Sequence record: SRR22947727_1297
Length of the DNA stretch: 41,686 nucleotides
Strand: one strand, 5' to 3'
The notes under the pieces were generated by a model, which saw only the letters and a program-made list of their open reading frames with translations, was not told the origin of the DNA and did not search any database. How positions within the stretch are numbered: position 1 is the first letter of the stretch; each line of letters begins with the position of its first letter. Positions 1 through 41,686 of this stretch are shown piece after piece. The translations under genes and the position numbers were made by a program.

Positions 1-1434
1 ATGAGAGTTCATAGAAGCTCTTCTTACTAGTACTGCTCTGTTTACTCCATCAGCTTTATATCCATTAGATCCAATACGAAGACCATCAAACTTTGAGATA
101 GCTCCTGTATACGGATCCGTAGTAGATTGGTTTAAAGCTACAATAGCATCAAAGTCAATTGAACCGTCTGGTAGTCTTGTACCTCTACCGCCTTCTAAGT
201 AATGAGATGTTAGGTCTTTCCGATAAGGGAGAATGTCCATATCACCGTTTCGGAAGTTATTACCTCTAGGTCCTGTTCCTCCACCTCGACCGGCTGATCC
301 GTAGAGAGAAGTGGCAAGGGTAAGTGATTCACTAATATCCCAGTCCCAGTTAAAAGTAGCTAATGGCTTATTGTAGAAGTTACGTCTCATTGAGAACTCT
401 TCTCCATTTAAGGTACCGCCGTTGCTGTTCCATCGTTGATCGATTCCCTCTTCACCGAAGTTCTGGAAGTCTCTAATCGATACCCAAACGTCTCTTTGAT
501 GATGCCATTGACCGGCTCCAAGGATAGATAAATTCAAGGCATGTGCTGATCCTTCTGGTTCATATCCTACAGCTCCAAAGTATGTCCACCCTTCACCAGA
601 TGTATTGTAAACATATCCGTCACCTGCCCATTTAGAGAGAAGGAAAGAAGATGCCCATCCGTTAGAATTAACGCCTGAGTTGTATGTTACGGCAGTTTTT
701 GTGTAACCGTCATTACCGACAGTTTGAGAAACAGATGCTCCTCTTTCACGTTCAGCCGCTCTTGTAAAGATAGATACAGTTCCACCAACGGAAGGTACGG
801 CTAATCTGGAGGCACCAAGTCCTCTCTGGATTTGAATACCGGAAGCTACGTCAGTCAAACCTTGCCAGTTAGACCAGTAGACCCATCCGTTCTCCATATC
901 GTTGACCGGTTGTCCGTTAATCAAGAAAGAAGTGTTACGCTGATCAAAACCTCTTAAAGAGATTCTTGAATCACCATATCCACCACCTTGCTTGGTAGCA
1001 TATACGCCTGGGGTACGGTTCATTACTTCTGGGAATTCTTGGTTACCGACTTTCAGGCCAATCTCCATAGGAGAGATAGTAGAGACGGCTACAGGAGTCT
1101 CTCTAACTTTGGCAACGTCAATAACACCAGAGGTAACGATTACTTCTCCTAGCACTCCTGTTTGAGGAACTAAAAGAATAACCACACCATCCACGGCCGC
1201 TACTGTAAGTGTTTCATACCCTACAAAGGAAACTTGAAGGGAGTCACCAGCATCTGCAGAAATAGAAAAGGAACCATCAAAGCCGGTGCTAACTCCGGTA
1301 GTGGTTCCTTTAAGTACAACTGTAGCTGCTGCTAGGGGTTCGTTCGTTTCAGCATCAGATACCGTTCCGGTAACTTGTGCAAATGCTGTAAGTGATGTAA
1401 ACATCATCACTAGAACAGTAAGTAGTTGTTTCAT
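1..1434 (-). CDS. TonB-dependent outer-membrane receptor, Bacteroidota type (partial, runs off the left edge)
   Basis: Not in the ORF track; N-terminal half and last codons translated by hand from ATG at 1434 (478 codons to the edge). Signal peptide MKQLLTVLVMMFTSLTAFAQ, CarboxypepD_reg-like domain (VTGTVSDAETNEPL...GFDGSFSI...VSFVGYE), LGEVIVT, plug motifs TPGVYATKQGGGYGDSRISLRGFDQRN...INGQPVND and IQIQRGLGAS...VGGTVSI. Confidence 0.92.
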   Translation of the reverse strand, partial: MKQLLTVLVMMFTSLTAFAQVTGTVSDAETNEPLAAATVVLKGTTTGVSTGFDGSFSISADAGDSLQVSFVGYETLTVAAVDGVVILLVPQTGVLGEVIVTSGVIDVAKVRETPVAVSTISPMEIGLKVGNQEFPEVMNRTPGVYATKQGGGYGDSRISLRGFDQRNTSFLINGQPVNDMENGWVYWSNWQGLTDVASGIQIQRGLGASRLAVPSVGGTVSIFTRAAERERGASVSQTVGNDGYTKTAVTYNSGVNSNGWASSFLLSKWAGDGYVYNTSGEGWTYFGAVGYEPEGSAHALNLSILGAGQWHHQRDVWVSIRDFQNFGEEGIDQRWNSNGGTLNGEEFSMRRNFYNKPLATFNWDWDISESLTLATSLYGSAGRGGGTGPRGNNFRNGDMDILPYRKDLTSHYLEGGRGTRLPDGSIDFDAIVALNQSTTDPYTGAISKFDGLRIGSNGYKADGVNRAVLVRRASMNSH

Positions 1435-1514
1435 GGTTTGTGTTGTTTTTGTTTGTTTTTTAGGTTATAAAAAAATCGCTCTTGATGAGCACCTTTATTA
1501 AATAGGATATATAT

Positions 1515-1808
1515 CTATGAGTTTGTTATATTATTTTCGTCAAGTGGTACTTTATAATTATAAGTTAATTTCATACCAATAAAATCGCCTATAATTCCTG
1601 TTATCAAATACGTACCTGCAAGCCAAAAATCGCCTTCAAAAATAGACTTGATACCAATAGCAGTAGAAATCATCCAAGAAAGCTTTACCACAAAAGAAGA
1701 CCATACTACGGTAAGTGTATCTTCTCTGGCTATTGCTCTAGAATTGTAAGTTCTACTTGCTTGAAAGATAAGATTAGTTGTTATTAAAAGCAAGTACTCT
1801 GTAACCAT
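1515..1808 (-). CDS. Small membrane protein, hypothetical
   Basis: 97 aa with about 3 hydrophobic segments; start overlaps the upstream stop. Confidence 0.6.
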   Translation of the reverse strand: MVTEYLLLITTNLIFQASRTYNSRAIAREDTLTVVWSSFVVKLSWMISTAIGIKSIFEGDFWLAGTYLITGIIGDFIGMKLTYNYKVPLDENNITNS

Positions 1809-2005
1809 TAAGTGGCATCTCCTTTTTCGTATTCTAATTCGAATATGTAGTATGCTTTCGCTGCAGCTTTTAAATCTTTATCATGTTCAAATCTTCTCAT
1901 AACCTGATCAAAGAATCTTTTAGATACTTCATAGTGGGAGGGAATAATGCAGCTTGCTTCAATTCTAGCGGCCTTTCTAATTATTTTGTAATCTTGGTTA
2001 GTCAT
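1808..2005 (-). CDS. Hypothetical protein
   Basis: 65 aa ORF abutting its neighbours in operon packing. Confidence 0.55.
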   Translation of the reverse strand: MTNQDYKIIRKAARIEASCIIPSHYEVSKRFFDQVMRRFEHDKDLKAAAKAYYIFELEYEKGDAT

Positions 2006-2206
2006 TTATTTACCGGTAATAATTACCTGAATGTACCTAAATAGAAAAATACTTAAAGAAACAGGCCATAAAAGAGTATGTAAGTTAGCTTCAAAACTGG
2101 ATTCGTATCCGTTAATTTTCAGTTCGGATCTTATTACGTCTTCAAGAACTCTTGACCATGTTACACCAGCCAACAAGTAAATTAAAAAGTAAATTATATA
2201 ACTCAT
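2006..2206 (-). CDS. Small two-TM membrane protein, hypothetical
   Basis: Two hydrophobic stretches including LLWPVSLSIFLF; ATGA overlap with the upstream gene. Confidence 0.6.
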   Translation of the reverse strand: MSYIIYFLIYLLAGVTWSRVLEDVIRSELKINGYESSFEANLHTLLWPVSLSIFLFRYIQVIITGK

Positions 2207-2526
2207 TTCTTTCCCCTCTTTTGTTTTACTTTAGGATGAATAATTAGTTCATCAATAAATACTTGAGCTCTTGCACCATACTTATCCTCTATTTCATAAC
2301 CTCCATCCCCCCATCCTTTAGTACCAGGTTCGAAATATTCTCTTACCGTCCATACTTCACTAGGACCGGCTCCGGCAGGCCATACTCTTACTCCTGACGA
2401 GTTATCAGATTTGAGTTTTCTATCTCTAGGGTACTTAGTCCAAACTAAATAAGTTATACCAGAGTTTAGTTCTCTTTCTTCGGTCTGATAGTCTTTTCTT
2501 CTTACGTGAGCTAACCGTAATGACAT
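2203..2526 (-). CDS. Hypothetical protein
   Basis: 107 aa ORF coupled to neighbours. Confidence 0.6.
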   Translation of the reverse strand: MSLRLAHVRRKDYQTEERELNSGITYLVWTKYPRDRKLKSDNSSGVRVWPAGAGPSEVWTVREYFEPGTKGWGDGGYEIEDKYGARAQVFIDELIIHPKVKQKRGKK

Positions 2527-2645
2527 TAGTTACTCATTTCAGTTAAGAGTTCTTTTAGCTCGGAGGTTAATTCTTCTCCTTCGTTAATTCTATCTAAAAT
2601 AGAATCTACTATATCTTTTCTATTTACAAAACTTACTTCTATCAT
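2526..2645 (-). CDS. Small hypothetical protein (39 aa), below the track cutoff
   Basis: Hand translation MIEVSFVNRKDIVDSILDRINEGEELTSELKELLTEMSN*; ATGA overlap upstream and TAATG overlap downstream exactly fill the gap. Confidence 0.6.
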   Translation of the reverse strand: MIEVSFVNRKDIVDSILDRINEGEELTSELKELLTEMSN

Positions 2646-2992
2646 CCTATTACTCCATCAAAGTTATCTAGTTCTTGTTGCGTATATTTCGTGTGACTGG
2701 CTACCTTAACCGTTTCTTGGTAACCGGGTACATATTCAAAACCATCAGAGTGCTTTACTCTCATTCCTTCTACATAAGTTCCGTCTCCAGTCTTTACCGG
2801 TACTCCGACTTCAACTACTATTTTAGGGAATAGTTTACTTCTTTCTGGGTCGTTACCTTTACTGAAGTAGACGATATCGCCTCTTGTAAAAGGATAAGTA
2901 TAGTCCAGTCCTTCTACAACCTCAGCGTATGAGGTTCTGTTTCGATTGCGAGCCGAAACTCTACTAAGAGTATCTTTTGAAATGTTGTACAT
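2642..2992 (-). CDS. Hypothetical protein
   Basis: 116 aa ORF directly downstream of the promoter motif at 3023-3051. Confidence 0.65.
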   Translation of the reverse strand: MYNISKDTLSRVSARNRNRTSYAEVVEGLDYTYPFTRGDIVYFSKGNDPERSKLFPKIVVEVGVPVKTGDGTYVEGMRVKHSDGFEYVPGYQETVKVASHTKYTQQELDNFDGVIG

Positions 2993-3022
2993 ATAACCTT
3001 TTTGTCTTAATCTTTATAATTA

Positions 3023-3051
3023 AATATAAGAAGACTCCTGCAAAGAGGCAA
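3023..3051 (-). promoter_or_regulatory. Putative promoter, TTGCCT-N17-TATATT
   Basis: One of seven RGTTG...N17...TATATT copies lying upstream of minus-strand gene starts. Confidence 0.7.
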
Positions 3052-3054
3052 CCG

Positions 3055-4242
3055 TTAAATAAGGTTAATGCTATTCGCTTCAATTAAGTCTATGATGTTA
3101 TTTGCTAATGCTAGAAAGTCATTTATGTCTCTACCCTTAGTAGTCTCGTAACAAGTACCGATTCTAATACCTGAACCTTGAGAGGGAGGTTTGCTATCAT
3201 TAGGGACTGTATTGTAGTTGACTATAATTTTATTCTTCTCTAGCATATCAGCTACTCTCTTTCCGGTTAAGTTACGAGAAGTAAAGTCAACTACGAACAT
3301 ATGACTTTCAGTATCACCGCCTACGATATCATATCCTCTGGCTCTAAACCGGGAGGTCATAGTACGGGCATTAACCATTACCCTGCTTGCATAATTCTTA
3401 AAGTCATCCGAAAGAGCTTCTCTGTATGCTTGTGCCTTAGCTGCAATTACATGCATTAAAGGTCCGCCTTGGGTACCTGGGAAGATAGCTTTGTTTACTT
3501 TTGTATAGATGTCAAAGTCGTTAGTTAATATCATTCCCCCTCTAGGTCCTCTTAAACTCTTATGAGTAGTCGAAGTACAGACATGAGCATGTTTGACCGG
3601 ACTTGAATAAGCTTTACCAGCTATAAGTCCACTGTAGTGGCTAAAGTCGGCTAAAAAGATAGCTCCAACTTTATCAGCTATTGCTCTAAATTCAGACCAT
3701 TCTATGGTTTGAGCATAGGCACTGTAGCCGGCTATGATCATATCCGGTTTTACTACCTCAGCGTATGCTGCTATCTTTCCGTAATCAAGTAAATTATCTT
3801 CTCCAAGCTCGTAATTAAATACTGTATAAAGTTTGCCTGATATGTTTACTTTGGTTCCGTGAGATAGATGTCCACCTTCCGGAAGACCTAAAGATAGAAT
3901 TTTATCTCCTGGTTCAAGTAAGGCCTGCATTACGGCTAGGTTGGCATTAGCACCAGAATGAGGTTGAACGTTAGCATATTCTGCTCCGAAGAGCTCTTTA
4001 GCTAAATCTTGTGCATAAATTTCTAACTCATCATAGTACTTACACCCTTGGTAGTAACGTTTTCCAGGATACCCTTCAGCATATTTGTTAGTGAAAGGTG
4101 ATCCTGTTAACGCCATTACTTCTCTTGACGCTATGTTTTCAGATGCTATAAGATTAATCTCTTTAGATTGTCTTTTGATCTCTGAGTTAAGTAGGTCTTG
4201 TAATTTGTCGTCTATAGCCAATTTTTCTCTAAAAGTAAACAT
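3055..4242 (-). CDS. glyA: Serine hydroxymethyltransferase
   Basis: LIASEN, NKYAEGYPGKRYYQGC, NVQPHSG, GGHLSHG, PLP-lysine motif TTHKSLRGPRGG, FPGTQGGP, SGIRIGT. Confidence 0.96.
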   Translation of the reverse strand: MFTFREKLAIDDKLQDLLNSEIKRQSKEINLIASENIASREVMALTGSPFTNKYAEGYPGKRYYQGCKYYDELEIYAQDLAKELFGAEYANVQPHSGANANLAVMQALLEPGDKILSLGLPEGGHLSHGTKVNISGKLYTVFNYELGEDNLLDYGKIAAYAEVVKPDMIIAGYSAYAQTIEWSEFRAIADKVGAIFLADFSHYSGLIAGKAYSSPVKHAHVCTSTTHKSLRGPRGGMILTNDFDIYTKVNKAIFPGTQGGPLMHVIAAKAQAYREALSDDFKNYASRVMVNARTMTSRFRARGYDIVGGDTESHMFVVDFTSRNLTGKRVADMLEKNKIIVNYNTVPNDSKPPSQGSGIRIGTCYETTKGRDINDFLALANNIIDLIEANSINLI

Positions 4243-4262
4243 TAAATGTAAGTTCGTTCAAA

Positions 4263-6116
4263 TTATACTACCTCGCAAGAGGCACCAATACAGGCCAGCT
4301 CTCCGGCTAAGTCTGTATCGTCAGTCATTTCTATAACCTTAGTTAAGTCTATTCCTTTAAGAGATTCAAACATCTCTTCATAAACTTCTTTGGTAGTATC
4401 TTCAAAAGGTGCTTGTTGATAGGAGCCTCCAAAGTAAGGAAGAACTGATAGCCCGTTGAAGGTATTTCTATTCTCCCACATCCATTCTCCTACCATCTCC
4501 CATTCGTCTTCTTTTACAGAAACTGTAGCAGAAACGTTATGAGTGTTTTGTCCGTCGATGTGACCGGGATGTACCCATTCTGTGTTCCACCTCTTTACTC
4601 TCTCTAAAAAGTCTATTACGCTTTCCGTTCTATAGATGGCACCCTCAGGAGCCTTTTGAGGTACTTGAATTACGGCTTGTTCGGTAGGCCTAAAGAATTC
4701 ATCCTCTACTAGTTCTGGATGGTTTTGAGCTAGGTAAGTATAGATGGCTTCGTTCTTTCCTACTCTAATTCTTCTGATGTAGTAATCGTTATGCCATCCG
4801 TGAATACCAGAGCTTACTCCAAGTACTAAGGAAGATGTTCCGGAAGGTTTAACTGTAGTAGTTCTAGCAGCAGCATTGATACCGAGTAGTCCGGCTATTC
4901 TTTTATTCTCTTCTTTTACTATTTCAGCTGCTTCAGTAAGATTTAAGTCAGCACATTTATTAGAAGCAACACCGGTCATACCTACTCCGATTAAAGCATC
5001 TTTTTCTGTAGTACGTCTCCAGACGTCTCTTAAGTAATGGAAGTCAGTATAGCCGGCCTGTAGAGTTCCAATAAAGGCTCCTACTCTAGCTCTTTCGTTT
5101 AAGTCTTCCTGGCTTTCTACTGTACTTGCATTTAACTCTGTAAGGTTACAGAACTGATAAGGACGTAAAGCTATTTCGGCACATGGATTGGTTCCCCAAT
5201 CTTTGTCGTTAGAAAAGATAACACCAGGTTCACCGCTACCGCTTTTTTCTACTTTATCCCAAACTTTAAGAAATTTATCTTTCGTAATTTTATGTCGAAG
5301 AACTAGAGCTGAATTATTAGCTCTACCTCTTTGAGGATTAGACTCCCACCAATTACCAAACTTGGACGTTAACATACTTTCGTCATCTATAGAGAAAAGA
5401 GATATTAAAGCCGCTCTTCTTATACCACCAGCTAGTACTGCATCAGCTATATGACAGACTATGTCATGAGCTTCTAATGAAGTTAATTTAGAACCAACCT
5501 TTTTAGATTCAAGAATACTTCTTACGTTATGAATACAATCTTTTAACGGCTGAGGTCCTGGAGCCTTTCCTCCTGAAGTAACAAGCAGAGCTCCTTTAGG
5601 TCTAATATCAGAAAAGTCAAAGATAGGTTGCGACTTTCCGTAAAAGTAAGAATGCATTAAAACTTTAATTGCATCAGCCCATCCTTCTATACTGTCTCCA
5701 ATCAAGAATCTTCTCTTACGGTCAAGCGGTCCTCTTAAAATAGGAAGATCTTCTATGTGATGATTCTGTACTGAGTATCCTACTCCGGTACCGCCAAGTA
5801 GTAAGAACATAATCTCACCAAAAACGTCTGGGTGATCGATAGGAGCGTAAGCACAGTTATAAACTCTGTTAGGAGAAATCTGGATTGGCTTTCCGCCAAA
5901 CTGTAAACTTCTCATTGATGGTAAAACCTTTTTATCGTAAACGTATTTGTATGCTTCCTCTATTTCGTCTTTTAGATCAGGGTACGTTTCCTGATGCATT
6001 TCTTTGTTTCTTGTTACTGTTTCTTCCCAAGTCTCTCTCCTAAATTCGTTAGGTAAGTACTTGGCATATTTCATATAAGTTGTTATGTCGGAAAGGATTT
6101 GATTGCTAATCTCCAT
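4263..6116 (-). CDS. nrdJ: Class II (adenosylcobalamin-dependent) ribonucleotide reductase, monomeric RTPR-like
   Basis: RRETWEE, LPSMR, YNC, GTNPCAEI radical loop, QFCNL, TVKPSGT, C-terminal CIGASC redox pair; no beta subunit adjacent. Confidence 0.9.
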   Translation of the reverse strand: MEISNQILSDITTYMKYAKYLPNEFRRETWEETVTRNKEMHQETYPDLKDEIEEAYKYVYDKKVLPSMRSLQFGGKPIQISPNRVYNCAYAPIDHPDVFGEIMFLLLGGTGVGYSVQNHHIEDLPILRGPLDRKRRFLIGDSIEGWADAIKVLMHSYFYGKSQPIFDFSDIRPKGALLVTSGGKAPGPQPLKDCIHNVRSILESKKVGSKLTSLEAHDIVCHIADAVLAGGIRRAALISLFSIDDESMLTSKFGNWWESNPQRGRANNSALVLRHKITKDKFLKVWDKVEKSGSGEPGVIFSNDKDWGTNPCAEIALRPYQFCNLTELNASTVESQEDLNERARVGAFIGTLQAGYTDFHYLRDVWRRTTEKDALIGVGMTGVASNKCADLNLTEAAEIVKEENKRIAGLLGINAAARTTTVKPSGTSSLVLGVSSGIHGWHNDYYIRRIRVGKNEAIYTYLAQNHPELVEDEFFRPTEQAVIQVPQKAPEGAIYRTESVIDFLERVKRWNTEWVHPGHIDGQNTHNVSATVSVKEDEWEMVGEWMWENRNTFNGLSVLPYFGGSYQQAPFEDTTKEVYEEMFESLKGIDLTKVIEMTDDTDLAGELACIGASCEVV

Positions 6117-6184
6117 TAAAAAAAATAATATAGAATGTTTGGGTTTAAATTGGGGGACAATAAATAGAATATATATCTACAAAA

Positions 6185-6502
6185 CTACTTGAGAAAGTCT
6201 AAAACAACCTTCTTTAATTCGTAAGCCTCTATTGCTAGGTTGGACTTATTATTATCTGAAAATATCTCGACGCATCTGTCTAATGAGTCAATCCAGTTTT
6301 TTTTTTCTAAAAAAACTTCATAAACATAATCTTGATTTTCGAAAAATATTTCAAACATTAACGCATCATCATTATTAGACCGCAAAGCTTCATCAATGCT
6401 TTCATATAACGCTTCACATACACTAACAGGATTACTCTGTATATAGTCTTGGTACTCTTCAAAGGTATGGAAATTTACTTTCATATCAAAATAATATTTC
6501 AA
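6185..6502 (-). CDS. Hypothetical acidic protein
   Basis: 105 aa ORF in the co-oriented run. Confidence 0.6.
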   Translation of the reverse strand: MKYYFDMKVNFHTFEEYQDYIQSNPVSVCEALYESIDEALRSNNDDALMFEIFFENQDYVYEVFLEKKNWIDSLDRCVEIFSDNNKSNLAIEAYELKKVVLDFLK

Positions 6503-6989
6503 GTTCTTCTCTTTCTACTACACTTTTCAGCTTCGTAATATAAATAGGATCCTCGGCGTAGTTGTCTTCTAAATGCTCATAGAATTCATGCTCTTCTTTC
6601 TCTTGTACATAATAAGCAGAATAAAGAGCATAATCAATTAAACTTTCTCTCCAGTTCCGATAAACGGCATGACCTCTATGAGTTGTAATTGCCATTGTAG
6701 GTCTTCTCCAGGCCATCTTCATACCAAATAAATTATTATTTTCTAGAAATATTCTAGATTGGAAGTGTCCGGTCTCTACTTTTGCCTGAGCTAAAACTAT
6801 ATGTGGATGTTCGAACTTCATAAGTTTAATAGCTTCTATTAGAGCTTCTTCAGAGAAGGGCTCGTTACAAACTTGTACTTGTTTTAATTTTTCCTTAACT
6901 ATAACTTCCGTTTTTACGAAAGCATTTAGTCCAAAAAAGAGCACAAAGAATCCTACAGTAATAGTAATGAGTAATGGTTTGATTGGCAT
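6486..6989 (-). CDS. GH73 glucosaminidase-like peptidoglycan hydrolase with N-terminal membrane anchor
   Basis: AQAKVETG (catalytic E), NNLFGMK, Y...ES..DY, YAEDP.Y..KL; hydrophobic N-terminus. Confidence 0.85.
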   Translation of the reverse strand: MPIKPLLITITVGFFVLFFGLNAFVKTEVIVKEKLKQVQVCNEPFSEEALIEAIKLMKFEHPHIVLAQAKVETGHFQSRIFLENNNLFGMKMAWRRPTMAITTHRGHAVYRNWRESLIDYALYSAYYVQEKEEHEFYEHLEDNYAEDPIYITKLKSVVEREELEILF

Positions 6990-7004
6990 GGGGATGGGTT
7001 TAGT

Positions 7005-7148
7005 TTAAAATAAATCTAGAAACTTAGTATTGATTTTCTTTTCTCTAAGTTTATCATTTAGTTCGTGTTGCTTGACTAAGTCATCGGCAACTTTACGCTC
7101 CAAGGGCTTTCGCCTTTTACCTTTTAATTGTTTCTTTTTCTTTGCCAT
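7005..7148 (-). CDS. Small basic protein (47 aa), below the track cutoff
   Basis: Hand translation MAKKKKQLKGKRRKPLERKVADDLVKQHELNDKLREKKINTKFLDLF*; a TATTTATA motif lies just upstream (7152-7159). Confidence 0.65.
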   Translation of the reverse strand: MAKKKKQLKGKRRKPLERKVADDLVKQHELNDKLREKKINTKFLDLF

Positions 7149-7160
7149 GGATATAAATAG

Positions 7161-7799
7161 TTACTGGTAGTCTACGAATTCTGATCCAGGATCGTCTTTC
7201 TCGTCTCCTAGACCTAAATCTTCTAGATGTTCCAGCTGCCATTCATCTAGTTCCCATTCAGTAGATTCAGTATGACGGCCGTCGTTATAATCTTCTAAAC
7301 CTTCAATCTGCTTACCTGTGAGAACGTTTCCAACATATAAAAAATAGCAATTATAGCACAGAAAATCAAGGTTTTCTAAAAGAAAGTTTTCTTTATTTCC
7401 ATCCTTGAAATGTAAAATAAGAGGAGCTTTTAAATCTATAGCTCTCTTTTCTGTATGTCCGCATCTACTGCATTTCTCTTCTATAAGTCCTTCTTGTATA
7501 ATTTTGTTCTTAAGCTTGATAGGAGACCAAGAGTATGGAGCTACCTTACCTTCAAGTACATCTCTTACTTTAGGTTCGTTAGTCTTATAATCGAATATCT
7601 TAGGGATACCTCTACCGGATTGATTCAGGTGTAAGTCAAAGAGGGTCTTACCTGTCTCACTATCTGTGAAGGTCTTAGCATACTTTTTATAGTGTGGGTA
7701 CGACACATGAAGATATCTGGCAGCAGCTTTGTTGGATTTGGTCCTAGCCATTGCAGCCAGGATCTGTTCCTTGGTCAATATCTTCGGCTTACGAGCCAT
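7161..7799 (-). CDS. HTH plus degenerate HNH/Zn-finger domain protein
   Basis: N-terminal SNKAAARYLHVSY (HTH-like); CSRCG...LHFKDGNKEN...NLDFLCYNC resembles an HNH with substituted His residues. Confidence 0.65.
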   Translation of the reverse strand: MARKPKILTKEQILAAMARTKSNKAAARYLHVSYPHYKKYAKTFTDSETGKTLFDLHLNQSGRGIPKIFDYKTNEPKVRDVLEGKVAPYSWSPIKLKNKIIQEGLIEEKCSRCGHTEKRAIDLKAPLILHFKDGNKENFLLENLDFLCYNCYFLYVGNVLTGKQIEGLEDYNDGRHTESTEWELDEWQLEHLEDLGLGDEKDDPGSEFVDYQ

Positions 7800-8119
7800 C
7801 AGTCTTCCGGCTGATCTATTGAAGTTATGTTAGAGTAGGTGATATAAGAATCTTCTCCGGTATCATCATCAGTACTTTTAAGTAGTTCTAGACCTTCCTC
7901 ATTAAGTTCCAGCTCTTCTACCTTCTTAAGAGTTCTAGTAGAAGCTACGTCTACTATTTCTAATTCAGTTCCGATTTCTTCTCCGGTTCCGTAACTAACT
8001 ATTCTTCCTACCTTCTTACCTTCTTGGGAGCAGGCAACACATACCTTAGTATGCGGTAGAATTTCTAGTCTCATTGGGTGTATAGGTTCCCCACACCCTC
8101 GGCATTTAACTTCGATCAT
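7799..8119 (-). CDS. DksA/TraR-type C4 zinc-finger protein
   Basis: CRGCGEPIHPMRLEILPHTKVCVAC matches the CxxCGEPIPxxRLxxxPxxxxCxxC consensus; acidic tail. Confidence 0.8.
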   Translation of the reverse strand: MIEVKCRGCGEPIHPMRLEILPHTKVCVACSQEGKKVGRIVSYGTGEEIGTELEIVDVASTRTLKKVEELELNEEGLELLKSTDDDTGEDSYITYSNITSIDQPED

Positions 8120-8134
8120 AACTATTATTTTGGT

Positions 8135-8545
8135 TTATCTTAAAAGTAAAATTCCATTCCATAATTCTTCTGGTGTTTCTGGGAGGATTATCTTACCGGT
8201 TTTGTCAACTGGTTGTTTGGCTCCCTCCGACATAGATACACCATAAATATATGAATGGATTAGATTAACTTGATTTTCGTTGTAGATGGTATATAAAAGA
8301 TTTTCTATAACTTGAAAGAATAATGTTTCGTAAACTGAGAGGTCTATTCCGGCTTCGAATAGCTCGCCAGATTTTTCTTCTATTTCTTCTAGTATGTTTA
8401 TTGATTCGATAAAAAGTTTCTTTTGTGGAGTTTCTTCTACCGGACCTGATATGTCGGCTTTAACCTCACTAAAGTCCTTCTTATTAACTGCTACAAGAAG
8501 ATTAAATCTCTTCAGAGCCTCCGTCAATTTCTTCTCCATTCTCAT
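8135..8545 (-). CDS. Hypothetical protein
   Basis: 136 aa ORF in the co-oriented run. Confidence 0.6.
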   Translation of the reverse strand: MRMEKKLTEALKRFNLLVAVNKKDFSEVKADISGPVEETPQKKLFIESINILEEIEEKSGELFEAGIDLSVYETLFFQVIENLLYTIYNENQVNLIHSYIYGVSMSEGAKQPVDKTGKIILPETPEELWNGILLLR

Positions 8546-8888
8546 CTCCTGCTAAAGCTTTTCTAATTATTTTATCTAAATATTCTATGTAAATAAAAAA
8601 TCCGATAATAGTTTTATCTTTTAAGTTTCTATCTCTTTCAACATCAAGCCCGTAAGCTTCTAATCCTGCTGATAGTTTTTCACTTAAAGCAATTGCTATA
8701 TCGTCTTGCTCTGTTCTAGTTAGATTACCGAATGAGGTAGGAAGAAACTGAACTTTGATTCCTTTCTTATTTGGGTCTTCATTAACATCCACTTTAAGAA
8801 CAAACTGCTGTCCTTTGAAGTTTATTTTAACGGCTTCGTTGAGAATGTTTTGAATCTCTTCGTTTATTATTTCTTTTAAACTTGGCAT
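8502..8888 (-). CDS. Hypothetical phage protein
   Basis: 128 aa, starts LKEIINEEI; TATTTATA motif upstream at 8907-8914. Confidence 0.65.
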   Translation of the reverse strand: MPSLKEIINEEIQNILNEAVKINFKGQQFVLKVDVNEDPNKKGIKVQFLPTSFGNLTRTEQDDIAIALSEKLSAGLEAYGLDVERDRNLKDKTIIGFFIYIEYLDKIIRKALAGDENGEEIDGGSEEI

Positions 8889-8903
8889 GCTAGTAAATTA
8901 ATT

Positions 8904-10076
8904 TTATATAAATATCAAACTTTCTTGGTACTCTTCTAAAGAGTGTATCTCTATCTTTAAGTTACCTAATTCGAATGTTCCCAACTCCCCGTGTGCATCT
9001 ATAATCTCAGAAAGTTTCTGGATGTATCCGAATGTTTCTTGATCAAGGTCAGTACCGTCTAACTTAACTACTATGTCTGTATCGTATTCACTAAAGTGTG
9101 TCCGGACTCTATCCTTTAGGTTAATAAGAGTATTCTTTTGCTCTTCTGCTATATAACCTACAACTAAGGAAGGGTGTACCCAAATTTTACTAAACCAAGG
9201 TTCTAAATGATATAAAGAAGTGCTGTTAGCGTTATTTAAAATTAAGCCAATATTAAACTTAGGAGGGATGATAGGCTTCATTAAACGGTCATGCATAACA
9301 AAATGTCCCCACTTCCGAATAAAGTTACGAGTACTTCTTTGATTTTGAGCTAACCATTCATCCGATTCCTTACCTACCTCAGTAATGGTAGGATTAAATC
9401 TAGAACCTCTACAGGTCATATGGTATACAAAACCTTCCCAGGTCTGAATAAACTTAACGCCGTTAAGCTGGAATCGATTAAATATGTCTGAGTCTTCTTT
9501 AGATTGAGGAGCATATAGAGGATCGTGTCCTCCAATCTCTTGAAAATCTTTTCTATAAAAAGCCCAAGGGGCGAATATACCTTCGGTAGTTTTATCAATA
9601 TCGGTAAGTCTGGGAATACTAACCAAGAGCATTTCTTCTTCAAACTCTTCCGGTTCTGTACCTCCATTGAATAAAATCTTCTCCGGTCCGTCTGGATGAA
9701 GAGGGGGTTCGATTCTTGTAAGCGAAACTATTACTCCAGGTTTTATATACTTTTCAATAGCATCTAGAGCACCAGGACATAGGTACATGTCGGCATGGTA
9801 AATCATAGCTACGTCGTTAGTGGCTACTTCGTTAATCAATCTATCGTATAAAATTGTATGTCCAAGTCTTCCGTTCTCCGGGTCGTTGCGAATGGCTTTG
9901 AAGTTAGGATCAACTGCCATCTTTCCCTTACACCACTCCCATGTATCATCTGTAGATGCATCATCAGCAACACAAATCTCAACTTCATGTTTACCTTGAT
10001 TCTTTCTAATGGAATCGTAAGACCATTTAAGATACTTTAAATTGTTCCTGGAAGGTTGTATTAAACTTATCTTCAT
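8904..10076 (-). CDS. Glycosyltransferase, GT-A / family 2-like
   Basis: ISLIQPSRN, VADDASTD, HADM (DxD-like), IGGHD...EDSD. Confidence 0.85.
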   Translation of the reverse strand: MKISLIQPSRNNLKYLKWSYDSIRKNQGKHEVEICVADDASTDDTWEWCKGKMAVDPNFKAIRNDPENGRLGHTILYDRLINEVATNDVAMIYHADMYLCPGALDAIEKYIKPGVIVSLTRIEPPLHPDGPEKILFNGGTEPEEFEEEMLLVSIPRLTDIDKTTEGIFAPWAFYRKDFQEIGGHDPLYAPQSKEDSDIFNRFQLNGVKFIQTWEGFVYHMTCRGSRFNPTITEVGKESDEWLAQNQRSTRNFIRKWGHFVMHDRLMKPIIPPKFNIGLILNNANSTSLYHLEPWFSKIWVHPSLVVGYIAEEQKNTLINLKDRVRTHFSEYDTDIVVKLDGTDLDQETFGYIQKLSEIIDAHGELGTFELGNLKIEIHSLEEYQESLIFI

Positions 10077-10950
10077 TATAAAATTGATTGTAGTTAGCTT
10101 TTACTGAGGATGATATAATATCGTAAAATTCTTTATCAGAATCAAGTTTTTTAAGTATTTCCTTAGCTTTTCCTATGTCTCCTATTTCTACTGTAGTCTG
10201 AGGATGGCATTTTTGTTGTGTGTCGAGTCCTCTATAACCTATACACGGAATGCCTAAGTAAGCACAATTGAGTGCAAAGGTACCTGCTGCATGAGTTCTC
10301 ATTAAATGCACTCCTATTTTAAATTCATTTAGTTTATGTATCCAGGCCTTCCAAGTCATATATGGAAGATGAGTTACTAATTGTTCTTCTTGAGCCTGTT
10401 TACGTCCCATACTAGGAGCTGTAACTTTATCTGTTATTTCGCTAGCTACTATATAAGAATCGAACCCGCCATACCAATTGACAAAATTACCTCCTATAAT
10501 AACTCCTTCTCTTTCTTCTTTTTTTAGTTCCCCGATAGTTTCTTCTATCATTAATGTTGGAAGAACTCTAACGTCTTTGTGCCCGGTTAAGCCCTGATAA
10601 TACATTTTGTCGGCTTTATTGTGAGTAAAAATTATATCAGCTGAGCATAAAGTATTAAAGTACCAAATTTGCTTATCCAAAGGATAGTCTTGAAAGTACC
10701 AGTGGGGTCCTTCCTGCATTACAGCTACTTGCTTACAACTCCTTCTTATACTATCTATCTCAAAATGAGGGTCTTTTTTAGGAATAATAACTATACCTAA
10801 GTCGTAAGTACTACTAGGAACTTCTCTGTAGTTATAATGATCTGCTTGAAGAGCATGCATCCAAGCAAACTCTGTTCTCATGTTAGTGTGATTACTAGGC
10901 ACCTTTCCAGTAAATCTCATCTCAGTAAAAAAAGCTATACTTCTAAACAT
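10027..10950 (-). CDS. Putative GT-B glycosyltransferase
   Basis: ADIIFTHN and GTFALNCAYLGIPCIG resemble the GT4 C-terminal motif; cluster context. Confidence 0.55.
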   Translation of the reverse strand: MFRSIAFFTEMRFTGKVPSNHTNMRTEFAWMHALQADHYNYREVPSSTYDLGIVIIPKKDPHFEIDSIRRSCKQVAVMQEGPHWYFQDYPLDKQIWYFNTLCSADIIFTHNKADKMYYQGLTGHKDVRVLPTLMIEETIGELKKEEREGVIIGGNFVNWYGGFDSYIVASEITDKVTAPSMGRKQAQEEQLVTHLPYMTWKAWIHKLNEFKIGVHLMRTHAAGTFALNCAYLGIPCIGYRGLDTQQKCHPQTTVEIGDIGKAKEILKKLDSDKEFYDIISSSVKANYNQFYNEDKFNTTFQEQFKVS

Positions 10951-11540
10951 ATTAATCCTTCATAAGACTTAAGTGTTCTATCTGTATCGTAGGTACGTTC
11001 CCCGTAACTGTATCCTTGCTCTTCTCCTACCGTTAATATTAGTTCTAATGTCTTATTGCTTATAAGCTCATCTATTGCTTTTTTAACTTCCGGGTAAGCA
11101 CCGTAATCATCAAAAATAAAAACTTTTTTTTCTAATTTAGTATCTAGTAAACTTAAGGCATTGTTAACATCTACCATCACTGCATTATACGTATGTACTG
11201 CATCTATCATAAAGACGTCGCCTGAACCTATACTGCTCCAGTTATTAGGAGAAAAATTATATAAATCAAAAATATGATAGTTTATATTATCTATACCTGT
11301 GCTCATAGCTTTAGCATCCACTGAGTCTTGTATATTTATAGTATGAATTTTTTTAAATAGGTAACTCATAATTAGACTAGTATATCCTCTAGAAGTTCCA
11401 AACTCAACAAAAGTTAATTTATTAAAGATCTCTTTATTAAAGTAGTTCCAAATATCTTTTTTAAACTTATGTGTGGTAGTTCCATAAAAATCTGGTTTAT
11501 CTGGAATTTGGTACTTCTCTATTAGCTCATCTATAGACAT
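10935..11540 (-). CDS. Class I SAM-dependent methyltransferase (Methyltransf_24-like)
   Basis: VEFGTSRGYTS, FMIDAVHTY..V..D, IFDDY. Confidence 0.8.
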   Translation of the reverse strand: MSIDELIEKYQIPDKPDFYGTTTHKFKKDIWNYFNKEIFNKLTFVEFGTSRGYTSLIMSYLFKKIHTINIQDSVDAKAMSTGIDNINYHIFDLYNFSPNNWSSIGSGDVFMIDAVHTYNAVMVDVNNALSLLDTKLEKKVFIFDDYGAYPEVKKAIDELISNKTLELILTVGEEQGYSYGERTYDTDRTLKSYEGLICLEV

Positions 11541-12196
11541 TCTGATAAGGTTTTAAATTGAGGTTGATGCTCCAGTAAATAGCTAAGGGACAACTTTACT
11601 TGTTTGTAATTTTCTTCGTTCCAAACATTATCATTCCAGTCACCAGCAATATGTGATTGAAACATAACCATATTGTTATTATGTAATTTAATATTTGTTT
11701 CGTTAATACCGTCATGACCGAAGAACATTTTACAATCCCATTTATATCCTAAATTATGTTCGTAATGTAAAGCTGCGTATTTAAACTTACTGCCACATCC
11801 TTTGATTGAACTAGGTGAAGCTAACCATCCTGGGTTTCGCCAACCTAAAGGAATATGGTTAACGGCTTCCCATTCGGTAAATAGTAAGTTAAGTCTTTCT
11901 TCTACTTGATCTAACGTTTGTAGTTCGTAGAATTCACATTCACCAATACCTTGAGTCTTACATTGATGATAATGACCATGAGCAGCTAATTCAAAGTATT
12001 TCTTAGACTTTAACCAATCTATCCAATCTTTATTCTCAGATAATTTAGCTCTATTATGGTAGTTAGAAGGAATAAATAAAGTAAACTTAGCACCAAACTC
12101 TTTATATAGTTCATCTAAGTAGTTCATACATTCGTCTCCTTCTATACCCCAGCCTTCTTCTGGATGTATATCGTCTATGCTAATAGTAACGATCAT
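11531..12196 (-). CDS. Polysaccharide deacetylase-like (NodB/DUF2334) protein
   Basis: ISIDD, TLFIP, ELAAHGHYH, GWRNPGW. Confidence 0.8.
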   Translation of the reverse strand: MIVTISIDDIHPEEGWGIEGDECMNYLDELYKEFGAKFTLFIPSNYHNRAKLSENKDWIDWLKSKKYFELAAHGHYHQCKTQGIGECEFYELQTLDQVEERLNLLFTEWEAVNHIPLGWRNPGWLASPSSIKGCGSKFKYAALHYEHNLGYKWDCKMFFGHDGINETNIKLHNNNMVMFQSHIAGDWNDNVWNEENYKQVKLSLSYLLEHQPQFKTLSECL

Positions 12197-13131
12197 CAGA
12201 AAAGTTCCTTTATTAATCTATAAACTTCAGAGTAATCATTCTTTCCTGTATTGTTAACCTTATGTCCATAAGTTTTAGAGTTAATATGACTTATAACATC
12301 TATAGCAGGATGTAAATTATTATTAGATAGTTTTTGAAAATAGGTATTAGGACCAAAATAATTAGGTCGTAACTCTTTTCCTTTGTGCACATAGCTAATA
12401 GTTGGCTTTTTAAACATTGAAGAAAGAACTGAATTGCCTCCGCAAACGCTTATAAATCCTTCACAATTGCCCATGACTAGTAGCTGAGTTAAGTTATAGG
12501 ATTGTTTAGTTTGCTTGACTAGATCATCTATAAGTGTAACATGTGGAAAGTATTTCGTAAATTCGTAATCAGTTACGATACCGATACCGTCTACGTCGGC
12601 TTTTATATCTGTATAACCTGCTCTTAAAGTATTTATTTCATTCTGATCTATTGCAAAGTCTTTTTCTTTTATAGATGATCTTTTGTAAATTACATTATAT
12701 CCTTTTTCATCAAGCATTAAAAACATCTTGTAAAGACATTCTATATCAAAGAATCCATAAGGAGTTTCACCATGTTCTAAATTTAATTTGTTAGTAATAA
12801 AGATAGTAGGCTTACTAAACTTAAACATTTCATTCTTAAAATACTCTTCATAAGGAGGAACTATCCATTTTTTATAATCAAGTACTCCAGGCTCCTCTTG
12901 AGGTCTAATACCATGTATCCAGTTATTAGGTAAGTTATTTAATCCTGCAGCAGCATTATCAATAGTTCTATATTCAAAAGTCTCTCTTACATCATCACAG
13001 AAGTAATAGTATGGAGTCATGCCTTTACTAGTATGTACGGTCTTAAGACTATTCTTAGTATGCAGGTAGTAAGCATAAGGTATAGTCAAAGCTAATTCTA
13101 TACCGAATTCAGGATTAGTTTTAACTATCAT
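12196..13131 (-). CDS. Putative GT-B glycosyltransferase (GT9-like C-terminus)
   Basis: CEGFISVCGGNSVLSSMFKKPTI loosely resembles the GT9 motif; cluster context. Confidence 0.45.
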   Translation of the reverse strand: MIVKTNPEFGIELALTIPYAYYLHTKNSLKTVHTSKGMTPYYYFCDDVRETFEYRTIDNAAAGLNNLPNNWIHGIRPQEEPGVLDYKKWIVPPYEEYFKNEMFKFSKPTIFITNKLNLEHGETPYGFFDIECLYKMFLMLDEKGYNVIYKRSSIKEKDFAIDQNEINTLRAGYTDIKADVDGIGIVTDYEFTKYFPHVTLIDDLVKQTKQSYNLTQLLVMGNCEGFISVCGGNSVLSSMFKKPTISYVHKGKELRPNYFGPNTYFQKLSNNNLHPAIDVISHINSKTYGHKVNNTGKNDYSEVYRLIKELF

Positions 13132-13778
13132 ACTACTTGTTTAATAATTTGAAATGCTTCGGCGTACTTGCAATTAGCCTGAATACCTCTAAATCTAGCT
13201 AACGTCTCTAAATTCTCTTCTACGTTTAGTCCATGATTCATATACTTAACCATTTGACTTTTATGACAATTAGCAGCTTCAATCTTCTTATCAAAATAAT
13301 CAGTTATGTCTACATAATGATTAATCATCATTTGATTTTCGCTTTGACGAGGAACAGGTATTTGTTCGTAGCAAAAAACGTTTGGAACATATCTAGCTGC
13401 TGCCATAGTAGCTCTAAAAGTAGCTATGTGATCTTGATTAGCATCTCCGGCCCAATGAGTATATACTATATTAATTTCGTTCTTCTTTATAATAGATTCT
13501 ATTTGACTAACTGAGGTAAAAGAGAAAGGGACTTTTAAATCTACAAAACTTAAAAACTCCACGTCGTCTACTCCTAGTACTTCAGCTGCACATCTTACTT
13601 CTTCTCTATTCTGTGCTCCCGTTCTTAGTACTTTACCGCTTACTCCGTCAATTGATTCACTACTAGTCATACATAAATAAACTATAAGGTCTCCTGCTTC
13701 TTTATGTTTAAGAAGTGTACCGCCAACACCGAACTCAATATCGTCAGGATGGGCTCCTATTGCTAAAACTCTGTTCAT
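13128..13778 (-). CDS. PIG-L/LmbE family N-deacetylase
   Basis: AHPDDIE.GVGGT, YTHW..D.NQDH, HKSQ, YAEAF. Confidence 0.92.
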   Translation of the reverse strand: MNRVLAIGAHPDDIEFGVGGTLLKHKEAGDLIVYLCMTSSESIDGVSGKVLRTGAQNREEVRCAAEVLGVDDVEFLSFVDLKVPFSFTSVSQIESIIKKNEINIVYTHWAGDANQDHIATFRATMAAARYVPNVFCYEQIPVPRQSENQMMINHYVDITDYFDKKIEAANCHKSQMVKYMNHGLNVEENLETLARFRGIQANCKYAEAFQIIKQVV

Positions 13779-14458
13779 ATAACTCCTTTACTTTTTGTAC
13801 CTTCGTTAAATAGTAAATCTAAAATATTCATATAGGGAATAAAATCTCCATGTAACTGATTGTAAGTAGGGTGTTTATATTCCTGCCATATTAATTCAAT
13901 ATTATTTTCTTTAAATTTATTCTCATCAATATACCTTTTAGAACCTGGACCGGACCCGGTAATATACTTCCTAGCGTTAAGCTCAAAAAGAATTTTCATT
14001 ACTCTATCCTCTCCAGTTATACTATCCCCTACTATATCTGAAGATAACATAATTTCAGTATCAATATCAAGAACTCTAAGACAGTATCTAATTAAATTAG
14101 TTGAAAGATCACTTAAGTTATTATATTCTTTTTTTAACTCTATACTAAATTCTTCATAATAATCTTTAAAGTAAGGAGCTTTTTCATAAAATACCTTAAG
14201 CAATCTTAGATGCTCTTCCTTCCAGGTATCATTTTTAAAACCAATTTCATTAAAATTTTTTATCTCACTCTTACCTGCTACAGGTACAGTAAGCCATTTA
14301 CCTTTATTAGGTATCTTTATTTTATTCCTATTACCGAAATGGTTCTTACCTCTGGGGTATTGAACGTTGTCAAATATAACAAATATGTCACTTTGTTTTA
14401 TCTTATCAAAAAACCCTAACCAGGGTAAATAATTAGGCTGGTGTATACTTAAGATCAT
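13775..14458 (-). CDS. wbqC: WbqC-family protein
   Basis: SIHQPNYLPWLGFFDKI..SD.FV.FDNVQY, NRNKI, WLTVP, YEKAPYF, ILDLLFNEG. Confidence 0.9.
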   Translation of the reverse strand: MILSIHQPNYLPWLGFFDKIKQSDIFVIFDNVQYPRGKNHFGNRNKIKIPNKGKWLTVPVAGKSEIKNFNEIGFKNDTWKEEHLRLLKVFYEKAPYFKDYYEEFSIELKKEYNNLSDLSTNLIRYCLRVLDIDTEIMLSSDIVGDSITGEDRVMKILFELNARKYITGSGPGSKRYIDENKFKENNIELIWQEYKHPTYNQLHGDFIPYMNILDLLFNEGTKSKGVI

Positions 14459-15626
14459 TTAATAAAGTATTTACAGAGTTAGCTACATATTCGGCTTGCT
14501 CAACATCCATCTCGACATACATTGGAAGAGAGAAATGTCTTAAAAGTAATTCATCAGCTACTGGGTACATATTCTTACCTAGGACGTGTCTAAGCTGTAA
14601 GTAGGATGAAAATGCTGGTTGGTCATGACATGCGGGCCAGTAAGCGTTAGCAGTTGGTATAGCATACTCATCTAGTAGTTTTTTTAAAAACTCAGTTCTC
14701 ATAGAACCAGTTGTACCTTTTGGAAGAGCTACTAAGTACTGCCACCAAGTCATTCTCATATTAGAAGGAATGTTAGGTACTTCAAGTATATTATCATTAA
14801 GTATTCTTTTGTAAGTATCTGCTATTAGATTTCTTTTCTCTACAAATTCATCTACTCTTTTAATTTGAGTTATACCAACTACGGCTGCTGTTTCAGTCAT
14901 CCTGTAATTAGAAGAAGCAATGGTACAGTTAACTCCGTAATCTAATCCAGGTACCTCAGATGGATTTCTAACTGAGCCGTGATTACGAAGAATTCTACAT
15001 TGCTCTGCAAATTGATCGTCGTTAGTAGTTATAATACCGCCTTCACCGGATGTTATTATTTTAGTAGCAAATAAGGAGAATGCTGCTGCTTTGCCTAAAT
15101 TACCAGCCATAGTTGAATCGATACGAGCTCCAACTGCATGAGATGCATCTTCAAAGAGTAGTAGGTTGTTAGCATCACAGTACTCTTTTATCTCAGAATA
15201 GTCAGGTGGTAGCATACCAGCCATATGTACTAACATAACTCCTATAGTATCTTCGTCTACGTTTTCTTTTATAATATCTAATGTAAGTATTTGAGTTACA
15301 GGATCTATATCTGCTATAACTGGAGTATTATTAGATCTAACTATAGCACTGATACTGGCTACAAATGTCTGAGTTGGTACTATTATCTTACCTCCTTCTA
15401 ACCCTGATGCTCTAATCATTACTTCCAAAGAAGTTGCTCCAGAGTTAGTAGCTATAGCATGCTTGGTACCGCAATACTCCGCAAATAATTTTTCGAACTC
15501 TTCTACATACTCCCCTTGAATAAACATACCTGAGTCAAGTATACCTTTCCAAGCTTCAAGTATCTCTACTTTATCATCCTCAGGAAAGTAAGGTTTAGCT
15601 CTATATAGTTTCTTCTCTATAGCCAT
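14433..15626 (-). CDS. DegT/DnrJ/EryC1/StrS PLP-dependent sugar aminotransferase
   Basis: TNSGATSL, VHMAG, EDASHAVG, FSLFATKIITSGEGG, NYRM, SLPMY. Confidence 0.92.
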   Translation of the reverse strand: MAIEKKLYRAKPYFPEDDKVEILEAWKGILDSGMFIQGEYVEEFEKLFAEYCGTKHAIATNSGATSLEVMIRASGLEGGKIIVPTQTFVASISAIVRSNNTPVIADIDPVTQILTLDIIKENVDEDTIGVMLVHMAGMLPPDYSEIKEYCDANNLLLFEDASHAVGARIDSTMAGNLGKAAAFSLFATKIITSGEGGIITTNDDQFAEQCRILRNHGSVRNPSEVPGLDYGVNCTIASSNYRMTETAAVVGITQIKRVDEFVEKRNLIADTYKRILNDNILEVPNIPSNMRMTWWQYLVALPKGTTGSMRTEFLKKLLDEYAIPTANAYWPACHDQPAFSSYLQLRHVLGKNMYPVADELLLRHFSLPMYVEMDVEQAEYVANSVNTLLNDLKYTPA

Positions 15627-16404
15627 ATTTTATTTCTCCTATTTCTTTATACCAATTATAAAACTTTTCTAATTTATCTTCTACCTTACCAAAGTAAGTA
15701 GTATATTCGTTTCCCTTCATATCTAAATTAAGAGCAGGAGCCCATGCCGGCTGTCCTTCTTCTATTGCTACTCCCTTTCCTAAAAACCTAGATATGATTT
15801 TAATATAGTCATTAAGCTTAATATTGTTATAAGAACTAACTTCAATAATAGAATTACTAAGATCATTATAAACTAATTCATAAATAAATTTAATCATATC
15901 ATCAGCCCAAACTATATTAATTAAATACTCACCATCACCTTCTACTGTAACTGGGATGTTATTTTCAATTTGATTAATAATTTGTGCTGCTCTAGGACGG
16001 TGACTATTCTCTCCGTCAATATAAGGAGGTCTAATGATAGTGAACTTATCGAAATAAGATGTAACCATCGCTTCACATTCTTCTTTTTCCTTACCATACG
16101 GCCCCCAATCCTGTCTACCGACAGAAGCTGAGCTTATAAAAATGTATTTTAAGCTCCTAGGTATATAGTTTTTAAATAATTCAAATTGTTCAGGTTTAAA
16201 AAGACAGAAGTCGATAACTAAATCAAAAGAGTCAAAAGGAATCTTTTCTATATCTTCGGCTATATTTCTATCTCCTTGAATAATACTTACATTCTCAGGT
16301 CCATTACCACTACGATTAAAAACAGTAACACTATGCCCAGGACAAAGTTTGTCAGCTAAACCTTTACCTATAAATCTATTCCCGCCTACTATAAGTATTT
16401 TCAT
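15601..16404 (-). CDS. NAD-dependent epimerase/dehydratase (extended SDR)
   Basis: GGNRFIG Rossmann motif, FISSASV, YGKEK (YxxxK), IRPP. Confidence 0.85.
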   Translation of the reverse strand: MKILIVGGNRFIGKGLADKLCPGHSVTVFNRSGNGPENVSIIQGDRNIAEDIEKIPFDSFDLVIDFCLFKPEQFELFKNYIPRSLKYIFISSASVGRQDWGPYGKEKEECEAMVTSYFDKFTIIRPPYIDGENSHRPRAAQIINQIENNIPVTVEGDGEYLINIVWADDMIKFIYELVYNDLSNSIIEVSSYNNIKLNDYIKIISRFLGKGVAIEEGQPAWAPALNLDMKGNEYTTYFGKVEDKLEKFYNWYKEIGEIKYGYREETI

Positions 16405-17264
16405 TATATTAAAGGTAGTATTTCTTCTACTGTGTATTGTATAGCTTGGCTAGAGTCAGGTCCGTCTTCTAGTATCCTTTCATGTAAATTTTCTCCTGGT
16501 TGGAGGCCTATAGTTTTAATTTGTCTACTTCCTCCTTCAGGCATATACTTAACGTACATAGCTTCCAAAAGATTCTCTATACTCATAGCCCTCATAGAAG
16601 GTACGAAAGGAGAAGAATCTTTAGCGTTATTTAAACAATCATATATTAAGTCTAACGCTTGATCTACCGACCAGAAGAACCTTGTTGCAGAAGGTTCAGT
16701 AACTATAAGCTCTTGATTATTCTCTATTAGTTCTTTCCATTTACATAATACAGATCCTGTAGAGTAGAGTACGTTACCGTATCTAACTATTCTGTAATCA
16801 ACGTCTGAATTAAGTCTTTCAAACTGAGTAAATAATCTCTCCATAAGTAGTTTAGATGCTCCATAGACTCCGGCTACTTGAGCTGCTTTATCAGTACTTA
16901 TTCCGATTATAAATTCTAAACCTTTATCAAAAGAATTTTCTAATATATTTAAGGAACCTATAGTATTTGACTTAATAGTTTCTCTAACTGTCTTCTCTGC
17001 TAGACCAACATGCTTAGAAGCAGCTAAATGAAATACTCCATTTACTCCTTTCATTGCTTGCTTTACTTCAAACCAGTCGGCTATATCTCCGTTTAGTATT
17101 TCTATTTCAGGATACTTTTGTTTAAGGTCTATTAACTTACCTTCATCTCTTGAAAGTACTCTAACTTTACCTCCACTATTTAAAATTCTACCTACTAATG
17201 GAACTCCAAGAAAGCCGCTACCGCCGGTTACTAAGTATAGTTTATCTTTATAATCGTACTTCAT
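16404..17264 (-). CDS. NDP-sugar 4,6-dehydratase, PseB/FlaA1/CapD-like
   Basis: TGGSGFLG, SRDEGK, FHLAASKHV, ISTDKA, YGASK, RYGNV..S.GSV, TRF, G.QPGENLHE. Confidence 0.9.
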   Translation of the reverse strand: MKYDYKDKLYLVTGGSGFLGVPLVGRILNSGGKVRVLSRDEGKLIDLKQKYPEIEILNGDIADWFEVKQAMKGVNGVFHLAASKHVGLAEKTVRETIKSNTIGSLNILENSFDKGLEFIIGISTDKAAQVAGVYGASKLLMERLFTQFERLNSDVDYRIVRYGNVLYSTGSVLCKWKELIENNQELIVTEPSATRFFWSVDQALDLIYDCLNNAKDSSPFVPSMRAMSIENLLEAMYVKYMPEGGSRQIKTIGLQPGENLHERILEDGPDSSQAIQYTVEEILPLI

Positions 17265-17293
17265 AGTTACTACTTATTAATTTAATTTAATAT

Positions 17294-17322
17294 AATATAA
17301 GAAATTTATTACTAATCTTCAA
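17294..17322 (-). promoter_or_regulatory. Putative promoter, TTGAAG-N17-TATATT
   Basis: Same motif family; upstream of the dehydratase start at 17264. Confidence 0.65.
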
Positions 17323-18259
17323 CCTTAAATACATCTTCCCAGGTAGAAGATTTATGAGAAGGATTAAAAAGATTATAGCAGTTTTGTTCACACATTTTAT
17401 TAGCTTTGTCATACCAAACGTGAGTGCTTCTTTGAGCTCCAGGATTGGTTTTGTCTAAACCCTCTTCACCTTTTATGTTAGTTCTTTTATCCGGATGCTT
17501 TCTATTATGAACTACTAAGATATTTTTAAAATGGTATTGAGGAATATTACCTAAAACTTTCTGAGACATAAAAAGAAATGCTGTGTCTTCATGAACAAAG
17601 AAGACAGATTTAGGAATATTAACTCCGGCTTTAACCACTTCCGAGCTTATTATTAATCCGCAACCATTAAATTTATGAGGTGATACTACATTAACTTCTA
17701 GGTCTTCTACTTTATTATTAAAAGTATCCATCTCTTCTTTTATCATAGTATAACGTAGACTCCACCAGTTTTCAGTATCCATTTCAATAAATGGTTTATT
17801 TGTAAACTCTGGATGTTCTAAAGGTTTCCATGAGTCGTCCCACATCTTACATATGGCGAAGGTGGCTAAATACTTAGGTGTGTTAACGTTTTGATGTAGT
17901 GAGTCAAGAACTATAAAAGCTTGTTTAGGAACTAGCATGTCAGTTTCACCCCAAACGAGTACGTCTACCTGAGTACAGTACTTGTCGTTAAACTCCCTTC
18001 TATAATCAGCAATGGTATATAGACTATCTACTACTCGAAGATTAGCAAAGCTACAAAGAGACTTAATTTTAGATACCTGCTCATTAAATATCACATCGGA
18101 GGACGGCTTCTCTAAATCTGTATTTACAACTAAAGCTATATCAACTACTACTTCTCCGTTATAGCTCTCAACTGCATCTTTTAACGATTCAATATAAAAT
18201 TCTATTATCTCTGATTCATACCACTGAACCAGACATCCTATAGCAAATTTAGTTTTCAT
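17312..18259 (-). CDS. Putative GT-A glycosyltransferase
   Basis: WGETDM (DxD-like), FVHEDT, VHNRKH; cluster context. Confidence 0.5.
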   Translation of the reverse strand: MKTKFAIGCLVQWYESEIIEFYIESLKDAVESYNGEVVVDIALVVNTDLEKPSSDVIFNEQVSKIKSLCSFANLRVVDSLYTIADYRREFNDKYCTQVDVLVWGETDMLVPKQAFIVLDSLHQNVNTPKYLATFAICKMWDDSWKPLEHPEFTNKPFIEMDTENWWSLRYTMIKEEMDTFNNKVEDLEVNVVSPHKFNGCGLIISSEVVKAGVNIPKSVFFVHEDTAFLFMSQKVLGNIPQYHFKNILVVHNRKHPDKRTNIKGEEGLDKTNPGAQRSTHVWYDKANKMCEQNCYNLFNPSHKSSTWEDVFKVED

Positions 18260-19982
18260 AATTATTATTTAATTCTTTAACAATATCTTCTGCTGCTTGT
18301 ACACAATTACCTATCTTACCGCTAAATAGAACAAAGTCATTATGTGTTCTTTTAATTATAGTAGGACGTTCATCAGTAGCGTCTTTATATGGCAGTACCG
18401 TTCTTATTGTAAACATGGAACCAATATGTACTGCTTCTTCTATTTCAGGAAAAAACTTTTTAGCTGATTCTATAAACCGGCCTACATTAGTAAACTTAGG
18501 TTCTTTTATAATACCTTTATCAATATATTCTCTATAAGCAGGTGGTATCTCTGGTGATGTGCCGTTGTTACGGCTATGGATGGCATGTACAACATTACCT
18601 CCTAAATGATATCCGGTATCACTATACGGATCAAAACACATAAAAGGTCCGTCCATTATTACTATGCTTTTATTTTTATACCTTTCTGGTAACTTAAATA
18701 AAGGTTTCTCACATAATTCAAATTGATAATTATCTTTATCTTCTGTGAGATCATTTAAAGATGCATATGTAGCTACTACGTTTATATCTTGATCAAAATC
18801 TGTTTTTCTATGGTTTAAAAATAAGTTTATACCAACACCTTTAATACGTTCCTCAACTACCTCTTTAAGTACGTTTGGGTCAAATAAGTTTTCTTGTACC
18901 TGAACGGTTAAGTTACAACCAGGCATAGGATCAACAACCTTCCAGTCTAATTTATGCTCATCTAAAACTTTCAAGTACCTAGTAGGTGTAGTTAAAGAGT
19001 CTTGTTTAGCTATAGAGTAAAAATGTTCGAAATTATTTAATATACTCTTACTGTAGAATTTTTGAAACTTTATTTCATTTTTGCTACATGAAGCTATAGT
19101 TTCTTTACTTCGAGGATAATGATAACCTCTATGCAATCTATACTGATTTATACTTGAAGCAGATTGAAGTATATCTGATTTCTGTTCATAAAGATTGACA
19201 ATATATCCTGCACTTGCCAACTTAATAGCAGCTGTAGTTCCATATATTCCGGCTCCTATAACATTACAAGTTCCATATAATGCTTTCTTTACTGCCATAC
19301 TAACTGAGGTAGCAAAAAGGCTTCTTTTATGATTCTCTTGAAAGTTAGCTTTCATTGAAAGAACGTTATCTAACATAGTTAGTAATGCATCACCGTCGTA
19401 GGTTGTAACTAAGTTATGTTCTTTTTTGCCATACCATTCAAAATTATACTCAAATCTATAACGTATGTCTCTCGTAAAGTATAGTTTAAAGTGTTTATGT
19501 AACGGTAAATTATTACTAACTACAACGGTTGGTACTATATCCCTTAACTCATAATCTAAATTATCGTACAGTAGGTAAAAGTGGTGGTAGGCCATTCTGT
19601 CGACAATGTTATCTTTAGTACCTCCCCATTTTTTGTAGATATATTCTTCTTGAGGAATAGGCTCTTCATAGTATAGAACATCGTCAATGTAGAAGTTTAC
19701 TTTATTCTTTTCAGCTATACTTATTAGTTCTTCTATAGCATAAACTGAAAAGCAAGCTGGTTTCTCGCAGAATACGTTTATCCCTTTCTCTAGAAAATAT
19801 TTAGCTTGTTCGTAATGAAATTCATTAGGAGTAGCTATAACTACCCAATCAACATCACCACATAGCCACCATTCACAACTAGAATCTAAAATCCACGTTA
19901 TCTTAATATAGTCTAGTTTTTCTAGCTTACTAATAATTTTTTTACCGAAAGAACCTTTACCTACTACCCCTACTTTAACCAT
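18249..19982 (-). CDS. Fusion of Gfo/Idh/MocA oxidoreductase and FAD-dependent oxidoreductase
   Basis: N-terminal GKGSFG, IATPNEFH, VFCEKP; second dinucleotide fold VIGAGIYG, ASSINQYRLHRGYHYPRS, SGKI. Confidence 0.85.
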   Translation of the reverse strand: MVKVGVVGKGSFGKKIISKLEKLDYIKITWILDSSCEWWLCGDVDWVVIATPNEFHYEQAKYFLEKGINVFCEKPACFSVYAIEELISIAEKNKVNFYIDDVLYYEEPIPQEEYIYKKWGGTKDNIVDRMAYHHFYLLYDNLDYELRDIVPTVVVSNNLPLHKHFKLYFTRDIRYRFEYNFEWYGKKEHNLVTTYDGDALLTMLDNVLSMKANFQENHKRSLFATSVSMAVKKALYGTCNVIGAGIYGTTAAIKLASAGYIVNLYEQKSDILQSASSINQYRLHRGYHYPRSKETIASCSKNEIKFQKFYSKSILNNFEHFYSIAKQDSLTTPTRYLKVLDEHKLDWKVVDPMPGCNLTVQVQENLFDPNVLKEVVEERIKGVGINLFLNHRKTDFDQDINVVATYASLNDLTEDKDNYQFELCEKPLFKLPERYKNKSIVIMDGPFMCFDPYSDTGYHLGGNVVHAIHSRNNGTSPEIPPAYREYIDKGIIKEPKFTNVGRFIESAKKFFPEIEEAVHIGSMFTIRTVLPYKDATDERPTIIKRTHNDFVLFSGKIGNCVQAAEDIVKELNNNYEN

Positions 19983-20727
19983 ACAAATACTTATATGTTT
20001 TTTCCATCCAGTAAGGTACGGATACGTCCTTATCAGGCAGACCGTTAAAATGCATTACGTAGCCTGCTTTAGTGTGCATCATATCTTCGTTAACTACCTC
20101 TTTAGCAGCAAGACAGCTCATGTTAAACTTATACGGTAACGCTTTAGTAGCTATTTTTTCTTTCCTAAGTAGGTAGTTTAGAGGAGTTTGATCAGTACCA
20201 ACGCCGTAAGTCTTTTGACACCAGAGTATATCATTAACGTTTGCTGCGTAAAACTCTCTCATAGTATTGAAAAACGGTCTATGAAAATTATTAACTATTT
20301 GAAAGCCGCTATTAAAATATTCATACCAATTAAAGAGTGGTTCGTCTTTAAAGAGATGATGCTTATAGTTCTCCATTGATCTAATGATCCAATCAAAGTC
20401 TCCATCGTCATGTACTAAGCAATACTTATCCTCAGTAAGTTCAAATATATCAGGACAATCTGGATGAACGATGGTGTCGGCATCTACTATTAATATTTGA
20501 TTAGCATCTATTTCGTTATGATCTAAGATATCAAAAAGAAAATATCTTTGCCAAATAACTCCCATAGCTTTAGGATCAACTATTGGTTCTTCCAAAAGGT
20601 AAAGCTGATGATTGTACTTATTGCAAAAGGATCTCCAGCTATCAATAGAGTACTGGTACTCTTTCTTAGTCTTACCGTCTTTCTTAATATCAATTATAAA
20701 AACTATATTATTCATATAAGTGTCCAA
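19975..20727 (-). CDS. GT-A glycosyltransferase (GT8/GT34-like)
   Basis: VDADT, YFNSG, DQTPLN, HFNG. Confidence 0.8.
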   Translation of the reverse strand: MDTYMNNIVFIIDIKKDGKTKKEYQYSIDSWRSFCNKYNHQLYLLEEPIVDPKAMGVIWQRYFLFDILDHNEIDANQILIVDADTIVHPDCPDIFELTEDKYCLVHDDGDFDWIIRSMENYKHHLFKDEPLFNWYEYFNSGFQIVNNFHRPFFNTMREFYAANVNDILWCQKTYGVGTDQTPLNYLLRKEKIATKALPYKFNMSCLAAKEVVNEDMMHTKAGYVMHFNGLPDKDVSVPYWMEKTYKYLYG

Positions 20728-21460
20728 AATTATCCCAAACCTGTTTCATAATAGAAATTCTGTTCTCTATAGGGAAGCCTGTGAAGTGCCAAACGTAAGC
20801 ATACTTAATAAAGAATGGAGTAGTGTCTAAATTAAGTTGCCAGTTATGTTTAAACATATTTTTTTTATGTATAGAAAATAAATTCCAGGAAGGAGGTAAA
20901 AATTTAATAGGGGTTTTAGTTTTAACTAATTCTAAATTTAATAACGTTTGAACTTTACCTACTCCTTTAATTACGTCAAGTTCATTACTCCTCTCTTTAT
21001 AAAGCTCAATCAAGTTATCATAAATGTGTCTATGTGCAGGAGTAAAGAAAGTTACTCCACTATTAATGTACTTATCTAAATCTATTGTGATTGAATCGTC
21101 ATAAAATTTACTATACTGATTAATAGAGTTCATAACCCACCTTAGTGAACCTCTATCGACAACCCCACAGAACTCATCTGTATAGAGATCAAAAGGATTA
21201 GGTGCATCCCATTTTACCATAGTATCCGAATCTACATTTCCAATCTTATCGTACTTATCGCCTACTATTTCAAAAATGCGATCTTTATTCCATACTGGGA
21301 ATTTATATCTTTCGTCATGTTCGGAAATGACTAAAAAGTCTATATTATTCTTTGAACACCATGCTTTCCAGCTATTAATAGCGTATTTACTATAATCAGA
21401 ATTTAAAAACTCAGAGGTGCTATGATTAATAGCAACCATGTAAATTAAATTTTTGGACAT
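20708..21460 (-). CDS. GT-A glycosyltransferase (GT8/GT34-like), paralogue of its neighbour
   Basis: VDSDT, YINSG, QTLLN, HFTG; 250 aa like the neighbour. Confidence 0.8.
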   Translation of the reverse strand: MSKNLIYMVAINHSTSEFLNSDYSKYAINSWKAWCSKNNIDFLVISEHDERYKFPVWNKDRIFEIVGDKYDKIGNVDSDTMVKWDAPNPFDLYTDEFCGVVDRGSLRWVMNSINQYSKFYDDSITIDLDKYINSGVTFFTPAHRHIYDNLIELYKERSNELDVIKGVGKVQTLLNLELVKTKTPIKFLPPSWNLFSIHKKNMFKHNWQLNLDTTPFFIKYAYVWHFTGFPIENRISIMKQVWDNFGHLYE

Positions 21461-21463
21461 ACA

Positions 21464-22090
21464 CTATAAAGTTTCGTAATAAGCGTTCTGTTTTTCTTGT
21501 CTTTCAATAGTCTTTGGATGATATAAAGCAAACTCTTCTTCCATCGGCAAAGTAGCATACTGGTTAAATCCTTCCAGTCTCTCATGTACTTTATTTACCC
21601 ATTTTATACTGGGGTCGTTTCTATATATTCTCCATTGGTAGTCAGGCCAATTAACCCATTCCTTTTCGTTAACACTCCATTTCCATTTTGCTATATGGTC
21701 TTGAGTAAGACCTTCTACTGTATTAACTCTGGGGACTAGCATTACGTCAACGTCTCCGTTCATTTCTAAAAGAAAGGGAAGAGTATCAAGTAGCTCTTCA
21801 TGAGGCATTTCATCAGCATCTATCTGGAATATGAAGTCTTTGGTGCAGTAACCGGTTAGTAAATTTTTCCAGTCGGCAAAATGGCTGTTGAAATAACCTC
21901 TCCATATCTGGAAGTTAGGAAGTTTGTTTTTCTTTCTTAGTATGTCTACTATCTCCTGGTCTCCGTTTTTTTGATCAAACAGAACTACAACTTCGTCGTT
22001 TGGACGTTTTTTAGACATTAGAAAGTCTACAAGCTTTAGTACCTCTTCTTTTTCATTACAAACGGTAATAGCATAACTTATGGAAATCAT
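21464..22090 (-). CDS. Glycosyltransferase family 2
   Basis: ISYAITVCNE, FADWKN, IDADE, PDYQWR, W.NKVHE. Confidence 0.88.
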   Translation of the reverse strand: MISISYAITVCNEKEEVLKLVDFLMSKKRPNDEVVVLFDQKNGDQEIVDILRKKNKLPNFQIWRGYFNSHFADWKNLLTGYCTKDFIFQIDADEMPHEELLDTLPFLLEMNGDVDVMLVPRVNTVEGLTQDHIAKWKWSVNEKEWVNWPDYQWRIYRNDPSIKWVNKVHERLEGFNQYATLPMEEEFALYHPKTIERQEKQNAYYETL

Positions 22091-22524
22091 ATTTTATAGA
22101 ATTCGATATAGTCAAGTGCATCCATAAAATCTTTTTTACCAAAAGCTTTAGCACCTTTCATATCCATTTTGTAGAGTTGCCCCTCTGGGTATTTATCTTT
22201 TTCTTCTTCTAAGATACGAACGGCCCTAGCAGCTTTCCAACTCCAATTTCGTTTATCTGTACCGTCGATAAATACCATACCTTTTTCCGGAATAGATATT
22301 GTAGCCGGAAACCAGACCAGGCCTTCTTTTACAACTGATAAATCCTTGTAAAGGTCAGGAGATGTTTCTTCAGTCTCTTTTACCAGGTCTAATCCTTTCT
22401 TCATTAATGTAGAAGTTGACATACCGCAACCAAAACAGAGGTATGTTGTAACGTTTTGTTCTTCTAATACTTGTTCGTAGCAGGCATTCCCACTACATAT
22501 TTTACATGTAATTAAATTATCCAT
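22087..22524 (-). CDS. Hypothetical protein with N-terminal Zn-ribbon
   Basis: CKIC...CFGC. Confidence 0.65.
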   Translation of the reverse strand: MDNLITCKICSGNACYEQVLEEQNVTTYLCFGCGMSTSTLMKKGLDLVKETEETSPDLYKDLSVVKEGLVWFPATISIPEKGMVFIDGTDKRNWSWKAARAVRILEEEKDKYPEGQLYKMDMKGAKAFGKKDFMDALDYIEFYKI

Positions 22525-23791
22525 CTATCTTTTTTAACTTAGGTAATTTAAGTTTAGGTAGGTTGAGCTCTACCTGCTGGGCAAATTCAGGTACATTTTT
22601 AGTTAAAATGTTCTCTACTAATTCAACCATCTTTTCAAAGCTAAAATTATTTTTAGTATGCATTTTATGCTTACGAGATTTAGTAACAAGACTCTTATAG
22701 TCTTTAAATGATTGCTTCAGAGCCGTACCTACCTGACCGTCGTCAGGTTTAAACCAACTTGATTCTTTTAGTAGTACTTTTTCTACAGAAGCTGATGGAT
22801 GTACTTTTTCAAGTTCTCCACCGATAAGCATGGTATAGTCTTTATGTAAGAAATCTAACTGACCTGACCATCCTGATGCTATAATAGGCTTACCGGTTGT
22901 AGTGAACTCCAGTAATGGCCTACCGAAGCCTTCTCCTTTATTAAGGCTCAACATCACTTTAACTTTAGGATGGTTGTATAAGCCATTTATTTCTTGATCG
23001 GACATTTCACCATGGAGTAGGTAGATGTTAGGCAGGCTGCCTTTTACGGTTCTACGTATTTGATCTATCTTATCGAGAATAGTTTCTCTGTCAATAATCG
23101 ATGTACCTACTTGATGCGTCTTTAAAAGTAATGCCGGTGGTTTGCTCTTATTTTTGAAGGTCTCTAAAAAGGCTTTAATGGTATAGCCAATATTTTTTCT
23201 ATCATGACCGAAGTCTCCTTTCATCCAATGACCAACTACCAGGTAACAGAACGATTCAGGTATAGGTAAGTCAACAGAAGTTACATCTTTATCTTGGTAC
23301 TTAGTTAAATCTACTCCCTCAAATACAACTTCAACCGGAGTAGTTAACTTTAACTCCTGTTTTTGTTTTGTTTTATTATCCTCTATGGTATAAATTGTCT
23401 GTTCAAAGACTCCTTTAGAATGCTCTGAAGATGTAAGTATAATGTCCATATTATTACATCCTTGTATCCATTCTGCAGCACAAATAGTAGTCTCTATACC
23501 TGCAGTTACTCCAATATTATATTTACCTACTTTTTGAAATTCATTAGGTACTGAGATCTGCATCCATACATCCGGTTGAGCGGTGAGGTTAGGGACGATT
23601 CTGGCTCTAAGGTCTGATTCGTTATGATCTTCTAAGTACCCGAATCTTGTATTACCCCATCGTTGAGATAGAATTTTGACATCCCAGTCAGGTTTAGCTT
23701 TAATTATAGCTTTAACTAAATCACGGCTACGGGCTCCATAACCGGAATAAGTATCTATTGGACAACTTATTACGCAACTTGCTTTACTCAT
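22517..23791 (-). CDS. GT-B glycosyltransferase, family 4-like
   Basis: SGYG, DRKN, KGEGFGRPLLE...GKPIIASGWSG..DFL. Confidence 0.88.
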   Translation of the reverse strand: MSKASCVISCPIDTYSGYGARSRDLVKAIIKAKPDWDVKILSQRWGNTRFGYLEDHNESDLRARIVPNLTAQPDVWMQISVPNEFQKVGKYNIGVTAGIETTICAAEWIQGCNNMDIILTSSEHSKGVFEQTIYTIEDNKTKQKQELKLTTPVEVVFEGVDLTKYQDKDVTSVDLPIPESFCYLVVGHWMKGDFGHDRKNIGYTIKAFLETFKNKSKPPALLLKTHQVGTSIIDRETILDKIDQIRRTVKGSLPNIYLLHGEMSDQEINGLYNHPKVKVMLSLNKGEGFGRPLLEFTTTGKPIIASGWSGQLDFLHKDYTMLIGGELEKVHPSASVEKVLLKESSWFKPDDGQVGTALKQSFKDYKSLVTKSRKHKMHTKNNFSFEKMVELVENILTKNVPEFAQQVELNLPKLKLPKLKKIDG

Positions 23792-23793
23792 TC

Positions 23794-25242
23794 TTAATAT
23801 CCAAAAAGGTTATGTGTTATATATTTTCTCGGTCTATCTACTGCTTTATGAATTTCGTATCTAGGACGAGGTATAAATTCTTCAAAGCCTCTATCACAGT
23901 ACTCTATAACTCTGTTAGCCATTTTTATAGCTGTAAAACCGGCTTCTTCTGACCTAGCCCACTCCCGGCCGGCTATTCCTCTTTTCTTTCTCTCTTCTGG
24001 TCCTAAGTTATATGTAAACTCTAAAGCAGCTCCTACGTCTTCAATACTGCATCTATCGTCAAAGATATAAGGAGTAGGAGGAGAACCTACCAGAGATCTA
24101 TTTGATGGAAAGACAGGTACTGCCCACTCACCATGTTCTTTAACAGAACCTAAATGGTTAGATGGAAATTCAGGAGTAAAGTCAATCCACTTCCCGTCCT
24201 TAGCAAATCTCATTTGATCCTGCATACCGCCGGTAGCGTTAGCAATAATCATAGTACCGGTCATCATAGCTTCGGTTAAAGATAGCCCCCAACCCTCATT
24301 AGAGGAAATAAGCACATTTACATCAGCTATATTATAAAGTAAGTTCATTTGCTCTGATGCTAATTTCTCTCTGGAGAAGAAAACATTTACGTACTCTGGG
24401 TCGCAGAATGCTTCTTTTACTGCATATAAATCCGTACCGTTATTATCAACCGGAGATGTATGCATTACTAAAGCACACTTCTTAGCCTTTTCTTTTCCTA
24501 TTCTATCACAGAAGTTTCTGTAAGCCAGGATTACATCACCCGGGCTCTTACGTCTAATATTTCTAGAATTATAGAAAGCTACAAACTCTATCTCTTTATC
24601 ACCAAAAATATTGTTTCTAAAGTTTTGATATTCTTCATATTGTTCAAACGATTCATCGATAGGAAAGAAAAACTTCTCATTTATACCATGAGGAACATAT
24701 TCAATAATTTTATCGTCAGCATACTCACCTAGAACTATCTCATTAATATTTTTAGTCTGTTTTGAAATAGCTAACAGTACGTCTACTGAGTTATAGAAAT
24801 TTTTATTGTACAAAGGAGCTGGATAGTCGTCCCAGATGTTAAGGTAGAAAATAGGTATCTTGCTTCTAATCTCTCGTTCTATTTCAAATAACCATACCCA
24901 GTATCTAGGGTCGGTAAAAAGAAATAAAGCGTCTGGTTTCTCCATTTTAATTAACTGACGAATCTTCATAGCATCACCGTACCCGGAGCTAGGAATAATT
25001 TTTACACTAGCGTCCTCTATACCGGCATGCTTATTTACATCCTCTGATATATCAAATGCTTTCCCTTCTTGGTCATGTTTAACAGCACCACCTAAATTAA
25101 CCCAGTTAAAGTGGTGGGCACTATTAATTACAATCTCTCTTGCCATCGTACCGACACCGGAGTGTAATCTTATATCGTCAGAGAGAAGAAGTATTTTTTT
25201 TCTTTCTTCTTTAGGTAAAAAACGAAACTTATCTTTCATCAA
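23794..25242 (-). CDS. GT-B glycosyltransferase, family 4-like
   Basis: SGVG, VPHG, SRNIRRK, SNEGWGLSLTEAM..G..IIANATGG. Confidence 0.88.
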   Translation of the reverse strand: MMKDKFRFLPKEERKKILLLSDDIRLHSGVGTMAREIVINSAHHFNWVNLGGAVKHDQEGKAFDISEDVNKHAGIEDASVKIIPSSGYGDAMKIRQLIKMEKPDALFLFTDPRYWVWLFEIEREIRSKIPIFYLNIWDDYPAPLYNKNFYNSVDVLLAISKQTKNINEIVLGEYADDKIIEYVPHGINEKFFFPIDESFEQYEEYQNFRNNIFGDKEIEFVAFYNSRNIRRKSPGDVILAYRNFCDRIGKEKAKKCALVMHTSPVDNNGTDLYAVKEAFCDPEYVNVFFSREKLASEQMNLLYNIADVNVLISSNEGWGLSLTEAMMTGTMIIANATGGMQDQMRFAKDGKWIDFTPEFPSNHLGSVKEHGEWAVPVFPSNRSLVGSPPTPYIFDDRCSIEDVGAALEFTYNLGPEERKKRGIAGREWARSEEAGFTAIKMANRVIEYCDRGFEEFIPRPRYEIHKAVDRPRKYITHNLFGY

Positions 25243-25427
25243 TCTATTTTAATTTTTTCTGTCTTTGTAACTTTAGCTTTAAAGTCTTCATCTGTAAGAT
25301 AAAGAAAAATTGACCTTTCGGCAAGCTTTTGGAAGGTAAAATCTTCGGTAATACAACGGGTCTTGAACCTGTTAAATAACTCCGGGTGTAAACGTACACT
25401 CGTTAATTTTTTGTCTTTACTACGCAT
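25239..25427 (-). CDS. Putative ribbon-helix-helix DNA-binding protein
   Basis: KLTSVRLHPELFNRFK...TFQKLAERSI: alternating beta strand followed by two helices; 62 aa. Confidence 0.55.
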   Translation of the reverse strand: MRSKDKKLTSVRLHPELFNRFKTRCITEDFTFQKLAERSIFLYLTDEDFKAKVTKTEKIKID

Positions 25428-25462
25428 AACAATTAATATATATTTATATATTATAAATAGGC

Positions 25463-26407
25463 TTAAAAATGAATTCCTTCACCACAAAGGTGTAAATTTT
25501 TCTTAAAAGGACAGAACCCGCAAGTCCATTTACTTGGGTCTTTTGTATAGACTTTTTCTTTATTATAACTACCGTCTTCATTGAATACTTCATTAACAAA
25601 GTTATCTAGTCTCTTCATTGCTTGAGCTCTTTTTATCTTTCCGGAAGCAGGTTCAAATTGCTGGACATACTTAGCGGTCCATTCCGTATCTTGAGGTATT
25701 TTTCTTTTAACAATAAAGTACTTAGCTTCTATCTTTTTAGGATCTACATTAAATATACGAGAAAAAAATTCTTTATAAAACAGCAATTGAGAAATTTTTA
25801 TGTCATCTTTCTTGGCATAATCAGTCCAACCGGAAGTAGAAGTTTTAATATCGTATATAGTAAACTTATCAGAAAATTCGTCATAGATAACTAAATCTAT
25901 ATATCCGTTGAAAAATATATTGTTACGGAGAGGGTACACAATTGGAACTTCTATGCCGGCTAGGTAGTACCCTTTCTTAAAGAAGTAATCTCCTCTCTTC
26001 TTTTTTAAGAAATCTAATATATTAACTCCTTGATGAAAAAATTCTTCTAGTTCGGCTGAGGTAGTAAAGTCTTTTCCTCCGTGAAGGTAGGCTTCCTTTT
26101 TAAAGTTTTTTCTTAGTCTTTGGTCTAAAAGCTCTATTAAGTTCATCTCTTGAGCTTTTTTTACAGAGACGTTATACATTTTATCTAGCCATTCCTGCAT
26201 CGTTTCATGCATGGCAGTTCCAAATAAAGCATGTATAGAAGCCTGGTATGGAGCTAGCTTACGAACATAAGTTAAGTACCACTTATGAGGGCATTGATAG
26301 TATTGATGAAACTGAGAGAAAGAAACGCTCTTTTCTGTCTCGTAATCTATCTTTCGTTTTTTATATTCCTGTACTTGACGTACAATCTTAGGAATTGATT
26401 TCGGCAT
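25463..26407 (-). CDS. PD-(D/E)XK nuclease, Cas4/AddB-like with probable Fe-S cysteine staple
   Basis: CPHKW, GTAMHE, GYIDL...DIKT, QLLFY, CGFCPF...C. Confidence 0.88.
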   Translation of the reverse strand: MPKSIPKIVRQVQEYKKRKIDYETEKSVSFSQFHQYYQCPHKWYLTYVRKLAPYQASIHALFGTAMHETMQEWLDKMYNVSVKKAQEMNLIELLDQRLRKNFKKEAYLHGGKDFTTSAELEEFFHQGVNILDFLKKKRGDYFFKKGYYLAGIEVPIVYPLRNNIFFNGYIDLVIYDEFSDKFTIYDIKTSTSGWTDYAKKDDIKISQLLFYKEFFSRIFNVDPKKIEAKYFIVKRKIPQDTEWTAKYVQQFEPASGKIKRAQAMKRLDNFVNEVFNEDGSYNKEKVYTKDPSKWTCGFCPFKKNLHLCGEGIHF

Positions 26408-26582
26408 ACTCTTCTTTGAGTTTTTCTACATAACAGGCAGCATCCATTAACTCTTCTTGTAGATGCTGTAACCATTCTAATAGATTTAAATCTTTTCTTT
26501 CTAAAGTAACTCCGTATTTTTTTTCACCAACCTCGGCACGTTTACGGATTTGTTCTATAACTTGTTCTTCTATTCTACTCAT
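26388..26582 (-). CDS. Small phage protein, possibly of the all-alpha NTP-pyrophosphatase superfamily
   Basis: G.KKYG.TL.R.DL...WL.H.QEELMD...Y with an EExxD motif. Confidence 0.55.
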   Translation of the reverse strand: MSRIEEQVIEQIRKRAEVGEKKYGVTLERKDLNLLEWLQHLQEELMDAACYVEKLKEEYAEINS

Positions 26583-26587
26583 AACCT

Positions 26588-26616
26588 AATATAACTATTT
26601 TTAATATGAAAAACAA
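26588..26616 (-). promoter_or_regulatory. Putative promoter, TTGTTT-N17-TATATT
   Basis: Same motif family; the -10 box is only 5 nt from the ATG at 26582. Confidence 0.6.
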
Positions 26617-27783
26617 CTACATATAGATAATCTTATCTTCATCTCCTTTATTTACCCAACCTTCTTTGCCGTTGTCAAATAGGACTCTTCTTTTAGTTGG
26701 AGTGCTTTGAAGTACTCTAGCTACTCTAACCTCTTTAGGTTCTTCTACTTCTTCAGGATCTTCTTCTACAGGATCTTCTTGTACCTCCCATTCATCTTCT
26801 AAAGTATTTTGAGTTATCTCCTCTTGAAGTTTATCATCATCTTCATCGTAATCTACTTGCTGTTTATATATTTCATGTGCGGCTTTTAAGTTTTCGTTTG
26901 GCTCTATATCTTCTTCTACAGCCTCAAAAAATTTCTCCCAGTCCTTTCTTGGTTGTTTTTCTTCTCTACCTTCATTTCTTGCAATATCGAAGGCGTAGTT
27001 GGCAGCCAAGACCATACTTACTGCTAGAGGATCAAATACAAATATAATAATTAAAAGAAGTATGTTAATGATTCTATCCATTGAGATACCGGTCAACCCT
27101 GATAAGTACTTCAATGGTCCTAATTCGGCTGCTATATCATTGCCAATATTAGCATCCAAAATAGCTACCTGGTATTTTTGTAATGAATCTGCTGCTTCAG
27201 ATCTATCAGCCTGTACCAGTCGTCTGTTTTCCTCTTCTGATTCTATTCTTTGTTGGGCAAGTCTTAATTCCGTAGTTGAAATAGTATTTCTAAATCCGGT
27301 AGCCGAACTTGTATCCCTTACTTGAATGTCTCTAGATTTAGCCTGAGATAATGTTGCAATATTATTAGATATTCTTTCCAGTTCAGTATCATACCTATCT
27401 ACATCTTCTTGGTAAAAATCTCTCTTCTGTTCCAGAAAAGCAATCTGTGTATCAACAATAGTGGCTTTGTTGGCTGTCTCTTGATATGCTGCCGATAAAA
27501 ATCCATAAATACCCATAGAGGTTATAATGATTAAAACGACTACGGCAGACGTTAAATATGCACGTAAGAGCTTACCTAGACGGTCCCAGTACTGGTGGAG
27601 AAGGGTGGCAAGAACGAGTTTGGAAGCCTCTAAAGAAGCTGCCATAATTATAACTTCGGTTGATGCACCGGCAAATAATTTACTTAACCCAGTAACAGAA
27701 TAAAAGGCAGCCGACACTGAAACCGAGAGTGCCGACAGCGCTATCACTGAAGGTAAAAAATACTTGCTAAGTTTTTTAAACAT
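26617..27783 (-). CDS. Membrane-anchored coiled-coil protein
   Basis: Three N-terminal TMs (...ITSMGIYGFLS), coiled coil, ELGPLKYL, a fourth TM (IIFVFDPLAV), acidic tail. Confidence 0.75.
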   Translation of the reverse strand: MFKKLSKYFLPSVIALSALSVSVSAAFYSVTGLSKLFAGASTEVIIMAASLEASKLVLATLLHQYWDRLGKLLRAYLTSAVVVLIIITSMGIYGFLSAAYQETANKATIVDTQIAFLEQKRDFYQEDVDRYDTELERISNNIATLSQAKSRDIQVRDTSSATGFRNTISTTELRLAQQRIESEEENRRLVQADRSEAADSLQKYQVAILDANIGNDIAAELGPLKYLSGLTGISMDRIINILLLIIIFVFDPLAVSMVLAANYAFDIARNEGREEKQPRKDWEKFFEAVEEDIEPNENLKAAHEIYKQQVDYDEDDDKLQEEITQNTLEDEWEVQEDPVEEDPEEVEEPKEVRVARVLQSTPTKRRVLFDNGKEGWVNKGDEDKIIYM

Positions 27784-27784
27784 A

Positions 27785-28459
27785 CTAAAGTTGAGCTAGG
27801 AACCCGTCCCAGTCAAATCCTGCTCCAGGATCGGTCTTACCTTTCCTTTCACCACGAACATCATCACCGGAAACGTCGGAATGGCGTACAACATCTTCTT
27901 TCTTAATGCCGAATTTATGCATCCATTCTTTAGTTAATTTAACGGTTGCTTCAAACTGTTCGTCTGTATAGCAACCTGCTTCTTCGATTTTCTTGCTAAA
28001 GCTACCGAAGTCATTTTTTCCAGGAACAAGAATTTCATATCCTAAGAAGAAAGAGTTAAGTCCGGATAATCCATTGTGTAGAGATTGACCGGCATGAGCT
28101 GCCTTCTTTTTGTCTGGGATAATATGTTCTATGGTTCCGTCTGGGTGTATCAAAGCATGTACCGAAAGTTTTAATTTTTCAAGCAACTGTGCTGCAGTAA
28201 TGGTTTCCCCTTCCCAGTCGATTAATTCAGTCATAGAATGAACGATAATACCAACAGGGGTAAAATCATCCATAGAACATCCGAACATCTTTTTCCAGGT
28301 ACCAGGACCTACGATACCGTCGGCATCTACTCCGTTGGCTTCTTGCCAGGCTTTAACATTTGCTTCAGTTCCTTTACCGAAGATACCATCTGGCTTTTCG
28401 CCGACTTTGTATTGAATTTTGGAAACGGCGGTACCGCTTGATCCTACTTTAAGTATCAT
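27785..28459 (-). CDS. Endolysin: peptidoglycan-binding domain plus N-acetylmuramoyl-L-alanine amidase (Amidase_2)
   Basis: DGIFGKGT...WQ..NG..ADGIVGPGTW; IIVHS, VHALI..DG, AHAG, GYEI, RHSD...KTDPG. Confidence 0.9.
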   Translation of the reverse strand: MILKVGSSGTAVSKIQYKVGEKPDGIFGKGTEANVKAWQEANGVDADGIVGPGTWKKMFGCSMDDFTPVGIIVHSMTELIDWEGETITAAQLLEKLKLSVHALIHPDGTIEHIIPDKKKAAHAGQSLHNGLSGLNSFFLGYEILVPGKNDFGSFSKKIEEAGCYTDEQFEATVKLTKEWMHKFGIKKEDVVRHSDVSGDDVRGERKGKTDPGAGFDWDGFLAQL

Positions 28460-28617
28460 TTTTTATAAGGGAATTTTTTATTTAAAGTTTCTCGACGTTT
28501 ATTACAACCACAGTCTTCTTTACCGGCAGCTTTAGCTACTCTGTCGGCTATTCTGTCCAAGCCGGTTACTTTGGTAAATTCGGCGATTGTATCACCAAGT
28601 CCTTTTTGTTGCGCCAT
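28456..28617 (-). CDS. Small phage protein (53 aa) with CGC motif, below the track cutoff
   Basis: Hand translation MAQQKGLGDTIAEFTKVTGLDRIADRVAKAAGKEDCGCNKRRETLNKKFPYKK*; ATGA overlap with the endolysin start. Confidence 0.75.
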   Translation of the reverse strand: MAQQKGLGDTIAEFTKVTGLDRIADRVAKAAGKEDCGCNKRRETLNKKFPYKK

Positions 28618-28622
28618 AATTT

Positions 28623-28853
28623 TTATTTGTTGTCTTTACCGAAAACTTTACCAGCTTCGGCGATACCAAAAGAACCGAGTGTAATAATTACGAAAGAGTT
28701 GTACACAAATTCGTTAATTACTAAATCGGCTCCAAAGGCTCCAGTAAGAATATCAGCTGCTGCAAACATAGACATGATAGCAAAGCTACCAAAACCTACT
28801 ACAGACTTCTCGTTGATATCATTACTATCCTTAAATAGTTCAGATATTTTCAT
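28623..28853 (-). CDS. Holin-like two-TM protein (start revised to the second Met)
   Basis: Two hydrophobic helices and a charged C-terminus near the endolysin; GGAGG precedes the ATG at 28853 and a TATTTATA motif sits at 28887-28894 inside the longer track ORF. Confidence 0.55.
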   Translation of the reverse strand: MKISELFKDSNDINEKSVVGFGSFAIMSMFAAADILTGAFGADLVINEFVYNSFVIITLGSFGIAEAGKVFGKDNK

Positions 28854-28918
28854 TTTCCTCCAATAAGATTGACCTTTTATATATAGTATAAATAGGGGGT
28901 CAATCAAGAGGAGTACTT

Positions 28919-29161
28919 TTACTCGTCGTCTTCTAAATCAGGTAAGATGTTAAGACGAAATTTTTCATTCACATAGTTACAGGCAACGCAGATAAAAGTA
29001 GGGATAGGAACTACCCCTTCTTGTCCGGTACCAGTAAGTAAAGCAGAAACCCTTCTTAGATAAAGAGCCTGAGTAAATGTGTCATTCCCGCATGATTCGC
29101 ATTCAATGGGCATTGTCTTTTCTATAGAGACGTTTAACTGTCCTGGGTTTATATTATTCAT
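28919..29161 (-). CDS. Zn-ribbon hypothetical protein
   Basis: CESC...CVAC. Confidence 0.7.
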   Translation of the reverse strand: MNNINPGQLNVSIEKTMPIECESCGNDTFTQALYLRRVSALLTGTGQEGVVPIPTFICVACNYVNEKFRLNILPDLEDDE

Positions 29162-29403
29162 AGTGTAGCTGTTTCGTCTACTAAGGTATTAGCAGCATTT
29201 ACTAAGTCGTCTTTCTTTCTACGTAGAGACATTTTTTGTCCGTACTTTTCTTCTACCCACTCCACAATCTCTTTTTTAGTTAGATTATCAAAGTCAGGTA
29301 CATCAGGTATAGTATCTGTTACAGCAGTATCAGGTACTTCTACTTGTTCGGGTTGAGATGACCCGCCACGGGCCCAGTTCATGAATCTAGTAAAGATGTT
29401 CAT
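29158..29403 (-). CDS. Protein with HeH/Rho-N-like nucleic-acid-binding motif
   Basis: FDNLTKKEIVEW...SLRRKKDDLV. Confidence 0.5.
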   Translation of the reverse strand: MNIFTRFMNWARGGSSQPEQVEVPDTAVTDTIPDVPDFDNLTKKEIVEWVEEKYGQKMSLRRKKDDLVNAANTLVDETATL

Positions 29404-29415
29404 TTTATATTATGT

Positions 29416-29859
29416 TTAGTTTATATATTTAGCTTTCTTTTTATAGATTTTATAAAAGTCCTTCGGCCCGCCATCGCATTCCTCTAGTACCTCATCCCAT
29501 ACATCTACTCTGAATGCTTTAATTAATCCTTTCTTCAACAGGTCCATACGAGACATGTCATGGTTCCAATGTTCGTCCCGCAGCTTGATTATTCTTTTAT
29601 TATAAACGGCCCATCTCTTTCTCCAATGGTCTTGATAGTCTAGCAGATCCACCCTTGTAAATTGAGCCTTATACTTCTCCATCTCTTCTTCAAACATCTC
29701 TACTTCTTTGTCGGCCATATCCCAGTATGGGGAAGGATCGAAGTCCCCCCTCTGTATTTGATGCCACACCAATGGCTCCTTAGAACCTTTAGGTACCTTG
29801 GTTAAAGGCTTTTCTAACCAGCTATCTCTTCTCCAGTAATTGAATTGTGACCAGGCCAT
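29416..29859 (-). CDS. Hypothetical protein
   Basis: 147 aa, downstream of a promoter motif. Confidence 0.65.
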   Translation of the reverse strand: MAWSQFNYWRRDSWLEKPLTKVPKGSKEPLVWHQIQRGDFDPSPYWDMADKEVEMFEEEMEKYKAQFTRVDLLDYQDHWRKRWAVYNKRIIKLRDEHWNHDMSRMDLLKKGLIKAFRVDVWDEVLEECDGGPKDFYKIYKKKAKYIN

Positions 29860-29876
29860 ATATAACTTTTATTTTT

Positions 29877-29905
29877 AATATAAGAAGAAAACCTATTAGA
29901 GGCAA
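29877..29905 (-). promoter_or_regulatory. Putative promoter, TTGCCT-N17-TATATT
   Basis: Shares GTTGCCTCT and TCTTCTTATATT with the copy at 3023-3051. Confidence 0.7.
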
Positions 29906-30139
29906 CTATACCGGCTCGTACGACCCCGATACCTCTTGTACAACTCTATATACTCTGTTAGAAGGGTCGGCAGTCTCTAGAATGGATTGTGAGGTTTGAG
30001 CTTCGGCCAAGGTATCAAAATCGTGTACTTGGTCGGTAGAGTTGATTTTATAAACCCATACCTGCCTGGCCGCCCAAGATGGGTCGGAGGTATTGCTGTC
30101 TACGGGTATAAATTGTTTTTGGATAGCAAATTCTTTCAT
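29906..30139 (-). CDS. Hypothetical protein
   Basis: 77 aa, with both promoter-like motifs upstream. Confidence 0.65.
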   Translation of the reverse strand: MKEFAIQKQFIPVDSNTSDPSWAARQVWVYKINSTDQVHDFDTLAEAQTSQSILETADPSNRVYRVVQEVSGSYEPV

Positions 30140-30156
30140 AGTCCTTTTTTATTATA

Positions 30157-30185
30157 AATATAAGAACTTAATCAATCCTTGCCAA
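30157..30185 (-). promoter_or_regulatory. Putative promoter, TTGGCA-N17-TATATT, overlapping a TATTTATA motif
   Basis: Same motif family. Confidence 0.6.
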
Positions 30186-30521
30186 CTGCCTCTCCAACTC
30201 AATTACTCTTCTCTGTAAATTTCTAAGCTGGATCTGCTCCCTAGTCAATCGTTTGCCGTTTTCTAGTTTAATCCAGATTTGTTTACCGTTATCGTACTTT
30301 ATCTTCTGTACTCTTTTTCCGTGCCGGTAGACCGTCCACATACCGTCCCGCGTCATTTTTCCTTCTCGTTCATACACATATCCTTTAAAAATTACTTCAG
30401 GTGTACCGGTATACGTGACTTTGTATACTCCCGGACGAACTAATTTAACTTCGTTGGCTACTTGGGCTTGTACCGGCAAGAATCCGGCTAGTACGAATAT
30501 AACGGGTAGTAGGTATTTCAT
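30168..30521 (-). CDS. Secreted small beta-hairpin (MORN-variant-like) protein
   Basis: Signal peptide ending VQA-Q; RDGMWTVY..GK....KYDNGKQ; C-terminal coiled coil. Confidence 0.6.
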   Translation of the reverse strand: MKYLLPVIFVLAGFLPVQAQVANEVKLVRPGVYKVTYTGTPEVIFKGYVYEREGKMTRDGMWTVYRHGKRVQKIKYDNGKQIWIKLENGKRLTREQIQLRNLQRRVIELERQLARID

Positions 30522-30558
30522 ATCGTCTCCTATGTTTCTTTATTATAAATATGTATTT

Positions 30559-30600
30559 CTTGAACTTCTCTTAATATTAGCTTGAACTTTTCTTGAACTT
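30559..30600. repeat. 11-bp phased direct repeats of CTTGAACTT
   Basis: Exact copies at 30559, 30581 and 30592, and a degenerate CTTAATATT at 30570. Confidence 0.8.
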
Positions 30601-30607
30601 GGCAAGT

Positions 30608-30644
30608 AAAAAAAGGCCCTCTCCATGGACGGACAAGGGCTTTT
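30608..30644 (-). terminator. Rho-independent terminator after groEL
   Basis: Minus strand GCCCT-TG-TCC-GTCCAT-GGA-G-AGGGC stem followed by C and T7. Confidence 0.75.
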
Positions 30645-30721
30645 GGGGGTTGGGTTGGGAAAAAATGCGCGTGGCGAAGGGAGGGGAAAACGCACATCCC
30701 CTTACCCCCCACTCACACGAC

Positions 30722-32368
30722 TTATCCTAACAGCATCTCCGGCGATATCTCTCCGGGGCTGTCCTCTTCATCAATGTTAGAGATAACGGCTTCAGTCGTT
30801 AACATGGTTCCGGCTACCGAAGCAGCGTTCTCTAACGCCAATCTTGTAACTTTGGCCGGATCTATAATACCGGCTTCATACATATCTACGAATTCTTCCG
30901 TACGTGGATTATATCCGAACCAAAGATTCTCTTCTTTGATAATTGTTTCCTGTTTTATTGCTATGGAGAGTTTATCACCAAATGCATTATGGAGAATCAA
31001 TTTAAACGGAGTATTTAAGCACTGGGTTAGAAGCATATAGCCGATTTTTTGGTCTGGATGTCCAAATCTTAGTTCTACTTCTTCTAATAGAGTTTCAAGA
31101 TGTTGCTGGGCTCTTAGTAAGGCTACACCTCCGCCTGGGAGAATACCTTCTTCCAAGGCTGCTCTTGTGGCATGTAAGGCATCTTCAACTCTATCTTTCT
31201 TTTCCTTCATTTCGATCTCTGTATGACCGCCTACATGAAGTACTCCAACTCCGCCTACCAATCGTCCTAAACGTTCCTGTAGCTTTTCTATTTCGAAAGG
31301 AGATACGGAATCATCTATAAGAGCTTTAATAGTTTCCACTCTTTCTACGATAGCTTCTTCAGTACCTCTACCGTCAACGATGGTTGTATCATCTTTACCA
31401 ACGGTTACCTTTCTCGCTTTACCTAACCACTCCATATTAAACCGATCAAGTTTCATTCCTTTCTCTTTAGAAATTACTTGACCACCAGTAAGAACGGCTA
31501 TATCTGATAAAGCTTCTTTCTTTCGATCTCCGTACTCAGGAGCTTTAACTGCTACTACGTTAAGGATACCTCTCATTTTATTAACAACAAGAGTACTTAA
31601 TGCCTCTCCGTCTATATCATCTGCGATGATTACGAGAGATTTATTTTGACTAGAGCAAGCCTCAAGTAGTGGTAGAAGTTCTTTTGCCTTAGTGATACGT
31701 TCTTCTGCAATTAATATGAGAGGATTCTCTAATGTAGTCGACATCGTTTTGTTATCTGTAACAAAGTACGGTGACTTATATCCTCTATTGAACTGCATAC
31801 CTTCTACTGTCTCTAAATAAGTTTCACCGGTACGGCTTTCTTCAATAGTAATTACACCGTCCTGGCCTACTTTATCCATAGCCGTAGCAATTAATAAACC
31901 TACTTCTTCATCGTTATTAGCTGAGATAGTAGCTATCTGCTCTAATTGAGATTCAGATGTAATCTCTTGAGATAGATCTTGAAGAAAGTCTACAGTGTCT
32001 ACTACTGCTTGATCTATACCACGTTTAATATCCACGGAGTTATGATCGGCTAAAGCCTCAAGGCCGGCATTAAAAATTTCGGCTGCAAGTACGGTTGAGG
32101 TAGAGGTACCATCACCGGCTTCGTCGGCCGTCTTAACGGAAGCTTCTCTTACAAGCTGTGCTCCCATGTTCTCTATCTCATCTCTTAGCTCTATAGACTT
32201 AGCTACTGTTACACCGTCTTTGGTAGATGAAGGATTGCCTTGAGATTGCTGTATAATAACTGTACGGCCGTTTGGTCCTAAAGTAGCGCCTACGGCATTA
32301 CTAAGTATGGAAGCACCTCTACTTAAAGCATCTCTAGCTGATTCAGAAAACGTTACTTCTTTTTTCAT
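30722..32368 (-). CDS. groEL: Chaperonin GroEL
   Basis: [69 protein letters not shown]. Confidence 0.97.
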
Positions 32369-32679
32369 ATTTCTTCTACCTCTATATCTTCTTCTACGAT
32401 TGCTAATATTTCTCTGTCTTGTACTATGTAGAACTCTTGACCTTCTAGCTCTACTCTTATAGAACCTATTTTAGGTACTAGAACTACTTGACCTACTTTG
32501 GCTTTAACTGGTATGTGCTTACCAAACTCGGACATACGTCCGGGACCGGCTGCTATAACCTCTCCCATTTCCGGTCTTTCTTTCCCCATATCCGGTACAA
32601 TTATATTCCCATATAACTGTTCATCCTCTTCAATAGGTTTAACGACAACTCTGTCGTTAGCAGGATTTAATTTTTTCAT
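32365..32679 (-). CDS. groES: Co-chaperonin GroES
   Basis: LNPANDRVVV, GNIIVPD..KERP..GEVIAAGPG, KVGQ.VL, EILAIV. Confidence 0.95.
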   Translation of the reverse strand: MKKLNPANDRVVVKPIEEDEQLYGNIIVPDMGKERPEMGEVIAAGPGRMSEFGKHIPVKAKVGQVVLVPKIGSIRVELEGQEFYIVQDREILAIVEEDIEVEEI

Positions 32680-32957
32680 GCGTGTACTGCGTTTATTATT
32701 TGATTGTTAACTTCTTCAGAACGATCCATAAATCTCTTTAAGTTAAAGATCTGTCCGGCTTCTTGCTCCAGTAGTACGTCTTTACTGATGCTGGATAAAG
32801 CATTGGCAAGCTTTACGTAATATCCTTGAGGTAAAGAATTACCTTCAAGCATTTTAACGTATTGCTTATCTTCTTTAATTAAGTAATACGGAGCCATAGA
32901 CTCATCACGTATTTCTATTTGCTTCTTTTTGAAACCTTTCTGTTTTCCTTTTGCCAT
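32676..32957 (-). CDS. Hypothetical protein
   Basis: 93 aa, coupled to groES. Confidence 0.65.
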   Translation of the reverse strand: MAKGKQKGFKKKQIEIRDESMAPYYLIKEDKQYVKMLEGNSLPQGYYVKLANALSSISKDVLLEQEAGQIFNLKRFMDRSEEVNNQIINAVHA

Positions 32958-32986
32958 ATAACTAATTTTTTATGATTAATAACTAT

Positions 32987-33015
32987 AATATAAGAACTTT
33001 TAAAATAAAAATCAA
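32987..33015 (-). promoter_or_regulatory. Putative promoter, TTGATT-N17-TATATT, upstream of the orf-groES-groEL operon
   Basis: Same motif family. Confidence 0.65.
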
Positions 33016-33034
33016 CCCCAGGGCGGGTCGTAAC

Positions 33035-33445
33035 CTATTTTATTTTGAGTGTTCTTGGCTTAGAAGACTCGGCGAATGGAACATCTATAATTAGTAAGCC
33101 ATTTTTGTAGGTAGGAGTTGCCAAACCTAAATCAAACTTACTTGCTATTTTTATACCTAGATCGAATGCACGTCTGGATATAGTACGATGGTGGTAGTTT
33201 CTACCTTCTTCATCCTCGTCATTTTTAGTATGAACTATTTTAAGTAGACCGGATGAAACTGAAGCATGTATATCTTCTTTGTTAATACCGGTGCAAGCTA
33301 CCTCTATATGTAAACCGGTACTATCTTCATAGATGTCTACTGGGTGGCTGTATTTAGCTTGATGCACAGGAAGAAAAGAACCCTGGCTGTTAAAGAAATC
33401 CTTTATAAGGATATCGAAAGGAGTAGTGAGAAATAAATCACTCAT
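33035..33445 (-). CDS. Small heat-shock protein (Hsp20/alpha-crystallin)
   Basis: PVDIYE, IEVACTG..KEDI, YHHR.ISRRAF, YKNGLLII.VP. Confidence 0.9.
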   Translation of the reverse strand: MSDLFLTTPFDILIKDFFNSQGSFLPVHQAKYSHPVDIYEDSTGLHIEVACTGINKEDIHASVSSGLLKIVHTKNDEDEEGRNYHHRTISRRAFDLGIKIASKFDLGLATPTYKNGLLIIDVPFAESSKPRTLKIK

Positions 33446-33547
33446 GTTTTTACCTCTGTATGTTTTGTTCCCCTAAGGTGAACGTTTGTGTTATGTTGTT
33501 AAAAAAATCGCCCTGGAGTCGATAATTTGATATAAATATATGAAAGT

Positions 33548-34168
33548 TTAGGAAAATTTCCAACCTTGTTTATTAGCATGATGACAATAGTAGCCGTTAT
33601 CTTGAATTTCGTCTTCAAACATAAAGATCCTAGAATAGCTACATTGGTCAAGCCACATCGATAGAGATATAGGACCAAACGGTTCGTACTTTCTAGAATA
33701 ATCTACATCAGTTCTATTTTTAGCAAACTCTATTAACTCCCCAAAGATACCCGGTTTAGCATAAACAAGCATATCATCGTTACGTTTAAAGTCTCTTTCC
33801 TTCTCTCTAGGAAAGGAACGAACCGGAATAAAAAGGTCAACGTCGGTGACATTGTTTTTCTTAAATTTATCTGTTATAAGTTCATCTAGTGTACGGTTCC
33901 ACATTATATCTAGATCTACATACCAACCGCCATACTTATCTAAAATAGAATACTTTACAAAGTTATATTTGTTAATAAAAGTTTTTAACTCATAAAATTC
34001 TTCTAACTTATCTTCTAGTCTTAAAAAATATTCTATATCAGGAGGAGTCCAGAGTATAGTTTTATAAGATGGATGCTTTTTTACAAAAGAACTATAACAA
34101 TCATTATAGAACTTTGGAAGACTTCCTAACGAAAAGAATATAAAATGAGCTAATGGCTTAGTGCCCAT
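33548..34168 (-). CDS. DXD glycosyltransferase (Gly_transf_sug/GT32-like)
   Basis: HFIF, HPSY..ILWT, ILDKYGGWYVDLD, FGP; start overlaps the polymerase end. Confidence 0.8.
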   Translation of the reverse strand: MGTKPLAHFIFFSLGSLPKFYNDCYSSFVKKHPSYKTILWTPPDIEYFLRLEDKLEEFYELKTFINKYNFVKYSILDKYGGWYVDLDIMWNRTLDELITDKFKKNNVTDVDLFIPVRSFPREKERDFKRNDDMLVYAKPGIFGELIEFAKNRTDVDYSRKYEPFGPISLSMWLDQCSYSRIFMFEDEIQDNGYYCHHANKQGWKFS

Positions 34169-36488
34169 CCCGCCAATTATCAGATATTTCCGGAGGAGCT
34201 TTAAGAGTTACTCCTTCAAGTTGAGTAGTCTCTTCCATAAGCTTTTGAACGATAGGAGCAAACTCTTCTGCTTGATCTTCTCTTACGTTAATGATCAACT
34301 GATCATGCACTTGAGCTTGTACTACGGCGTCAATACCTATCTCTTTGGCTTTACGATTAATCTGTACGGCGGCACGGTTAACTACGGCAGCAGCTAGAGA
34401 CTGTAACTGAAAGTTAAGACAGTTGTTAAGTCCGTTACGGTAGTCACGGTACACTTTCATAACTTTGTCTTTATCGTATCTCTGTTCTAGCTCTTTTCTA
34501 AATCGCCAGTCAAGAATCTTTTCACCAAACTTCTCTTGTACTCTTTGAACTTTAGGCAGGTGACGGATACGGCCTACTTTATTCTTTATAAAGCCGTAGT
34601 TCTTAACCTGCTCTCTAGAGTTAACACGCCATTCCTTTAGCTGAGGGAATCCGTTTAAGTAACCGTCTACAAGCTTTTCTGCTTCTTTAGTAGGTATCTC
34701 TAAGGTTCTGCCGAGAGCATATGCCTCCATCCCGTAAGCAATACCTAACGAGTATGCCTTAGCTTGGTTACGTTTGACTGGGTCGACTTTCTTCAAGAAG
34801 TTAGGAGCAGATTTATCGGCACTTACGCCTTCAAGCTTTTCAGTTTGTATGGCTACCGTAGAGTAGAAGTCGTAATTTTTATTAAAGATCTCTCTAAGCC
34901 TTTCATCTCCGGATACAGAAGCAAAGCAATGCGGTTCTAAGGACTCGTAATCAGCATCAATAACCTTACGTCCTTTACCGGCAGTTAAGAAGGCTCGTAC
35001 TATATTCGTATAACGAACTATAATAGGAGCATCTTCACCTTCTTCTTTAGGTTTAGGTAACTGCTGGGCATCTGAACCATAGCGTCCTGATACAGTACCG
35101 TTCTGTTTAAAGTAAAAATAGTACCTACCATCTTCAGCACCGTCTATGAAACGGTCCACGTAGGTAGACTTGATCTTGAGTAGTTTGTTGTAAACTCGAA
35201 GGTTTTCGGCCCAGTCATATTTCTTTGATAAGACTTCGAGCATTCCCATGTCGAACTGATCTTGACCTTTTGACGTTTTGGAGATAGCTTCTTCTCCAAT
35301 ATATTTAAATACGATTTCACCGAGATGCTTTTTAGATTGAATGTTTATAAAGTCGCCGTCGTTTTTTTCTTTCCATAAGTTAGTAGATATACGTAGTACA
35401 TCGTTAGCTTCTAGATGATCTAAGTCACCGGAAAGTAGAAAGTTCTTTATGTTAGTAGGACAGTCTTCTTCTTCTAGCTCTTCAATACGTTTCTGGGTTA
35501 GAGAATACTTACCGGTCTTTTCGCTTTTAGGTAGGTTAACCGAAAACATCTTAACCAGCTCTTGAGCCCAGTTACCTTTATTATTAGGAGGGAACTCTCT
35601 TAAAGAAGTATCTATTACCCAGTTCTTAGCCTCAGGTATCTTAAGAAGACTCTCCATAACAATCTTACGATTGGCTGCTAAATCGGCTTTTATCTCCTCA
35701 TTAGTCTTTTCAAGTAACTCCATATCTAAGTCTACTCCAAACTCCTCCATAGGTACGGTAACTTCTTTGTAGATAGGCATTACTTCTTCATCGAAGAAAA
35801 ACTCTTCTAGACCTTCGTCTTTAAGCCGTTCCAGGTAGAGGTAACAGATACGTAAAGTTAGATCAGTATCGGCGGCAGCATACTTACCTAAGATATCTAA
35901 GTCGGCTTTATAGATCTCAAAGTTGACTTTAGTTATCTCGCCACCGTTAGCTTTAATAGACTCTTTTAGTTCTATCTGCTCTTTGTTAGCATCCTCTTCA
36001 ACATCTAGTCCAAGTTCTTTCTGGTTCATAATAGCTATCGATTTTAGTCCAAAAGGGTTACCAAACCCGAAGGCACCCTCCTCGTAGACCGTATGAACCA
36101 GTAAAGCGGTATCAATCCATAAGTCTTCTAATAGATCAACACCGTAATAGTTTTTAGTAAACCGGGTATCAAAAGAAGCATTATGCATTACAAGCTTCTT
36201 ACCTTTTAGCATAGGTAGCAGAGTCTTAGATATCTTATGAGCTCCGGTACCGCTAATCATATACTCGTCAAGGGTTTGAGTATCCGGGTTCCAGACCTGA
36301 GTAGGGAGATAGTATCCCATACCTACGTCACCGGAAACCGACCAACCGACTATAGATCCCTTTCTCATATTAAGACTATCGGTCTCAGTATCGTACGCTA
36401 TTACGTCAGAAGCTTCAATATGCTTCATCAGTTCCAGTACGTCTTCCTTCGTTCTTACGATCTTATAACTTTTATTTAATTCTTGCAT
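34158..36488 (-). CDS. polA: Family A DNA polymerase with 3'-5' exonuclease, phage type
   Basis: Exo I YDTET, Exo II HNASFD, Exo III YAAAD; GTVSGR; motif A DADYESLE; motif B RNQAKAYSLGIAYG; motif C QVHD. Confidence 0.95.
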   Translation of the reverse strand: MQELNKSYKIVRTKEDVLELMKHIEASDVIAYDTETDSLNMRKGSIVGWSVSGDVGMGYYLPTQVWNPDTQTLDEYMISGTGAHKISKTLLPMLKGKKLVMHNASFDTRFTKNYYGVDLLEDLWIDTALLVHTVYEEGAFGFGNPFGLKSIAIMNQKELGLDVEEDANKEQIELKESIKANGGEITKVNFEIYKADLDILGKYAAADTDLTLRICYLYLERLKDEGLEEFFFDEEVMPIYKEVTVPMEEFGVDLDMELLEKTNEEIKADLAANRKIVMESLLKIPEAKNWVIDTSLREFPPNNKGNWAQELVKMFSVNLPKSEKTGKYSLTQKRIEELEEEDCPTNIKNFLLSGDLDHLEANDVLRISTNLWKEKNDGDFINIQSKKHLGEIVFKYIGEEAISKTSKGQDQFDMGMLEVLSKKYDWAENLRVYNKLLKIKSTYVDRFIDGAEDGRYYFYFKQNGTVSGRYGSDAQQLPKPKEEGEDAPIIVRYTNIVRAFLTAGKGRKVIDADYESLEPHCFASVSGDERLREIFNKNYDFYSTVAIQTEKLEGVSADKSAPNFLKKVDPVKRNQAKAYSLGIAYGMEAYALGRTLEIPTKEAEKLVDGYLNGFPQLKEWRVNSREQVKNYGFIKNKVGRIRHLPKVQRVQEKFGEKILDWRFRKELEQRYDKDKVMKVYRDYRNGLNNCLNFQLQSLAAAVVNRAAVQINRKAKEIGIDAVVQAQVHDQLIINVREDQAEEFAPIVQKLMEETTQLEGVTLKAPPEISDNWRDGH

Positions 36489-36947
36489 TTATTTTAATCT
36501 ACAATCTTTAGGTATAAAATCTCCATTATCTAATGTTTTTAGAGCGTGGCAGTTTTTACATAGGAGGCGATAATTATCTGGATGTTCGCCTTCAAGAGTA
36601 TGTTTAATATCGGAATTTATATGATCAACATCAACTAAAGTTGCTAACTCCTCCAAAGTTCTATCGGGATAAATATCCTTAAGGTTTATCTTACAGTCTT
36701 CGCAAATAAGTTTACCTTTATTATAGGCTTGTATTTTGTAGCGAAGATGAGGTCTAGAAGATGCGTTAGAGCAAATAGTATTAGAAAAGTGCTCACTACA
36801 GTACTTAGTTTTCCAATGTACATCACTAGCTATAACATTAGAACAGTAGTGAAGATTACACTCTCTTCTTGTATTACTATAATGTCTTGCATCTATGATT
36901 GGAGTATCTCTCACATCAAAACCTAAACTACTTAAAAAACCGCTCAT
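36489..36947 (-). CDS. HNH endonuclease
   Basis: CEDC...DVDHI...DNYRLLCKNCHALKT, plus an N-terminal Cys/His cluster. Confidence 0.85.
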   Translation of the reverse strand: MSGFLSSLGFDVRDTPIIDARHYSNTRRECNLHYCSNVIASDVHWKTKYCSEHFSNTICSNASSRPHLRYKIQAYNKGKLICEDCKINLKDIYPDRTLEELATLVDVDHINSDIKHTLEGEHPDNYRLLCKNCHALKTLDNGDFIPKDCRLK

Positions 36948-36971
36948 TTTATATAACCTCTTATTTTATTT

Positions 36972-37607
36972 TTACTTAATAGAAGATACTATCTCGTTTA
37001 CTATTTTGACTATAGGGTTATTCAACTCAGTATCTCTTAAACCAATTTTATAGCCATACCCATGTAAATTTAAAATATTCCATCCGTATAAGTCTTTTCT
37101 TAATTCACGTACTGCCGACCTCATTTCTTTGTTTTTCATACTTTTACGAATCTCACGTTCAGTAACGTATTGGTAACCGTTGCAGATGTTAATTTTAAGT
37201 ATATGGTAGAAAACTCTAAAAGCATGTCTATCGAAAAATTTATCTTTTCCTAATCTAGATAAAGTACCATCACCATTGGTTTTAACTATTGTTGATATAG
37301 CAACTAATTCTTTTAACATCTCTAAAGGAGGCCTTGTTGCTAATTTTTGTTTCACTTGTACGTCAAATCCTAATTTGGCTAATTCCGCATTAAGTTGTAC
37401 TCTAAGCCATTCTACTGGGTATGTATTTGCGAGTTGACCATTATCTGCTGTTTGTTGACCAGTTTGTACGCCTTGATCAGCTGCGGCTGCTCGTATAGAG
37501 TATAAAACCTTATTATACTTATCACGACCTAGGTCATTATAGACTAAGTTAGCCCAAGCTTTTTTGCTACCTAAATCTTCTACGATAACATCATAAATTG
37601 ATTTCAT
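36972..37607 (-). CDS. Hypothetical basic protein
   Basis: 211 aa with its own promoter motif upstream. Confidence 0.65.
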   Translation of the reverse strand: MKSIYDVIVEDLGSKKAWANLVYNDLGRDKYNKVLYSIRAAAADQGVQTGQQTADNGQLANTYPVEWLRVQLNAELAKLGFDVQVKQKLATRPPLEMLKELVAISTIVKTNGDGTLSRLGKDKFFDRHAFRVFYHILKINICNGYQYVTEREIRKSMKNKEMRSAVRELRKDLYGWNILNLHGYGYKIGLRDTELNNPIVKIVNEIVSSIK

Positions 37608-37657
37608 ATAACTTATTTTAGTTTATAACTTAGTTAGATTATCTAACTCTTTAATTA

Positions 37658-37686
37658 AATATAGGAAGTATATATATGAAAAGCAA
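37658..37686 (-). promoter_or_regulatory. Putative promoter, TTGCTT-N17-TATATT
   Basis: Same motif family. Confidence 0.65.
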
Positions 37687-37929
37687 CTAGTACTCCCCAT
37701 ACAAATCCCAGACTTCTGGTTCTGGTTCCGGAGCATCTACTTCTTTTATAGCATATAATTTTCCATCTAAAGGTGCAAGTCTATACTCGCCTTTGAACTT
37801 AGTTTTACGTAAGTAAGCCGTTAACGTATTTACTAAACCTTCAATGATTTCATCATCACCATCAACCAAAGACCAATTGTCTCCAGGCGGTACTCTTGAT
37901 GCAATTAATTCTAGATTTTCTTCTATCAT
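37687..37929 (-). CDS. Hypothetical protein
   Basis: 80 aa, ATGA-coupled to queF. Confidence 0.65.
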   Translation of the reverse strand: MIEENLELIASRVPPGDNWSLVDGDDEIIEGLVNTLTAYLRKTKFKGEYRLAPLDGKLYAIKEVDAPEPEPEVWDLYGEY

Positions 37930-38840
37930 TGACGTAAAGTTTTCTTTAATCTTACTGATTCGCTAAAAAATGCTCTAGGAATCATTTCCTGAGATGTGGC
38001 ACGGATAGGATTAATATCTAATCCGCCTCTTCTAGTATAGAGACAGGATACCATTAATTCGTCTGGTTCATATGCTTGCATTAAATGAGTGAATACCATC
38101 TCGTTTATCTCTTCGTGGAAGTGAGATACCTTTCTATGACTTACAATATATTCTGCTAGAGAAGTATAGTTAGGTTCGTTCTTTCCTACCATATGAATGA
38201 ATATATCACCCCAATCCGGTTGATTGGTAACCCGGCAGTTTGAACGTAAAAGATCTGACTGTATCTTAAACTCTTGGCCGGTTTCATGAACCTTAGATGT
38301 TTTCAGAGAATCTGCATCTGAGTAATAGTTATCGAACTCGATCATATCTAAGTCAGTCAAATACTGAAGTTTGGTAAAACCTTGAAAGTGAAAGCTTTCA
38401 GATGCTTCATCAGTAAACATTTTAGTAGCTACTGAACGTCCAAGTAGTAAAGTTAGGTCTTTAGCTACTCTTGCTTCAAAGATACTAATAGCTTGTTCGG
38501 CCGTATCTCCCATCCGAGTCATATTATACGAATTGAGGTATAACTTAATTGACTTACTTTCTACGTGAGTAATAGAGCTTGCCGGACATACAATCTTCAT
38601 CATACCTGATACCGGGAGTCCTCTGTGAGTAAGTACGCTGACTTCGTATGCATTCCAAACATCATATCCGAAGAACGGTAAGTTATTATCATCTATACCG
38701 TAAGCTTCTCTATTTAACTTACGAGGTATTCCTACTAATAGCCCGGGATCGTATTGATCTTTATAGCCGTCACCGCCAACTTTACCTAAATGCTTACCAG
38801 CAATTTTGGTTACTTCATTATAATTCTTTACTTCGCTCAT
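37926..38840 (-). CDS. queF: NADPH-dependent preQ0 reductase QueF, bimodular type
   Basis: WNAYE.S, QueF motif VESKSIKLYLNS, catalytic LLRSNC.VT.QPDWG, FHE, YTRRGGLDINP. Confidence 0.95.
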   Translation of the reverse strand: MSEVKNYNEVTKIAGKHLGKVGGDGYKDQYDPGLLVGIPRKLNREAYGIDDNNLPFFGYDVWNAYEVSVLTHRGLPVSGMMKIVCPASSITHVESKSIKLYLNSYNMTRMGDTAEQAISIFEARVAKDLTLLLGRSVATKMFTDEASESFHFQGFTKLQYLTDLDMIEFDNYYSDADSLKTSKVHETGQEFKIQSDLLRSNCRVTNQPDWGDIFIHMVGKNEPNYTSLAEYIVSHRKVSHFHEEINEMVFTHLMQAYEPDELMVSCLYTRRGGLDINPIRATSQEMIPRAFFSESVRLKKTLRQ

Positions 38841-39358
38841 TTAATAAACTCCATAATTTGATCGACTCTCTGCATAGGGGAGCCAGTTATTGTTAATCTT
38901 TTATAGTCTGGTAGTAGTTCTAATTGTTCTATAAAACCTTCATCTACTTTACGTCTCCATTTTTCATTAACGCTTCTTACTCCATCATCTACTGCGTCAA
39001 ATTCAATAGGAAAGTAAATATAATGAGTATACTCGTCTTTAACTCTATTCCAAGTATTTTGAATAAAAGCTTTGGTATTCATTCTAACGTTAGGTAGATT
39101 TCTAGTATAAACTACTAGATCCATATAACATCTGTCTAATACTAAGTTATAGGGTTTAAGTAAAGCTTCTAAATGAAAACTACTGATGGCTAGTTGAGTT
39201 GCATCAGTACCGTTCTCGTTTATAGCAAAATCATATTTTTTAACTGAACGAGTACTTTCGTTTACAAACTCGTACTTAGGTAATTTATTCTTTAATAGTT
39301 CATAAACAGTAGTCTTACCTGTACTAGAACTTCCAACTAATGCTATTCGTTTAACCAT
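38837..39358 (-). CDS. P-loop nucleoside/nucleotide kinase (AAA_28/NadR/dNMP-kinase-like)
   Basis: GSSSTGKTT Walker A, LVLDR..D, DDGVR lid. Confidence 0.8.
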   Translation of the reverse strand: MVKRIALVGSSSTGKTTVYELLKNKLPKYEFVNESTRSVKKYDFAINENGTDATQLAISSFHLEALLKPYNLVLDRCYMDLVVYTRNLPNVRMNTKAFIQNTWNRVKDEYTHYIYFPIEFDAVDDGVRSVNEKWRRKVDEGFIEQLELLPDYKRLTITGSPMQRVDQIMEFIK

Positions 39359-39942
39359 GTAATCTCCTCAAAGAATTTTATCCATAAATCTAACGATGCC
39401 TCTGTTAATATACGATAAGTATCTTCTAACTTCAAGCCTTTTAAGCTTACTTCTTGAAATAGAAGGATAGGTCCTTCGTCAAGTTCAGGAGTAAGCTCAT
39501 GTATCACTGAACCTCCGATATCATAGTTACCTAAGTACGCTTTTAATTGAGGATCTTTTCCTCTTAGCTCTGGATACTTAGTTATTAAACCAGGATGTCC
39601 ATTAAATGCTTGATACTTAAAACATAACGTAGCAGGAACTATTCTTAACCATCCATGCATCGTTAGTATCTTATCTCTATGCTCATACCCTACTGCGTTT
39701 ATATAATCGTGAACGGTAGGTCGGTTTACGGTATGAAAGATTTTATGCTTATAATTTTTTAATAGCCAGGGATTACCTTTCTCTTCTAACTGTTCTGCAG
39801 TTAGGTTAGTTATAATCCTATCAGGCACTCTACCGGTTTGCTTAATAATATTAGCAAGTTCGGTACCAGTTTGACTAAAGAAAGCACACCACTCCTTAGC
39901 CTGTATAGTTCTTAAGTTTCTTATTCCTGTTTCGTGTATCAA
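39343..39942 (-). CDS. dpdN: PurN-like 10-formyl-THF-dependent formyltransferase, probable preQ1 formyltransferase
   Basis: FFSQTGT, GWLRIVP, catalytic NGHP, GSVIH...ELDEGPIL; sits between dpdA and queF. Confidence 0.8.
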   Translation of the reverse strand: MIHETGIRNLRTIQAKEWCAFFSQTGTELANIIKQTGRVPDRIITNLTAEQLEEKGNPWLLKNYKHKIFHTVNRPTVHDYINAVGYEHRDKILTMHGWLRIVPATLCFKYQAFNGHPGLITKYPELRGKDPQLKAYLGNYDIGGSVIHELTPELDEGPILLFQEVSLKGLKLEDTYRILTEASLDLWIKFFEEITWLNE

Positions 39943-40751
39943 AATAAACTAGCCTCCGGTTTGTTCCAAAATGTTCTGAATCGCTGTATATTCCAAAATG
40001 CTCTATTATCTATAGGAGCTGGAGTATTGATAAGTTCAAATAACTTTTGACTTTCTTTATCCCATAATCCTTGGTCTGAGTATTCAATTCCTTTCATTCC
40101 ATGTACTACCGGGTTAGAAGTATCCATAGAATAAATCCAATCGTAGTCCGAATGCTTATAAAAGAGTCCTTCTTGAGGTAAACCTACTCCGAGTAAATGA
40201 TGCTTCATATTAGTATCAATTACTCCGTCATATAACATTCTACCCAGTAAAGCAGGACGTCCTAACATCCAACTAACGTACTTGTTTGTATGAGGAGCTG
40301 TCCATTCGTAGTAGGAGTAATCAAACGAAATAGCAATCATATCTACATTTGCCTCGTTCTTCATATAGTTATAACAATCAACTATTTCATCATATTCCTT
40401 ACCTTGAACTACTCCTATCTTCCCGCTACCTTCATAACCTAACCCTCTGTTATTCCAATCCTCCATCTGATCGATAGTCTTGTAAGCATCCTCAAGAGCA
40501 TCTGGAACTATATACCAAGTAGGTTTAAGATAGTTAATCCATTTATCAAACTTATCGGCATCAAAAGCTTCTTCTAATTCAAAAATAGAATTATCTAATA
40601 TAACCTCTCTACCGTTCTCTAATGCTTCCTTGAAGAGGTTAAAGTATTCTTCGTCTTCTTCAAACAAATGAACTAATGCATAGTCGTAATCGGTATAGTT
40701 CTGAACTTTTTTAAATATAGACTTTGGAGACTCATGAGCTATTTTTATCAT
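39939..40751 (-). CDS. dpdA: TGT-fold deazaguanine transglycosylase, DpdA (probably DpdA3-like)
   Basis: ILDNS..E, IVPD, IGVVQG, HHLLG, SMDTSNP are spaced like TGT barrel motifs; no tRNA-TGT Zn site; folE/queF context. Confidence 0.75.
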   Translation of the reverse strand: MIKIAHESPKSIFKKVQNYTDYDYALVHLFEEDEEYFNLFKEALENGREVILDNSIFELEEAFDADKFDKWINYLKPTWYIVPDALEDAYKTIDQMEDWNNRGLGYEGSGKIGVVQGKEYDEIVDCYNYMKNEANVDMIAISFDYSYYEWTAPHTNKYVSWMLGRPALLGRMLYDGVIDTNMKHHLLGVGLPQEGLFYKHSDYDWIYSMDTSNPVVHGMKGIEYSDQGLWDKESQKLFELINTPAPIDNRAFWNIQRFRTFWNKPEASLF

Positions 40752-40951
40752 TCAGCATCTCCTTCTGCTATCTTACGTATTGCCTCATTTACTTCTGATA
40801 CAGATTCTTGTATAGAGCTGAGGGCTAGATTGAATTTATCTGTATATAGTTCTTCGACTATCTTACGAACTACGGATACCGGAAGTACTTCTGTTTGAAG
40901 TTCGTTACTAAAGGACTTACTATCTTCTATTAATTTTACTATATTATGCAT
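40748..40951 (-). CDS. Hypothetical protein
   Basis: 67 aa, overlaps both neighbours. Confidence 0.6.
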   Translation of the reverse strand: MHNIVKLIEDSKSFSNELQTEVLPVSVVRKIVEELYTDKFNLALSSIQESVSEVNEAIRKIAEGDAE

Positions 40952-41486
40952 TTTTAACTCTATCTATTTCTTCTTGGGTGAAAAATTGCTTAAGATTAGG
41001 TCTAAAGTAGTTTATAGATTTCATAACTTTATCGTCAGATTTTCTATAGACTACCCATACATCTCCTACCTGTTTGGTATAACAAGGACCATGCTCGGGG
41101 ATACGGGCCTGAATAGTTTGGTTAGCTATCTCATAAGTTTCACAAGTCTTAGACATATTAGAAGCTTGAACTTCTTCGAATGCAGCCATTAACTTATCTT
41201 TCAAACCAAATACCATAGTAGCATTTCCGATAGCCACGTAAAGTAAATCGCAGATACCGTCTAATACTTCCACTATGTCTCTATTCTCAATAGCTTCTTC
41301 TAACTCTTGAGTCTCTTCCTTTATAAAATCTATTACAAAGTTTATAAGTTTTTCGTCTTTGGGTATAACCGGGGTATAGTTATTTGGCTTACCAAACGTA
41401 TCGTTAAAAATTTCTACTTCAGATACGAAAGGTACATAGGTAGACTGTTCTGGTTTTTCTGTAAATAGGTCTAACTGTTCATTCAT
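40944..41486 (-). CDS. MazG-like / PRA-PH all-alpha dNTP pyrophosphohydrolase
   Basis: IKEETQEL...EVLDGICDLLYV (EExxE...ExxD...D), AFEEVQASNMSK, KVMK. Confidence 0.85.
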   Translation of the reverse strand: MNEQLDLFTEKPEQSTYVPFVSEVEIFNDTFGKPNNYTPVIPKDEKLINFVIDFIKEETQELEEAIENRDIVEVLDGICDLLYVAIGNATMVFGLKDKLMAAFEEVQASNMSKTCETYEIANQTIQARIPEHGPCYTKQVGDVWVVYRKSDDKVMKSINYFRPNLKQFFTQEEIDRVKNA

Positions 41487-41686
41487 CCTCTACATACTCC
41501 TGCTAGTTCTATGTTTTTATAAAATTCTGCTCTTGCAGCATCTTCTTCTAGAAAGCATCCGGTTAATTTAGCCGTCTGCATAGAAGCTCCATGATGCTTA
41601 ACTCCTCTACAGCTTACGCAATTATGGGTAGCATCTATCATTACGGCTACTCCAATATTACCTTCACATATCTTATCTACTGCATT
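41483..41686 (-). CDS. folE: GTP cyclohydrolase I, C-terminal part (partial at the right edge)
   Basis: Hand translation ...GVAVMIDATHNCVSCRGVKHHGASMQTAKLTGCFLEEDAARAEFY...*, matching the FolE H-x-C-x-x-x-RG and R-x-EF motifs. Confidence 0.9.
   Translation of the reverse strand, partial: NAVDKICEGNIGVAVMIDATHNCVSCRGVKHHGASMQTAKLTGCFLEEDAARAEFYKNIELAGVCRG

Follow-up and report, generated by a model that had tools for sequence, protein, structure and literature searches.

The window analysed here is a stretch of 41,686 nucleotides from the sequence record SRR22947727_1297. A list of open reading frames combined with Pfam and PHROG searches placed the following genes between positions 34158 and 41486, all on the minus strand:

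40944-41486, minus strand: MazG/PRA-PH-like all-alpha nucleoside triphosphate pyrophosphohydrolase, 180 aa (PF01503 PRA-PH, 42.3 bits; cut-off 21.3 bits)
40748-40951, minus strand: orf67, small protein between the MazG-like protein and DpdA3, 67 aa (open reading frame only)
39939-40751, minus strand: DpdA3, minimal TGT-fold guanine transglycosylase, 270 aa (phrog_19058; homology)
39343-39942, minus strand: DpdN-type formyltransferase, 199 aa, TTG start (PF00551, 28.6 bits; cut-off 26.1 bits)
38837-39358, minus strand: AAA_28 P-loop kinase, predicted deoxynucleoside/nucleotide-kinase fold, 173 aa (PF13521, 49.5 bits)
37926-38840, minus strand: bimodular QueF (QueF_N + QueF), preQ0 to preQ1 reductase, 304 aa (PF14819, 107 bits; PF14489, 61 bits; phrog_5949)
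37687-37929, minus strand: orf80, conserved small protein 3' of QueF, 80 aa (tblastn)
36972-37607, minus strand: orf211, window-specific, 211 aa (open reading frame only)
36489-36947, minus strand: HNH endonuclease-like gene immediately 5' of PolA (PF01844 at 18.4 bits, under its cut-off; phrog_5956)
34158-36488, minus strand: family A DNA polymerase with 3'-5' exonuclease, 776 aa (PF00476, 196.6 bits; PF01612)

The Pfam, PHROG and homology results bear out the pyrophosphatase, DpdA, formyltransferase, kinase, QueF and PolA named in the original prediction, as well as their positions. PolA had been placed about 1.4 kb downstream of queF, which agrees with the 1437 nt that separate the stop of QueF from the start of PolA. 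Overlaps of 4-16 nt join the seven genes from the MazG-like gene through orf80. The preQ0 genes folE, queD, queE and queC are absent within the window; in Flavobacterium phage immuto, the preQ0 genes lie upstream of the point corresponding to the window end. A ribonucleotide reductase is also encoded in the window (4263-6116).

Homology and synteny with immuto, a phage whose DNA was chemically analysed, show that the module is of the DpdA3/DpdN type, predicted to swap all genomic guanine for 7-(formylamino)methyl-7-deazaguanine (fdPreQ1). Judged by sequence, the source is an uncultured relative of this phage. Immuto DNA contains no dG and 345,000 fdPreQ1 per 10^6 nucleotides (PMC10516641, Table 1). 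The cluster is already known: Cui, Hutinet et al. 2023 (PMC10516641) described it as the fdPreQ1 system of immuto, and Hutinet et al. 2019 (PMC6884629) mention a route through modified dGTP 'as proposed for Campylobacter phages', so the novelty originally claimed for the locus is overstated. The published passages on immuto assign no role to the hydrolase and the kinase and term the modification post-replicative (PMC10516641).

The order MazG-like gene, DpdA3, DpdN, kinase, QueF, PolA is not due to chance, because it recurs in immuto and in IMG/VR relatives. In immuto it comprises hydrolase gp208, gp207, DpdA3 gp206, DpdN gp204, kinase gp203, QueF gp202 and PolA gp199, followed by GroES and GroEL; the window differs from immuto in carrying the additional HNH gene and orf211 ahead of PolA and in having no counterpart of the small gp205. 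At the nucleotide level, the window matched no phage record. Among 80 IMG/VR relatives, the kinase was found in 74, the MazG-like gene in 78 and PolA in 65 within the fetched flank; the six relatives without kinase are contigs that stop within about 1.4 kb of dpdA3. Neither a credible Pfam or PHROG family nor a tblastn match in any of the 80 relatives was found for orf67, whose position is occupied by gp207 (66 aa) in immuto. No Pfam or PHROG family was found for orf80 either, which had tblastn matches in most of the 80 relatives, or for orf211, which matched none of them. The HNH-like gene was matched in only 2/80 relatives (L025 and L026) and is probably a mobile insert.

The MazG-like protein matched phrog_671 ('nucleotide pyrophosphohydrolase', 1.8e-30) and is 56% identical to immuto gp208. 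Profile searches showed that it is not a trimeric dUTPase, and sequence searches linked it to no solved MazG, MazZ included. It is a candidate for the enzyme that converts dGTP to dGMP. The kinase matched phrog_2107, labelled 'thymidylate kinase', and did not match the thymidylate-kinase family PF02223. A plain dUTPase or a thymidylate kinase at these positions had been named as evidence against the original prediction; the first does not apply as to trimeric dUTPases, nor the second by family. The kinase is 62% identical to immuto gp203 and 32% identical (E 4e-16) to CP220 gp057, which adjoins DpdA3. Its AF2 model (pLDDT 86.9) has a predicted deoxynucleoside/thymidylate-kinase fold, with deoxyadenosine kinase 2jat, the NadR kinase domain, thymidylate kinases, dGK and dCK as best Foldseek matches.

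The DpdA3 protein, which had no Pfam match, shares 69% identity with the DpdA annotated as 'DNA guanine transglycosylase' in phage immuto_2-6A and 39-40% with proteins of the Campylobacter CP220 group. Foldseek searches with its AF2 model (pLDDT 93.2) gave tRNA-guanine transglycosylases at the top and DpdA 7ui4 at rank 29, with TM about 0.6. Residues D53, N54, D84, Q116, H185, G188 and D210 are invariant. DpdA1 of phages 9g and CAjan is as acidic as DpdA3 and likewise lacks a CxCxxC motif, and the DpdA3 model gives no sign in favour of either a pre- or a post-replicative reading. The DpdN-type protein (phrog_9240; 35-52% identity among relatives) has the position of immuto gp204, which was named DpdN (PMC10516641).

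PolA is 69.5% identical to immuto gp199 and less than 30% identical to the next cultured relatives. The DpdA1 phages 9g and CAjan likewise have a polymerase gene next to dpdA, and the polymerase adjoining DpdA3 in phiST is annotated as DNA polymerase III alpha, so the 'dedicated PolA' of the original prediction is not supported. PolA is the phage replicase, and a special polymerase is not required by the evidence.

We determined how often kinase and dNTP-hydrolase genes accompany DpdA3 in 185 IMG/VR loci, 182 with a DpdA3 ORF and 118 with 3 kb or more of flank on each side (full-flank loci). A kinase-type gene lay within 3 kb of DpdA3 in 112/118 full-flank loci (11 of 14 clusters at 50% identity) and a MazG- or dUTPase/DCD-type gene in 83/118 (8 of 14 clusters), numbers that come from non-independent loci, mostly close metagenomic relatives with at least six contigs fetched twice, and from search HMMs trained on DpdA3 neighbourhoods. 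Either gene type was found in 116 and both in 79 of the 118 loci; no NTPase was recognised in 35. Any kinase or NTPase match occurred in 2/21 DpdA1/2 control loci. MazG-like and DUF3310-like genes lie close to dpdA in one control, the DpdA1-like locus L133. Further non-A3 DpdA loci (26 clusters) had a true kinase in 0/77 and a dUTPase-like gene in 2/77. The only family-blind test looked within 3 kb for a small ORF on the same strand with a Walker A motif at its N terminus; it was positive in 93/118 DpdA3 loci and 0/60 controls. We conclude that DpdA3 is genuinely linked to a nucleotide kinase and to a gene of dNTP-hydrolase type; this linkage turns up repeatedly in different lineages, with enzymes of unrelated families, and is mostly missing in other DpdA types.

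Four unrelated families occupy the kinase slot: AAA_28 (window, immuto, CP220 gp057), AAA_18 (phiST gp041, MA9V-3), T4-type DNMK (Aeromonas phage Ahp1) and the T7 gp1.7-type DUF3310, a domain associated with the T7 gp1.7 kinase, whose substrates are dTMP and dGMP (PMC10700055, PMC11897194). DUF3310 is fused to DpdA3 in P0025, P0099 and P0135, and AAA_18 is fused to DpdL in L088; kinase support for the longer DpdL forms in L089-L091 and L149 is weaker or HMM-only. Away from the DpdA3-like gene, Ahp1 encodes a DNMK and a dUTPase that are both canonical (168 and 85 bits, respectively), and beside it lie diverged copies of both. CP220 has two AAA_28 genes, one adjoining DpdA3; none was found in the dI-containing Fletchervirus NCTC12673, which lacks DpdA3. 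CP220 gp055 (HD + AAA_33) was considered as a third hydrolase type and rejected, because homologues occur in DpdA3-less Fletcherviruses, near RNA ligase.

In phage T4, hydroxymethylcytosine is made by gp56 dCTPase, gp42 dCMP hydroxymethylase and gp1 dNMP kinase: a dNTP pyrophosphatase purges the normal base and yields the dNMP, which is modified and recharged by the phage kinase. Our data suggest, but do not prove, that fdPreQ1 is made by the same logic in a nucleotide-level route before replication, which we regard as the most likely mechanism, with about an even chance of being correct. The MazG-like enzyme would convert dGTP to dGMP, purging G and providing the substrate on which DpdA3 would exchange guanine for preQ1; the exchange might possibly occur on the deoxynucleoside. 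The upstream preQ0 genes and QueF would supply the preQ1. DpdN would formylate the aminomethyl group, the AAA_28 kinase would phosphorylate the modified nucleotide, a host diphosphate kinase would complete the triphosphate and the phage PolA would incorporate it. We infer both the order of these steps (hydrolysis of dGTP to dGMP, base exchange on dGMP, then formylation and rephosphorylation) and their substrates. By analogy, the likeness to T4 would extend to Ahp1, where a gp1-type DNMK paralogue adjoins the DpdA3-like gene; the chemistry would differ, with C5 substitution in T4 and base exchange by a TGT-fold enzyme here. Two published results speak for such a route: co-expression of DpdA3 and DpdL in E. 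coli is reported to have given no product, and ADG nucleoside is reported from the cytoplasm of CP220-infected cells (PMC10516641).

The published view is that DpdA3 is an unusually efficient DNA transglycosylase, every G being replaced after replication, with DpdN formylating preQ1 before or after insertion. The MazG-like protein and the kinase would be general pool enzymes (serving as dUTPase/dCTPase and thymidylate kinase), found nearby since phage genes for nucleotide metabolism and for replication are clustered. We consider this a serious possibility that falls somewhat short of probable. We know of no member of the TGT/DpdA superfamily that acts on a free nucleotide; all characterised ones act on polymers, and the DpdA3 model has the TGT fold. 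Bacterial DpdA was reconstituted on DNA (PMC10164549), and the authors of the 2023 paper defining DpdA3 themselves declared all such modifications post-replicative (PMC10516641). Immuto has a single such kinase and no trimeric dUTPase, nor any other dUTPase-type gene or kinase of these families, so its MazG-like protein and kinase could be housekeeping enzymes. An AAA_28 kinase is paired with an ordinary dUTPase away from DpdA3 in CPt10 (gp006/gp007) and fused to a dUTPase in L209, which is consistent with a role in the dTTP pathway. Distant AAA_28 homologues (28-32% identity) occur in Streptomyces phages with no deazaguanine context. With these homologues and one CP220-group paralogue beside an ordinary dUTPase, the picture for relatives lacking dpdA, which the original prediction had named as a possible objection, is mixed. 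Some clusters contain or adjoin general nucleotide-metabolism genes (thyA in MA9V-3, ribonucleotide reductase in L150), and six full-flank DpdA3 loci have no kinase (L150, L151, L164, L166, L167 and L186). However, the published view leaves unexplained why DpdA1/2-type clusters, which also lie within replication modules, almost never have such neighbours, why diverged second copies stand beside DpdA3 despite a canonical DNMK and dUTPase, why four unrelated kinase families take the same slot and why kinase domains are fused to DpdA3 or DpdL.

Insertion of preQ0 into DNA by bacterial DpdA needs ATP hydrolysis by DpdB (PMC10164549). The P-loop protein might similarly be an ATP-driven helper that gives DpdA3 access to duplex guanines, and the tight linkage would be consistent with an obligate partner. 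This is highly improbable: DpdB is a ParB-like NTPase and not a P-loop kinase (PMC10164549), the listed Foldseek matches of the kinase model are all free nucleoside or nucleotide kinases except Fap7 (a putative adenylate kinase), and the same slot can also hold a DNMK of T4 type or the DUF3310 of T7 gp1.7, which has no P-loop. Equally remote is a different pre-replicative route in which immuto gp211, a gene product encoded upstream in the operon between queE and folE that matches PF00156 (phosphoribosyltransferase-like, 35 bits), joins the deazaguanine base to PRPP, kinases and a ribonucleotide reductase such as that in the window lead to the dNTP and DpdA3 serves otherwise, for example in repair of residual G; the transferase gene is located outside the window, the enzyme could equally salvage guanine released by the exchange, and DpdA3, not the transferase, is described as common to all fully substituted phages (PMC10516641).

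The pre-replicative, nucleotide-level route of the original prediction is therefore upheld in part: the linkage of DpdA3, kinase and NTPase across lineages and its near absence in other DpdA types speak for it, and the polymer-acting characterised enzymes, the non-independent loci and the AAA_28-dUTPase pairing speak against it. It resembles the aminoadenine (Z) genome system (MazZ, DatZ, PurZ, DpoZ) in that one base is replaced genome-wide and a MazG-family enzyme lies in the cluster. In contrast to that system, no co-travelling polymerase family was found for DpdA3 (PolA in the window, DNA polymerase III alpha in phiST), and the base, which is built on the nucleotide there, would here be synthesised in free form and then exchanged into it. 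DpdA1/DpdA2 phages and bacterial DpdA/DpdB share the TGT-fold transglycosylase clustered with preQ0 genes. They differ in the near absence of kinase/NTPase neighbours and in partial modification, reported as 0.1-30% of G (PMC10516641), and bacterial DpdA needs the ParB-like ATPase DpdB (PMC10164549). If the proposed route is true, full guanine replacement in these phages would be made on free nucleotides ahead of DNA copying, and not on finished DNA.

All genes of the window lie on the minus strand. The cluster of interest extends from 41486 down to 34158 and contains, in this order:

40944-41486, minus strand: MazG/PRA-PH-like pyrophosphohydrolase, 180 aa (PF01503, 42.3 bits)
40748-40951, minus strand: orf67, 67 aa, no family match
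39939-40751, minus strand: DpdA3, 270 aa, no Pfam family, assigned by homology and model
39343-39942, minus strand: formyltransferase, 199 aa (PF00551)
38837-39358, minus strand: AAA_28 P-loop protein, 173 aa (PF13521)
37926-38840, minus strand: bimodular QueF, 304 aa (QueF_N and QueF matches)
37687-37929, minus strand: orf80, 80 aa, no family match
36972-37607, minus strand: orf211, 211 aa, no family match
36489-36947, minus strand: HNH-like gene, 152 aa, weak HNH match
34158-36488, minus strand: family A DNA polymerase (PolA) with proofreading domain, 776 aa

The seven genes from the MazG-like gene to orf80 overlap their neighbours by 4-16 nt, and PolA starts 1437 nt after the end of queF. 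The gene content of the original prediction, with a pyrophosphatase, a kinase-like gene and PolA about 1.4 kb past queF, was accurate as judged by ORFs and family matches. A scan of 33000-41686 revealed no convincing minus-strand terminator from the MazG-like gene to PolA; promoter-like sites in this interval were fewer than the shuffled expectation, with a consensus that does not suit Bacteroidota. The window stops 200 nt upstream of the start of the MazG-like gene and includes none of the preQ0 genes folE, queD, queE and queC; immuto and many of the related loci carry these genes upstream. The HNH-like gene was matched in two of 80 relatives and orf211 in none of them, and because of this near-absence 36489-37607 looks like recent inserts. 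Just downstream of PolA, as in immuto, are genes for GroEL (30722-32368), GroES (32365-32679) and an Hsp20-family protein (33035-33445). At 33548-34168, a glycosyltransferase-like gene with a DXD motif (PF04488) shares 11 nt with the end of PolA, at a position where immuto has no annotated gene.

Elsewhere in the window, a ribonucleotide reductase gene (4263-6116; phrog_367) adjoins a gene for a 395-aa phrog_9968 protein labelled methyltransferase (3055-4242). A long minus-strand gene run (8904-25242), of which six of about 20 ORFs were scanned, resembles a phage-borne sugar or glycan biosynthesis block:

22517-23791 and 23794-25242, minus strand: glycosyltransferase-like proteins
14433-15626, minus strand: aminotransferase-like protein
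8904-10076, minus strand: GtrB-like N-terminus

The window DpdA3 was 69% identical to the DpdA of Flavobacterium phage immuto and 39-40% identical to the CP220 group, both over at least 95% of the length. The phiST DpdA3 gave a weak match (24%, E 0.7) that aligns with the invariant motifs. An AF2 model (pLDDT 93.2, pTM 0.91) predicts a TGT-type TIM-barrel fold; its top Foldseek matches were all tRNA-guanine transglycosylases (E 7e-8 to 4e-6, TM ~0.6), and the DNA preQ0 insertase DpdA (7ui4) ranked 29th. By its homology to the immuto and CP220 proteins, we assign the protein to the DpdA3 subfamily. D53, D84 and D210 are invariant across 40 sequences and may be the TGT catalytic aspartates, judged by motif rather than by residue-level superposition. 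We considered whether charge and the Zn motif mark a loss of DNA binding in DpdA3 and rejected this, because the DpdA1 proteins of 9g and CAjan are the same in this respect. Sequence searches of solved structures with the MazG-like protein, the kinase and the DpdA3 profile yielded nothing usable (best match: a putative adenylate kinase, E 0.005), the ESM Atlas returned only the same families, and the phage records contained no nucleotide-level match to the window.

The DpdN-type formyltransferase (PF00551) and QueF (QueF_N and QueF) adjoin DpdA3 in the order found in immuto. That phage has the same gene order, including genes named 'hydrolase' and 'thymidylate kinase' and followed by PolA, GroES and GroEL, and the window continues likewise. 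From DpdA3 homology, the model and synteny with immuto, we conclude that the window contains a new, uncultured representative of an already described system, and the identification as an immuto-type fdPreQ1 [7-(formylamino)methyl-7-deazaguanine] module is secure. The novelty claimed for the gene set was not upheld, since the module is that described for immuto (PMC10516641); what is new is the uncultured member. According to the immuto study, from which the names DpdA3 (transglycosylase subfamily) and DpdN (formyltransferase) are taken, immuto DNA contains no dG and 345,000 fdPreQ1 per 10^6 nucleotides (Cui, Hutinet et al. 2023, PMC10516641). The chemical analysis of fdPreQ1 presented there is of immuto alone, attempts to obtain DpdA3 activity in E. 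coli are described as having failed, and all such modifications are concluded to be post-replicative (PMC10516641). Between queE and folE, immuto also encodes gp211 (6843-7238 of the immuto locus L001; outside the window), a short phosphoribosyltransferase-domain protein (PF00156, 35 bits) that could act in guanine salvage after release or in deazapurine attachment to PRPP.

The original prediction had set its two nucleotide enzymes against ordinary identities, a thymidylate kinase and a plain dUTPase; at the family level, neither profile was matched. The window kinase had no PF02223 (thymidylate kinase) match at E <= 0.01, nor did any protein of the immuto record, and the designation 'thymidylate kinase' derives only from PHROG or depositor labels. 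The MazG-like protein matched PF01503 solely and not PF00692 (trimeric dUTPase), and the immuto record is without PF00692 or PF22769. Judged by family profile, the MazG-like protein is thus probably not a trimeric dUTPase, and dUTP may be a substrate. The AF2 model of the kinase (pLDDT 86.9) was nearest to deoxyadenosine kinase, the NadR ribosylnicotinamide-kinase domain, thymidylate kinases, dGK, dCK and dNK. The modelled fold is common to thymidylate and deoxynucleoside kinases, and from these nearest folds we conclude that the AAA_28 protein is a kinase acting on free nucleosides or free nucleotides.

Gene order was kept in 80 IMG/VR relatives (DpdA3 62-75% identical), with a kinase in 74 (the remaining six loci are cut short) and a MazG-like gene in 78. 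As these close relatives represent one lineage, we widened the sampling to 185 IMG/VR loci, 182 of them with a DpdA3 ORF (14 clusters at 50% identity), and based neighbour counts on the 118 loci with at least 3 kb on each side. Within 3 kb, a kinase-type gene was present in 112/118 loci (11/14 clusters), a MazG- or dUTPase/DCD-type gene in 83/118 (8/14 clusters), either type in 116/118 and both in 79/118, in a sample that is phylogenetically clumped and includes some contigs fetched twice. AAA_18 matches were settled by length and inspection, since the HMM includes the DpdL domain of fusions and variants fail a strict Walker-A filter.

The type of kinase differed between lineages. In phiST the order is MazG, DpdL, an AAA_18 'ATPase', DpdA3 and polymerase, and in Chryseobacterium phage MA9V-3 AAA_18 is immediately upstream. 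In CP220, DpdA3 is followed by an AAA_28 kinase 32% identical to that of the window, and in Aeromonas phage Ahp1 a T4-type DNMK gene and a dCTP-deaminase/dUTPase-like gene come after a DpdA3-like gene. A seemingly kinase-less sub-lineage with DpdA3, DpdN and QueF carries a small DUF3310 ORF in the slot of the window's AAA_28 gene, and loci of the Ahp1-like lineage have a DUF3310 ORF overlapping the stop codon of DpdA3. These ORFs match PHROG families labelled 'nucleotide kinase'. The DUF3310 domain has been tied to T7 gp1.7 (PMC10700055), which is described as phosphorylating dTMP and dGMP (PMC11897194). One further locus (L168, 4980-6639) contains two tandem DpdA3 paralogues of 265 and 289 aa, after which come DpdN, a DUF3310 ORF and QueF.

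A DpdA3 profile search over 1.84 billion representatives found 5287 relatives. Among the best 150 of these were three DpdA3::DUF3310 fusions (P0025, P0099 and P0135) and two DpdA3::formyltransferase fusions (P0071 and P0075). The latter are natural 447-aa proteins with a C-terminal DpdN-like domain, an arrangement that physically ties formylation to base exchange. In phiST-like contigs, DpdL::AAA_18 fusions were present, scoring above the Pfam cut-off in L088 and below it in L089. Paralogues were also found: Ahp1 has canonical DNMK and dUTPase genes elsewhere and, beside DpdA3, diverged copies of both, and CP220 has two AAA_28 genes while the DpdA3-less Fletchervirus NCTC12673 has none. CP220 gp055 (HD and AAA_33) was considered as a third type of hydrolase partner and rejected, having homologues near RNA ligase in DpdA3-less Fletcherviruses.

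As controls we used loci with other DpdA types. Five cultured DpdA1/2 clusters contained no annotated kinase or NTPase, and ten of their unannotated neighbours matched no kinase or NTPase Pfam family. Among 21 DpdA1/2 loci there were no matches by phmmer and two by more sensitive HMMs: L133, with a DpdA1-like protein at 40% identity to the DpdA of 9g, carries neighbouring MazG-like and DUF3310-like ORFs (2355-3097) about 2 kb upstream, and L131 has a 374-aa AAA_28-like ORF. In 77 further non-A3 DpdA loci (26 clusters; 79 fetched), a dUTPase-like gene was found in two and an AAA_18 HMM match in four, all four being DpdL-like T-fold proteins without a P-loop. The latter genes (L245, L246, L248 and L251) lie 2-3 kb upstream of a non-A3 DpdA related to that of Streptococcus phage Dp-1. 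The co-occurrence that the original prediction proposed to check was found, with a kinase-type gene in 112/118 DpdA3 loci versus any match in 2/21 DpdA1/2 loci, by HMMs trained on DpdA3 neighbourhoods. When we searched, without regard to family, for a small ORF on the same strand with an N-terminal Walker A motif within 3 kb, 93/118 DpdA3 loci and 0/60 controls had one.

The polymerase fared differently. The Z-genome system has a co-travelling dedicated polymerase family; beside DpdA3 the polymerase varies with lineage (PolA in the window, DNA polymerase III alpha in phiST), and polymerase genes also adjoin DpdA1 in control clusters. The window PolA is simply the replicase of its lineage, 69.5% identical to that of immuto and less than 30% identical to those of all other cultured relatives. 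For the pre-replicative G-replacement route, the kinase/NTPase linkage to DpdA3 stood and the dedicated polymerase found no support.

We propose that in phages with fully substituted deazaguanine genomes a hydrolase, a base-exchanger and a kinase would act in relay to produce modified dGTP. The nucleotide kinase would be part of the job of DpdA3, and the dNTP hydrolase a frequent accessory. Were the kinase part of this job, one would expect non-orthologous genes to displace each other in one slot, and fusions and dedicated paralogues to occur, which is the pattern observed. The case for a modified dNTP before replication is circumstantial and consists of kinase/NTPase linkage, fusions and paralogue duplication. 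The relay would follow the same logic as the T4 dCTPase, dCMP hydroxymethylase and dNMP kinase, and would do for G what the T4 hydroxymethyl-C and Z-genome pathways do for their bases. To our knowledge, no TGT-fold enzyme has a free-nucleotide substrate. We consider the chances evenly balanced that DpdA3 is the first to swap a base on a free deoxynucleotide (or deoxynucleoside), with modified dGTP made by such a relay. Hutinet et al. 2019 (PMC6884629) mention a modified-dGTP route in the case of Campylobacter phages. Our literature search on a pre-replicative deazaguanine route found no paper giving DpdA3 a nucleotide substrate.

The published reading, in which the modification is made after replication, is a serious possibility that falls short of probable. 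In CPt10 an AAA_28 kinase gene is adjacent to that of an ordinary dUTPase, and in the locus L209 a 342-aa protein (3423-4451), whose gene is one position upstream of DpdA3, combines an AAA_28-like kinase (25 bits, slightly below the cut-off) with a trimeric dUTPase domain (79 bits). These pairings fit a role in the dTTP pathway. Six of the 118 full-flank DpdA3 loci are without any kinase. Immuto-type phages have a single such kinase and no trimeric dUTPase. The remaining probability belongs to minor variants, such as an AAA_28 protein acting as a helper ATPase similar to DpdB, the ParB-like NTPase partner of bacterial DpdA, against which the nucleoside/nucleotide-kinase fold of the model speaks.

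Should the nucleotide-level route prove wrong, the window is simply a further uncultured relative of an already published phage system. If it is true, it would explain why replacement is 100% in DpdA3 phages versus 0.1-30% in other DpdA phages, and why DpdA3 did not work in E. coli when its partners were missing. It would also be a new reaction type for the TGT superfamily and would provide a compact set of enzymes with which to produce 7-substituted 7-deaza-dGTPs and fully substituted DNA.

Follow-up and report, generated by a model that had tools for sequence, protein, structure and literature searches.

Closest among the described systems is that of Flavobacterium phage immuto. Analysis of immuto DNA by LC-MS has revealed fdPreQ1 in place of all dG, amounting to 345,000 per 10^6 nt with the dG peak gone, and this DNA withstands many restriction enzymes (PMC10516641, in the part available to us). 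The same source gives the name DpdN to immuto protein YP_010114479.1 and, in that part, presents its function as a prediction only.

The DNA analysed here, referred to as the window, is a stretch of 41,686 nt from record SRR22947727_1297. A sequence-only reading had noted that DpdA3 together with DpdN was reported to give fdPreQ1 in a Flavobacterium phage and that DpdA3 is tied to complete replacement of G. Both statements are right, the phage being immuto (PMC10516641, available part), and the verdict that the core pathway is probably not new is borne out by the immuto gene set already published. The system is known and abundant: 1330 representative clusters have been counted. The window very probably comes from an uncultured relative of immuto, of marine type, and harbours a 7-deazaguanine DNA hypermodification operon of the DpdA3/DpdN kind, a judgement that concerns identity and product only.

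The operon and its counterpart in immuto

Eight minus-strand genes extend across positions 37687-41686 (Table 1), and stop and start codons overlap at all seven junctions, by 4, 8, 4, 4, 16, 4 and 4 nt from the FolE end as derived from the ORF coordinates. The seven genes listed by the sequence-only reading, from partial folE to queF, are all found on the minus strand where it had placed them, and the overlapping codons that it described recur at every junction. Its list omitted an eighth gene within its own range, the 80-aa acidic ORF.

Table 1. Genes of the operon in 5' to 3' order, and the downstream polymerase
Feature	Position	Strand	Assignment based on
GTP cyclohydrolase I (FolE), C-terminal 67 aa, gene exits window	41483..41686	-	PF01227, TIGR00063
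MazG-like all-alpha NTP pyrophosphohydrolase, 180 aa	40944..41486	-	PF01503 PRA-PH, phrog_671
Small ORF, 67 aa	40748..40951	-	no family match
DpdA3-type transglycosylase, minimal TGT-fold TIM barrel, 270 aa	39939..40751	-	homology and predicted fold
DpdN-type PurN-like formyltransferase, 199 aa	39343..39942	-	PF00551
Small P-loop nucleoside/nucleotide kinase (AAA_28), 173 aa	38837..39358	-	PF13521, phrog_2107
QueF, two-domain NADPH-dependent preQ0 reductase, 304 aa	37926..38840	-	PF14819, PF14489
Acidic ORF, 80 aa, pI 4.2, conserved last operon gene	37687..37929	-	homology to immuto gp201
Family A DNA polymerase (PolA), conserved downstream neighbour	34158..36488	-	immuto PolA homology

The arrangement is not due to chance, as the identical order is seen again in 160 related loci (80 from IMG/VR and 80 from metagenomes); PolA comes after the operon in most of those having enough flank. 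Immuto displays the same order throughout: FolE, MazG-like gene, small ORF, DpdA3, DpdN, AAA_28 kinase, QueF, small acidic ORF and PolA. Amino-acid identities range from 44 to 78% (FolE 78%, MazG 56%, DpdA3 69%, DpdN 44%, kinase 62%, QueF 62%, 80-aa ORF 58%), with PolA at 70% across 784 aa. Judged by gene order and protein identity, the operon is a syntenic homologue of the immuto cluster. At the nucleotide level no match was detected among 50,697 phage records searched; the phage, which lacks such similarity to immuto, is distinct from it at the level of species or higher. Unlike immuto, the operon is devoid of a DUF4494 gene and a 50-aa gene between dpdA3 and dpdN, and PolA is preceded by an HNH gene and by a 211-aa gene that is unrelated. 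The closest lineage also differs from immuto in possessing a divergent QueE and in showing no phosphoribosyltransferase in the 5 kb upstream.

The FolE fragment matches PF01227 (E 8.4e-11, profile positions 130-178 of 179) and TIGR00063 (E 2.4e-12), its identity to immuto FolE extending across 60 aa. QueF is recognized by both of its domains (QueF_N, PF14819, E 6.6e-31; QueF, PF14489, E 1.2e-16) and by the NCBIfam equivalog TIGR03138 with E 8.1e-75, but at 251.9 bits, under the curated cut-off of 293.45. Searches with Pfam, phrog and TIGR profiles returned no family for the 67-aa ORF, whose homologues (61-82% identity) are confined to the closest lineage (L085-L091 and L126); it occupies the position of immuto gp207, with no detectable similarity to gp207. 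The same searches together with the Atlas yielded neither a family nor a lead for the 80-aa acidic ORF, the homologue of immuto gp201; many related loci have its homologue after QueF and before PolA. QueC, QueD and QueE are absent from the window. The sequence-only reading had placed them outside it or in the host; the former agrees with the closest relatives: L088, with a 92% identical DpdA, carries QueD and a divergent QueE immediately upstream of FolE, and QueC is found further upstream in 12 of the 80 metagenome loci.

In the proposed pathway, FolE would convert GTP to preQ0 with the help of QueD, QueE and QueC, whose genes would lie past the edge of the window, and QueF would turn preQ0 into preQ1. 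The PurN-like DpdN would formylate the aminomethyl group, presumably with 10-formyl-tetrahydrofolate as donor, and DpdA3, the minimal TGT-fold enzyme, would exchange guanine for the 7-deazaguanine. If this route operates, all dG in the packaged DNA is most likely replaced by fdPreQ1, with the DNA being resistant to restriction; orthology to immuto points to the same modification. Gene identities, fold, conserved catalytic residues and synteny are established here; what DpdN catalyses and what DpdA3 acts on are inferred.

The stage of the base exchange

DpdA3 has no match in Pfam, the TGT family included, and is about 40% identical to Campylobacter phage proteins. Its AF2 model (pLDDT 96.3) retrieves tRNA-guanine transglycosylases as all of the best Foldseek matches (E 1e-7), and the VIA comparison gives Z 17.6 with an rmsd of 3.3-3.5 Å over 234-236 aligned residues. 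The structure search on the predicted model thus confirms the TGT barrel, on which the sequence-only reading had made its proposal depend. D210 aligns to the bDpdA nucleophile Asp256 in a profile alignment, and D53 and D84 are invariant. The TIM-barrel TGT fold and the aligned nucleophile are common to bDpdA, DpdA1, DpdA2 and the tRNA-guanine transglycosylases, but DpdA3 is about 100-300 residues shorter: a bare barrel with one Cys, without a Zn site or a counterpart of Ins8, the large bDpdA insertion. Enzymes of the bDpdA, DpdA1 and DpdA2 types bring about partial modification (PMC10516641, available part).

Two neighbours of DpdA3 are relevant to the stage at which the base is exchanged. The MazG-like protein (PF01503 PRA-PH, E 1e-10; phrog_671 'nucleotide pyrophosphohydrolase', E 1.8e-30), whose immuto counterpart is gp208, retains the acidic residues E57, E58, E61, E73 and D76, conserved in 40 sequences. 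The kinase (PF13521, E 7.2e-13; phrog_2107, E 3.1e-25; AF2 pLDDT 91), related to immuto gp203, finds its best Foldseek matches in the NadR ribosylnicotinamide kinase domain, deoxyadenosine, deoxycytidine and deoxyguanosine kinases, and thymidylate kinases.

A nucleoside- or nucleotide-kinase-like gene accompanies DpdA3 in all 112 related loci with enough flank, counts that are not independent events given the relatedness of the loci: AAA_28 in 103 and a T7 gp1.7-type DUF3310 gene in nine. Of the 63 IMG/VR loci that extend 2.5 kb or more downstream, 54 contain the AAA_28 kinase, nine DUF3310 only and none neither, and the kinase is present in 49/49 metagenome loci. In T7, the conserved domain of gp1.7 is DUF3310, and this protein is a kinase of dTMP and dGMP (PMC11897194 and PMC9339283, available parts). 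All ten DUF3310 ORFs submitted to Pfam score above its cut-off; eight take the place of the kinase, between DpdN and QueF. Of the other two, one comes after QueF and one, which is fused with a MazG domain, is directly upstream of DpdA3. P0209 is a fusion of DpdA3 with DUF3310 and shares 36% identity with residues 123-183 of gp1.7. The DpdA3 genes of CP220, phiST and Bacillus phage BSTP12 (P-loop protein, DpdA3-like protein, PolA) are likewise near kinase or P-loop genes. Within 7 kb, none of four control phages with other DpdA types matches three local profiles or shows a plausible P-loop ORF, their DpdA having no kinase or MazG-like neighbour; this control set is small, its hypothetical genes having been screened by the three profiles and a motif, plus Pfam for five Seurat genes.

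The contrast between 112/112 loci and 0/4 controls suggests, rather than proves, a pre-replicative route with the same operon and product. The MazG-like enzyme would cleave dGTP to dGMP, DpdA3 would swap the base of a free deoxynucleotide (or deoxynucleoside), the dedicated kinase would re-phosphorylate the modified monophosphate and PolA would incorporate it into DNA, DpdN formylating the base or nucleotide. The predicted kinase fold, closest to deoxynucleoside and dTMP kinases, is consistent with this scheme, as is the ADG nucleoside reported in CP220-infected cells (PMC10516641, available part). On the other hand, specificities are putative for the kinase and the MazG-like enzyme as well as for the short DUF3310 proteins, as is the capacity of a 60-residue DUF3310 domain alone to act as a kinase, and genes of this kind are common in phages, where they support the ordinary supply of dNTPs. 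Moreover, we know of no TGT-family enzyme that uses mononucleotides: to our knowledge, all those characterized act on a polynucleotide.

This favours the post-replicative alternative, again with the same operon and product, in which DpdA3 would flip out and replace every G in finished DNA, while the kinase, the MazG-like enzyme and the phosphoribosyltransferase of relatives would serve only guanine salvage to GTP or general dNTP supply. In the part available, PMC10516641 puts forward such insertion for every DpdA subfamily, bDpdA swaps guanine in DNA through Asp95 and Asp256 (PMC10164549, available part), and the matching nucleophile is kept in DpdA3. AAA_28 kinases are also present in Streptomyces phages without DpdA3, so the family is not exclusive to the pathway, and a loop from guanine through GMP and GTP to FolE would account for the phosphoribosyltransferase and a kinase. 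Salvage leaves unexplained, however, an NTP hydrolase beside DpdA3 in four lineages and kinase genes of unrelated families in one slot. Also at odds with exchange in finished DNA are the bare barrel, the failure of DpdA3 in an E. coli DNA-modification assay and the confinement of complete replacement to DpdA3, other DpdA types reaching 0.1-30%, as far as the available part of PMC10516641 reports. The balance leans slightly towards exchange on free deoxynucleotides before replication, to which we give not quite an even chance, over exchange in finished DNA, which is a substantial but somewhat lesser possibility.

The formyl step and the target of DpdA3

The PurN-like formyltransferase noticed in the sequence-only reading at 39343-39942 stands: PF00551 scores 28.6 bits against a cut-off of 26.1, and its immuto match is YP_010114479.1, although DpdN is the least conserved operon member. 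The gene starts with TTG, overlapping the dpdA3 stop. N114, H116 and D155 (Asn-His-Asp triad) are invariant in 52/52 sequences, and in the alignment they correspond to the NxH...D motif of PurN. An end base other than fdPreQ1, be it plain dPreQ1 or another acyl derivative, is unlikely; DpdN would then serve a different reaction, for example in purine or folate metabolism. Its identity of merely 44% to the immuto protein and a score far under the PurN equivalog cut-off would fit such a role, as would a reaction predicted only, even for immuto, and formyltransferase groups in phages without deazaguanine genes (PMC10516641, available part). Set against these are the invariant triad, the syntenic slot right after dpdA3 with overlapping codons, the gene's presence in 61 of 63 IMG/VR and 49 of 49 metagenome loci with enough flank, natural DpdA3-formyltransferase fusions (P0159 and P0248), and immuto DNA itself, with fdPreQ1 and no dPreQ1 in the available part of that source. 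That DpdA3 targets tRNA in a queuosine-type reaction is highly improbable: its closest solved folds are tRNA-guanine transglycosylases, but neither the Zn subdomain nor the C-terminal parts that bind RNA are present in this protein of 270 aa with one Cys (against 360-580 aa), and its 69%-identical homologue is from a phage with demonstrated DNA, not tRNA, modification (PMC10516641, available part).

Comparison with other replacement systems

Campylobacter Firehammervirus CP220 also carries DpdA3 (about 40% identical), with complete G replacement reported (PMC10516641, available part). Its order is HD+AAA_33 fusion, DpdA3, AAA_28 kinase: the adjoining kinase is 32% identical to that of the window, and an HD-domain phosphohydrolase-AAA_33 kinase fusion takes the place of the MazG-like gene. 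CP220 differs in that no QueF or DpdN is present at the locus shown and in its end product, dADG. Cellulophaga phage phiST (dDG; DpdA3 CGPG_00065, DpdL) encodes a DpdA3-family protein very distant in sequence (tblastn E 0.7; hhalign probability 99.0%). It follows a MazG gene and a small gene for a P-loop protein (AAA_18), in the order MazG, AAA_18, DpdA3, between the deazaguanine genes and the polymerase, but a decarboxylase paralogue stands in for QueF and DpdN, and 7-deazaguanine is the product.

Pre-replicative base replacement is known from T4, which makes hydroxymethyl-dC by means of a dCTPase, dCMP hydroxymethylase and dNMP kinase, and in Z-genome phages through MazZ, DatZ and PurZ. We know of no TGT-fold enzyme in either pathway, and neither is homologous to the operon described here; the comparison is one of working principle. 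Both achieve complete replacement and encode a hydrolase of the canonical dNTP together with a kinase and an enzyme that changes the base at the monophosphate level, a division of labour that the MazG-like enzyme, DpdA3 and the kinase of the window may resemble.

Composition of the operon and its surroundings

The final 4 kb of the window accommodate eight ORFs joined by overlaps of 4 to 16 nt at all seven junctions. The family scans agree with the labels given to these genes by a sequence-only reading, all of them on the minus strand. Every gene in that earlier list is present, and the list lacked one member, the acidic 80-aa ORF. QueF belongs to the two-domain type of NADPH-dependent preQ0 reductase, and both of its Pfam domains score far above their cut-offs; its TIGR03138 score of 251.9 bits lies below the NCBIfam equivalog cut-off of 293.45, and the protein is therefore regarded as a divergent member. 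A scan for sigma-70 promoters and terminators returned sites no more frequently than in shuffled sequence, and Protein Atlas searches yielded no usable lead for the 80-aa ORF or for the 211-aa ORF that lies outside the operon.

Genes of the operon and other features of the window
Feature	Position (nt)	Strand	Family or profile match
FolE fragment	41483-41686	-	PF01227
MazG-like gene	40944-41486	-	PF01503, phrog_671
67-aa ORF	40748-40951	-	
DpdA3 gene (270 aa)	39939-40751	-	no Pfam/NCBIfam match; phrog_19058 ('unknown function') only
PurN-like gene, DpdN (199 aa, TTG start)	39343-39942	-	PF00551
P-loop kinase gene (173 aa)	38837-39358	-	AAA_28
QueF	37926-38840	-	QueF_N, QueF
80-aa acidic ORF	37687-37929	-	
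211-aa basic ORF (pI 9.55)	36972-37607	-	without family
HNH endonuclease-like gene	36489-36947	-	PF01844, 18.4 bits (below cut-off); phrog_5956, E 5.4e-6
GroEL	30722-32679	-	phrog_5725, E 9e-160
Two glycosyltransferase-like genes	22517-25242	-	phrog_2170
Ribonucleotide reductase	4263-6116	-	phrog_367
395-aa 'methyltransferase'	3055-4242	-	phrog_9968, E 8.5e-146

The HNH-like gene is situated between the operon and the polymerase gene polA. An HNH gene occupies the equivalent place in three related loci (L059, L127 and L128, by tblastn) and none is found there in the Flavobacterium phage vB_FspM_immuto (hereafter immuto). The 211-aa ORF shows no similarity to gp200, the immuto protein at the same position. 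All large ORFs of the window lie on one strand, and they include genes for GroEL, preceded upstream by an ORF where GroES would be expected, ribonucleotide reductase and glycosyltransferases. Judged by gene content, the remainder of the window looks like an immuto-type phage too.

The DpdA3 and DpdN proteins

The gene described from its sequence as TGT-like encodes a protein for which structure comparison finds a TGT-type TIM-barrel fold. The AF2 model, built from a 65-sequence alignment, has a pLDDT of 96.3; the best Foldseek matches are exclusively tRNA-guanine transglycosylases (E from 1.3e-7), and VIA-align aligns 234-236 of the 270 residues with a Z of 17.6 and an rmsd of 3.3-3.5 Å. A sequence search of the PDB returned one chance match for DpdA3 alone (E 0.28) and nothing useful for the MazG-like protein. 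DpdA3 is related in sequence to all three proteins that bear this name in PMC10516641, from immuto, the Campylobacter phage CP220 and the Cellulophaga phage phiST; for the last of these, CGPG_00065, comparison with the family profile A1 gives a probability of 99.0% and an E of 3e-18.

Against bDpdA (7ui4) the family profile matches weakly (E 0.06), over HLLG...S-x-D-[ST]-x-P, and in this weak alignment D210 falls on the nucleophile Asp256 and L187 on Leu236. D53 and D84 are invariant in 65 DpdA3 sequences and both stand at strand ends; they are probably the counterparts of bDpdA Asp95 and Asp130. The protein is a bare barrel with nothing resembling the large bDpdA insertion, and its single cysteine implies that there is no Zn site. 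DpdA3 is acidic (pI 4.66, net charge -20; family median pI 5.5). This acidity was considered as an argument against DNA binding and dropped: it proves nothing, because the phage PolA is equally acidic.

Of 3593 candidates, 3149 proteins belong to the family at E ≤ 0.001, and these fall into 1330 representative clusters at 50% identity. Two clusters, P0159 and P0248, are fusions of DpdA3 with a formyltransferase. Other longer forms include P0124, with a 317-aa N-terminal extension, and P0268, with about 160 extra residues at the C-terminus, neither addition belonging to a recognised family, as well as P0261, which contains a phrog_1485 part.

The product of the gene labelled PurN-like is recognised by PF00551 just above the cut-off (28.6 versus 26.1 bits), and when aligned with solved PurN chains it matches across the NxHP and DxGP motifs, which appear as NgHP and D-eGP. 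In PurN the Asn-His...Asp residues are catalytic; the corresponding N114, H116 and D155 are conserved without exception in 52 DpdN sequences. The protein is 44% identical to its immuto homologue, YP_010114479.1. That homologue, a PF00551 protein, is presented in PMC10516641 as the partner of DpdA, a predicted formyltransferase named DpdN, and the group is described there as short forms co-encoded with DpdA and FolE-to-QueF. The window's DpdN is likewise a short form encoded together with DpdA, FolE and QueF, and its gene directly follows dpdA3 with a 4-nt overlap. A prediction of the DpdA3-DpdN complex, run without alignments, scored 0.00 against a mark of 0.34 and speaks neither for nor against binding.

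Predicted nucleotide kinases beside DpdA3 and the possible stage of base exchange

The kinase of the window displays the Walker A motif GSSSTGKT. Its model (pLDDT 91) is closest in Foldseek to the ribosylnicotinamide kinase domain of NadR with nicotinamide riboside (6gyf, TMq 0.77), followed among the best matches by deoxyadenosine, deoxycytidine and deoxyguanosine kinases (dCK, dGK) and thymidylate kinases. The modelled structure identifies it as a predicted small-molecule nucleos(t)ide kinase.

Comparable genes accompany DpdA3 elsewhere. When at least 2.5 kb is available downstream of DpdA3, 54 of 63 IMG/VR loci contain an AAA_28 kinase, nine a DUF3310 gene only and none neither, and the kinase is present in 49/49 metagenome loci; the window-type MazG gene is found upstream in 48/73 IMG/VR and 44/44 metagenome loci with at least 1.5 kb on that side. 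These counts do not represent independent events, because the loci are related and some are duplicated between the two collections. A local profile detected 11 DUF3310 ORFs, ten of which were submitted to Pfam (that of L080 was omitted) and all ten exceeded the PF11753 cut-off. Eight lie between DpdN and QueF, the slot that the kinase occupies in other loci; L069 has a second one after QueF, and the gene immediately upstream of DpdA3 in L079 joins the domain to a MazG domain. T7 gp1.7, a protein reported to phosphorylate dTMP and dGMP (PMC11897194), has DUF3310 as its conserved domain, which is called 'implicated' in PMC9339283. In the cluster P0209, DpdA3 is fused to DUF3310, with 36% identity to gp1.7 residues 123-183 (E 2e-6). 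The cluster P0253 was considered as a DpdA3-kinase fusion and is not counted as such, because its C-terminus is unlike the window kinase and has no Pfam match; a PHROG match to 'nucleotide kinase' and a short motif like that of gp1.7 are all that remain.

The theme recurs, with different families, in other DpdA3 lineages. In CP220 DpdA3 follows an HD-AAA_33 fusion and precedes an AAA_28 kinase, and phiST encodes a MazG protein, an AAA_18 P-loop protein and DpdA3. The AAA_18 protein, CGPG_00066 (L165:6481-6960), lies directly upstream of DpdA3, contains a Walker A motif, scores 29.8 bits against a cut-off of 29.4 and is given as of unknown function in PMC10516641. In the Bacillus phage BSTP12 a P-loop protein (weak match, probability 68%, dNK E 0.013) is followed by a member of the DpdA3 family and PolA. 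The second of these genes, BSTP12_038 (L167:6896-7684), is annotated as 'NadR trifunctional protein' and in sister records as 'polynucleotide kinase'. This annotation looks wrong, since profile comparison places the protein in the DpdA3 family (probability 99.2%, E 9.4e-20) and the gene, flanked by those for the P-loop protein and DNA polymerase I, adjoins Gat-QueC, QueD and FolE.

There is nearly an even chance that the whole DpdA3 class, this operon included, represents a pre-replicative pathway. According to this scheme, the TGT-fold enzyme would act on a free deoxynucleotide and put a 7-deazaguanine in the place of guanine; a dGTP-cleaving enzyme and a dedicated kinase of the P-loop or T7-gp1.7 type would then direct the product towards the phage polymerase. 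An exchange on free nucleotides, to which just under even odds are given, is favoured by the presence of a kinase-like gene (AAA_28 or DUF3310) in every DpdA3 locus with enough flank and by the recurrence of the theme in CP220, phiST and BSTP12. As controls, four phages whose DpdA is of another type, namely Seurat, Godines, vB_VhaS-tm and phi47:1, were selected via QueC, QueE being too divergent as a marker (12 records). They gave no match to the kinase, MazG and DUF3310 profiles at E ≤ 1 and no plausible Walker-A ORF within 7 kb, and Pfam detected neither a kinase nor a hydrolase among five hypothetical proteins of Seurat; this control set is, however, small and shallow.

Other considerations weigh against the nucleotide-level route. 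Streptomyces phages that lack DpdA3 also carry AAA_28 kinases: the neighbouring gene, considered as a hidden DpdA3, was ruled out as an FkbM-type methyltransferase (hhalign probability 0.1%), and the kinase family is therefore not confined to DpdA3 loci. In Streptomyces phage Karimac (L084 5213-6624) the kinase is about 28% identical to that of the window, and the pair with the methyltransferase recurs in 89 Streptomyces phage records. TGT-family enzymes are not known to use mononucleotides, and guanine salvage could account for both the kinase and the phosphoribosyltransferase found in related loci. The published alternative, a post-replicative exchange on finished DNA, is also credible, with a chance somewhat below even. 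The word 'kinase' is absent from the main text of PMC10516641, and the literature on 7-deazaguanine or DpdA with triphosphate or kinase, and on CP220 or deoxyinosine, revealed no published test of a nucleotide-level route among the papers listed.

The value of the comparison resides in the pattern: DpdA3 is always accompanied by a nucleotide kinase of interchangeable families and often by a dNTP hydrolase. This pattern turns the question of 100% G replacement into a simple bench test with enzymes available in many sequence variants, and the class keeps a sharply testable question of mechanism. Were the pre-replicative reading true, DpdA3 would be the first TGT-family enzyme acting on a mononucleotide, and the enzymes would provide tools for the enzymatic production of 7-substituted 7-deaza-dGTPs.

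Related loci and the immuto system

The same operon occurs in 80 IMG/VR and 80 metagenome loci, where the usual order is (QueC), QueD, QueE, phosphoribosyltransferase, FolE, (DUF4494), MazG, DpdA3, DpdN, kinase, QueF, the counterpart of the 80-aa ORF and PolA. In the closest lineage (L085-L091) DpdA3 is 80-98% identical to that of the window and the 67-aa ORF is held in common. The 7-deazaguanine synthesis genes co-encoded with DpdA3 inside the operon are FolE and QueF. Upstream of FolE, a member of the closest lineage (L088) harbours a divergent QueE, with 25% identity to the immuto protein (E 1e-11), QueD and ThyA. In 12 of 80 metagenome loci QueC appears still farther upstream, and in immuto it precedes QueD by 11 kb. 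As relatives carry these genes upstream of FolE, it is reasonable to place queC/D/E of this phage to the right of the window. A 131-aa phosphoribosyltransferase gene (PF00156, E 1e-8; L001:6843-7238) is located between QueE and FolE in 40 of 80 IMG/VR loci and did not appear within the 5 kb that precede FolE in L088. In the metagenome relative L091, PolA matches downstream of the counterpart of the 80-aa ORF in three separate pieces at 95-98% identity, a pattern suggestive of a polymerase gene that carries an insertion or is split.

Searched by megablast among 50,697 phage records, the 4 kb had no nucleotide-level match. At the protein level, DpdA3 is 69.2% identical to the product annotated as DNA guanine transglycosylase DpdA in four immuto records and shares 38.7-40.3% identity with proteins from 14 Campylobacter phage records (18 records matched in all). 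The immuto locus is syntenic with the window and runs QueD, QueE, phosphoribosyltransferase, FolE, DUF4494, hydrolase, small ORF, DpdA, small ORF, formyltransferase, 'thymidylate kinase', QueF, two small ORFs and PolA. Identities amount to 78% for FolE, 56% for the MazG-like protein, 69% for DpdA, 44% for the formyltransferase, 62% for both the kinase and QueF, 58% for the 80-aa ORF and 70% for PolA, whereas nothing at the immuto locus corresponds to the 67-aa ORF, the 211-aa ORF or the HNH gene.

According to PMC10516641, the nucleosides of immuto DNA are dA, dC, dT and one of 324 Da, which comparison with a synthetic standard identified as fdPreQ1 (345,000 per 10^6 nt); a dG peak is absent, and the phage withstands many restriction enzymes. 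The same source links complete replacement to the DpdA3 subfamily of CP220, phiST and immuto, and records that DpdA3 was assayed in E. coli without success, the proteins being inactive there. The earlier statements that DpdA3 and DpdN give rise to fdPreQ1 in a Flavobacterium phage, and that DpdA3 is tied to full G replacement, accord with this account, and the interpretation of the genes as a 7-deazaguanine hypermodification operon of the fdPreQ1 type is supported. The operon itself adds little, the immuto-type fdPreQ1 system being widespread in marine and lake viromes, as the size of the DpdA3 family attests; it is a further instance of an already published system.
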